A stretch of 32,000 nucleotides of DNA from Candidatus Iainarchaeum sp. (lineage in GTDB: Archaea > Iainarchaeota > Iainarchaeia > Iainarchaeales > VGJJ01). The notes under the pieces were generated by a model that worked only from the letters and a program-made list of their open reading frames with translations, was not told the origin of the DNA and did not search any database. The stretch lies in the NCBI GenBank assembly GCA_030688545.1, contig JAUYHT010000006.1:240001-272000 (forward strand), written 5' to 3'. Every line of letters begins with the position of its first letter. The stretch's first letter is position 1. Shown one piece after another: positions 1 to 32,000 of the stretch. The position numbers were made by a program, and so were the translations under genes.

Positions 1-3000
1 GATCACATTTTTCTCGATGATGTTGCGTTGGTTAGAGAAATACGTTCCCGCGTGGGAAAGATCAAACCACATGCAGGGCCAATATCCTGCCGAATCGCCA
101 TAATAATTGTACGCCGCATGGTGAACATGGTTTTCCGCCACCCAATTGGAATGGGAACCCCTATTCAATTGGATTCCCGCAGCCTGCTTTCCGGTGTGAT
201 GGATATGATTGAGAGCAATAACAGCATTGGTGACAATTTGTGGTCCACCCATGGTTCCAAACATTACTGCAGTTCCTTTGATGATACCGGCTCCTTCTCC
301 CACGTTGTGAATTTCATTTCTGGTAATAAACAAATAGGAATTGTTTATCCCACTAAATTGTCCTCCATGAATACCCGCGTTCGCGGTGTCGTGGATGCGC
401 AATTGATCCAACCAAATATTACTGGCCTTATTGAAAATGATTCCTTTGTTTCCCCCGGTGATCTCAAATCCACGCAATGCCAAATAGGCCGCAGTAATCC
501 CGCTCCCGGTTTGGCCGATGGCCAAAACATCGTTTCCCGCCCCACTCGCGGTTAATACCGGATTGGCACCGGCGGCCGCGACAACGAAAATAGGTTGTGA
601 GGCGGTCCCCTGTGCGGTAATCCGCGCGGGATTGGGCATCTGATAGGTGCCCCCCGGAACAATGAGCTTCTGCCCGGGGGAGAGGTTGTTGATGGCACTC
701 AGTAATTCCGTTCCCGTGCTCCCGGAGAAAGCGATCCCATTAATAGGTTCGAGCGTCGACCAGGGGGGAAAGTAGGGAGAGGAAGCCCCGCCCGTGTCGC
801 CGATGTTCAGGGGGAAAGGCGCGGAAAAGACGCCGGTGTTCTCCATGCGCACATCGTGCGTCCCCACACCCAAATTAGTGACTTGAACCGCGGTCAGGGA
901 AACATCGAAGCAGAGGGGTGCGGGCTGCCCGGGATAGTTGAATACGTTTGAACCCACGTGTATTTTGGGATTATTCCCCGGGTATCGGCAAGTGAAGGAT
1001 AAAGTCGCGGCCTGGTTGGCGGGAATGGTATCCGGGATGATCGCATCGATGATGGGGGGGGAAATAGTCAAATCCACAGGAAGCGAGGTGTAAATCCCGG
1101 CGGTTACCGTCACCGGATGATCAGTCGCCCCCAGCGTCAGAGTGTTGGCCTTATTGAGCTGGAACTCTAGACTTGTGCCAGTGACATTTTGCATTTGCGA
1201 ACTTGACGAAAGAATAGTCACCTGATTAGGGGGATTCCCAATCTTCACCGTAGGAGAATTCCCAAAATTGGTACCGGTAACAGTAATCCAGGGAGAAATA
1301 GCATTATACCCAATAGTATCCGGGTCCAAAGGCTCCGTAATCGTAGGTACATTAGGATCAGAAACCGAGAAAGACAATGAATTAGAATACGTATTCGCCC
1401 CCCGCTTCAAGCGAACCGAACCAATACCCAAACCAAGCGTGCTCAAATCACTTGTAGTGAGCGACGTGGTTAGAGCCACATTGCTGACAAACAACCCAAT
1501 CTTGGATACGAAACATAATGAGGTGCCACAAGCTCCCTGAAACTCCACCCGATCCCCCGACTGGAATAAATAACCGGAAATAGCAATGGAATTGTAATTC
1601 TGACTCGTCACATACGCATTAGGGGTAACCGTGCTCAAAACGAATGACGACGCGCTCACGATAGGCAAAGTAATACTATTCGACATATCCGGTCCCTGAA
1701 TCACCCGAGCCGAATGATTGCCCACCCCCAAAGTAGTAATATTAGATGTAGTAAGCGTCGCAGTAATAGAAGAGCTAATCGTCAAATTCACCACTGTTGA
1801 AGGGGCATTCTCCTTCGCGATGCGCAACGTATCCCCCGGCTCAATACCCGAACCCAGGAGAGTCAACGTATAATTCTGCCCAGGGGGATGAATAATAGGC
1901 GAAGGATTAGACGTGATGCCAGTTAGGAATAATGTATCCCCCGCACACGTGCAATTGCTCCCCCCCAGCATGGAAACGAAGGGCTGGATGCAATACCCCC
2001 CCAGATTCAAATTATTGGGATCGATGGGAGGCGAATTGTTCCCCAAGGGGCCGCAGGGATTATTGGTGAGCTCGCACTCTTCGACTCCAACCTGGATGAT
2101 ATTGTCCCCGCAAAAGGGGGTGGAACCACCCCCAATTGTATGGGAAGGATCGTTTTTATCGATCAATTGATTGCAATTGTTATCGATGCCATCCGCCGAG
2201 TTACCTTCGCTTCTCCCGGGGTGGATGTTGGCGCTGTTATCATTACAGTCCCCGTTGCACGTGGTCCATGTATCACCATCAGCATCAGCACAATTGTGTG
2301 GAGAAGTATTTTGATAGATTCCATTTACATATCCTCCACCCAAGTCATTTGGAACTTCGGTAGTTAAAGTTATTCCGCAAAAGACTTCATCATCCACGAA
2401 AAATATATCATTACCCCACACATTTTGCGATCCAGCAGAATATTGTTGATTTTTTCCTGCGGGGTGGATGATCGATCTCGAAATAAAATCTTTGAATTTT
2501 CCAACATATTCAGCAAATAAATCTTGTTGTCCGTTTTTCAAATAGTTCGGGTCACTACTTCGAAAAATGCCGGCAAGAATTAGCTCATTACAATAACCTG
2601 GAATGAACTGGGTTAGAGTATTATCTTGATATTGAGTATAGGTATCAGCTGGATAGGTGGAATTATGCCCGGTAATAAGTTTGTTATAAACACTAAATCC
2701 GCCAGTCCTTTCATTAATGTTTTGAGAAGGAATAGCCAGGTTGGGAGTCCTGTTTCGCACTTCCATCGGGGATTTATAGGCGTAAGTATACGTGTAGTGC
2801 AAATGATCCGCTACCGCATTTTTTATCATTGTCATTAAGCCGGCATCTGAGGGAGTCAGGACATCACGGTAGAATACAGCCAAAGCATGGGCGATCTGAG
2901 CATCATGATATGGCTGTATCCAAACATATGGTTGATTCGCCCCACAATTTATCCTAGCTTCGCAACTCAAAATTGAGGCATAATATTTTACAGGAAAAAA

Positions 3001-4965
3001 ATCCCCGGTAGCCGGGTTGGTGCCTCTCAATCCATCCGCTTGCCTGTTCCTTTTTTGATCAGCGAAAGTGACAAGATTTGTTGCCATCGATTTGTAGATG
3101 GGATCCAATGTCATAGAGTAAGAATGGGAGAGCCAGATAATCGAACGGCCTATTCCCCGATCGGAAATTGTTCCACGCCCGCCAGCTTGATTAAATTCAT
3201 AACGGGATGCTCCGATCTCGATAAATTGGGTCGTCAAATAGCGCCCCAGGTGGTCATCTAGAAACAGGTAACGGTAGTACGAATAGGCTAGAGACAGGTG
3301 TTCGGTATCCCGCCATTTCCATGAATGCCACATGGCAAATTGGTTACTATTGTTATTATTGTAGCTCGTTACGCTGCGTCCTTGGGCATCCGTCCGGTGT
3401 CCAGATGGGATTTGATTGTATTGACAATATCCCAAAACATCCTTTGCGTTATAAGGTGGCGGAAGGCAAACGATCCCACTCCCCCCATTCTGTTCATACG
3501 GAGTAGTTCTGTAATGGGACTCCATAACCTGCGGGTGTTCCTCCCGATTGAATCCGACATAATGGTTTGGGGTATGGATATGCCCATATTCGATGAATCG
3601 CATGGTCCGCAGATAATCGGTGGCGCAGCGGTCTCCGCAAGATAATAAGAATCGAGTCGCGAGAATTGAATCCTGATGGTAGTAGTCATAATATCCTCCG
3701 GATGATATGTCTTTCCCATTTGAGTAATCATATTGGCCAAAACGATGACCCAGTTGGGAATTATTCATCTGTTGTAATTTTTTCAAATATTGGGACTTGG
3801 CATCGGAAGTGTAGGATATGACTGAATTCAAATCCTCCGGGTTAAACATTTCTCGGAAAAAAACATCGTCGATTTGGTTGAACATTTTTAATGGTCCTCC
3901 AGATGAAACCCCGTTTTCTTCAATTGGATGCTTGTTAATTGAGGAGAACGAGACTACGGCGCGTGTCAGGAAACCCTGCCCCCCTGCGATGAAATTGCTC
4001 GCGTTTGTTACATTTGGCCCTTCATTATAGTTTGCACTTAAAATCTGTTGTCCATTTTCAGGCATGATCCAGAATGTACTCATCGTATTCGTGGAGGCAG
4101 GATCCAAAAAAGATGGCGGGAGTTTACTCTCATCCATCACGTAAATCGCATGATCGGCTGTAGCGGGCGTTCGGACCTCCATTTTGATATCAGTGTAAAA
4201 TATGACCCCGTGGATGGGGTTCTGATATAACGGGCCATTTTGCACCGGTCCACCCGTATTGGATGGTTGCACATCTTCATCCAAATTGTTAGAGTTGATG
4301 AGCAGATGATCAACCGTCACAAAATTCTTTCCTGAGTAGGCCGACACGAAGAATACCGACGTGAACAAATAGCTCAAATCTTCGGGAGGTCCGCCCGCAA
4401 CCGGATCATGGCGTTTATGAATTTCCCAAGTCTTGCGTACGGGTCCGTCTTCTTTGAGTTCCACGCAGTTAGAAGCAAATTTGGGTGTTGCATATCCTTT
4501 GGCGTTACAATTCCCCATCCCATCGACATCCAATGTAACAGCATATTCTCCACCTTTGATATCTCTCACCAAAATCCTCAATGAAGAATTATTCCTATTC
4601 CGTAACAGATCCTCCACTCCAGGCGCCCAGGTAAAGTTCGGGGAGCTCCCGGTGGAGAGGGTGTAAATGGTTTCCTGCCCCGCTTGCATGGAGGCAAGCA
4701 CCCAGGCCACCGCGGTTCGAACGGAACCATCGCTGTAATAGGAGGTGGGTTGCACTTGCGTGGGAAGCGTGCCCACCTTCACCGAGGGCAGTTGGCTCAC
4801 CGTCATCGCCCCGGGTCCGAAGGCAATGGGGATATTCACCGGATCGTTAGACAGGGGGGTGCTATTATTGTTCTTGATGAAAACCTGGTTTACTTGAAGT
4901 TGCTGCTGCGCCGCGACCAAACCGGCAAACAGTAACAGGAATAGGATTAACCCCGCCCAACGCAT
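1..4965 (-). CDS. Giant secreted multidomain surface protein, partial (at least 1655 aa; C-terminus beyond position 1)
   Basis: Absent from the ORF track because it has no stop inside the window. Hand translation of the reverse strand from ATG 4965-4963 stays open for all 1655 codons down to position 1. The N-terminus MRWAGLILFLLLFAGLVAAQQ is signal-peptide-like. A Cys-rich module CADADGDTWTTCNGDCNDNSANIHPG..DGIDNNCN (about 2155-2295) matches the MopE-type putative metal-binding repeat, followed by CGDNIIQVGVEECE (about 2040-2115). Four tandem IPT/TIG-like repeats of about 90 aa span about 800-1935. The last 260 aa or so (1-790) show beta-helix-type rungs (GIHGG, NNSYLFITRNEIHN, NAVIALNHIHH, NIIEKNVI). 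Confidence 0.85.
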   Translation of the reverse strand, partial: MRWAGLILFLLLFAGLVAAQQQLQVNQVFIKNNNSTPLSNDPVNIPIAFGPGAMTVSQLPSVKVGTLPTQVQPTSYYSDGSVRTAVAWVLASMQAGQETIYTLSTGSSPNFTWAPGVEDLLRNRNNSSLRILVRDIKGGEYAVTLDVDGMGNCNAKGYATPKFASNCVELKEDGPVRKTWEIHKRHDPVAGGPPEDLSYLFTSVFFVSAYSGKNFVTVDHLLINSNNLDEDVQPSNTGGPVQNGPLYQNPIHGVIFYTDIKMEVRTPATADHAIYVMDESKLPPSFLDPASTNTMSTFWIMPENGQQILSANYNEGPNVTNASNFIAGGQGFLTRAVVSFSSINKHPIEENGVSSGGPLKMFNQIDDVFFREMFNPEDLNSVISYTSDAKSQYLKKLQQMNNSQLGHRFGQYDYSNGKDISSGGYYDYYHQDSILATRFLLSCGDRCATDYLRTMRFIEYGHIHTPNHYVGFNREEHPQVMESHYRTTPYEQNGGSGIVCLPPPYNAKDVLGYCQYNQIPSGHRTDAQGRSVTSYNNNNSNQFAMWHSWKWRDTEHLSLAYSYYRYLFLDDHLGRYLTTQFIEIGASRYEFNQAGGRGTISDRGIGRSIIWLSHSYSMTLDPIYKSMATNLVTFADQKRNRQADGLRGTNPATGDFFPVKYYASILSCEARINCGANQPYVWIQPYHDAQIAHALAVFYRDVLTPSDAGLMTMIKNAVADHLHYTYTYAYKSPMEVRNRTPNLAIPSQNINERTGGFSVYNKLITGHNSTYPADTYTQYQDNTLTQFIPGYCNELILAGIFRSSDPNYLKNGQQDLFAEYVGKFKDFISRSIIHPAGKNQQYSAGSQNVWGNDIFFVDDEVFCGITLTTEVPNDLGGGYVNGIYQNTSPHNCADADGDTWTTCNGDCNDNSANIHPGRSEGNSADGIDNNCNQLIDKNDPSHTIGGGSTPFCGDNIIQVGVEECELTNNPCGPLGNNSPPIDPNNLNLGGYCIQPFVSMLGGSNCTCAGDTLFLTGITSNPSPIIHPPGQNYTLTLLGSGIEPGDTLRIAKENAPSTVVNLTISSSITATLTTSNITTLGVGNHSARVIQGPDMSNSITLPIVSASSFVLSTVTPNAYVTSQNYNSIAISGYLFQSGDRVEFQGACGTSLCFVSKIGLFVSNVALTTSLTTSDLSTLGLGIGSVRLKRGANTYSNSLSFSVSDPNVPTITEPLDPDTIGYNAISPWITVTGTNFGNSPTVKIGNPPNQVTILSSSSQMQNVTGTSLEFQLNKANTLTLGATDHPVTVTAGIYTSLPVDLTISPPIIDAIIPDTIPANQAATLSFTCRYPGNNPKIHVGSNVFNYPGQPAPLCFDVSLTAVQVTNLGVGTHDVRMENTGVFSAPFPLNIGDTGGASSPYFPPWSTLEPINGIAFSGSTGTELLSAINNLSPGQKLIVPGGTYQMPNPARITAQGTASQPIFVVAAAGANPVLTASGAGNDVLAIGQTGSGITAAYLALRGFEITGGNKGIIFNKASNIWLDQLRIHDTANAGIHGGQFSGINNSYLFITRNEIHNVGEGAGIIKGTAVMFGTMGGPQIVTNAVIALNHIHHTGKQAAGIQLNRGSHSNWVAENHVHHAAYNYYGDSAGYWPCMWFDLSHAGTYFSNQRNIIEKNVI

Positions 4966-4994
4966 AGGAAACCAAGGCACGGAGAAAAATGTCG

Positions 4995-5002
4995 TTTATA
5001 AA
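4995..5002 (-). promoter_or_regulatory. TATA-like box (TTTATAAA) for the giant ORF
   Basis: Palindromic TTTATAAA lies 30 nt upstream of the ATG at 4965, in the 69-nt gap after the permease stop. The spacing fits an archaeal promoter with a very short leader. Confidence 0.45.
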
Positions 5003-5034
5003 CTATTGTCCGATTTCCAACCAACTCCCCTTTT

Positions 5035-6315
5035 TTACCGATTCCCACGTTTCATACTCGAGGGGCGATGGAAGATATAATAGGCGGCCGCACCCGCCAC
5101 CAGCACCGCTATTCCAAAGATCAGGGCGTCCTGGTCCACATATATGAGCATGAAGCCCGAGGTAATGAAACCAATGACCGAGGGGATAGGAATTTTTCCA
5201 ATAGAGAGAGGAACCCTAAACCCCGTGTAGGTGTCCCGCGGTTTCATCCGGATGAGGATGAGGGCGAGGTTCATGAGAGCAAACACAATGAACAGCAATC
5301 CATCCGTGACGTGAGCCACAAACGTAATGTCTTTGTACGATGCCAACAGCACCGCGAGCACCGCCGCAACAATCAAGGCATTGCGCGGCTGATGCCCCTG
5401 CGTCAAACCAAGAAGGCGGGGCAGCGTTTTTTCTTTGGCCATTCCATACATGATTCGGGAGGCCGCGAGCAGGAGGAGGAGCACCGTGTTTCCCGTGGCA
5501 AAGAGCGCGATTAATCCCACCAGTAGGAAGGAGTCGCTTCCCCATACGGTGGCGACGACATCCGCGAGGGGCGCGGCGCTCGCTCCCAGGGCGGCCCCTC
5601 CCAATACTCCCACGGCGGCCGCGGCCACGAGAATGTAAAGGATAGTCGAGATCCCGATCGCCAAGAGCAGGGCGATGGGCATTATTTTGGTAGTGTTTTT
5701 GGTCTCCTCGGCCAATCGTACCAAGTCTTCAAATCCGAGGAAGGCAAAAAAGATGAGGGCCGCCGCCGAGAGCACCGTGGGAACGAATTCAATGGGTGGG
5801 AGAGCGAACCCTTCCCCCAAATGGGGAAATCCCACATAGATTACGATCAACAACCCGGCGATTTCTATAAGGGAAAGAAAACCCGCCACGCTCGCGCTCA
5901 ATTTGGCACCAAACCAGATAATCAATGTGGAGAGTCCGAGGATCAGAATCATTCCCCAGAAAGCCGGCAGCGTGGTAAGGGCGGAGAGGTAGCTCCCGAA
6001 TCCTAATGCAACGGTTGCAGTAGAAGCCACTCCCACGATGACCAATGCCAATCCAATGAGGAAGGCCCAGAATGAAGAAAAGGCGTTTTTGGCATACACA
6101 TATTCGGCTCCCGCTTTTGGAAAACGCGAGGATAATTCCGAGTAGCTCAACCCCGTCATGATGGCAATGAATCCTGCCGCGGCAAAACTCGCCCACACAT
6201 ATTCCTGCGCGATCCCCGCGGCCTTCCCCACTAGCACATAGATACCGGCCCCCAGGATAACCCCGATACCCGCTAGGGTCAGTTCGAGCAACCCAATCTC
6301 GCGCGTGAGGGCCAT
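5035..6315 (-). CDS. APC-superfamily amino acid permease
   Basis: 426-aa ORF with about 12 hydrophobic helices. The N-terminal GAGIYVLVGKAAG and FAAAGFIAIMTGLSYSELSSRFPKAGAEYVY are typical of amino acid/polyamine permeases. Confidence 0.9.
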   Translation of the reverse strand: MALTREIGLLELTLAGIGVILGAGIYVLVGKAAGIAQEYVWASFAAAGFIAIMTGLSYSELSSRFPKAGAEYVYAKNAFSSFWAFLIGLALVIVGVASTATVALGFGSYLSALTTLPAFWGMILILGLSTLIIWFGAKLSASVAGFLSLIEIAGLLIVIYVGFPHLGEGFALPPIEFVPTVLSAAALIFFAFLGFEDLVRLAEETKNTTKIMPIALLLAIGISTILYILVAAAAVGVLGGAALGASAAPLADVVATVWGSDSFLLVGLIALFATGNTVLLLLLAASRIMYGMAKEKTLPRLLGLTQGHQPRNALIVAAVLAVLLASYKDITFVAHVTDGLLFIVFALMNLALILIRMKPRDTYTGFRVPLSIGKIPIPSVIGFITSGFMLIYVDQDALIFGIAVLVAGAAAYYIFHRPSSMKRGNR

Positions 6316-6418
6316 GTGTGATTCTTACATCTGGTGAATAAAAATACCACTCGTAGTTCTCAGGTTTCATATCCCTAAAAAAATCATTTCCCCCTTAAAA
6401 AAAGAAAATAGCACGCGG

Positions 6419-6451
6419 ACAAAAAAATTAGAAGTGGGGGATTTTTCCCCC
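6419..6451 (-). terminator. Hairpin plus T-run downstream of the basic-protein gene
   Basis: The minus strand reads GGGGGA-AAAA-TCCCCC (6451-6436), then 8 nt, then a T7 run (6427-6421). Confidence 0.5.
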
Positions 6452-6459
6452 TTATGAAT

Positions 6460-6813
6460 TCAGCGTCGCCGTTTCTTCCGCCGGGCCGGTTTGGTAACGG
6501 CCCGATGGGCTTTCTTGGCTTCGGTTTCCAATGCTTCTAAGATGGCGTTGGCGCCGGCTTCCACCGCGTACGCGCCGGCCGTCACCATAGCGGCTACATC
6601 CCTGAGCTCATGGGCCTTGTCCCGGGTGGCCCGAACGGTTTGCCTGGCGCGGGGGGATGTTACCGCTTGGCGGATACGTTTTTCAGTGTTGGTCGCTGCT
6701 TTGGAAATACCTGAAGCGGTTTTCCGGACACGTCGGGTGACCCCCGAAGTAATGCTCCCTTTTCGGCGAGCTCCTTTCCGGGTGCGCGTGCTCTTTTTTC
6801 GTTTGGCTGCCAT
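6460..6813 (-). CDS. Highly basic 117-aa protein with Lys/Arg-rich termini and a central Ala-rich helix
   Basis: The ORF is preceded by GAGGAGGT 7 nt upstream of the ATG, with a TATA-like CTTATATAG further upstream (about 6859-6867). The N-terminus is MAAKRKKSTRTRKGARRKG and the C-terminus is KPARRKKRRR. I recognised no family. Confidence 0.7.
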   Translation of the reverse strand: MAAKRKKSTRTRKGARRKGSITSGVTRRVRKTASGISKAATNTEKRIRQAVTSPRARQTVRATRDKAHELRDVAAMVTAGAYAVEAGANAILEALETEAKKAHRAVTKPARRKKRRR

Positions 6814-6909
6814 AAATCTACCTCCTCGTAATAATAGATGATGCTCACGGGAGGGAGACTAGACTATATAAGACCGGGCCCATTTCGCCACATTTTTTTT
6901 ACAATTGGA

Positions 6910-7203
6910 TTAGACGTCGATCCCCGCGAGCTCGAGTAACACCAGCAACAACAATCCCGGTATTCCTCCCAGGGCCACGATCAGGATGGTCCAGATGTTG
7001 ATGCTGATATTGATGAATGGGAAAAAATTCACGATCACCAATAGCACCAATCCCACGAGACTGTTGATGATGATCCATCCCAGGGATTCCACGACATTCA
7101 CCCCGAGCAGGATGATGGCGACCAATACCACCAGCAGCAGGAGAGGTCCTCCCGCCGCGCCATGTTGATTCATTATTCCTGTTGCGAACTCATTTCTTTT
7201 CAT
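6910..7203 (-). CDS. BofA-like small membrane protein (paralog 1)
   Basis: INISINIWTILIVALGGIPGLLLLVLL resembles the BofA motif (IPIN..T....G.LGIPG). I moved the start to ATG 7203, which has GAGGTG 7 nt upstream; the track starts at TTG 7209. The gene overlaps the end of the upstream gene. Confidence 0.7.
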   Translation of the reverse strand: MKRNEFATGIMNQHGAAGGPLLLLVVLVAIILLGVNVVESLGWIIINSLVGLVLLVIVNFFPFINISINIWTILIVALGGIPGLLLLVLLELAGIDV

Positions 7204-7480
7204 CCACAATCACCTCTTTTTCCTCCCGCGTGATTTCGCGGTGGCCACCTTTATCTGTCACCACTTTCTTCTCTTCCTTAATAATATGACTCACCCCTCC
7301 CTGGGGAATGGATTTAGTTTCTTCTTGTTTGGCGAGCAACATTACTCCTCCGGCAATGGCCAGAACGAGTCCAAGGAAGAAATCCATGGGTTCCCCTCCC
7401 TGATCCTTGCCTATTCCGGCGTAGGCGAGTAGGAAGAAAACGCCCCCCACCAAGACGATGATTCCAAGTACATGGAGCAT
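7190..7480 (-). CDS. Small membrane protein (two TM helices plus a charged Lys/Glu tail)
   Basis: 96-aa ORF with AGGAGG 5 nt upstream of the ATG. It starts 10 nt after the stop of the upstream BofA-like gene and overlaps the downstream one. Confidence 0.65.
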   Translation of the reverse strand: MLHVLGIIVLVGGVFFLLAYAGIGKDQGGEPMDFFLGLVLAIAGGVMLLAKQEETKSIPQGGVSHIIKEEKKVVTDKGGHREITREEKEVIVDEKK

Positions 7481-7489
7481 GGTTTCCTC

Positions 7490-7750
7490 CTATATCAAAA
7501 TACCGAACACATCCAGCAGGAGCAGCAGGATAATCCCGGGGATTCCTCCGATGGCGGCGATGAGCACGGTCCAGATATTAATGGGAATATCCACCACCGG
7601 CGCGAGGTTCAATATGGCCAGGGCAATAACCCCAATGAGGCTGTTGACCAACAGCCAAAAAACGCTTCCCACGAATCGCAGGCCGATGGCCACGAGCAAT
7701 ACTAACAGTACGAATGAAAGAATAGGTCCCAATACCAATACTTCAGCCAT
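7490..7750 (-). CDS. BofA-like small membrane protein (paralog 2)
   Basis: VVDIPINIWTVLIAAIGGIPGIILLLLL matches the BofA motif. I moved the start to ATG 7750 (MAEVLVLG..), which has GGAGGTG 6 nt upstream. Confidence 0.7.
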   Translation of the reverse strand: MAEVLVLGPILSFVLLVLLVAIGLRFVGSVFWLLVNSLIGVIALAILNLAPVVDIPINIWTVLIAAIGGIPGIILLLLLDVFGILI

Positions 7751-7807
7751 TTTTTCACCTCCGTTTTTCCTCATTTTTCGCCGCAACATGGATTGTTTCT
7801 CTGCTTG

Positions 7808-8404
7808 TCATTCCGACCACTTCTCTTCAGGTTCTTCCAGGAAGGACATCCATGAGGATTGGAATTCTTCCCACCCGTGCTCCAGGTTTTGCGCCGCCTC
7901 CGCGGTCATGTCCAGGAGGGGGTTCCCTTTCAATTGACCGAAGTCCGTAATCACCGCTTCCACCCGCCGCCCCTTGAGGCGCGGCTGGAACATATCGCGG
8001 GAGGCATTATACCCTTCGCTCCGCAATACCCCCACCTGCCGCACCACTTCCTCTTCGAAGGCCTGTTGCTGGAGGGCGTTCATGGGGAATAGGGGGATAT
8101 ATTCACTAATCAACATCTTTTCCCCCGGCCCTTCATGATAATACAGGAAGCGCACCATTTCCAAACCCAAACCATTCTTCTCATTCCGTTCCGCCAGCTC
8201 CTGGACCATTTGGTATTGGGCTTTTGGGTTGCCCCAAACGGAATGGTCGATGGGAAGCACGGGGTGAAATACTTTAACCACCGCATGTTGGTAGCGAGCG
8301 ACATTCCCCTCCATGAAACCCACTTTCGCTTCATACACGATACCCTCTAATCCTTCCCCAATCCGACGGATCTTGTCGACGCGATGGATACTATTGGATG
8401 GCAT
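7808..8404 (-). CDS. Minimal protein-kinase-like protein (RIO/Bud32-sized)
   Basis: It has a Gly-rich loop IGEGLEGIVYEA (GxGxxGxV), a VAIK-like AVVKVF, a catalytic-loop remnant SRDMFQPR and ITDFGQL (DFG). Only about 40 aa follow the DFG motif. The start is at ATG 8404, 7 nt after AGGAGGTG. Confidence 0.65.
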   Translation of the reverse strand: MPSNSIHRVDKIRRIGEGLEGIVYEAKVGFMEGNVARYQHAVVKVFHPVLPIDHSVWGNPKAQYQMVQELAERNEKNGLGLEMVRFLYYHEGPGEKMLISEYIPLFPMNALQQQAFEEEVVRQVGVLRSEGYNASRDMFQPRLKGRRVEAVITDFGQLKGNPLLDMTAEAAQNLEHGWEEFQSSWMSFLEEPEEKWSE

Positions 8405-8525
8405 GCCATTCACCTCCTGTGTTGCGTCAAGTTTTCGTTCATCGATATTTCATCCAGCATTCCAAAAAAAATCCGGCTGGATGGTCACGTCCTTTCCGTT
8501 CTTTTTCCTAGTTCTTGGAATCGCT

Positions 8526-8981
8526 TCATGCCTCCACTTCCACGTTGAGAAATACATTCTGATCCACGTGGTCAATCCTTCCGCTGGGCACGATGAGATC
8601 CGGTTTCCCCAATCCCCGATCTACAACGAGGGTCGCGATTTCATTGGAGTCGGCGACCCGGTTCACTTCTTTCACTTTGCCAATTTCTTTTCCCATATTG
8701 TCGAACACCTTCACCCCTTCAAGCTCTGTCACGGGATGCACAAGCAGGATGACCCCTTCCTTGGTCATTTTCTGTATGTATTCTCGGCCAATGAACTGGT
8801 CTTCTTCCACCAATCCCCGGTCGATGCGGATCCCTTCAACCACGAGTGAGTCGGGAGAGAGATAGATGTCCTTGACCTTCCCTATTTCTTCTCCGGAATG
8901 GGATAATACCTTTTCTCCCAGGATTTCCTTCACTTTCACCGAATCTCCTCGCGGAGTAAAACCGGTTCTCATTTTTTCCAT
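8526..8981 (-). CDS. Tandem PRC-barrel domain protein
   Basis: Two repeats of the PRC-barrel signature are present (LGEKVLSHSGEEIGKVKDIYL..VVEGIRIDRG and EGVKVFDNMGKEIGKVKEVN..LVVDRG). The probable start is ATG 8981, 7 nt after GGAGGT. Confidence 0.8.
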   Translation of the reverse strand: MEKMRTGFTPRGDSVKVKEILGEKVLSHSGEEIGKVKDIYLSPDSLVVEGIRIDRGLVEEDQFIGREYIQKMTKEGVILLVHPVTELEGVKVFDNMGKEIGKVKEVNRVADSNEIATLVVDRGLGKPDLIVPSGRIDHVDQNVFLNVEVEA

Positions 8982-9102
8982 ACGCATCACCTCCCATCCC
9001 ATGCGGTGAGGGGGACTAATATGCCTCCCGTTCCATTTAGAACAAAATAGGGGGGCAAGTGTCAGAACGTCCTCTCCCGATAATCATGAGCTTGTCTCCG
9101 TT

Positions 9103-9792
9103 TCACAATAATTGCTGGGTCTTCAACTCCTGCCCATTTTCAATGAGGGCTTTGAAACTGGCATACGCGCGGGCACTATTATGTTCCGATACCACAAAAT
9201 GCACCTCGGGGGGCACCCCCAACACCATGTGGGGTATTCCCGTCTTGGAGAGTTCCATTGACACCTCGCTCATGAGACTGGGAGATTTGAATGCCGCCAA
9301 TGGAATCTTGATCGTCACGATAGAGAAACCATGTTCAATCCGCAGCTGGTCGGGCGGAGGGATGCGTTCGAGGAGACGCGTCATCTTGCTTTGTTTGAGG
9401 AGTGCAATAATATGGGAGGATGACCCCATGATGATGCGGAATTCCGTGGACCCCCAGGGTTCCCCTTCGAGGGTGGAAAAAAGGATGTTTTCCACTTTCT
9501 CCGCGTTCTCGAGCATGGCAAACGACATCCCATCTTGAAGGGTGATGGAGGCTTTTTCCAGCATTTCCCTGAGATGGGGGTCATGGAGCCGGGTAGATTG
9601 CCGTTCCCCATATCGACGGATAGCGACCATCACCGAATCCACGTTAACCGTCTTCCCCATGTCCTTTTCGATGGCAGGCAACAGTTTGCGCGCCAACGCC
9701 GAATAATTAATGATGTCGTCGCGCAGGCCGGTCTTGATGAAGGGGTGCTCATCCAGGTAATGGGCGACCCATTCACTCACGGAATTGGCCAT
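9103..9792 (-). CDS. ACT-domain regulatory protein (archaeal COG2150-like)
   Basis: 229 aa. The N-terminal VAHYLDEHPFIKTGLRDDIINYSALARKL and the ACT-like C-terminal halves fit this family. TTATATA lies about 30 nt upstream of the ATG and there is no SD, so the transcript looks leaderless. Confidence 0.75.
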   Translation of the reverse strand: MANSVSEWVAHYLDEHPFIKTGLRDDIINYSALARKLLPAIEKDMGKTVNVDSVMVAIRRYGERQSTRLHDPHLREMLEKASITLQDGMSFAMLENAEKVENILFSTLEGEPWGSTEFRIIMGSSSHIIALLKQSKMTRLLERIPPPDQLRIEHGFSIVTIKIPLAAFKSPSLMSEVSMELSKTGIPHMVLGVPPEVHFVVSEHNSARAYASFKALIENGQELKTQQLL

Positions 9793-10007
9793 GCCACCAA
9801 AGGAGGGGATGAGCTATATAAGCAAACTTTTTTTGACATTCTGTTCTAATATAAACAATCCCCGCGCCGGATGATCCATTTAGGAAAAGAATGAAAGAGT
9901 AAATCTCCCATCATGCGAAATTGTTCCAAATTCTAATCTGGGGTGTCGGATTTGCGTATAGCGATAATTTATAGATTGAAAATCAAGTGGGAGTGGAGGT
10001 GTATGAT

Positions 10008-10261
10008 ATGGATGAAACCAGCCGCCACAATCGGGGAACCGAAAGCGTCAATATTATGCCCACCGTCTGGATGGAAAAAAAGTCCTCACCAACCAAGGAA
10101 AAGAGATGGGCAAGGTGAGAGATATCTGCCTCGACCAGAGGACCCTTGATTTCAGGGGGGTAGTCATCGATCGGGGACTCTTTGAAACCACCCTCTTCGT
10201 GGGGGAAGCACTATATCCAGGGGATTGGGGAGGATTCCCCTGTAGATCCCTCGCGTCCTAA
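10008..10261 (+). pseudogene. Frameshifted PRC-barrel gene remnant
   Basis: ATG 10008 has TAATTTATAG and GGAGGTG upstream, but that frame stops after 36 codons. The PRC-barrel signature RLDGKKVLTNQGKEMGKVRDICLD..GVVIDRGLF lies in frame -1 without a start codon. The expected continuation (FVG)KHYIQGIGEDS, compare FIGREYIQKMTKEG in 8526-8981, sits in yet another frame after a G5 run at 10200-10204. Confidence 0.45.
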
Positions 10262-10329
10262 AATAAGGACCATTCTCAAAAATAATTTTTTTATTATTCA
10301 TTCGCACAAACCAAGGAGGTGCGATTCGC

Positions 10330-10494
10330 ATGCCCGAAGCGTGGAGCCAAAAACGTGAGCGTCAATACAAGAAGATTAAGAAGTCCGTCCAAGACAGTGG
10401 AAAGTCGGCCGCCCGTGCCAAGGAAATAGCGGCAAGGACGGTGAACAAGACCCGCCGCCGGAAGGGCGAACTCAAAGGAAAGTCAATGTCATGA
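10330..10494 (+). CDS. Small basic protein (54 aa)
   Basis: Below the track's size cut-off. AAGGAGGT ends 9 nt before the ATG. Sequence: MPEAWSQKRERQYKKIKKSVQDSGKSAARAKEIAARTVNKTRRRKGELKGKSMS. Confidence 0.6.
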   Translation: MPEAWSQKRERQYKKIKKSVQDSGKSAARAKEIAARTVNKTRRRKGELKGKSMS

Positions 10495-10538
10495 GAATTT
10501 TGATCTCTGACATATCATGCCACAATACAAAAAAAAAT

Positions 10539-10577
10539 GAATGATAATCTTTCCCATCAACCAGGCGTGGAATGGAT
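10539..10577. repeat. 39-bp direct repeat, copy 1
   Basis: GAATGATAATCTTTCCCATCAACCAGGCGTGGAATGGAT matches 10727-10765 at 38 of 39 positions. Confidence 0.9.
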
Positions 10578-10585
10578 GACTTCCT

Positions 10586-10692
10586 CCGCGGCCTAAAGGC
10601 CGCGGTATCCAGTTAGGGAAGAACATCACAAGCTCGCGTGATTGCTTACCAAAAAATGGGCGACGCACAGTCGCCCTAAAGGGCGAGGTATC
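10586..10692. other. Cluster of GC-stem hairpins sharing a TAAA loop and a GTATCC tail
   Basis: CCGCGGCC-TAAA-GGCCGCGG-TATCCA lies at 10586-10611 and TCGCCC-TAAA-GGGCGA-GGTATCCA at 10671-10694. GGGCGAC (10658-64) can alternatively pair with GTCGCCC (10670-76). Confidence 0.6.
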
Positions 10693-10726
10693 CACCTTTT
10701 TCGCCAGCCTTTTTTCTAAAAAGGCC

Positions 10727-10765
10727 GAATGATAATCTTTCCCATTAACCAGGCGTGGAATGGAT
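10727..10765. repeat. 39-bp direct repeat, copy 2 (abuts the stop of the cupredoxin gene)
   Basis: See copy 1. A more diverged third copy (AATCTTT..CCCATTCTAACCAGG..CATTCCACG) lies at about 11262-11311, downstream of the second cupredoxin-like gene. Confidence 0.9.
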
Positions 10766-11208
10766 CAGTACCCTCCCCCAGGAGGAGGGTTTCCATCTCC
10801 ATTGGATGGCGGGGGTGGCGGTGGTTGGGAGGCGGGGGGAGTGGAAATGGTGTCCGGTGACCCTCCCGGCGACGCGGGGATGGTTCCGCCGGTTACCGTA
10901 ATCGATCCTTCGGGGAGGGTAGGGTGAAACACACATCGGTAAGAGAAGGTGCCCGTCTGCGCAAAAGTATAGGAATAGGTTCCCCCGGGCGGGATGCTTC
11001 CCGAATCAAAACCCAGGCCGGTGACGGTGTGCGCCACCGTGTCATCATTGCGCCAGGTCACCGTATCCCCTACCCCAATGGTCAATGTTTGAGGCACGTA
11101 ATTGAATCCCGTGATAGCGATGTCCGTTGGGGGAACTCCATTCCCAGGGGGTTGGGCGCACCCGGCGAGGAACAGCAATCCCAGGAGGGCAAGCACGAGT
11201 AGGCGCAT
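10765..11208 (-). CDS. Cupredoxin (amicyanin/plastocyanin-like) lipoprotein
   Basis: It has a signal peptide with lipobox LLFLAGC. VGDTVTWRNDDTVAHTV and YRCVFHPTLPEGSITV align with the type-1 copper loop Y-x-C-x2-H-x2-M, with Leu in place of Met. The tail is Pro/Gly-rich. Confidence 0.8.
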   Translation of the reverse strand: MRLLVLALLGLLFLAGCAQPPGNGVPPTDIAITGFNYVPQTLTIGVGDTVTWRNDDTVAHTVTGLGFDSGSIPPGGTYSYTFAQTGTFSYRCVFHPTLPEGSITVTGGTIPASPGGSPDTISTPPASQPPPPPPSNGDGNPPPGGGY

Positions 11209-11385
11209 GAATGAAGTTCTGTACGACCAATACTTATAAGGAAACTTTATTGGATCGGGAGAATCTTTGGGTATGAGCCCATTCTAACCAGGATATGGTG
11301 TCATTCCACGTATATCTTGAAAAACAATACGCTCGCGCCCTCATTCGAAAGGGCACCTCTGACTATCCCCACCCACCAGGGTAGG

Positions 11386-11823
11386 TCATCCCTCTTGCAC
11401 GATGATAGTTCCGAATAAATGAGGGGCCAAGTGGTCGTGGTATTTCCATTCCCCCACATGGTTGAAGGTAAATGAGAATTCCTCTCCATTTGACAATCCC
11501 CGACAGGCATCGAATGCGCTCCCCAAACAGCCGCCCCCCTCGGGATAAGCGTTATGCGTGGGATGCACCGCCGAGGCCGGCCAATGAGGGTTAGTATCCG
11601 TGTTGCGGAAGGTGATGGTTTCCCCCTGTGTAATCGTGATGGTTGATGGGAAAAACCCGGACGAGGTGATGAGAATAATGTTGGGTTCCCCGGAAGTGGG
11701 AGGCGCCGGAGTAGCGGGAGGCGCGGGAATAGGGGGATTTCCCGCATCGGCGGGCTGGGCGCACCCCGATAATATAACGAGGAGGCTGATAGAAATGAGA
11801 AAAACCATTTTGGAATGCGCCAT
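11386..11823 (-). CDS. Cupredoxin-like lipoprotein with a non-canonical site
   Basis: Lipobox VILSGC is present. GETITFRNTDTNPHWPAS and the terminal WKYHDHLAPHLFGTIIV resemble a cupredoxin C-terminal strand but lack the ligand Cys. There is an extra CLGSAFDAC pair. Confidence 0.65.
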   Translation of the reverse strand: MAHSKMVFLISISLLVILSGCAQPADAGNPPIPAPPATPAPPTSGEPNIILITSSGFFPSTITITQGETITFRNTDTNPHWPASAVHPTHNAYPEGGGCLGSAFDACRGLSNGEEFSFTFNHVGEWKYHDHLAPHLFGTIIVQEG

Positions 11824-11867
11824 ACCCCCTTATCCATTTTCTAGTATAAAAAAGGATAGTGAGGGCC

Positions 11868-14156
11868 TCATTTCCGGGGGCGATAATTCTTCATGAGAAG
11901 GGAATTGGAGACCACGGAGACACTGCTGAAGGCCATGGCTGTGCCCGCGATGACCGGGCTGAGCAGCCATCCTGTGTAGGGAAATAGGATGCCCGCGGCG
12001 ATGGGTATTCCAATAATATTGTAGATGAAGGCCCAGAAGAAATTCTGCCTGATTTTTTTGAGGGTGTAATGACTGATGTCTATCGCTATGACCACATCCC
12101 GGAGGGAATTCTTGACGAGGATAATGTCTCCCGTCTCAATGGCCACGTCGGTGCCGGAACCAATGGCAATGCCCACGTCGGCTTGGGCGAGAGCGGGAGC
12201 ATCATTCACTCCATCTCCCACCATGGCGACCTTTTTTCCGTCTGATTGGAGGCGCTTGATTATTTTGGCTTTGTCCTCGGGCAACACCTCCGCTATGACC
12301 CGGTGAATCCCAACCTGCCTTCCAATGGCCTCCGCGGTGCGGGGATTATCTCCCGTGAGCAAGATGGTTTCTTTTCCCATTTTTTGCAAGGAAGCAATAG
12401 CCGCAGACGAATCTTCTTTCACAGTGTCCGCGACTGCTATCAATCCCGTTAATCGGTCATTGATTCCCACAAGCATGACGGTTTTCCCCTCGTGCTCGAG
12501 GCGGGCCATTTCATTTTCTGCATTCGTTATAGCGATTCGGTGCTCGGTAAATAGTTTGCGCGTCCCGATGAGAACTCTTTTGCTCCCCGCCCGCGCCGTC
12601 ACCCCCCCTCCCGGGATGGATTCAAATTTAGTAGTGGGAGGTAAAGAAATGCGTGATTTTTTGGCCGCCGAAACAATGGCCTCCGCGAGAGGGTGCTCGG
12701 ATAGTTGTTCCACGGCCGCAGCAATCCCGAGCAGTTCCTTTTCACTCACCTGGAAAAGCGGAATGACATCCGTGACTTCAGGTTTTCCATGCGTAATGGT
12801 TCCCGTCTTGTCGAACACAATCACATCCAATGATTTCACGCGCTCAAATGCGGCCGCGTTCTTGAAAAGAATACCATTCTCCGCCCCTAAACCCGTGCCC
12901 ACCATCACTGCGGTGGGAGTGGCCAGTCCGATGGCACAGGGGCACGCGATAATGAGTACCGTAACGAAAACCGTCAATGCGAACAGGAAGGGTTGTCCAG
13001 CGATGAAAAACCAGAATAGCCCGGAGAGAATGGCAATGATAATCACGATGGGCACAAATACTTCCGCGACCCGGTCCGCGAAGGCTTGGATGGGGGCTTT
13101 GCTCCCTTGCGCTTCTTCCACGATCTGAACAATTTGGGCCAGCATGGTATCCTTGCCCACTTTTTGGGCGCGAAATAAGAATGATCCTGTCTTGTTGATC
13201 GTGCTCCCTATCACGGTGTCACCAGGGTTCTTCTCCACGGGAATGCTTTCTCCGGTAATCATGCTCTCGTCAATGGAAGAATGGCCCTGGGTTACGGTAC
13301 CATCCACCGGAACCTTCTGCCCGGGCTTAACCCGGATGATGTCGCCCACTTTAACTTCTTCGATGGGAATTGACACTTCTTTTCCATTTCGGATGACAAT
13401 CGCGGTTTTGGCTTGGAGTCCTAACAATTTTTGCATGGCCGCGGACGTTTGTCCCTTGGCGCGGGCCTCGAAGTATTTTCCCAATAGAATAAAGGTAATT
13501 AGAAAAGCGGCTACCTCAAAGTACAAATCCTTCATGGAGAAGAGCGTGGATCCCGTGAGCATGGCGAGGGAGGCAATGACACTATACACGTAGGCGGAAC
13601 CCACTCCCACGGCAACTAACGTATCCATGTTGGGGGATAGGACATTTTTCAATCCCCGAATGAAGAATTCCCGGCCAATCCATAATACAATGGTGGACAG
13701 GACCAATTGGATAATGATCTCGTTTGCGTGAATGAAAGAAGGAACTGGCAAAGGGAAAAAATTGGCTAACATCAAATACATGAGGGGAAGGGAAAGAATG
13801 AAAGAGAAGAGAAACTTTTGTTTGTAAGCCTCGACCTCTCCTTCCTTTAATTGAGCATGATCATGATGAGAACCGCCACCATGGGATGAATGATTCATAC
13901 CCATAGGAGAATCTCCCATTCCTGGGTACAACTCATACCCTACTTTCTTTACGGCTTCCGCTAATTGTTTCTCGGTAACCGATTCATCGCTGGTCACGAA
14001 AGCTTTTTCCGAGGCAAAATTCACCGAGGCTAAATGTACCCCCGGGACTTTCCTCAATGCTTTCTCAATGGTGAGGGAGCATGAGGCGCAGTGCATACCC
14101 TTGATGGCGAAACTCCTTTTCTGGAGTGTGTCTGAATCCTTATCCATGTGTATCAT
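11868..14156 (-). CDS. copA: Copper-translocating P1B-type ATPase
   Basis: 762 aa with an N-terminal HMA domain [15 protein letters not shown], a His/Met-rich linker, TGES (ITGESIPV), CPC ([12 protein letters not shown]), DKTGT (FDKTGTIT) and [10 protein letters not shown]. Confidence 0.95.
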
Positions 14157-14176
14157 GACCTCAATCCAATTTTATT

Positions 14177-14227
14177 GGAGTAACCCAAACTTCAATTCAA
14201 TTAACCATTCCTCATTTTCAAGTAACC
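14177..14227. promoter_or_regulatory. Phased direct repeats upstream of copA
   Basis: TTCAATTAACC lies at 14196-14206 and TTCAAGTAACC at 14217-14227, with a third GTAACC at 14180-14185. The three TAACC ends are exactly 21 bp apart, 20-70 nt upstream of the copA start. Confidence 0.3.
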
Positions 14228-14317
14228 TTTTCTGGGAAAAAACATACAGCGCCCCAACCCAATACATGGGACGCCGATGACTTAAACGCCCCTCCGCATC
14301 GCCAATAATCAATAGGT

Positions 14318-14563
14318 TCAGGCAAATCGGTTGTAGATGAATGCTATCACGTACCCGAATAGGAACCCCATGATGCCGGCTTCGATAATGCCGAACAGGA
14401 TGCCGATAGGAGAGAGGGTGAAGAACATGTGGGATTGCATCATCATCTGCGCCATCCCCCCATACATCCCCCAATTCCCGATAATCCCTAACACGAGCAT
14501 GCTCAAAGCCGAAACCCCGGCTCCAGCCAATCCCAATGCCATCACATTCAATTTAGTCACCAT
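14318..14563 (-). CDS. Small Met-rich membrane protein (81 aa)
   Basis: Two to three TM helices with a GMYGGMAQMMMQSHM stretch. GGAGGGAGG and A/T-rich boxes lie upstream. It sits directly upstream of copA. Confidence 0.65.
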   Translation of the reverse strand: MVTKLNVMALGLAGAGVSALSMLVLGIIGNWGMYGGMAQMMMQSHMFFTLSPIGILFGIIEAGIMGFLFGYVIAFIYNRFA

Positions 14564-14702
14564 TTTCCAATCAACCTCCCTCCGCTCACGCAGTCCGTTT
14601 TGTTATTTCACTGATAATGTCGATAGGACATTTCTAAATTCCCTCGTTTATATTCTTTTTTCTTTATACTCTCCTCGAATCGATTGGATAGCCAACTCAT
14701 GT

Positions 14703-15176
14703 TCATGAACCAGCCCCCCAGACGAAAACCCGTTCGGCCGCCCCACCCACTCCTCGCAGGCGTAACGTCAGCATCCGAGCGTCTTCCACGATGGGAAACA
14801 AGAGGATTCCGCTCCGATGATGACCCCCGGGAGGGCTTCCTTCCCATCCCAATGCGGCGTACGTTTTCCCTCTTCCATCCTCGAGCACGCTGACCTGAGT
14901 TAAATCTTCTTCCAGGGAGATGCGATGGTTGTCTAATGTCACATCGAACCGAATACCGTCTGAGGAGATGACCTTGGGGGTCACACTCACGGTTACCTCA
15001 TTCTGGTTGTCCACGAGCGAGGTGAAATCGGACGCACGCAGGGGGGCGGATTCCATCCCTGAGGGGGAAGGACTCTCAAGGAATAATCCATATCCCACCA
15101 CCCCTACCACTAACACAAAGGCGAGCACCAGGCCCGCTCCTAAAATTTCTTTCGTTTGACTCAATGCACTCGTCAT
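14703..15176 (-). CDS. Membrane-anchored extracytoplasmic beta-rich protein with a GGHH motif (operon gene 6)
   Basis: It has an N-terminal TM helix, then VTVSVTPKVIS..FDVTLDNHRISLEED..WEGSPPGGHHRSGILLF. The start is set at ATG 15176, 1 nt after the upstream TAA, with GAGGAGGG upstream. Confidence 0.7.
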   Translation of the reverse strand: MTSALSQTKEILGAGLVLAFVLVVGVVGYGLFLESPSPSGMESAPLRASDFTSLVDNQNEVTVSVTPKVISSDGIRFDVTLDNHRISLEEDLTQVSVLEDGRGKTYAALGWEGSPPGGHHRSGILLFPIVEDARMLTLRLRGVGGAAERVFVWGAGS

Positions 15177-15177
15177 T

Positions 15178-15651
15178 TTATCCCTCCTCATTTTGTTTTT
15201 GGATAATCGTTTGGGTTTGAAAAGAAAGGGCGTCGGTCAATAATCCATGCGTCTCAAGGACGGTGAGCATGTGCACTAACCCATACGCTCCCGCCAGGAG
15301 ACCAAAACCAAGGAATATTTGTTCATAGGACGCGAGCGCCGCGGCGATCCCCGCCATCCCTAATAGGGGAAATAAATCCAATACGTGATGCGCGCAGCAG
15401 GCAGCCATGCTTCCTGCGGATACCCCTCCCGCGGCCATCATGGCGGGGTTGGCTTTTCGCACGCGGTGCGCGAACGCATACAATCCCATCTGCGCTCCGA
15501 ATAATCCCACTAATGGAAGGAGGAGGAAGCCATTGCGCTGGAGGCTGTCCAGGGCGTGCGCTTCTCCATTCAGTAGCGTGAGCAGTCCTAAATAGGCGGC
15601 GAGGAGGAGTACCGATGCCAGAAGGCCAATGCCAATATCCTGTTTCTCCAT
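15178..15651 (-). CDS. Polytopic membrane protein with a CCAHH motif (operon gene 5)
   Basis: About 4 TM helices, with SMAACCAHHVLDLFP inside a helix. The start could be ATG 15651 (AAGGAG 8 nt upstream) or ATG 15657 (TGATG overlap with the upstream stop). Confidence 0.7.
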   Translation of the reverse strand: MEKQDIGIGLLASVLLLAAYLGLLTLLNGEAHALDSLQRNGFLLLPLVGLFGAQMGLYAFAHRVRKANPAMMAAGGVSAGSMAACCAHHVLDLFPLLGMAGIAAALASYEQIFLGFGLLAGAYGLVHMLTVLETHGLLTDALSFQTQTIIQKQNEEG

Positions 15652-15656
15652 CCTCA

Positions 15657-16199
15657 TCACTCCTTACAGCAGTCTACAAGTTTAGTGAAGAGTGCTGTCG
15701 CCTTCTGCATGGTAGTCGGGGGATCGGGAATCGAGGAAACGGGCGCCAGAATAGGTCTTCCTTTTTCCTTTTTTTCCATGGGAATATTCAACACAAAGAA
15801 AAGAGATAGAAGTTCAAATGCATGCGTAAAGAAGGGGAGGGCTTCCTTTTCTTGGTCGCGGGAATGGAGCTTGGTCCCCACCTCATACAGGCGCATGCTG
15901 GCCGCCAGCAGATGCTTGGAGGCGCACCATTCCTCCCCTTGTGGATTTTTGACCACCATTTTCATGGTTTCCTGACGCATGCCCCGGATCTCCTGCATGT
16001 AATCCAGGTATTTCGTTTCCTTGGTTTTGGCAAATGAAAAATAGAAATGCTCCTCCAGGCTGACGAGATTCATGAGGCCGATGGCCAAATCCTCGAGCGT
16101 GGACAAATCCCCTCCCTTCGTTTGAAAATCGTCGGGAAATGGATTCTCCTTTTTTCCATGAGAAATAGGATGCGAGGCGGAGGGAACATGGATCGCCAT
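15657..16199 (-). CDS. Soluble helical protein ending in DCCKE (operon gene 4)
   Basis: 180 aa counted from ATG 16199, 1 nt after the upstream TGA. It has no TM segment, an internal EEWCASKH and a C-terminal LVDCCKE. The track's longer start at 16235 overlaps the upstream gene. Confidence 0.65.
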   Translation of the reverse strand: MAIHVPSASHPISHGKKENPFPDDFQTKGGDLSTLEDLAIGLMNLVSLEEHFYFSFAKTKETKYLDYMQEIRGMRQETMKMVVKNPQGEEWCASKHLLAASMRLYEVGTKLHSRDQEKEALPFFTHAFELLSLFFVLNIPMEKKEKGRPILAPVSSIPDPPTTMQKATALFTKLVDCCKE

Positions 16200-16200
16200 G

Positions 16201-16740
16201 TCAAGCCACCCCCCACTGCAACAGGGCCGCGGCACTCCCTACGAGAAGGAGGGAGAGCAAAACCCCTTGATATGGGATGAGGCTCTTTCCCCTGGTTTTA
16301 CGAATACGCCCGTGCAGGCCATGCGCGACCAGCGCGGCAACCCCCCCGATGGCCACTCCCAAGTAGGATTTTTCAATCCAGTATACTTTATTGAGAAGCC
16401 CCCCGCTCTCTCCAAGGAGGCGCAGCGGCAATAGTATTTGGTCCGAGGGCAAGGCGTTCACGGCGATCGCGGTGAGGAGAAAGGTTCCCCCGATGACGAG
16501 CGCATCCTGGTGGGGAACGTATTTTTTCTTCATGGCCTGGGCGAACATCAACCCCATCACCATTCCCGCACCCCCCACAAAAGCCCCCACGGCTCCCAGG
16601 CCCATTCCCAAATAGGAAGCCGTCACCGCGCCCGTTCCCACGGCGAGCGTGCAGAGGGGGCAGTGGGCGTGAACCACGGGGCTTAACCCCAGGAGAGGGA
16701 CCCCGAAGAGTCCCCCGCGCAGGAGGGAGGGTGCGTTCAT
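16201..16740 (-). CDS. Polytopic membrane protein with an HAHCPLC motif (operon gene 3)
   Basis: 179 aa, Gly/Ala-rich TM helices, with VVHAHCPLCTLAVG at the first helix. Confidence 0.75.
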   Translation of the reverse strand: MNAPSLLRGGLFGVPLLGLSPVVHAHCPLCTLAVGTGAVTASYLGMGLGAVGAFVGGAGMVMGLMFAQAMKKKYVPHQDALVIGGTFLLTAIAVNALPSDQILLPLRLLGESGGLLNKVYWIEKSYLGVAIGGVAALVAHGLHGRIRKTRGKSLIPYQGVLLSLLLVGSAAALLQWGVA

Positions 16741-16741
16741 A

Positions 16742-17062
16742 TCAGCACCCGCCTACCATGGTTGGGGCGGCCGACGGAGCCGCGCTCGGCGTATTGGATG
16801 GGGCTGCGGGAGCAACGATATTCCCACTGAGCAACGCTCCGCCCGATCCGTTTACCTGCCGGATGTCCGCGGCGAGTTCCCCCACCTGGAGGAATTGCAC
16901 CACGCTCATCGCGAGCAGGAGAAAGGCTCCCAGGATCAGGAAATAAGACACGGTGTTTCTTTCCGGGGAGGCGACCTCTTTCCCGGCTTCCTCATGTTGG
17001 GTGGGCGCACCCTCTTTTCCGTGCGCAGAGTGGTTTTTACAACAGTCCATGTGTTCGCTCAT
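16742..17062 (-). CDS. Bitopic protein: N-terminal MDCCKNHSAH, one TM helix, Pro/Ala/Ser linker, C-terminal MVGGC (operon gene 2)
   Basis: 106-aa ORF. The ATG is 1 nt after the upstream TAA. Confidence 0.7.
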   Translation of the reverse strand: MSEHMDCCKNHSAHGKEGAPTQHEEAGKEVASPERNTVSYFLILGAFLLLAMSVVQFLQVGELAADIRQVNGSGGALLSGNIVAPAAPSNTPSAAPSAAPTMVGGC

Positions 17063-17063
17063 A

Positions 17064-17744
17064 TTAGCACCCCCCCACCATACCGGAGCCGCTTCCCTTC
17101 TCTATTCCGCGGTAAGCGTTCGAGGAGAGGTTGATGAAATTCAATGGGATTCCATTGGATTCCAGAGCGACGGCTTTCTGAGATATTTGCGTCGGGAAGA
17201 AGAGGGCTTTCCATTTCCCTAATTCTTCGAGTATTTGGTCATCCGTGTATTCGTCCGGGTGTTCCGTCAGGATATACTTGGCCACTCCCCGCATGGCGAA
17301 GCTGTGCGCGCACCCGCACGCGGCTTCCCCATTAGCGAAAATAATGGATTCCGCCCCGCAGCAGTATTCACAGCTAATCTGCAATAGGGTCTTGATGTAG
17401 CGTTCCTTAGCCTCCCCCTCTAATGTAATTGATTGATCCAAAGTGGCCAGTTTCCGGATAGTGGCATCCGCTTTCTGGGGGGAGTCGGCGGAGACATCGT
17501 CATAGGATATACCTAATTCCGCTCCGTATACTGGGGGCACGCCCTTGGGAAGCCCGGCGTATAGTTCTATTTGAGCAGGCGGTGTCGTGGGGGGAGCAGT
17601 GATCATTCCCGTGGCGGGATTCATTTGCGTCCCCATGCCACTTCCCATCATTTCCTGCATGCTCCCTAATTGCATGAAATTAATTACCGAAAAGACCAGC
17701 GCCAGGGCCAATAGCCCAGATGTAAGGGTCGTTGTCCGATCCAT
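17064..17744 (-). CDS. Membrane-anchored Met- and Cys-rich protein ending in MVGGC (operon gene 1)
   Basis: 226 aa with an N-terminal TM helix, Met cluster MQEMMGSGMGTQMNPATGM, Cys cluster SCEYCCGAESIIFANGEAACGCAHS and C-terminal GSGSGMVGGC. Confidence 0.75.
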   Translation of the reverse strand: MDRTTTLTSGLLALALVFSVINFMQLGSMQEMMGSGMGTQMNPATGMITAPPTTPPAQIELYAGLPKGVPPVYGAELGISYDDVSADSPQKADATIRKLATLDQSITLEGEAKERYIKTLLQISCEYCCGAESIIFANGEAACGCAHSFAMRGVAKYILTEHPDEYTDDQILEELGKWKALFFPTQISQKAVALESNGIPLNFINLSSNAYRGIEKGSGSGMVGGC

Positions 17745-17830
17745 AGTTCCATCATTCTCCTGCCATCCCTTCCCTGAGGGGAAGCGGATTTTTGATTAAG
17801 GAGGGAGCGAAACACCAATTATAGGTACGC

Positions 17831-17846
17831 GTGAAACTGGTTTCAC
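17831..17846. promoter_or_regulatory. Perfect palindrome GTGAAAC-TG-GTTTCAC between a TATA-like box and the regulator start
   Basis: 7-bp arms with a 2-bp spacer. It lies 6 nt after AATTATAGG (17817-17825) and 20 nt before ATG 17866. A second near-palindrome CTTCCCTGAGGGGAAG lies at 17769-17784. Confidence 0.4.
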
Positions 17847-17865
17847 TCCCCAAACATGGGTTTAT

Positions 17866-18396
17866 ATGGCTTTTTCGTCTGGGAATACATACATTATGCT
17901 TCCTCCACGCACCCTGGGATATGTTCTCGTAATTTGTGCCATCGTCCTGGGCGGCATCCTCTTTTCCCTCAAATCCAACGCGGACACGCAGGGATTGGCA
18001 TTGTGCCAGGCCTACACCGAGCAGAACAAGGACATGGCCTCCTGCCCCGCGCACGACGACAACGTTTCCTGGTCTTTCATCACCGCCTTCGGCATCACCT
18101 TCATCGCCCTGGGCACGGGAGTGTATTTTGTAGTGGCACCTGTTCCTCCTTCCCCTCCCAATGAGGCGGTCGCCCTCTCCCCCGCCCCCACCTTCGATGC
18201 CTCTTCCCTGGAAGGGGATGAAAAAGGGGTGTGGGAAAAGATGGTGGAGGCCAACGGTTCATTATTCCAGAGTGACCTGACGCGAACAACGGGGTTTTCC
18301 AAGGTGAAGCTCTCCCGCATTCTGGACAAGCTGGAATCCAAAGGGGCCATCGAGCGCAAGCGCCGGGGAATGGCCAACCTGGTCGTGGCGAAGTAA
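17866..18396 (+). CDS. Membrane-anchored winged-helix transcription regulator (COG2512-like architecture)
   Basis: TM1 is followed by a roughly 35-aa loop with LALCQAYTEQNKDMASCPAHDD, then TM2, a Pro-rich linker and a C-terminal wHTH (LFQSDLTRTTGFSKVKLSRILDKLESKGAIERKRRG). It is divergent from the Cys-rich operon. Confidence 0.8.
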   Translation: MAFSSGNTYIMLPPRTLGYVLVICAIVLGGILFSLKSNADTQGLALCQAYTEQNKDMASCPAHDDNVSWSFITAFGITFIALGTGVYFVVAPVPPSPPNEAVALSPAPTFDASSLEGDEKGVWEKMVEANGSLFQSDLTRTTGFSKVKLSRILDKLESKGAIERKRRGMANLVVAK

Positions 18397-18399
18397 TTT

Positions 18400-18444
18400 C
18401 CAAACCATCCCGGAATGTTCAGTAGGCGGCCCTTGTCCTTATTA
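18400..18444 (+). repeat. 45-bp direct repeat, copy 1 (left flank of the VapBC cassette)
   Basis: CCAAACCATCCCGGAATGTTCAGTAGGCGGCCCTTGTCCTTATTA differs from 19113-19158 by about 6 substitutions and one 1-nt indel. Confidence 0.85.
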
Positions 18445-18465
18445 TTTTAGGTTAAAAGTATCCTT

Positions 18466-18855
18466 TTACCAGGTGGTCTTGATATAGCCGGAGGCGATAA
18501 TCGCCGGATCTTTAGTTATAGCCGTACCTCCTAATACCTTGGCCGTGGCCGTAATAATCTTATCATGGATTTCAGGCACCTTTTCTAAATGCTGGCACAC
18601 TCGGATAATCCCGAGAGTCAAATCATAAACAATGTAGTTACTGCTTTCCCCTATTTTACCTAAAAGTTCGGAGAACAATTCACTTGAATCCTTTTTCTCG
18701 CAGATATAGAGTGCTTCTGCCAACACGATGGTTGGAATGACGATCGTGTTTTCACCTTTTTCGGCCTGCCGGAATACTGATGCGGCATTTGAGGATAATT
18801 GGATGTTTTCCGTCAAAAACCATAATAGTGAATGGGTATCCGCGATATACATCAT
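18466..18855 (-). CDS. vapC: PIN-domain toxin (VapC-like)
   Basis: 129 aa with acidic PIN residues in IADTHS, VLAEAL, IHDKIITATA and AITKD. It overlaps the upstream antitoxin ORF by 4 nt. Confidence 0.85.
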   Translation of the reverse strand: MMYIADTHSLLWFLTENIQLSSNAASVFRQAEKGENTIVIPTIVLAEALYICEKKDSSELFSELLGKIGESSNYIVYDLTLGIIRVCQHLEKVPEIHDKIITATAKVLGGTAITKDPAIIASGYIKTTW

Positions 18856-19034
18856 CGTAATGAATGAAACAGAGACTTCTCAGAGTCGGCAATATCTGTT
18901 TCCGATATCTCGATGCTTTTCCAGAGTCCGGCGATTGACACTACCTTTTTAGCGCCAGGTTGGATGGCACTTTTCAGCTCATTCAACGCATGCTCCAGAT
19001 CTTCCATCTTTTTAGCGAGCAATAGCGAATCCAT
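18852..19034 (-). CDS. Putative VapB-type antitoxin (60 aa)
   Basis: Small ORF overlapping vapC by 4 nt. TATATAAA (19058-19065, minus-strand sense) lies 24-31 nt upstream of the ATG. Confidence 0.65.
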   Translation of the reverse strand: MDSLLLAKKMEDLEHALNELKSAIQPGAKKVVSIAGLWKSIEISETDIADSEKSLFHSLR

Positions 19035-19112
19035 ATTATCATTTACCTAAAAGATTCTTTATATAGGTACTGGAGGTAAATCGCCATTAGCCCATTATTA
19101 AAATTCCACCTC

Positions 19113-19158
19113 CCAAACCATCCTGAAATGGTCAGAAGGCGGCCCTTAATCCTTATTA
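19113..19158 (+). repeat. 46-bp direct repeat, copy 2 (right flank of the VapBC cassette, upstream of GNAT)
   Basis: CCAAACCATCCTGAAATGGTCAGAAGGCGGCCCTTAATCCTTATTA. Its CCTTATTA end lies 23-30 nt before the GNAT ATG and may double as that gene's TATA box. Confidence 0.85.
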
Positions 19159-19180
19159 ACCAAAAATTCCAACCCTTTCC

Positions 19181-19612
19181 ATGCGCATCCGTCAAGCTAC
19201 TGCCAAAGATATCATTCCCATGGCCCGTCTCATGATGGACGTTTACTCCAAGCCGCCATTCAATGCCCGCCGACCACTTTCGGAAGCGGTGAAGAGCCTC
19301 CGATACTACTTGAAGATGGGCCACGCATTCGTGGCAGAGGAAAGGAAAGAATTGGTGGGAGCTACTGTTCTCCGGGTCGATCGTTTTTGGGAAGGAAATG
19401 TCTTGATCATAGAGGATCTGGCGGTGAAGGAAACCCCTGGCTCCCAAAACGTGCGTAAGGCCCTCCTTTCCAGCATGAGGAAATACGCCAAGCAGAAAAA
19501 GGCACACCTGATCTCCTTCTCCACCCTCCTCAAATCCCCCAACCTTGGATTCTACGAGAAAAATGGATTCAAATTACGGAAGGATTTGGGGATATTCGAG
19601 AAGCGGATTTGA
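19181..19612 (+). CDS. GNAT-family N-acetyltransferase
   Basis: 143 aa. It has the typical GNAT core (LIIEDLAVKE..GSQNVRKALLSSMRKYAKQKKAH) and a C-terminal GFYEKNGFK. Confidence 0.8.
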   Translation: MRIRQATAKDIIPMARLMMDVYSKPPFNARRPLSEAVKSLRYYLKMGHAFVAEERKELVGATVLRVDRFWEGNVLIIEDLAVKETPGSQNVRKALLSSMRKYAKQKKAHLISFSTLLKSPNLGFYEKNGFKLRKDLGIFEKRI

Positions 19613-19651
19613 AAAGTATCCATTCAATCGACTTGACATTAATCGCCGCTC

Positions 19652-19659
19652 TTTTTTTT
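19652..19659 (+). terminator. Oligo-T (T8) tract after GNAT
   Basis: The T8 run lies 40 nt after the GNAT stop, in the convergent gap with the SLC13 gene. Oligo-T is the usual archaeal termination signal. Confidence 0.4.
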
Positions 19660-19669
19660 CTATGCGGTT

Positions 19670-21016
19670 TCACATCCATACGAATGTAGCGAAGGCCGAT
19701 AACAGCAAAGCGGCGAGGAGGCTGAGGAGCAATCCCGTTTTGGCCATCTGGGGAACGGTGACAGCGCCCGTGGAGTAGGCGATGGCATTTGGAGGAGTGC
19801 CCATGGGGGCGGTGAAATCAATCGAGGCCGCGATCGCGGTGACCACCACAATGACCTCCACCGGTATCCCCAATGCGGGGGCGAGGGGGATGGTCAATGG
19901 AATCATGAGCGCGGCCGAGGCGGTGTTGGAGGCGAACATGGTGACGATAATCCCCACCACGGCGAGAAGGAAAATGAGAAGGAAAATAGGCAACCCCACC
20001 GCGTGCGCGGAGATGAGCGCCGCGAGGTGCGCGTCAATCCCGGTGGCCTGGAAGGCGCTCCCCAGAACAATGCCTGACCCAATGAGGGAAAGAATGGGCC
20101 AATCCACTTTCTTGAAATCTTCCGTTTCAAGCAAGCGGAATAAGTAGAGGAGGAGAATGGGTACTAATGCCACGACGCTCGTGGATAATTTCGTGAGAGA
20201 ATCGGTGGCCCAGAGGAGCGCGGTGAGGAGGAATATCCCTATGACCAGCCGCTGGCCCTTGTTTAATTTTTCGATGTGAGGACGGAGTCGGAGCCTTTTG
20301 ATTTCCGGAGGATAGATGCGCAGCACCACCCCCCAAATCACAAAAAGAAAAATGAGGACGAAAGGAAGGCCGTAGAACATCCAGTCCCAGAATCCGAAGG
20401 CCATTCCCATCTCCCCCAAATATTTGGCCGCGAGGGGATTGGGAGTAGATCCCACGAGTGTACCTAAACCCCCGACGGTGGCGGCGTAAGCCACCCCCAA
20501 AATAAAGGCTTTGGCGAAGGAGGACGTGGAAAGGGGCAGTTTGTTCTGGTGGAGCACAAATAGCACAATAGGAATCATCAGCGCGGCGGAGGCGGTGTTG
20601 GACATCCATAACGAGAGAAAGGCTGTGAGGAACATGAACCCGAGCAGCACCATGGATGGTTTCTCTCCCAGGTGGGATAATACCCGGTGGGCGATGAGGT
20701 GGTCCAATCCATGCTTCTGGAGGGCGATAGCCAGGACGAATCCTCCCAATAATAGAACGACAATGGGATCGAAGTAGAGAGGGAATATTTCCCCAGGAGA
20801 AAACCCCCCAAGCAGGATGAGGAGGAACGCAATGAGGAGACCCGTGATGTGCAAGGGCAATGCTTCCGTGAACCAATACACCACCGCCAGCACCGTAATG
20901 GCCAGCACCAATTGGGCCCGGGGTTCCCATCCTAAATCCAGGAAGAAATATACCAGCCCCGCGAGAACAGGACCCAAAACCAGCGTGCGCTCCCGCGATG
21001 CCCATCCCATACCCAT
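19670..21016 (-). CDS. SLC13/DASS-type (ArsB/NhaD superfamily) anion permease
   Basis: 448-aa polytopic protein with the repeated motif SNTASAALMIP in both halves (MSNTASAALMIPIV and ASNTASAALMIPLT), characteristic of DASS transporters. Confidence 0.85.
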   Translation of the reverse strand: MGMGWASRERTLVLGPVLAGLVYFFLDLGWEPRAQLVLAITVLAVVYWFTEALPLHITGLLIAFLLILLGGFSPGEIFPLYFDPIVVLLLGGFVLAIALQKHGLDHLIAHRVLSHLGEKPSMVLLGFMFLTAFLSLWMSNTASAALMIPIVLFVLHQNKLPLSTSSFAKAFILGVAYAATVGGLGTLVGSTPNPLAAKYLGEMGMAFGFWDWMFYGLPFVLIFLFVIWGVVLRIYPPEIKRLRLRPHIEKLNKGQRLVIGIFLLTALLWATDSLTKLSTSVVALVPILLLYLFRLLETEDFKKVDWPILSLIGSGIVLGSAFQATGIDAHLAALISAHAVGLPIFLLIFLLAVVGIIVTMFASNTASAALMIPLTIPLAPALGIPVEVIVVVTAIAASIDFTAPMGTPPNAIAYSTGAVTVPQMAKTGLLLSLLAALLLSAFATFVWM

Positions 21017-21232
21017 CCAAAACCCTCCCCATTAAAATATCCCGCGGGCGGGTTGGAAAGCAGGAAATCAGTTAATCAGGTTCACATCGTTATTTGAGGA
21101 TAAATCAAGCCCGATTGAATTCAAAAATGGGAGTCATTCAGTGATTCGATTTATTTCTCAAACGGATCTATCTTCCCTAGGCAAAGTTGAAAAGATAGGC
21201 AGGCTTATATTTCCAGAATTTTTCTTCCCAGA

Positions 21233-22072
21233 ATGCGGTGGCAAAAAATTGGGGCAGCGATTGGGTTTGGTCTAATTATTTTTATTATCGCGTCCATTTT
21301 CACACCTAACAATCAGGATTCAACTTTATCCGTCATTTTATCGGTATCCACATTCCTCTTTGGGGTTTTCATCGCTTTTGCTATTTCAGATCGCCGCAGC
21401 CGCATGGATGCCATTCGTGAGAATGATTCTGTGGAACGTGGATATATCGAAGAATTGTATCGTCTGTCATCCATTTTTGGAAAAAAAATTCAAAAAGAAT
21501 TCCAGATCGTTTTGGATAAATACCTTATGGCCACCCTCGACTATCCTATTTTCTATTACTATTTGACAGAGTACGAATTCAAGCAAATTGACAAAAAAAT
21601 TAACGAACTGGATATTAGCGGGGATAAAGAAAAGATTGCCTATGGAAATATTATGGATATTATGGAGAAAATGGGGGTGGCCCGAAAAAAAACAATTGCA
21701 CATATTGGAGACACTCTTTCAATTTTTGAATGGACCATATTCACCTTTCTTTCCATAATAATAATTTCAACCCTTTTACTGTCCAATTCTGGAGAAGTTT
21801 ATTCTGCATTGGTGGTGGGGATCATGAGCTTTATCATTGCATTGCTTATCGTATTCCTCGACAGCCTGAATTCATTGCAATGGAAAGAGGAAGAACGGCT
21901 GTTTGAGCCATACCAGCGGACATTCGAAGCCATCGATTTGATGCGCTATTATCCTGAAGACCTGCTCAGGGAGGGTAGGATTACCAAACACGTTGGAATA
22001 AAATACCGGGTAGGCACATACACTTTTTTGAACAACAAGATAATAGGGAAAAAAATTTCCATCAAAGGATAG
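21233..22072 (+). CDS. Hypothetical membrane protein (N- and C-terminal TM pairs, charged central region)
   Basis: 279-aa ORF in A/T-rich DNA. CTTATATTT lies about 30 nt upstream. I could not confidently assign a family. Confidence 0.65.
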   Translation: MRWQKIGAAIGFGLIIFIIASIFTPNNQDSTLSVILSVSTFLFGVFIAFAISDRRSRMDAIRENDSVERGYIEELYRLSSIFGKKIQKEFQIVLDKYLMATLDYPIFYYYLTEYEFKQIDKKINELDISGDKEKIAYGNIMDIMEKMGVARKKTIAHIGDTLSIFEWTIFTFLSIIIISTLLLSNSGEVYSALVVGIMSFIIALLIVFLDSLNSLQWKEEERLFEPYQRTFEAIDLMRYYPEDLLREGRITKHVGIKYRVGTYTFLNNKIIGKKISIKG

Positions 22073-22206
22073 ATATTTCCCTTTGGGCCCCGTACTAATG
22101 GTTGGGAGATAACTTTTTTGATTAAACTTTTTTCTTAAAAAAGTTAGTTTGATGAACCCTTTTTCAAAAGGTTCTTTACTAAAAAAGCCCGAGCAATAAC
22201 CAATAC

Positions 22207-22245
22207 ACCCCTACAAAATCAATAGGTTTAAATTATTGTAGGGGT
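22207..22245. promoter_or_regulatory. 10-bp perfect inverted repeat bracketing a TATA-like box just upstream of fic
   Basis: ACCCCTACAA (22207-16) and TTGTAGGGGT (22236-45) enclose GGTTTAAATTA. The right arm ends 5 nt before the fic ATG. Confidence 0.4.
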
Positions 22246-22250
22246 AATTA

Positions 22251-23201
22251 ATGGGAATGGTTTCCAAGAAAAGGAAGCGAATAAGAGGAAATGAATATGA
22301 CTACTGGAGCCTTTCGGTACGCTTGCCCAATGGAAAGGTCAGAACAGCCCAAAAAATGGTCCGGGACGGGGACGATCCGAAAACCATACGGGTTTGGGCT
22401 GATGCACAGGAACTCAAAATATGGCGGAATTGGGCCTCTCAATTCTACGCCGCCGACTCTATCTTTACCCCTGACCAAATCCAGAAAATAGAGGAAATGC
22501 GAATTGGATACAAAAAGATTACCCGCCGCTTGACCAAGAATCAACTAAAAGACTTGTTTGATCGCTTTACGGCCAATTTCACATATGAATCTAACGCACT
22601 GGAAGGAAGTTCTCTCACTCTCAAGGATGTAGCCATTATCTTGTTTGAGAAAAATATCATCAAAGGAAAAGATTTGCGTGAAATTTATGAAACAGTGAAC
22701 TCAAGAAATGTAGTGAATCTCATCCTAAAACGAAAATTCAAAGTAACGGAAAAAGACATCATCCGCGTACATAAAATGCTGGTTGACAAAATGGATGTAG
22801 AAACAGGATACAAAAAAATACCAAATTGGCTTCCCGGAAGAAAGATTGAAACCACGATGCCCGAAAATGTCGAAAAAGAAATGAAATCATTGGTAGAATT
22901 CTACCAAAAAAATAAAACGACTACACACCCATTGAAATTAGCCGCCCAGATCCATGGCAAATTCGAAAAAATACATCCATTTGACGATGGAAATGGCCGC
23001 GTGGGACGCTTTCTTATTAACATCATGTTGGTCAATGATGGATATCCACCACTGATTATTCGGAAAACCCAACGCATCCACTACCTGAAATGCTTGGAAG
23101 ATTTTGACAATGGATATACCCATAATATTGAGCGATTTTTACTGGAAAAATACAAAGACACCTACCGAAAATTCTTCGAAATATACATCAAATATATTTG
23201 A
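22251..23201 (+). CDS. Fic-domain protein (AMPylase family), class II with an internal inhibitory helix
   Basis: The Fic motif HPFDDGNGRVGR lies at 22974-23009 and the inhibitory motif SNALEG, (S/T)xxxE(G/N), at 22590-22607. Confidence 0.9.
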   Translation: MGMVSKKRKRIRGNEYDYWSLSVRLPNGKVRTAQKMVRDGDDPKTIRVWADAQELKIWRNWASQFYAADSIFTPDQIQKIEEMRIGYKKITRRLTKNQLKDLFDRFTANFTYESNALEGSSLTLKDVAIILFEKNIIKGKDLREIYETVNSRNVVNLILKRKFKVTEKDIIRVHKMLVDKMDVETGYKKIPNWLPGRKIETTMPENVEKEMKSLVEFYQKNKTTTHPLKLAAQIHGKFEKIHPFDDGNGRVGRFLINIMLVNDGYPPLIIRKTQRIHYLKCLEDFDNGYTHNIERFLLEKYKDTYRKFFEIYIKYI

Positions 23202-23214
23202 ATGGGTTATCCTA

Positions 23215-23251
23215 AGCCCTCGGTGGGCAATGTGGTAATTAGTTCGAATCC
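23215..23251 (-). repeat. tRNA-Thr 3'-end-like site A
   Basis: AGCCCTCGGTGGG (23215-27) is identical at 13 of 13 positions to 27734-27746. GTTCGAATCC follows 14 nt later (23242-51). The site starts 13 nt after the fic stop. Confidence 0.8.
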
Positions 23252-23400
23252 TTGGAATTCCAAAAAAACCTTGTTTTTGATGATGAAAAGGGGGATTAAT
23301 TAGCAGTACGACCCTGCCCTGTATGCGGTAGCGGCAGTTTTCCTTATTTCCTTTGGCCGAAAGTGCAATAGTGCATTAAATTGTGTATAAAGCCAATGCC

Positions 23401-23577
23401 CTATTTTTTCCCCAGGAATTTGGCGTGCTGTTTGCTCCACACGCTATTGGGTGTTTTCTTGAGCCAGTCCGCGTAGTAATCGATGAATGCCATCCGTTCT
23501 TTTCGGTTCTTTTCGACATCCGCACGGAGCGCCTTCCGATCCTTTTCCGTCAATCTGGGGACATCGCTCAGTTCCAT
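23401..23577 (-). CDS. 58-aa ORF coupled to the nucleotidyltransferase (copy 1)
   Basis: Below the track's cut-off. Sequence: MELSDVPRLTEKDRKALRADVEKNRKERMAFIDYYADWLKKTPNSVWSKQHAKFLGKK. Its ATG overlaps the upstream gene's last codons (ATGGAACTGA). A paralog lies at 31612-31785. Confidence 0.6.
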   Translation of the reverse strand: MELSDVPRLTEKDRKALRADVEKNRKERMAFIDYYADWLKKTPNSVWSKQHAKFLGKK

Positions 23578-24242
23578 AACACCCTCTCCGCCACATCCAT
23601 AACCCCAATCTCGTTAATATGCCTTTGGAGGAGGGGCACGTCTATTTTTTCCAGGAAAAGCCGATACAAGTGCCGTGCGTCTTCAAAATCTTTATCCGTC
23701 CCCAGTAGTAATTTATATGCGATTTGGAGTTCGATCTCGGAGGTAAACAGGCGATGGCCATTGAGGATCACTTCAATCGGATGGCTCATCGAATAGTGGT
23801 TGTATTCCGACTTCGCATACTTGATCTCAAAATTCGGGATGACTTTCCCATTTAGGGCAAAGCGGATTGCGGTATCGTTCTCCAAGTATTCATGCAACGC
23901 ATCCTGCGGATTGGTTGAATTAAGACAGTACATACCCGCCTCCTCTAAAGCGGCCCACCATTCACGCATCCTTTTTTCATCCAGCCGCTCGATGAATAAA
24001 TCGACATCTTCCGTTTGCCGGCTTCTCCCGAATAAGATGGCAATGTACCCGGAAATGATGACATATTGGATGTCCATCCTATGCAAAATATCCACGAACC
24101 CGAGAACCAATTCGTCCAAGTCCGACAGTTCGCGGTCAAACACGATTTTCCCAGGAGAATACTCGAACTCCATGATACAAGAGAAACCCTCCCCTGGGTT
24201 ATATCCCTTTGGGCAGGGAACCGCCAAAAAAAACCTCGCCAC
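23568..24242 (-). CDS. Putative Pol-beta-superfamily nucleotidyltransferase (copy 1)
   Basis: ISGYIAILFGRSRQTEDVDLFIE fits the G-[GS]-x(9-13)-D-x-D NTase signature. The track's start is a GTG; ATG 24173 (MEFEYSPGK..) with GATATAA about 30 nt upstream is the more likely start. Confidence 0.7.
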   Translation of the reverse strand: MARFFLAVPCPKGYNPGEGFSCIMEFEYSPGKIVFDRELSDLDELVLGFVDILHRMDIQYVIISGYIAILFGRSRQTEDVDLFIERLDEKRMREWWAALEEAGMYCLNSTNPQDALHEYLENDTAIRFALNGKVIPNFEIKYAKSEYNHYSMSHPIEVILNGHRLFTSEIELQIAYKLLLGTDKDFEDARHLYRLFLEKIDVPLLQRHINEIGVMDVAERVLWN

Positions 24243-24362
24243 CAGAGCCCAACCCTTTGATAGAAGTCGAATCCATGACTCTTTTTAGGATGGAAAAATG
24301 ATTGGTTTATTATTCATTTATTGAACCACAATGGTTTTAATTAATTCAAGAGGCACTTAATT

Positions 24363-25046
24363 GTGGCTGGATTTTTAACGCATGAGTGGATTGCCTATTT
24401 GGTATTGCAAAAGCTGAAAAGAAAACAAATTATTTCGCAATCTGAAAACATTGATGATTACTTTTTTGGCGCAGTCGCACCCGATATTCGGTACTCTGCA
24501 AATATTGCAAGAGAAATAACACATAAGCCAGGCGGTGAAGAATCGATATTCGAAATGTTAAAAATGAGCGTTCCTTCATTTCCCTTTGTCGCTGGATACG
24601 AAACCCACCTGATTACAGACATAGCTTGGTCCAATGATAAAAATTGGCTGAAGGAGAGTATTTACGAACATTATTCAATGAATGCGAATAATACTATTCA
24701 AAAAATTACCCTTTATGGTTTGGTCGATGATTATTTTCAAGCCAAGGCAGATTGGCTTTTTCCATATACGTGTGCTGGATATGTTTTTCGCGCGAATGAT
24801 TTTGAAATTCTTAAAAGGATAAGAATATCTGAAAAAGAAATTTTGGCATATAAATCAATCCTGATTCCTTATTTGCGTGAACCTGGAATTGATAGTATAA
24901 TCAATCTTGGTTTTTTTCCGGATAATAGAGATGAAACTCTGGTAGCACAGTTCTTGGATGATCATACTTCTATAACAAAATATTTGCAGAAATTTGAGAA
25001 AACGGCGGTTGAAAAATGTGTTGAAAGCTTGGAGAAATATGTATGA
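24363..25046 (+). CDS. Zinc-dependent phospholipase C-like / metal-dependent hydrolase family protein
   Basis: The N-terminal GFLTHEWIA...FFGAVAPDIRY...THKP...GYETHLITDIAW matches the His/Asp pattern of the PLC-like family. The start is a GTG with AAGAGG 9 nt upstream. Confidence 0.55.
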   Translation: MAGFLTHEWIAYLVLQKLKRKQIISQSENIDDYFFGAVAPDIRYSANIAREITHKPGGEESIFEMLKMSVPSFPFVAGYETHLITDIAWSNDKNWLKESIYEHYSMNANNTIQKITLYGLVDDYFQAKADWLFPYTCAGYVFRANDFEILKRIRISEKEILAYKSILIPYLREPGIDSIINLGFFPDNRDETLVAQFLDDHTSITKYLQKFEKTAVEKCVESLEKYV

Positions 25047-25168
25047 AGAACTGGGAAGGAATAGCTGTTAGAATTATTATTGGAATGGCAGGAGTGGTTG
25101 TATTTTTCCACCTGGTGGAGCGCCTATATTTGTTGTATTTTTTGTTTTTGGTTCTGACGACCCCATAA
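25043..25168 (+). CDS. 41-aa hydrophobic peptide, ATGA-overlapped with the upstream gene
   Basis: Sequence: MKNWEGIAVRIIIGMAGVVVFFHLVERLYLLYFLFLVLTTP. Its start shares ATGA with the upstream stop. It is below the track's cut-off. Confidence 0.4.
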   Translation: MKNWEGIAVRIIIGMAGVVVFFHLVERLYLLYFLFLVLTTP

Positions 25169-25175
25169 CCTGAAA

Positions 25176-25212
25176 AGCCCTCGATGAGGTAAACCGTAAC
25201 CCGTTCAAATCC
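25176..25212 (-). repeat. tRNA-Thr 3'-end-like site B
   Basis: AGCCCTCGATGAG (25176-88) matches the tRNA end at 11 of 13 positions. GTTCAAATCC follows 14 nt later (25203-12). The site starts 7 nt after the stop of the 41-aa ORF. Confidence 0.75.
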
Positions 25213-25273
25213 CCAGCGCTCGCGTTTCTCTATTTATTTAGTTTGAGATTTCCAGGATTACCAGATAATGGGA

Positions 25274-25612
25274 TCAAAACCCTTCGGCCCCAAGCGTTTG
25301 AAGAATGTGCTTAATGTCATCTATTACTTTCTGCTGGTTCTTTTTGTCAGAGATGCGAACGAATTTGATGAGGAGATCAACCAGTTCTTCTTGGGAAAAT
25401 GCCTTGATTTTATTTCCATCCGCAATAAAGTAGAACCGGAATGATTTATACTTGAGTTCCTTGATCACGATGCCGCCTACCCTCCCGAGCGGCTTACCTT
25501 TTTTGGGATTTTCTTCCAAGGTTTCCAGGAGATCCAATATCTCATGCGATTCTCCCTTGAATTTTCGCTTGATTTCATCCAAAAGCGAGCGGACTATTTC
25601 GACCTGGGCCAT
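25274..25612 (-). CDS. RelE/ParE-like toxin
   Basis: 112 aa. LEENPKKGKPLGRVGGIVIKELKYKSFRFYFIADGN resembles the RelE/ParE core. It overlaps the upstream small ORF by 19 nt. Confidence 0.55.
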   Translation of the reverse strand: MAQVEIVRSLLDEIKRKFKGESHEILDLLETLEENPKKGKPLGRVGGIVIKELKYKSFRFYFIADGNKIKAFSQEELVDLLIKFVRISDKKNQQKVIDDIKHILQTLGAEGF

Positions 25613-25806
25613 TGCGCTTCAACCTCTTTCCGGGCTTCCTTGAGCGAAATCGTATTATTGGAAGCCATCAGAAATTCGCGCAGTTGAACCTTAACGGCCA
25701 TGCTGTAGAGTCGCTGAAGAATCATATCATAACTTTCCCCCTTCGACCCGAAAGAAGAAATCTTCCGCTTAGTTTCAGTGGACAGCTGAATCGTCGTATT
25801 ACTCAT
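25594..25806 (-). CDS. Putative antitoxin (70 aa)
   Basis: The start is set at ATG 25806 (MSNTTIQLSTETKRKISSFGSKGESYDMILQRLY..). TTTTAAAC lies about 27 nt upstream. Confidence 0.55.
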   Translation of the reverse strand: MSNTTIQLSTETKRKISSFGSKGESYDMILQRLYSMAVKVQLREFLMASNNTISLKEARKEVEAQWPRSK

Positions 25807-25814
25807 ACCATAAC

Positions 25815-25833
25815 AACTATAGCCACTATAGTT
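25815..25833. promoter_or_regulatory. Perfect palindrome AACTATAG-CCA-CTATAGTT at the TA promoter
   Basis: 8-bp arms located between the TATA-like box (25832-25838) and the antitoxin ATG (25806). Confidence 0.45.
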
Positions 25834-25931
25834 TAAAAGAATTCCTTCAACCACCCCCCCCAATAAATGGTATTTTTACAACCTTTCCAAACCCCTACCA
25901 ATACGCCGGGAATTTGCTCCCCCCTACCTCA

Positions 25932-25944
25932 AGCCCTCGATGAG
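25932..25944 (-). repeat. tRNA-Thr 3'-end-like site C
   Basis: AGCCCTCGATGAG, identical to site B. It has no GTTCRAATC box. It lies in the divergent gap between the TA pair and the SDR gene. Confidence 0.7.
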
Positions 25945-26021
25945 ATTGGTACGTTAGGATAAAGTCCCACGCATTCCCAAAGTTGGAATGGATTAAAAGG
26001 ACTTTACTGCCTCGTTCTCCC

Positions 26022-26711
26022 ATGAATCTGCAGGGCAAGGTTGTGATTATAACTGGGGCGAGCCGAGGTCTTGGAAGGGAACTTGCATTGGCTTTTTCCA
26101 AGGAACTGGCTCATGTGGTGGCAAGCGCACGTTCCTCAAAAGAACTTAAGGTGCTTGAAGGTGAGACTAAGGGAATCAGTATTCAAGCGGATGTGATCAA
26201 GGATTCCGATATGCTTCAACTCGCCAAAAAGACGGTTTCAAAGTTTGGTCGAATTGATATCTGGGTGAATAATGCAGGGATTTGGATTCCCCACGGTCCA
26301 GTTGAAGAGCTTAATTTTTCTCGCGTTCGAGACGTTATTGAAGTAAACCTCTTTGGAACGATGCATGGATCAAAAGCAGCTCTCCTTCAAATGAAAAAAC
26401 AAGGAAATGGAATGATCATTAACATTCTATCTACAAGTGCTTTAGACGCAAGAGCTGGAAGCTCTGCATATGGTGCGAGCAAGTACGGAATCATCGGATT
26501 TGCCAAAGCGCTTCGGAAAGAAGCTGAGCCCTCCGATATTCGAGTCGTGAACATTTATCCAGGCGGAATGCGCACTCATCTATTCGATGAAAAGATACCG
26601 GATAATTATTCCAGTTATATGAATCCAAAAGAAGTAGCTCAAAAAATCGTCGAAAATCTTAAGAAGGAAAATCCAGAAGAAGAATTAATACTTAAGAGGC
26701 CGAAGCCCTAA
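26022..26711 (+). CDS. Short-chain dehydrogenase/reductase (SDR)
   Basis: TGASRGLG (TGxxxGxG), NNAG and YGASKYG (YxxxK) are present. The start is set at ATG 26022 (MNLQGKVVIITGAS), with TTAAAA about 26 nt upstream. Confidence 0.9.
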   Translation: MNLQGKVVIITGASRGLGRELALAFSKELAHVVASARSSKELKVLEGETKGISIQADVIKDSDMLQLAKKTVSKFGRIDIWVNNAGIWIPHGPVEELNFSRVRDVIEVNLFGTMHGSKAALLQMKKQGNGMIINILSTSALDARAGSSAYGASKYGIIGFAKALRKEAEPSDIRVVNIYPGGMRTHLFDEKIPDNYSSYMNPKEVAQKIVENLKKENPEEELILKRPKP

Positions 26712-26748
26712 GCCCTCAATGGGCGCGAGACGGTAAGGGGTTCAAATC
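26711..26748 (-). repeat. tRNA-Thr 3'-end-like site D
   Basis: AGCCCTCAATGGG (26711-23) matches at 11 of 13 positions and begins at the last base of the SDR stop codon. It is preceded by a partial duplicate AGCCCT (26704-09). GTTCAAATC follows 16 nt later (26740-48). Confidence 0.75.
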
Positions 26749-26819
26749 ATATAAGGTAGTGTGGGATTGGTTTTGACCAATCTTGCGTGTTTAATAAAGT
26801 AGGAACAGATTCTTTTTAC

Positions 26820-27623
26820 ATGAAAAATCCGTTGAAACATTCCAGAAGGAAAAAACCCGCACCTAAAACGGATCGTGTAACCATTTTAAATCGCCGTGGA
26901 AAGCGGCTACACGGTTTCTTAACCAATGTTGGTAGTACTTCGATCGTGCTAGTACTCCCTGGTGCAGGGGAATCTTGTAATCAAATATTTTATCAAAAAA
27001 TAGCAAAAGTAGCCGCTGCTCATGGATTGGACTGTTTACGCATGGATTTGTCAGGTTATGGTGAGAGCGAAGGAAATCGGTTTGAGATTACCCCAACGCT
27101 CCATGTTCAGGACGTGGTGGATATTTATACTCAACTAAAACCGAATTATTCTTCTTTCTATGCAGCCGGATTTTCATGGGGTGCGTACATAGCATTAATT
27201 ACTTCACTGCATGTTCCCTTTCACCTTCAATTCATTTTTTCTCCCGCAATATTTTATGAAAATAGGGAAATCAATCATGCATTTAATCGCGCGTGGAAAA
27301 GGAATGGGTGGTTGCCGGATTATAATGTATTTGTGAAAAATGGGAGCATCCGACCGCAGAAAGAGAAACACCAACTAAATTATGCATTTTTGACCTCCCT
27401 CCGACGATATACGATTGATAACGTGAGCCGCACTCGTGTTCCAACGATATTAGGATGCGGAAAAAAAGAAAAACTATTTGTAAAACAAATAAATCAACTT
27501 AAAGAAAAAATTCATGCCCCCGTTCAAAAAAACCTTTTTTCAGGAGTTGGCCATGAAAGTCGAAATCCACTATATTATGAAAAGGCCCTCAAACTTATCA
27601 ATGACAACTTGCCTACTATTTGA
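26820..27623 (+). CDS. Alpha/beta-fold hydrolase
   Basis: It has the nucleophile elbow GFSWG (GxSxG) and an HG-like LPGAGES region. The start is set at ATG 26820, with TTTAATAAA about 25 nt upstream. Confidence 0.8.
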   Translation: MKNPLKHSRRKKPAPKTDRVTILNRRGKRLHGFLTNVGSTSIVLVLPGAGESCNQIFYQKIAKVAAAHGLDCLRMDLSGYGESEGNRFEITPTLHVQDVVDIYTQLKPNYSSFYAAGFSWGAYIALITSLHVPFHLQFIFSPAIFYENREINHAFNRAWKRNGWLPDYNVFVKNGSIRPQKEKHQLNYAFLTSLRRYTIDNVSRTRVPTILGCGKKEKLFVKQINQLKEKIHAPVQKNLFSGVGHESRNPLYYEKALKLINDNLPTI

Positions 27624-27733
27624 TTTCAAACCACACCCTAACTAATGCCACAATTTCTTCCAAATCTAGTTCGCCATCCATTTCGGGGGACGTGCACCCT
27701 TTTCAGCTTTTGGATTTGAACTGGTTGCCTGAG

Positions 27734-27805
27734 AGCCCTCGGTGGGATTCGAACCCACGACCTGCGGTTTACAAAACCGCTGCTCTACCACTGAGCCACG
27801 AGGGC
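27734..27805 (-). tRNA. tRNA-Thr: tRNA-Thr (anticodon UGU), 72 nt, no encoded CCA
   Basis: Hand-folded cloverleaf: GCCCTCG-TG-GCTC-AGTGGTA-GAGC-A-GCGGT-TTTGTAA-ACCGC-AGGTC-GTGGG-TTCGAAT-CCCAC-CGAGGGC-T. All four stems are Watson-Crick paired. Confidence 0.9.
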
Positions 27806-27888
27806 GGAATGCGATTTGGGAATGGAATGGCATTCTGACGCATGGCTATTCTGGAGCGGGAATCCATATAAATTCGGTCTCCAGACCA

Positions 27889-27920
27889 GAAGAAAAAGGG
27901 GCGGTCTCCGGTTGACCGCC
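27889..27920 (-). terminator. Intrinsic-type terminator after the hyper-basic protein gene
   Basis: The minus strand reads GGCGGTC-AACCGGA-GACCGCC followed by CCTTTTTCTTCT. It lies 29 nt after the TAA stop. Confidence 0.55.
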
Positions 27921-27948
27921 AGGGGTAGGAAGCCTTATTCAGGCACCC

Positions 27949-28140
27949 TTATTTCCGGCGCTTTCGAACAATACGCTTTCGCGTAGAGCGGGCGCGCACG
28001 GTGCGCGTCTTCCGCGCGGGCTTTCGAACGGTTTTCACCGTTGTTCGGCCGCGTGTTTTCCGCACACTTTTTCGAACCGTTTTGGGACGGGTCGTTTTAC
28101 GGGTTGTCTTGCGAACAACTCGTTTTGTTTTGCGTTGCAC
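27949..28140 (-). CDS. Hyper-basic 63-aa Arg/Lys/Thr/Val repeat protein
   Basis: GTG start with GGAGGT 7 nt upstream and a terminator downstream. About 29 of 63 residues are R or K, in reiterated (V/T)RK(T) units. Confidence 0.65.
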   Translation of the reverse strand: MQRKTKRVVRKTTRKTTRPKTVRKSVRKTRGRTTVKTVRKPARKTRTVRARSTRKRIVRKRRK

Positions 28141-28331
28141 GTGGTTTACCTCCGACGTGTTTATGTAGACTAATTATGTCTGCATTTGTTATTTAAATGT
28201 TTGGAATGCATCTTTTGTCGTACAAATGCATGTTTGGCGCCAAAATGTTGGTGCAACGTGCAACAAGTTACAAAATAATGTGAAACACACGCCCAATGTT
28301 CGTGCGCAAGAAATATTATTTATCTTTTTGA

Positions 28332-29045
28332 ATGAACAAACGGAAAAAAAGAAATATGATTACAAAAAAACCCAGCGAAAGAATCAGCGTGTGCCAAACC
28401 TGCGGCGAATGCTGCAAGCGGTATCCCATTTCCATCTTGCCACACGAGCGTTCCGCGCAAGCGAGGTTCATGGGAGTCAGCGAAGAGGAATTCACGCGCA
28501 CACATACCCGGCTGCTCGTGCAATTGGTACCTTTTCCCTCCTCCGATCATCCATTGGCGATCGCCACGGCGATGTTGCCCAAAACATTGGTGCAAATACT
28601 TGAATCCAATGGATTGGATTCTCCGTATGTCATGATCCTCCCCATGGTGGGTTTGAGAAAAGAGGAATATTGCATCTTTTTCGATGCGGATACTTTCGGA
28701 TGCACCACCCATCCCGTGAAACCCGCGCAGTGCCGGCTATTTCCTTTCACGAGCCTAAAGGAGAATGAGGATTATGCCACCCTCTATGATTTCTGCGGGT
28801 TGGCTACTATCAGTTCCCCGACACAGCATACCTTCGACCATCAACGAGCGCAGAAGGAGCGTATGCATGCCTATTTCGATGCCGTGGCCAAAGAAGGATT
28901 GGGTGGCGTCTGGGGAACCCTCCCCCTCAAGGGAAACATCCTTTTCAGGGGAAAAGAGGTTTCCACCATCAGAATGGACGAACTGAATGAATGGCTGTCA
29001 TTATCCCGAAGCAAAACCCCCCATTTTGACAATCATCGAAAATAG
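28332..29045 (+). CDS. YkgJ-family (UPF0153) cysteine-cluster protein
   Basis: CQTCGECCKRYPI (CxxCxxCC) together with CIFFDADTFGCTTHPVKPAQCRLFPF. The start could instead be the internal ATG 28356. Confidence 0.8.
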   Translation: MNKRKKRNMITKKPSERISVCQTCGECCKRYPISILPHERSAQARFMGVSEEEFTRTHTRLLVQLVPFPSSDHPLAIATAMLPKTLVQILESNGLDSPYVMILPMVGLRKEEYCIFFDADTFGCTTHPVKPAQCRLFPFTSLKENEDYATLYDFCGLATISSPTQHTFDHQRAQKERMHAYFDAVAKEGLGGVWGTLPLKGNILFRGKEVSTIRMDELNEWLSLSRSKTPHFDNHRK

Positions 29046-29118
29046 ATTCGTCTATCGTAGACTTTGGGAAGCTTTCAGGTAAAAATGTTCATAAACTCCC
29101 ACCTCCCTCCTCTCTTTC

Positions 29119-29883
29119 ATGAAAGCCACCTCTCATCCAAGAATCGGATGGGGTCTCCTTGCCGGATTGGTTTTGCTGTTATTGCTCGCCGGCTGTGCCC
29201 AACCCCCATCCTCAGGAAACAATATTCCCCCAGCCCCTAATCCTCCTCCCACCACCCAGGATGGACGATTAGTTTATGCCATCACCGATGCGGCCGCGGA
29301 TCTGTCTTCCATTTCAAGGATCGACATGACCATCGACCGCGTGGAAACCCATTCGACAACGTCGGGTTGGACCACCGTTGCTTTCACCCCTCAAACATTC
29401 AACCTATTGGATCTCAGGGACCAGGATAAAGCCATGGTGCTCGCCGACGCCGAATTGAATGCCGGTTCATATGACCAGACAAGATTGCACGTGTCCTCTA
29501 TTCTCATTACGGATATCGAGAACCAGACCCGGGAGGCTTTCCTCCCTTCAGGAGAGCTCCGATTTTCTTCCACCATGAACGTGGATGGGGGGAGCGTGAA
29601 TACCATTCTCCTGGATGTCCTCGCGGATGTGTCATTGCATCAGACGGGGAATGGCCAATACATTTTTGCCCCCGTCATCCAGGTTGAAACCCGGGAAGAT
29701 GCGGATGTGACCATCCAGAATGACGACACCATTGTAATAACCTCCGGGAACATCACCTCATCCACGCGTGTGGGCATGGATGTTCAGGGGAACGTGGGGG
29801 TGAATGTGCAGATCCCCGCGGACGCGAATGTGGTCATCGAGAATGGGATCGTGGTCATCCGAGGAAGCCTTCTCGTGACCTGA
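29119..29883 (+). CDS. DUF4382-like lipoprotein
   Basis: Lipobox LLLLAGC, and ITDAAADL..IDMTIDRVETH..GWTTV..FNLLDL..LNAGSYDQTRLHV, typical of DUF4382. TTCATAAAC lies about 25 nt upstream. Confidence 0.75.
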   Translation: MKATSHPRIGWGLLAGLVLLLLLAGCAQPPSSGNNIPPAPNPPPTTQDGRLVYAITDAAADLSSISRIDMTIDRVETHSTTSGWTTVAFTPQTFNLLDLRDQDKAMVLADAELNAGSYDQTRLHVSSILITDIENQTREAFLPSGELRFSSTMNVDGGSVNTILLDVLADVSLHQTGNGQYIFAPVIQVETREDADVTIQNDDTIVITSGNITSSTRVGMDVQGNVGVNVQIPADANVVIENGIVVIRGSLLVT

Positions 29884-29906
29884 ATAATGGATTTGAAACA
29901 GGAAAT

Positions 29907-29943
29907 GGGGGATGTCCTATTTTTTGTCCCCCTCTTTTTTTTT
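29907..29943 (+). terminator. Hairpin plus T9 run after the DUF4382-like gene
   Basis: GGGGGA (29907-12) pairs with TCCCCC (29927-32), followed by TC and nine T residues (29935-43). Confidence 0.55.
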
Positions 29944-29954
29944 ATCTAAAAATG

Positions 29955-30383
29955 TCATTCTCGAATGCCCATTAATCCGTTGGCGGGCATATTCGGGTCA
30001 ATGGGTTGGGTGAATTCAAGGGTCAATTGGAACCCATTGTGCGCAATTCCTTTGGTCAGTGTCCCATCCCACATCTGCATCCCCAGCATGAATCCCACGT
30101 GCAAGTCCCCATAAATCCCATCCTTGAGGTTCATGAAATGCCCTGACACCGAGACGATGCGCCCATTCCGCAGTTCCTGCGAGACGAAGCGGTTGTGATT
30201 GAAGTATTGCACCGTGGCTTCCTTCAGAAGTCCGTCGGCCGTGATCGCCGTGGTTTCTCTGATTCCGTGTTCGCGGATGGCTTGCCGCAACCCTTGGAGC
30301 ACGTCATCCCCATCCTCGAACGCCAGGACGAGATTCTTCTTCGTGCTCCTTCCGGTGTAAATAGTCGAATCGAATTGGCTCAT
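29955..30383 (-). CDS. PPC-domain (DUF296) protein
   Basis: 142 aa. The pattern RIVSVSGHF....GDLHVGFMLG....GTLTKG fits the PPC/DUF296 beta-fold. GAGGGGG lies 8 nt upstream of the ATG. Confidence 0.7.
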   Translation of the reverse strand: MSQFDSTIYTGRSTKKNLVLAFEDGDDVLQGLRQAIREHGIRETTAITADGLLKEATVQYFNHNRFVSQELRNGRIVSVSGHFMNLKDGIYGDLHVGFMLGMQMWDGTLTKGIAHNGFQLTLEFTQPIDPNMPANGLMGIRE

Positions 30384-30483
30384 GCCTATTCCCCCTCTCT
30401 GCCATACATATCCTTTCCCGGTTTATTAGCCTATTCGATTGTGTAGCAATTACCTTTTTGTAGGGGTATCTCCTTCATCTTAC

Positions 30484-31050
30484 ATGGATACCCTTTCTTC
30501 CTTGGCCGCAGAGGCCCATACCTGCACCCGTTGCCCGCTGTCCCGCTCCCGCACCCTCGCGGTACCGGGAGAAGGGCCGTCGAACGCGACCATCCTTCTA
30601 ATTGGAGAAGCCCCGGGGCGGAATGAAGACCTTCATGGGCGGCCTTTTGTGGGCGCGGCGGGAAAGAAGCTGGAGGGGCTCCTGGCTCAAGCGGGGTTGG
30701 CGCGGGAAGACGTATTCATTACTTCCGTCGTAAAATGCCGCCCCCCTGAAAACAGGGTGCCTACTTTTGAGGAGGCCACCACCTGCAAGATTAAATTCCT
30801 CCAACCCCAAATCCACCTCATTCGACCCGCGCTTATTGGCCTCATGGGACGGACGGCGATTTCCCACGTGTTGGGAGAGAAAATAGACCTGGAAACCATG
30901 CACGGGAAGGTACTGGAAAGGAATGGCCAGAGGTACATGATCCTCTACCATCCGGCCGCCATGATCTATAACCAGAACTTAAAGGCAGTCATGGAAAAGG
31001 ATTTTAGGGAATTAACTCCTCATGGGGGGGAGAAACATGCCTTTCGTTAA
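30484..31050 (+). CDS. Family-4 uracil-DNA glycosylase
   Basis: CTRCPLSRSRT (Fe-S Cys), LLIGEAPGRNEDLHGRPFVGAAGKKL and the late HPAA motif are present. The start is set at ATG 30484; the track starts at TTG 30439. Confidence 0.85.
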   Translation: MDTLSSLAAEAHTCTRCPLSRSRTLAVPGEGPSNATILLIGEAPGRNEDLHGRPFVGAAGKKLEGLLAQAGLAREDVFITSVVKCRPPENRVPTFEEATTCKIKFLQPQIHLIRPALIGLMGRTAISHVLGEKIDLETMHGKVLERNGQRYMILYHPAAMIYNQNLKAVMEKDFRELTPHGGEKHAFR

Positions 31051-31576
31051 ACGAACACGTACTCCTCGCAAACCCCGGATGACCTCAAGCAGGGAACGGG
31101 CACTTCTTTCGCGGGTAGAATTGCGCCATGAAAAAAGGGTATCCGAGCTGAAAGATATTCGTTATGCTTTCGACCAAAAAGAGGAAGTGCGGCTCGCCCG
31201 GAAACGAGTTTGGGGTATTCTGCTGGGGGAAGAAAAAGCATCCACCATCTATGCCGCCTTGGTTCCCCTGCTGGGTTTCAAGCTGGATTATTTGGATGCC
31301 GCCTACAACCATGTTGTGATTGCCCTCGATAATACGGAACGTATCCTCCGGCGGAAGGACGTGCCTCCCGGCCTTCGCCGCGCCATCGAACGCCATGCGG
31401 AAACCCTCCGAGAGTTGCAGGATCGCTACTTGGAAGATATTGCTCATTTTTCGAATATCCAGACATTGTATAAGCGAACCGCCAAACGGGTCAAGGAAGA
31501 AGGGATCGACCCTCAGGAGGTTCAGAAAACATTTTCCCTTTTGCAGAAAGAAACGGATTATTATTACATTCTCTGA
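31037..31576 (+). CDS. Hypothetical helical protein with a basic N-terminus
   Basis: 179 aa counted from ATG 31037 (GGGGGGAG 5 nt upstream), overlapping the UDG end by 14 nt. Its composition is balanced, unlike the antisense 176-aa ORF. Confidence 0.6.
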   Translation: MPFVKRTRTPRKPRMTSSRERALLSRVELRHEKRVSELKDIRYAFDQKEEVRLARKRVWGILLGEEKASTIYAALVPLLGFKLDYLDAAYNHVVIALDNTERILRRKDVPPGLRRAIERHAETLRELQDRYLEDIAHFSNIQTLYKRTAKRVKEEGIDPQEVQKTFSLLQKETDYYYIL

Positions 31577-31611
31577 AAAGGATAAAGCAACCGGAAAAAA
31601 AAGTAGGTATC

Positions 31612-31785
31612 TCACTTCTTCCCCAAGAACTTAGCGTGCTGTTTGCTCCACACCTTGTTGGGGGTTTTTTTCAGCCACTCCGCGTAATGTTCCACGAATG
31701 CCATCCGCTGTTCCGAATTCCGGCGTTTCTCCTCTTCCATCTCCTTCCAGTCTTTCTCGGTCAATGTGGGAAGTCTTTTTTCCAT
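31612..31785 (-). CDS. 57-aa ORF coupled to the nucleotidyltransferase (copy 2)
   Basis: Sequence: MEKRLPTLTEKDWKEMEEEKRRNSEQRMAFVEHYAEWLKKTPNKVWSKQHAKFLGKK. It is about 60% identical by eye to 23401-23577, and its ATG is embedded in the 3' end of the upstream gene. Confidence 0.6.
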   Translation of the reverse strand: MEKRLPTLTEKDWKEMEEEKRRNSEQRMAFVEHYAEWLKKTPNKVWSKQHAKFLGKK

Positions 31786-32000
31786 AGAGTGTGCTCTGCC
31801 TGCTTTTCGACGCCCAATTCGCGTATATGATGGGATAACAACCCCGTATTTAACTTATCGGGGAATATTTTATACAAATGCCGCGCGTCCTCGAAATCCT
31901 TCTCCGTGCCCAAATACCATTTGTAGGCAATCTGTAGTTCAATCTCCGACGTGTATAGCAATCGCCCCTTCAGCCAGATCGGGATTCTCTTTTCCAAAGA
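31761..32000 (-). CDS. Nucleotidyltransferase paralog (copy 2), C-terminal fragment; N-terminus beyond the window
   Basis: LLYTSEIELQIAYKWYLGTEKDFEDARHLYKIF aligns with RLFTSEIELQIAYKLLLGTDKDFEDARHLYRLF of 23568-24242. The frame is open to position 32000. Confidence 0.7.
   Translation of the reverse strand, partial: SLEKRIPIWLKGRLLYTSEIELQIAYKWYLGTEKDFEDARHLYKIFPDKLNTGLLSHHIRELGVEKQAEHTLWKKDFPH

Follow-up and report, generated by a model that had tools for sequence, protein, structure and literature searches.

A candidate copper-responsive, thiol-based surface system built largely of undescribed protein families in DPANN archaea

The locus described here, from a Diapherotrites (DPANN) MAG, probably encodes a system with new components that responds to copper and handles it at the cell surface through thiols, a reading of the sequence that we hold with moderate confidence. 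Because related loci recur in hundreds of DPANN species beside known copper genes, a new form of thiol-based copper handling at the cell surface is the most likely explanation, and a system composed largely of undescribed protein families would thus be present in many DPANN species. We observed the anatomy of the locus and its gene linkage, and we infer every step of the mechanism. An earlier note on this DNA had proposed a soft-metal or thiol function, which is still the best reading.

Organization and distribution of the locus

Six consecutive genes had been reported at 17744-14703 on the minus strand of the window (the whole stretch of 32,000 nucleotides that was analysed), and all six open reading frames (g1 to g6; Table 1) are present there, together with every motif quoted for them. 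The spacing of g1 to g6, with 1-nt gaps or short overlaps, fits an operon, as independent gene calls on the same contig bear out. Downstream, g7 matches Pfam PF18926 (DUF5676; 32.6 bits, cut-off 27.6), and CopA has the Pfam domains HMA, E1-E2_ATPase, and Hydrolase. Its HMA domain (GMHCASC) lies at the N-terminus, its linker is rich in His and Met, and its CPC motif is intramembrane. The two cupredoxin-like lipoproteins differ in their profile support: that at 10765-11208 matches Pfam Cupredoxin_1 at 28.4 bits (cut-off 27), and that at 11386-11823 has weak, sub-threshold matches to Cupredoxin_1 and Copper-bind and an NCBIfam plastocyanin match (4.2e-5) far under its cut-off.

Table 1. Features of the locus, with positions in the window.
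Feature	Position	Strand	Description
Regulator gene	17866-18396	+	Membrane-anchored wHTH; gene callers put start at 17896
Palindrome GTGAAAC-TG-GTTTCAC	17831-17846		Between regulator and g1
g1	17064-17744	-	N-in single-pass protein, alpha-helical ectodomain (predicted)
g2	16742-17062	-	Small single-pass "tail protein"
g3	16201-16740	-	Polytopic membrane protein
g4	15657-16199	-	180 aa counted from ATG; helical, probably cytoplasmic
g5	15178-15657	-	4-TM protein
g6	14703-15191	-	N-terminal TM anchor and Ig-like beta-sandwich ectodomain
g7	14318-14563	-	81 aa, DUF5676, 2-TM, Met-rich loop; downstream of g6
copA	11868-14156	-	P1B-1 Cu(I) ATPase, read from sequence
Cupredoxin-like lipoprotein	11386-11823	-	Lipobox LSGC
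Cupredoxin-like lipoprotein	10765-11208	-	Lipobox LAGC

The statement that these proteins could not be placed in known families was borne out, as none of g1 to g6 matched Pfam or NCBIfam profiles or PDB sequences. Relatives of g1 are present in 321 GTDB species, and a search with g1 gave 1760 homologues at 52-70% identity. We surveyed the neighborhoods of 80 related loci from different species, with flanks of up to 8 kb on each side, and counted the presence or absence of g2-type genes, g3, g4, and CcdA on the 42 full-length loci. Genes usually run from the regulator through g1, the small proteins with MVGGC tails, g3, and g4 to g5/g6. The idea of a single six-gene operon holds for the tight packing seen here, but the locus consists of two modules with different distributions. 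The first, g1 to g4 with the small tail proteins, was seen almost exclusively on contigs labelled DPANN, whereas g5-g6(-g7) is widespread, often as a single fused protein, and is found in bacteria too; one CPR bacterium, for example, has it within a CsoR-CopA operon. Features that lie beyond the earlier note are a divergent membrane-bound regulator, a conserved likely operator, a family of small MVGGC proteins, and thiol-redox signals in the form of thioredoxin-g4 fusions and CcdA as an alternative.

Linkage to copper genes

In the fetched flanks (at most 8 kb on each side), a strict CopA (E<1e-60) is found in 24/80 loci, with the CPC motif in 21 of the 24. CopG/DUF411 (Pfam 5.7e-23) is present in 28/80 loci, and in 20 of these it lies between g1 and g3; CopG uses CxCC to bind a tetranuclear Cu cluster and has a part in resistance to copper (PMC7558416). 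Other copper markers among the 80 loci are DUF5676 (18), PadR-TRASH regulators (9), PCYCGC (7), and DUF302 (7). At least one copper marker is present at 53/80 loci and none in the fetched flanks of the remaining 27, many of whose contigs are short. The association with P1B ATPases, which the earlier note had put forward for a survey, holds up statistically across DPANN and, in the case of g5 to g7, in CPR bacteria as well. Copper is the most likely metal, as indicated by the embedded CopG/DUF411, the CPC-type CopA, the TRASH regulators, and a homologous operon under CsoR control.

A membrane-anchored regulator and its likely operator

The regulator, whose gene is found in 58/80 loci, has two TM helices (residues 17-35 and 72-90), an outside loop, and a cytoplasmic DUF7343/MarR-like wHTH domain (Pfam DUF7343, 39.9 bits, cut-off 27.6). 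Its outside loop carries C47-x8-DM-x2-CPAH63 (nt 18004-18054), and LC...DMxxCPAH is kept in 48 homologues. The palindrome between the regulator gene and g1 is the sole match within the window, with none upstream of copA, and is likely an operator: TGAAAC-N2-GTTTCA, allowing at most two mismatches, occurs upstream of and near the g1 start in 45/80 loci, versus 13 matches in 827,587 background positions. We propose that the regulator senses the outside through its Cys/Met/Cys-Pro-x-His loop and controls the operon via this palindrome.

g1 and the MVGGC-tailed proteins

C125-x2-CC ... C143-x-C-x-H147 (nt 17304-17372) forms an invariant cluster in the g1 ectodomain, whose flexible tail ends in MVGGC-COOH (nt 17067-17081). 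A soft-ligand motif had been ascribed to each of the six proteins; homologues retain the Cys/His motifs, with SCEYCCG, ACGCAHS, and the terminal VGGC of g1 invariant or nearly so, but the g1 Met cluster MQEMMGSGMGTQM sits in a variable low-complexity linker and is not conserved. A confident AlphaFold2 model of g1 (pLDDT 90.5) is all-helical and has no match among PDB folds (best E 2.7); as modelled, the ectodomain has a new alpha-helical fold. By hhalign, g1 resembles a domain fused to a PspE-like rhodanese (probability 85.6%), and the Cys tail of these rhodanese-fused relatives differs, being SCGA or GCFA. Between contigs that carry labels of different DPANN lineages, g1 is about 55% identical and keeps many polar residues invariant.

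The small protein g2 has a cytoplasmic N-terminus (MDCCKNHSAH; DCCK at nt 17036-17047), a TM helix, an S/A/P linker, and a MVGGC-COOH terminus (nt 16745-16759) that is kept among homologues. Tails of this kind occur far above chance expectation: 164 of 9818 ORFs in the 80 related loci end in GGC, 159 of them in exactly MVGGC. Small GGC-tailed ORFs adjoin g1 in the related loci (n=88; at least one in 40/42 full-length loci), with WTExEKMxYExH in 25/88 and MMAxMHP in 16/88, and an N-terminal TM motif, ..VQAFQI.., is common to g1 and the small tail proteins. No report of MVGGC-COOH, its strict invariance, or its use across a membrane-tethered protein family was found in the searchable literature.

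In the mechanism that we favor, g1 with its CxxCC...CxCxH center and one to three small tail proteins (here g2), often with SilE-like Met/His motifs and all ending in MVGGC-COOH, would be tethered outside the membrane, where they would capture Cu(I), including that expelled by CopA, and hand it on; in a quarter of species they may work alongside the embedded CopG/DUF411 protein. The near-absolute invariance of MVGGC (159/164) and the enzyme-like conservation of g1 seem to exceed the needs of simple metal buffering, and hint at catalysis or specific docking.

The g3-g4 pair and the roles of thiols

In g3, the invariant A|HCPLC (nt 16651-16665) lies at the end of a signal-peptide-like segment. 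A25, H26, C27, L29, and C30 are invariant (alignment A4), Ala occupies position -1 throughout, and -3 is Val or Ala in most members and Ser in one; a P-x-Q motif is repeated, one in each cytoplasmic loop. The g4 family (361 representative clusters) comprises helical, probably cytoplasmic proteins, with invariant E49, E50, H51, E89, W91, C92, K95, H96, M102, R103, and E106 (alignment A3) in the motifs EEH, EWCxSKH, and MRxxE. Most members share the C-terminal tail DCCKE (nt 15660-15674), and variants include fusions to CxxC thioredoxin-like domains (P0348, P0359) and inteins at C92. Among the full-length loci g3 is found in 33/42, and g4 never occurs without it (29/29). CcdA is present in 4/9 loci without g3-g4 versus 1/33 with them (Fisher p=0.005, uncorrected for phylogeny). 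We suggest that g3, with its outer-face HCPLC, and its obligate partner g4, with an E/H/C/H site, the DCCKE tail, and sometimes a thioredoxin-like fusion, form a membrane and cytoplasmic arm that maintains outside thiols or exchanges Cu with them, the role that CcdA would play in related operons.

The same observations could be read as a mainly extracytoplasmic thiol-disulfide system, supplying reductant or oxidant from g4 (with thioredoxin) through g3 to the outside Cys residues that g1 and the tails carry, as in CcdA/DsbD-TlpA and ScsB-ScsC, with copper linked only indirectly, for example through repair of copper-oxidized thiols or maturation of surface proteins. The thioredoxin/glutaredoxin-like CxxC domains fused to g4, the tendency of CcdA and g3-g4 to exclude each other, the PspE-like rhodanese fusion, and the recurrence of DsbA-like, VKOR/Trx, rhodanese, and CcdA genes all point in this direction, as do g5-g6 genes adjoining ccmH-trx-ccmE-ccmF and, elsewhere, two thioredoxins and a CcmF-like gene. 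We nevertheless consider it unlikely as the main function: g1 to g6 show no thioredoxin fold or Dsb/CcdA profile match, the g6 ectodomain is Cys-free with only three invariant His, the Met/His-rich motifs of the tail proteins are metal ligands and not redox groups, and CopG, CopA, CsoR, and TRASH genes lie within or beside the operons. It also overlaps with the thiol-maintenance arm of our copper model and does not exclude it.

A less probable alternative still is that MVGGC-COOH is a sorting or processing signal, not a ligand, with g3 (through its invariant His-Cys) or g1 processing, cross-linking, or lipidating the C-terminal Cys of g1 and the small proteins, in the manner of a sortase or exosortase with clustered substrates. 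An identical pentapeptide on 159/164 tails from distant lineages, following variable low-complexity linkers, would suit such a role, as would several substrate-like paralogues that share the ..VQAFQI.. motif with g1 and lie beside a polytopic membrane protein with an invariant H-C-x-x-C; thioether lipidation of Cys is known in archaea (PMC12462473). However, in known C-terminal sorting signals the motif is followed by a TM helix and a basic tail, while nothing follows MVGGC; no family of proteases or transferases matches g3, the rhodanese-fused relatives end differently, and the copper gene linkage, Met/His motifs, and cytoplasmic partner g4 would be left unexplained.

The g5-g6(-g7) module

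Copper transport across the membrane would fall, in our copper model, to g5-g6(-g7). The trans-envelope relay envisaged by the earlier note is at most conjectural as a path through these proteins; g1 and g2 span the membrane only once and cannot carry metal across it by themselves. The intramembrane C87-C88-A-H90-H of g5 (nt 15388-15399) has invariant C87, C88, and H90 (CCxH; alignment A5), and at many loci in that alignment g5 is fused to the g6 domain. The g6 ectodomain lacks Cys and has an invariant TH...WEGSPPGGHH (alignment A6; GGHH at nt 14817-14828), with H89, H124, and H125 as the three invariant His. Its beta domain is modelled by AlphaFold2 at pLDDT >90, and the best Foldseek matches are weak (DUF4426, E 3.6e-3; Helicobacter pylori CrdA, E 7.4e-3, TM 0.35-0.47, below significance).

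Homologues of g5 are found in Nitrospirae, Chloroflexi, and CPR. One CPR operon (L091) has the order csoR, cupredoxin, copA, DUF1573, ccdA, rhodanese with a g1-like domain, g5, g6, and DUF5676, the last being a g7 homologue, as also found in L089; its CsoR carries the Cu(I) signature C...H-x3-C. At another locus (L092), a g6 homologue lies immediately upstream of a YHS/HMBD ATPase, with a multicopper oxidase nearby, and g5 homologues occur within ATPase/DUF302/ArsR islands (L089, L090). In a Nitrospirae MAG and a metagenome contig (L088), g5-g6 adjoin cytochrome c maturation and thioredoxin genes, not copper genes. We propose that this is a separate, older module, in which a 4-TM protein with intramembrane CC-x-HH, paired with or fused to an Ig-like ectodomain bearing three His, would move Cu across the membrane.

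Mercury or arsenic, the other metals raised earlier, are very improbable as substrates of a mer/ars-like detoxification system: vicinal Cys pairs in the g5 TM helix and in the tails, a very weak NCBIfam MerT match of g5 (E 0.13, 12.7 bits, cut-off 130), and one g5 homologue preceded by an ArsR-type regulator would fit, but no merA, merB, or ars genes (MerA, MerB, ArsC, ArsB, Acr3) are among this contig's gene calls or the recurrent families of the 80 loci, which leaves that reading unsupported, the ATPase linked to the locus is of the CPC/HMA Cu(I) type, and CsoR with its Cu(I) signature, CopG, and multicopper oxidase are copper-specific.

Comparison with known systems

By analogy, g5-g6 may correspond to CopD-CopC/YcnJ or to MerT-MerP. 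The first comparison is suggested by the outside Ig-like beta-sandwich of g6 with its conserved His ligands, by g5 as membrane partner, by their fusion in many species, and by their location in copper operons. However, g5 and g6 match PF04234 and PF05425 neither by sequence nor by profile, CopD is larger and multi-helix whereas g5 has four TM helices with an intramembrane CC-x-HH, and the fold match of g6 to the CopC-like CrdA is only marginal. With MerT-MerP/MerF, g5 shares a mid-membrane vicinal Cys pair followed by a Pro/Gly-rich helix end, and the pairing of a small membrane protein with an outside metal-binding domain; unlike MerT-MerP, its MerT profile match is far sub-threshold, its partner g6 offers His ligands in place of CxxC, and the context is copper, with no MerA.

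The outside vicinal-Cys cluster of g1 (CxxCC, CxC, and H) recalls CopG, a thioredoxin-fold protein that is embedded in the same operons in 28/80 species. Homology of g1 to CopG was rejected (hhalign probability 0.6%), g1 being all-helical and not thioredoxin-like.

We infer by analogy that g3-g4 is equivalent to CcdA/DsbD systems (ScsB-ScsC, TlpA-Sco), in which outside Cys proteins need a transmembrane supply of reductant; CcdA itself belongs to the operon as found in CPR and also occurs at DPANN loci without g3-g4. Unlike those systems, g3 and g4 have no DsbD_TM profile match, and g3 has a single outer-face CxxC in place of one Cys on each of two helices.

Terminal tails serve as metal hand-off motifs in MerA (C-terminal CC) and human Ctr1 (C-terminal HCH), and g1 and the tail proteins similarly present a flexible terminal peptide with a thiol near a thioether. 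What sets MVGGC-COOH apart from these tails is the sequence itself, which is strictly invariant and shared by an entire membrane-tethered family. SilE and PcoE carry Met/His motifs, and the small tail proteins with MxxH/MMxxMH-type motifs resemble them.

Gene order and copper context

The six minus-strand genes of the candidate operon (g1 to g6) adjoin one another with gaps of 1 nt or short overlaps, on a contig from a Candidatus Diapherotrites (DPANN) MAG, and two cupredoxin-like lipoprotein genes come after copA. The six open reading frames proposed in the earlier note are found at the positions it gave, as separate gene calling on the public contig confirms. These genes and their relatives point to a copper-responsive system for handling copper at the cell surface, a reading drawn from sequence and, in particular, from neighbourhood evidence: the counts of marker genes, one operon from a CPR bacterium, and a g6 homologue lying directly upstream of a YHS/HMBD ATPase gene and near a multicopper oxidase.

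We examined 80 loci carrying g1 relatives, one per species, which are phylogenetically non-independent and include many short contigs. The genes recur in the sequence regulator, g1, small protein(s), g3, g4, g5/g6 and sometimes the DUF5676 gene, and copA lies to one side or the other. In 42 loci the contig extends 4 kb or more downstream of g1; of these, 40 have a small GGC-tailed protein, 33 have g3, 29 have g4 (always with g3) and 31 have g5/g6, so that the cluster itself, whose conservation the earlier note had proposed to survey, is retained across homologous loci. CopG/DUF411 occurs in 28 of the 80 loci, between g1 and g3 in 20 of these; CopG contributes to copper resistance and binds a Cu4 cluster via CxCC (PMC7558416). 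Strict CopA is found in 24 loci (with CPC in 21), DUF5676 in 18, Met-rich SHOCT proteins in 12, PadR-TRASH regulators in nine, and PCYCGC and DUF302 in seven each; one or more such known markers for copper or metal, with SHOCT proteins uncounted, are present in 53/80. The clearest case of copper context is an operon in a Gottesmanbacteria (CPR) genome, L091, with the genes csoR, cupredoxin, copA, DUF1573, ccdA, rhodanese/g1-like, g5, g6 and DUF5676, in which CsoR bears the Cu(I)-type C...H-x3-C signature.

In the window, the copA product matches Pfam HMA, E1-E2_ATPase and Hydrolase, and its translation carries the GMHCASC and IIACPCAIG motifs of a P1B-1 Cu(I) ATPase. The product of g7 belongs to DUF5676 (PF18926; 32.6 bits against a gathering threshold of 27.6, covering 75 of 82 profile positions). 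On the far side, a PIN-domain gene and a small overlapping ORF adjoin the regulator and have the look of a VapBC-type toxin-antitoxin pair; a second assembly (L002) also has this pair beside the cluster. Over g2-g3 (16001-17000) the GC content is 0.59, against 0.52-0.55 in most of the copper region and only 0.38-0.44 over 21001-28000. Either a bias in amino-acid use (Gly/Ala-rich membrane proteins) or horizontal acquisition of a neighbouring block could account for this heterogeneity.

Coordinates of features in the window and in related loci (L-numbered) of other genomes
Feature	Locus	Coordinates	Strand	Remarks
g1	window	17064-17744	minus	ORF, start at 17744
g2	window	16742-17062	minus	ORF
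g3	window	16201-16740	minus	ORF
g4	window	15657-16199	minus	ORF
g5	window	15178-15657	minus	ORF
g6	window	14703-15191	minus	ORF
g7	window	14318-14563		DUF5676 protein, 81 aa, downstream of g6
copA	window	11868-14156		GMHCASC and CPC motifs, downstream of g6
Regulator	window	17866-18396		upstream of g1, divergent
Candidate operator	window	17831-17846		GTGAAAC-N2-GTTTCAC
Other short inverted repeat	window	17769-17784		CTTCCC-TGAG-GGGAAG
PIN-domain protein	window	18466-18855
Small ORF	window	18852-19034		overlapping, upstream of PIN-domain gene
Operator-like copy	L039	1918		immediately upstream of P-type ATPase gene
Operator-like copy	L029	10853		about 1.7 kb upstream of P-type ATPase gene
Rhodanese-fused lipoprotein	L025	11755-12945
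Rhodanese-fused lipoprotein	L091 (CPR)	4432-5622
g6-type domain fusion	L072	1382-2266
g5-g6 pair with ccm genes	L084 (Nitrospirae)	7001-14594
148-aa polytopic protein	L076	10564-11007		C-terminal ECCKKW

The regulator and its candidate operator

The gene divergent from g1 encodes a DUF7343/MarR-type wHTH protein (PF24034; 39.9 bits against a gathering threshold of 27.6, residues 118-174), which is predicted to be membrane-anchored: its two TM helices enclose a conserved loop on the outside, LC-x(8-14)-DMxxCPAH, and its wHTH lies in the cytoplasm. Between the two genes lies a palindrome that we consider a candidate operator. It was spotted by eye and then tested, the inverted-repeat tool having missed it because its arms are only 7 nt long. 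With up to 2 mismatches allowed, 45 of the 80 loci have the palindrome between -150 and +120 nt relative to the estimated start of g1, against 13 matches in the remaining 827,587 positions. No second palindrome lies upstream of copA or g7 within the window; extra copies of TGAAAC-N2-GTTTCA 5' of P-type ATPase genes in two other loci hint that in some species the pump, too, may belong to the regulon. Another short inverted repeat is present between the g1 start and the candidate operator, in the leader or promoter of g1.

The g5-g6 module

The motifs that the earlier note had picked out in g5 and g6 are conserved: CC-x-H on the third TM helix of g5 and TH...WEGSPPGGHH in g6 are both invariant. 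The two are a single fused protein in many loci, and contigs without g1-g4, among them ones from Nitrospirae, Chloroflexi and CPR, also carry g5 and g6 as an adjacent pair; by this pattern of fusion and adjacency, they probably form one functional unit. The AlphaFold2 model of g6 predicts a TM anchor and an Ig-like beta-sandwich (domain pLDDT >90), for which the best Foldseek matches in the PDB, DUF4426 (E 3.6e-3) and the Helicobacter pylori copper protein CrdA (E 7.4e-3; 9ll2, ranked fourth, TM 0.35/0.47), are both marginal and stand among generic Ig-like folds. Neither g5, g6 nor their fused homologues match the CopC or CopD profiles (PF04234/PF05425) at E<=1.

One locus (L072) encodes a fusion whose His domain is of the g6 type (ANTHSVDL...SGHHASG) and whose membrane domain is a different one, with ICHSVC replacing the CC-x-HH of g5, which suggests that the membrane partner of g6-type domains may be swapped modularly. 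In a Nitrospirae contig (L084), a g5-g6 pair lies directly upstream of ccmH-thioredoxin-ccmE-ccmF...ccmABC, and in a metagenome contig (L088) such a pair adjoins two thioredoxin genes and one that is CcmF-like. The copper model does not account for this apparent link to cytochrome c maturation. No Ccm/Ccs component profile matches any of g1-g6, and Ccm genes occur only as neighbours of g5-g6, in these two non-DPANN contigs.

The g3-g4 pair and a possible redox role

The A-HCPLC motif of g3 is invariant in its homologues. The segment before it resembles a signal peptide, with Ala at -1 throughout and mostly Val or Ala at -3, so that mature g3 may start with His-Cys-Pro-Leu-Cys. AliA and AliB (arCOG02177/02178), the lipidation enzymes of archaeal lipoproteins, are polytopic, with an Lgt-like architecture and a conserved pair of Arg (or His) residues, and AliA has been compared with Lgt (PMC12462473). 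From this published description g3 was considered as a candidate lipidation enzyme of the same type, but it gave no match to the Lgt profile (PF01790).

The homologues of g4 fall into 361 clusters. In the g4 alignment, the invariant residues are E49/E50/H51, E89/W91/C92/K95/H96 and M102/R103/E106, and a C-terminal DCCKE(W) is found in most members. Inteins commonly sit in functionally critical sites, and in two g4 variants (P0334 and P0418) an intein of about 370 aa interrupts EWC|xSKH precisely at its invariant Cys (..EDWC-LPPQ...VVHN-CISKHLL); this site is therefore likely to be functionally central. Other variants (among P0299, P0302, P0304, P0348 and P0359) are tandem domain duplications ending in DCCIE or DCCLE, or are fused to a thioredoxin/glutaredoxin-like CxxC domain, either N-terminal (SPNCGSC) or C-terminal (EPTCPHC). 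We also observed, in eight loci downstream of g1, a family of 148-aa polytopic membrane proteins whose ECCKKW tail aligns with the C-terminal DCCKEW of g4 (hhalign probability 84.5%, 16 columns), and which looks like a second carrier of the g4-type, presumably cytoplasmic, CC tail.

We would assign g3 and g4 to a servicing arm for cysteines outside the membrane. This fits the thioredoxin fusions on g4, the DsbA, VKOR and rhodanese neighbours, and the occurrence of CcdA mainly in loci without g3-g4 (Fisher p=0.005, uncorrected). A purely redox role, Dsb- or CcdA-like, is a less likely reading that overlaps with thiol-based copper handling, but it gives no account of the copper genes, of the Met/His motifs or of a g6 domain whose conserved ligands are all His. 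Neither g3 nor g5 matches CcdA/DsbD_TM (PF02683) or Dsb/VKOR profiles; CcdA/DsbD_TM proteins have one Cys on each of two TM helices, whereas g3 has a single CxxC and g5 a single CC.

The g1 family and the MVGGC tail

We detected 1760 homologues of g1 at 52-70% identity; all are annotated as hypothetical, and most come from DPANN lineages. Among them SCEYCCG, ACGCAHS and the terminal VGGC show little or no variation; the linker Met cluster, which the earlier note had also taken to be meaningful, is not conserved. The AlphaFold2 model of g1 is confident (pLDDT 90.5) and predicts that a disordered linker joins a TM helix at the N-terminus to an all-helical ectodomain, whose Cys cluster sits on a small beta-hairpin region; Foldseek of this model against the PDB found no relative (best E 2.7). 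The ectodomain is homologous to the C-terminal domain of a family of rhodanese-fused lipoproteins of about 390 aa (hhalign probability 85.6%, 116 columns), with a PspE-like rhodanese domain, found in 10 of the DPANN loci and in the CPR operon, where the gene lies between ccdA and g5. These proteins share the CC and C-x-H motifs with g1 and have a C-terminal Cys tail of their own, SCGA or GCFA. The Cys motifs of g1 also prompted comparison with CopG/DUF411 (PF04214; hhalign probability 0.6%, no Pfam match) and, for ACGCAHS, with PCYCGC (PF13798; hhalign probability 2.5%, no Pfam match at E<=1), and both were rejected.

A GGC C-terminus is found in 164 of the 9818 ORFs in the 80 loci and is exactly MVGGC in 159 of them. 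These ORFs comprise 76 g1 proteins and 88 small single-pass proteins (median 81 aa) adjoining g1, and the two groups have in common an N-terminal TM motif, ..VQAFQI..; the tail is a trait of the family. Among the 88 small proteins, 25 contain WTExEKMxYExH and 16 contain MMAxMHP, while 12 have a predicted cytoplasmic N-terminal CC like that of g2. If MVGGC were a sorting or processing signal, this would explain its invariance and the clustering of its "substrates", but such a role is without enzyme-family support and leaves the copper context unaccounted for.

Relationship to known families

The earlier note could not place the six proteins in known families, and our searches agree. The window proteins g1-g6, all annotated as hypothetical, have no Pfam or NCBIfam match even at E<=1 except for one noise-level match of g5; every member of the g3, g4 and g5/g6 homologue alignments, scanned against the same libraries, gave nothing above noise; and PDB sequence and profile searches with g1, g3, g4, a g5-g6 fusion and the rhodanese-linked g1-like domain returned no match. 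Assignment to a mer, cytochrome c maturation or Dsb system, which the earlier note had named as grounds for refutation, is not borne out, as no profile of these systems matches above cut-off. Mercury or arsenic handling has essentially no support, as neither the contig nor the recurrent families of the 80 loci include merA, merB or ars genes, Pyr_redox (MerA) and MerB are absent from the corresponding gene calls and recurrent clusters, and the one match of g5, to merT_RC607 (NF033560; E 0.13, 12.7 bits against a cut-off of 130), is far below threshold, with no Pfam MerT match. The proposal of a soft-metal or thiol system is best read, by gene neighbourhood, as one for copper, and is not supported for mercury and arsenic.

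Implications

Beyond copper handling as such, we entertain, as a less likely possibility, a new surface machine common to DPANN and CPR that chemically transforms copper outside the membrane and does not merely bind it. Its enzyme-like part would be the CC/C-H domain of g1 and the rhodanese-fused relatives; membrane-tethered carriers would each present a swinging-arm thiol (MVGGC-COOH); and g3-g4 would be a dedicated route servicing these carriers from the cytoplasm. The chemistry might be, for example, the trapping of sulfide, or a reduction driven by thiols or persulfides.

The tiny genomes of DPANN archaea and CPR bacteria leave scant room for accessory functions, and despite this a scan of one genome per species places g1 relatives in 321 GTDB species. 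If the copper reading is true, it would add to metal homeostasis a surface Cys-cluster protein, carriers that bear the tail, a metal-sensing transcription factor that is tethered to the membrane and has a defined operator, and a CopCD-like CC/HH permease module, and would explain how cells without a periplasm manage the Cu(I) that CopA expels. The families also offer annotation handles for thousands of database proteins, the g1 homologues and g4 clusters among them, together with a testable regulon motif. We found no description of the cluster, the MVGGC tail or DUF5676 in the searchable literature. The g1 fold has no solved relative and almost all of the parts are new, while the whole that they would make up, a copper homeostasis operon, is of a known general kind.

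Follow-up and report, generated by a model that had tools for sequence, protein, structure and literature searches.

The locus belongs to a DPANN archaeon and lies in a window of 32 kb, the whole stretch of DNA that was analysed, in which an array adjoins a tRNA-Thr gene and four extra copies of the end of this tRNA separate four small gene modules. The coordinates and sequences of an earlier note on this DNA are all correct, including the intervals between the sites (1961, 756, 779 and 1023 bp), and the site and interval positions bear out its description of cassette-sized modules with repeats at their boundaries. The modules, M1 to M4, and their surroundings are listed below.

21017-23213, plus strand: low-GC extension of the island, with a bestrophin-like gene and fic (GC3 0.44 each)
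23228-25174: M1, with DUF8150 (58 aa) and an unassigned 201-aa protein on the minus strand, and a Zn-PLC-like protein (227 aa) and a 41-aa ORF on the plus strand
25189-25930, minus strand: M2, a DUF7557 antitoxin-like gene and a 112-aa RelE-fold toxin, with identical 14-mers on both sides
25945-26709, plus strand: M3, a short-chain dehydrogenase (SDR) of 229 aa
26724-27733, plus strand: M4, an alpha/beta hydrolase of 267 aa
27733-27805, minus strand: intact tRNA-Thr(TGT), found by ARAGORN and matched over its full length by Rfam RF00005 (76.9 bits)

The ORFs that border the sites are fic, the 41-aa ORF, the RelE-fold toxin-antitoxin (TA) pair, the SDR and the hydrolase. Two gene labels of the earlier note needed revision, as the 201-aa protein, called an NTase, has no match in Pfam, NCBIfam, PADLOC, PHROGs or PDB sequences, and the name RelE-like for the toxin holds by fold, which is its sole support. 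A word-indexed search with the M4 hydrolase returned the protein itself and no other homologue. The SDR of M3 has its own TATA-like box about 30 nt ahead of the ATG, and such boxes suggest that the cassettes are equipped with promoters of their own.

The base composition of the island is foreign and mosaic, with a GC content of 0.39-0.44 vs 0.51, and a GC3 that varies by module between 0.30 and 0.66, compared with 0.59-0.73 in the flanking host genes. M1 itself looks compositionally composite, given that its minus-strand genes have a GC3 of 0.60-0.66 and its plus-strand genes of 0.30-0.45; no internal site was found in this module. The low-GC extension bears the left arm of site A (see below) at its right end, and no significant distal site was detected in it, the candidates with AAGCCCGA at 21107 and 22185 being weak.

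The repeat is AGCCCTCGGTGGG, which at up to two mismatches has exactly five matches in the 32 kb, all on the plus strand and all inside the 4.6 kb that end at tRNA-Thr: 23215 (no mismatch), 25176, 25932 and 26711 (two mismatches each) and 27734 (none). Site E, at 27734-27746, is the anchor copy, formed by the last 13 nt of the tRNA; site A matches it at 13/13 positions and sites B, C and D at 11/13, and these four all lie to the left of the minus-strand tRNA. The repeats are homologous to each other and to the tRNA 3' end, lie at module boundaries downstream of the tRNA and have its orientation, as the earlier note had reported. According to the Rfam alignment, the repeat begins exactly at the border between the T-loop and the T-stem and covers 13 nt of the tRNA. 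The expected frequency, whose computation had been proposed as a check, is 0.75 in the 32-kb window vs the 5 observed (mean of shuffled sequences, with a maximum of 3), and 0/100 shuffles reached five. As a control, 17 unrelated metagenomic loci with the same 25-nt tRNA 3' end were examined; extra copies do not form an array in any of them, and two stray single near-matches occur in their approximately 115 kb.

The second box, GTTCRAATC, was likewise found where it had been described, on the plus strand at 23242, 25203 and 26740, which is 14, 14 and 16 nt past the 13-mer of sites A, B and D; it occurs further at 27713-27721 on the minus strand, as the inverted copy beside the tRNA, and in the tRNA T-loop. 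The 13-mer and the box are real, and the unit to which they belong is longer than originally described, since the 13-14-mers are the centers of junction sites of about 62 nt with dyad symmetry, in which an inverted left arm is followed by the 14-mer and by a right arm (GGYAA-N3-GTTCRAATCC). The parts of these sites are as follows.

23194-23252, plus strand: site A, complete junction; left arm 23194-23212, which contains the fic stop codon
23214-23227, plus strand: 14-mer of site A, AAGCCCTCGGTGGG; right arm 23233-23252
25150-25212, plus strand: site B; degenerate left arm 25150-25173, overlapping the end of the 41-aa ORF
25175-25188, plus strand: 14-mer of site B, AAGCCCTCGATGAG; right arm 25195-25212
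25903-25967, plus strand: site C; 14-mer 25931-25944, the same as that of B; degenerate right arm 25948-25967
25903-25930: degenerate left arm of site C, which matches the extended right arm of B in inverted orientation (CAAATTCCCGGCG / CAAATCCCCAGCG)
26703-26750, plus strand: site D, with a tandem duplication of AAGCCCT at 26703-26716
26710-26723, plus strand: 14-mer of site D, AAGCCCTCAATGGG; right arm 26731-26750; the SDR stop codon TAA spans the junction
27712-27729, minus strand: left arm of site E, GGCAACCAGTTCAAATCC in minus-strand reading, 4 nt from the 13-mer, at the right end of M4

The arm motif is about 19 nt long, GG(Y)(W)AA-N3-RTTCRAATCC, and is inverted at the module ends. Five arms are well preserved, and an HMM of the arm matched only these and the tRNA T-loop in the window; a profile built from four sites recovers only those sites in about 49 kb (E-values of 1e-8 to 1e-11). 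Further support for the inverted copies in the left flanks of A and E was provided by alignment scores of 23-25, above the 99.9th percentile of the background (22), while the similarity of the left flank taken by itself is not significant. The left arm of E obtains 12.5 bits with the arm HMM and scores 25 against the right arm of B, 18 against that of D and 17 against that of A, to be read against the same percentile of 22. Of the remaining left arms, those of B and C are degenerate, and at D a left arm is missing. Arm and 14-mer are separated by a gap of 1-4 nt on one side and of 5-7 nt on the opposite one, and the terminal nucleotides of the arms are not conserved; the two ends of M2 also share an end-specific inverted extension, CAAATCCCCAGCG / CGCCGGGAATTTG. 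The most conserved part of the sites is the center, with an invariant AAGCCCTC, and not the outer boxes. Outside the sites, the window has four minus-strand occurrences of AAGCCCTC, within genes.

The copies can also be compared in pairs. The 14-mers of B and C, on either side of M2, are identical (14/14) and their similarity stops abruptly outside; A and the tRNA copy E are identical as well (13/13), and the 14-mer of D has no identical partner among the copies. The pattern resembles a target-site duplication, yet att cores could produce it as well. The genes run directly into the arms, and the distances given earlier are correct: the 13-mer of site A lies 13 nt past the fic stop and that of site B 7 nt past the stop of the 41-aa ORF, the one of site D overlaps the SDR stop, and site C lies in the divergent gap between the TA pair and the SDR.

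Over a region that reaches about 17 kb to the left of the array and about 9 kb to the right of the tRNA, no domain of an integrase, a recombinase or Cas1 has been recorded, in agreement with the earlier remark that no recombinase is in view; this search used precomputed Pfam results on Logan gene calls (window -5 kb to +37 kb), and we also scanned 20 ORFs located at 11.9-31.6 kb with Pfam. Over the same 17 kb and 9 kb, and in all modules, a Cas1-type casposase and a family-B DNA polymerase are absent. An element-encoded integrase, intact, as a pseudogene or as split SSV-type int(N)/int(C) at the site borders, was not found, and because the non-coding stretches inside the array are all 190 nt or shorter there is no room for a decayed one.

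With a probability of about 60%, the island was built by the serial insertion of small non-autonomous cassettes at the tRNA-Thr 3' end, through an enzyme that is encoded elsewhere or has been lost. The accretion island would span 23.2-27.7 kb and probably all of the low-GC stretch as well, which starts near 21.0 kb. Modules of 0.75-2 kb would have entered one after another at the tRNA 3' end, every insertion leaving another copy of the terminal 13-14 nt, and each module would bring an arm of about 19 nt, inverted at its two ends; because of these inverted arms, the junctions read arm, 14-mer, arm over about 62 nt and have dyad symmetry. The enzyme would recognize the arms and cut in or beside the 14-mer. 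The tRNA-anchored cassette capture proposed in the earlier note is supported in part, by the repeats, the boundaries, the sizes and the integrase missing from the region covered, and is weakened in that no sign of current activity was seen and that the locus is a single one.

We infer that the modules moved as units. If so, the enzyme has slightly better than even odds of being a tyrosine recombinase that carries out an att x att exchange, for which the invariant AAGCCCTC would be the crossover region. A casposon-like transposition, in which a casposase-like enzyme makes staggered cuts and duplicates the 14-mer between inverted repeats, is a serious alternative, absent from the earlier note, because the flanking copies are identical in pairs, with odds of roughly one in three; some other mechanism is left with a small share. 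There is precedent for repeated insertion at a single tRNA in tyrosine-recombinase elements, casposons and tycheposons (PMC6563490; PMC4779613; bioRxiv 10.1101/2020.12.28.424599), and the array is most likely a small-scale variant of this known island-building route.

The closest parallels are the tandem arrays that archaeal integrated elements form at tRNA 3' ends (PMC6563490) and the Prochlorococcus tycheposon islands, with tandem tyrosine-recombinase elements at a tRNA (bioRxiv 10.1101/2020.12.28.424599). As in those arrays, the direct repeats equal the tRNA 3' end, lie downstream in the same orientation and enclose DNA of foreign composition, newer elements pushing older ones away. For att sites of archaea, lengths down to 8 bp are known, and the smallest thaumarchaeal cryptic integrated element of one survey measures 2.6 kb and encodes an integrase (PMC6563490), whereas the units described here have 0.75-2 kb and one to four genes, no integrase within the 17 kb and 9 kb covered, inverted arms of about 19 nt at their junctions, and two identical copies around one module in unrelated surroundings. 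Units without an integrase between att sites do exist. Such att-flanked "cis-mobilizable elements" of streptococci are named CIMEs (PMC6323972; PMC5704250), and the modules resemble them in being flanked by att-like sites and devoid of recombination or transfer genes. Family-2 casposons, the Cas1-solo transposons of Euryarchaeota, target the tRNA 3' end beside the T-psi-C loop, which serves as a "leader", and have a 14-15-bp target-site duplication and terminal inverted repeats (PMC4779613; PMC5137440; PMC6977970). Like the array they are archaeal, and their target, duplication and inverted repeats may correspond to its tRNA end, 14-mers and arms, as may their tandem insertions, which are parted by substituted copies of the duplication. 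Unlike them, the modules come with no Cas1 or PolB in view, are 5-20 times smaller and hold cargo only, their arms are offset by 1-7 nt from the repeat, and the duplicated 13 nt lie wholly inside the tRNA, whereas casposon duplications overlap it by 4-5 bp. The literature search returned no report of casposons in DPANN, nor of non-autonomous casposons. Xer-dependent IMEX elements and the pdif modules of Acinetobacter plasmids borrow a host recombinase at 28-bp dif-like sites; they too are small recombinase-less modules, often TA pairs or single genes, with dyad-symmetric borders and an enzyme encoded elsewhere, but the site described here has about 62 nt and is centered on a tRNA end.

It is possible, though unlikely, that the modules never were mobile and that the array is the relic of full-size integrase-bearing proviruses or plasmids at tRNA-Thr, of which deletions left cargo and att scars. 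DPANN genomes are strongly reduced, which counts in favor of this reading, and no activity is visible at the locus. Moreover, there are well-documented cases in which serial integration was followed by degradation and partial tRNAs remained dispersed over islands (bioRxiv 10.1101/2020.12.28.424599), and casposons are known to leave solo-TIR remnants (PMC4779613). Against this, discrete units are favored over remnants of random deletion because both module ends bear inverted arms, which abut intact ORFs; nor would a relic account for the missing integrase pseudogene and the lack of any gap beyond 190 nt, or for the identical 14-mers around M2.

Much less probable is that the sites are a cis-acting signal of about 45-62 nt, be it a transcription factor operator, a terminator or processing signal, or a tRNA-like RNA element of the island genes. 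Their intergenic placement near gene ends and promoters would suit such a signal and dyad symmetry is typical of operators, but an operator is not expected to reproduce exactly the 13 terminal nt of the neighboring tRNA, in the tRNA orientation and from the discriminator base on, and the motif is absent from the other 40 kb or so examined. The sites also have no conserved RNA fold on either strand (fold z-scores of -1.5 to +0.7), no covariation, and no Rfam family match even at E-values up to 10.

Very improbable is a classical integron cassette array minus its integrase (CALIN), although archaeal integrons and CALINs exist (PMC9668308) and share with the array gene-sized cassettes, ORFs whose stop codon abuts or overlaps a site, TA cassettes in reverse orientation, and imperfectly palindromic sites, here with outer boxes containing AAC...GTT. 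An attC site is defined by inverted R'' (RYYYAAC) and R' (GTTRRRY) boxes 55-141 nt apart, and the check for such sites that the earlier note had suggested, made with the consensus as a regular expression, gave no pair at 40-150 nt on either strand of 20.5-28.3 kb, the outer boxes reading GAAC/GTTC; integron attC identity was thus rejected at the level of the consensus. Furthermore, conservation peaks at the center, a copy of the tRNA end unlike attC, the arms of one palindrome come from two different modules, the anchor is a tRNA and not attI, the cassettes appear to have promoters of their own, and no IntI was found, although a CALIN does not require IntI with an adjacent attI. That short GC-rich words resemble the tRNA end by chance, for which the 13-nt length and the minus-strand occurrences of AAGCCCTC might speak, is effectively refuted by the shuffles and by matches that are one-stranded, clustered and at module boundaries, with a second motif at a fixed offset.

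Concerning distribution, a search for further copies of the motif had been suggested, and the junction motif has no match in 596 Gb of genomes, JGI metagenomes and IMG/VR; no additional copy was found in the 49 kb or so examined (about 40 kb outside the sites), and the identification of the modules as MITEs, which are short non-coding elements with inverted repeats and a target-site duplication in many copies, was rejected on this ground and because the modules carry intact genes. The polymorphism suggested for the boundaries did not appear either, as the order of genes across site B is unchanged in a second sample (SRR26726065), all three assemblies agree at 100% identity in the flanks, and no difference in presence, absence or order was seen among these. 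There is no sign of current activity, the mobility of the modules being inferred, and a cassette "system" cannot be generalized from a single locus in a single population. For M2, a comparison is provided by a TA operon from another sample, whose toxin protein is 87% identical: the homology comprises the operator and both genes and not the arms, which therefore represent an addition to a TA operon that is itself widespread.

The window has one tRNA gene, encoding tRNA-Thr, and the last 13 nt of this gene, read on the plus strand (AGCCCTCGGTGGG), recur at four further places.

The tRNA gene and the copies of its 3' end
27733-27805, minus strand: tRNA-Thr(TGT), the sole tRNA gene in the window (Rfam tRNA, 76.9 bits, full length)
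23215, plus strand: site A, 13 of 13 nt matching
25176, plus strand: site B, 11 of 13
25932, plus strand: site C, 11 of 13
26711, plus strand: site D, 11 of 13
27734, plus strand: site E, the copy within the tRNA itself

With up to two mismatches allowed, the 13-mer has exactly five matches in the 32 kb, all on the plus strand. A shuffled window has 0.75 matches on average, and five were attained in none of 100 shuffles. Furthermore, none of 17 control metagenomic loci with the same 25-nt tRNA 3' end has an array of extra copies. The claim of four additional tRNA-end copies near the tRNA-Thr was thus borne out, and a chance origin is excluded. The same holds for the second box, GTTCRAATC, which lies 14 nt beyond A and B and 16 nt beyond D and has an inverted copy outside the tRNA at 27713-21; the stop-codon distances and interval lengths first reported were all verified. 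At site D, AAGCCCT occurs as a tandem duplicate (26703-26716, AAGCCCTAAGCCCTC) across which the stop TAA of the short-chain dehydrogenase (SDR) gene arises; this duplication could be the footprint of an aberrant insertion or excision.

The repeat unit, first described as the 13-mer plus the box, does contain both, but it is larger than was thought and has dyad symmetry. The four aligned sites share about 45 nt, CCT.AAGCCCTCRRTGRG...GGTAA...GTTCRAATCC, and in the ~49 kb available, a profile built from them matches those four places (E 1e-8 to 1e-11) and no others. When the right flank of each site was compared with the reverse complement of every left flank, inverted copies of the right arm (GGTAATTAGTTCGAATCC at A, CGTAACCCGTTCAAATCC at B, GGTAAGGGGTTCAAATCA at D) were found in the left flanks of A and E, whose reverse complements read GGATAACCCATTCAAATA and GGCAACCAGTTCAAATCC, with alignment scores of 23-25, compared with a background score of 22 at the 99.9th percentile. 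Aligned plainly, the left flanks of A, B and E show no significant homology, which appears only when they are read as inverted right-arm copies. An HMM of the five arms matched nothing else in the window except the T-loop of the tRNA itself. Degenerate arms lie to the left of B and on both sides of C, and no left arm was found at D, where the left flank sits within the SDR gene. A complete junction therefore spans about 62 nt: a left arm of 19 nt, 1-4 nt, a central 14-mer (the 13-mer plus 1 nt), 5-7 nt and a right arm of 18-20 nt. The arm motif, GGYWA-N3-RTTCRAATCC, is inverted at both ends of each of the modules that the sites delimit (M1, A to B; M2, B to C; M3, C to D; M4, D to E), and M2 has a further end-specific inverted extension (CAAATCCCCAGCG / CGCCGGGAATTTG). 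Fifty nt to the right of D, at 26761-26798 (plus strand), GTGGGATTGGTTTTGACCAATCTTGCGTGTTTAATAAA bears a loose resemblance to the antisense strand of the tRNA between T-stem and anticodon loop (GTGGGATTCGAACCCACGACCTGCGGTTTACAAAA), with an alignment score inside the shuffle range. This stretch and the putative TATA box of the hydrolase gene overlap.

Across 21.0-27.8 kb, the GC content drops from ~0.51 to 0.39-0.44, and third-position GC (GC3) differs from gene to gene.

GC3 of genes in the island and its flanks
Host genes in the flanks: 0.59-0.73
Bestrophin-like gene and fic: 0.44
DUF8150 / 201-aa pair (M1): 0.60-0.66
PLC-like gene (M1): 0.30
Toxin-antitoxin (TA) pair (M2): 0.49-0.53
SDR gene (M3): 0.38
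Hydrolase gene (M4): 0.33

The island is foreign and mosaic. Its cargo comprises Fic, which is also matched by the PADLOC SoFic and PDC-S04 models, an unannotatable 201-aa protein partnered with DUF8150, a Zn-phospholipase-C-like protein, a DUF7557 protein with a 112-aa partner, a short-chain dehydrogenase and an alpha/beta hydrolase. The predicted model of the 112-aa protein is confident (pLDDT 89.6), and its closest structures are RelE toxins, e.g., P. horikoshii aRelE (target-normalised TM-score 0.70). Of the labels first given to the M1 and M2 genes, RelE-like stands, by fold match only, and nucleotidyltransferase for the 201-aa protein has no support. No Pfam model was found for this RelE-fold toxin/DUF7557 partner family (25274-25854, minus strand; loci L040-L051 hold homologues). 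Several of the Pfam families found here (DUF7343, DUF7557, DUF8150) are archaeal, and NCBI gives the name 'Candidatus Diapherotrites archaeon' to proteins identical to those of the window; the source is a DPANN archaeon. The domain records covering ~17 kb to the left of the array through ~9 kb to the right of the tRNA include no recombinase, integrase or Cas1, in agreement with the earlier observation that no recombinase is nearby.

Two places encode a small DUF8150 protein (57-58 aa) together with an upstream partner that overlaps it: one in the island (23401-24173, minus strand; partner of 201 aa, host-like GC3 of 0.60-0.66) and one in the host flank (31612-32000, minus strand; positions 3846-4345 of contig L002; partner of 116 aa). 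They may represent a two-gene module family native to this genome. Left of A, AAGCCCGA is present at 21107-21114 and 22185-22192 (plus strand), in both intergenic gaps of the low-GC stretch; the first precedes the bestrophin-like gene and coincides exactly with the GC3 boundary, the second precedes fic. ACAAAATCA lies at 22213, where the right-arm box would be expected by offset. These places may be decayed older junctions; as further sites in 21.0-23.2 kb they are suggestive by position but were rejected, being ~1.8 SD in the similarity scan and missed by both the site and arm HMMs.

The most economical reading is that discrete modules, themselves non-autonomous, were inserted in series at the tRNA 3' end by a trans-acting enzyme, for which the arms would be putative binding sites and the 14-mer either a crossover core or a duplicated target. 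The copies themselves bear on this choice. AAGCCCTC is unchanged in A-D, and E has GAGCCCTC instead; A and E are identical over 13 nt. B and C, on either side of the TA module, share all 14 nt (AAGCCCTCGATGAG), with the similarity ending abruptly on each side, and D (AAGCCCTCAATGGG) has two changes, one of them common to B and C. Because two independent decays would arrive at the same bases in the same two positions with a probability of ~1/78 (transitions only) or less by our arithmetic, B and C are of common origin. Pairwise-identical copies around one insert are the exact prediction of target-site duplication; under att x att exchange, B = C would require two adjacent modules with the same variant core.

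Tyrosine recombinases are by far the commonest cause of repeats at tRNA ends, and if the modules moved as units, we would put such an enzyme at about 55 against about 35 for casposase-like transposition. Tandem arrays are documented, and an archaeal att site can measure as little as 8 bp (PMC6563490); the unvarying 8-mer looks like an overlap region. On the other side, the duplications made by family-2 casposons measure 14-15 bp and lie at tRNA 3' ends, next to a T-psi-C loop "leader"; these transposons end in inverted repeats, and their tandem insertions carry diverging copies of the duplication (PMC4779613, PMC5137440, PMC6977970). The order arm, 14-mer, arm looks like the inverted repeat/duplication/inverted repeat between tandem transposons. 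However, the arms here are offset by 1-7 nt from the repeat, the repeat spans 13 nt of the tRNA as opposed to 4-5 bp in casposon duplications, and Cas1 and PolB are both absent from view. A literature search found no report of casposons in DPANN, nor of non-autonomous casposons. That the modules are cargo-only, non-autonomous derivatives of a casposon-like transposon, with a Cas1-type casposase encoded elsewhere and the T-loop region as leader, is an improbable proposal: the 14 nt beside the leader would be duplicated with each insertion of an inverted-repeat-bounded module, leaving 14-nt "repeats" separated by gene-sized "spacers". Transposition would duplicate the 14-bp target CCCACCGAGGGCTN, whereas an att reaction would be a conservative exchange inside AAGCCCTC. 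The circular junction predicted for M2 is ...CGCCGGGAATTTGCTCCCCCCTACCTC-AAGCCCTCGATGAG-GTAAACCGTAACCCGTTCAAATCC..., and the empty site after its loss would read ...CCCCATAACCTGA-AAGCCCTCGATGAG-ATTGGTACG....

It is possible that full-size elements decayed instead, leaving cargo and scars, but this would not explain the arms at both module ends, abutting intact genes, and the array has no room for any pseudogene. A cis-regulatory role of the sites leaves their match to the exact tRNA terminus unexplained.

Other identities were rejected. Archaeal integrons carry canonical attC sites (PMC9668308); a consensus scan found no RYYYAAC...GTTRRRY pair in the island, and by this test the reading as a cassette array without integrase fails. 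An RNA element was dismissed as RNAalifold gave no consensus fold and no covariation on either strand and single sites folded no better than shuffles; Rfam matched only the tRNA, both at a permissive E of up to 10 on 22-28.5 kb and at the gathering threshold on the whole window. No conserved structure emerged from in-silico circular junctions either; for M2 and M4 the folds are somewhat better (z -2.8 and -1.2), but the pairing matrix shows generic rather than module-specific arm pairing. Internally deleted pseudo-tRNAs on the plus strand fit less well than the antisense 3'-end reading (8/13 vs 13/13), and the Rfam search returned no partial tRNA matches. Finally, pairing with the tRNA 3' end of the primer-binding-site or T-box type was discarded, as the CCA complement was not found ahead of the 13-mer.

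Pieces of the locus are present in three assemblies (Logan SRR13727534, Logan SRR26726065 and GCA_034375545.1), 99.96-100% identical to the window, and the second sample has one contig with unchanged order across site B. The comparison of strains at the module boundaries proposed earlier thus met only identical fragments. In SRR13727534, one Logan contig ends and another starts within the tRNA, at 27767-27789, with a 23-nt overlap, and GCA_034375545.1 has contig ends at ~22208 and ~28357. A conserved tRNA and an island of low GC probably caused ordinary fragmentation of the assemblies here, but variation of the island within the population would be expected to give such breaks too. The best relatives of the flanking DUF4382 protein are 44-52% identical, and a search of 185,579 reference genomes with the CxxCxxCC neighbour gave nothing close, with matches of only 26-27% identity; as close relatives are absent, comparative genomics is essentially out of reach. 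The motif scan had no match in GTDB representative genomes or JGI metagenomes, and a looser pattern in IMG/VR matched only class II tRNAs or by chance.

The TA toxin family has at least 1161 members, the best 120 listed being 65-90% identical, and extends over Nano-, Woese- and Pacearchaeota, Diapherotrites and at least one CPR bacterium (Daviesbacteria). This high cross-domain conservation suggests a very mobile addiction module. A CTATAG-type palindromic operator is conserved ahead of the pair. No tRNA or motif was found beside homologous pairs in the contexts examined; in one lineage, the pair lies between a DEAD helicase and an ERCC4 nuclease, without either. In the operon with an 87%-identical toxin, homology spans the operator and both genes and stops short of the arms; these therefore seem to have been added to an operon that is widespread. 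In a DPANN relative with 78% protein identity, a 15/16 direct repeat flanks the pair, with 655 bp between its copies' positions (locus L051, 2398-2413 and 3053-3068; 16 nt, TC(G/A)CATCATCAGTCCT), beside ribosomal protein genes. Such a repeat arose in 4 of 60 shuffles (~7%); it is suggestive of insertion with flanking duplication at a non-tRNA site. Cassette mobility elsewhere is at most suggested.

The repeat family is real and structured, and delimits small modules of foreign genes located behind a tRNA. Accretion at tRNA ends is a known principle; what is unusual here is the unit size, the complete lack of a recombinase and the dyad symmetry of junctions whose copies are identical in pairs. 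In DPANN archaea, whose genomes are tiny, few ways of acquiring genes are recognised. If the insertion reading is true, these archaea can gather accessory and defence-type genes (Fic, a RelE-fold TA pair, hydrolases) in an integron-like manner, as recombinase-free cassettes of one to four genes, each with its own putative promoter and arms, served by an enzyme in trans. If the copies are casposase target-site duplications, the array would stand formally between tandem casposons and a CRISPR array, as a naturally occurring link between the insertion of casposons and the growth of CRISPR repeats and spacers, while functioning as an integron-like gene-capture platform, and a long-discussed evolutionary scenario would become testable. 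If they are ordinary att scars, the locus would exemplify a familiar process with the smallest units to date.

Other features of the window were noted. Adjoining the tRNA (27949-28140, minus strand), a 63-aa ORF without any family match encodes an extremely basic, repetitive peptide (...TVRKT.R...) and contains 33-nt direct DNA repeats at 28003-28083. A 2567-aa gene without a Pfam domain (1-4965, minus strand) runs past the window start (contig L011, 11351-19054). Six packed consecutive genes at 14703-17744 (minus strand; 162, 159, 180, 179, 106 and 226 aa) have no Pfam domain on record or by scan, and five of them, the 106-aa gene being left out, have no match in PHROGs. AAGCCCTC is present on the coding strand of three of the six, which may reflect paralogy.
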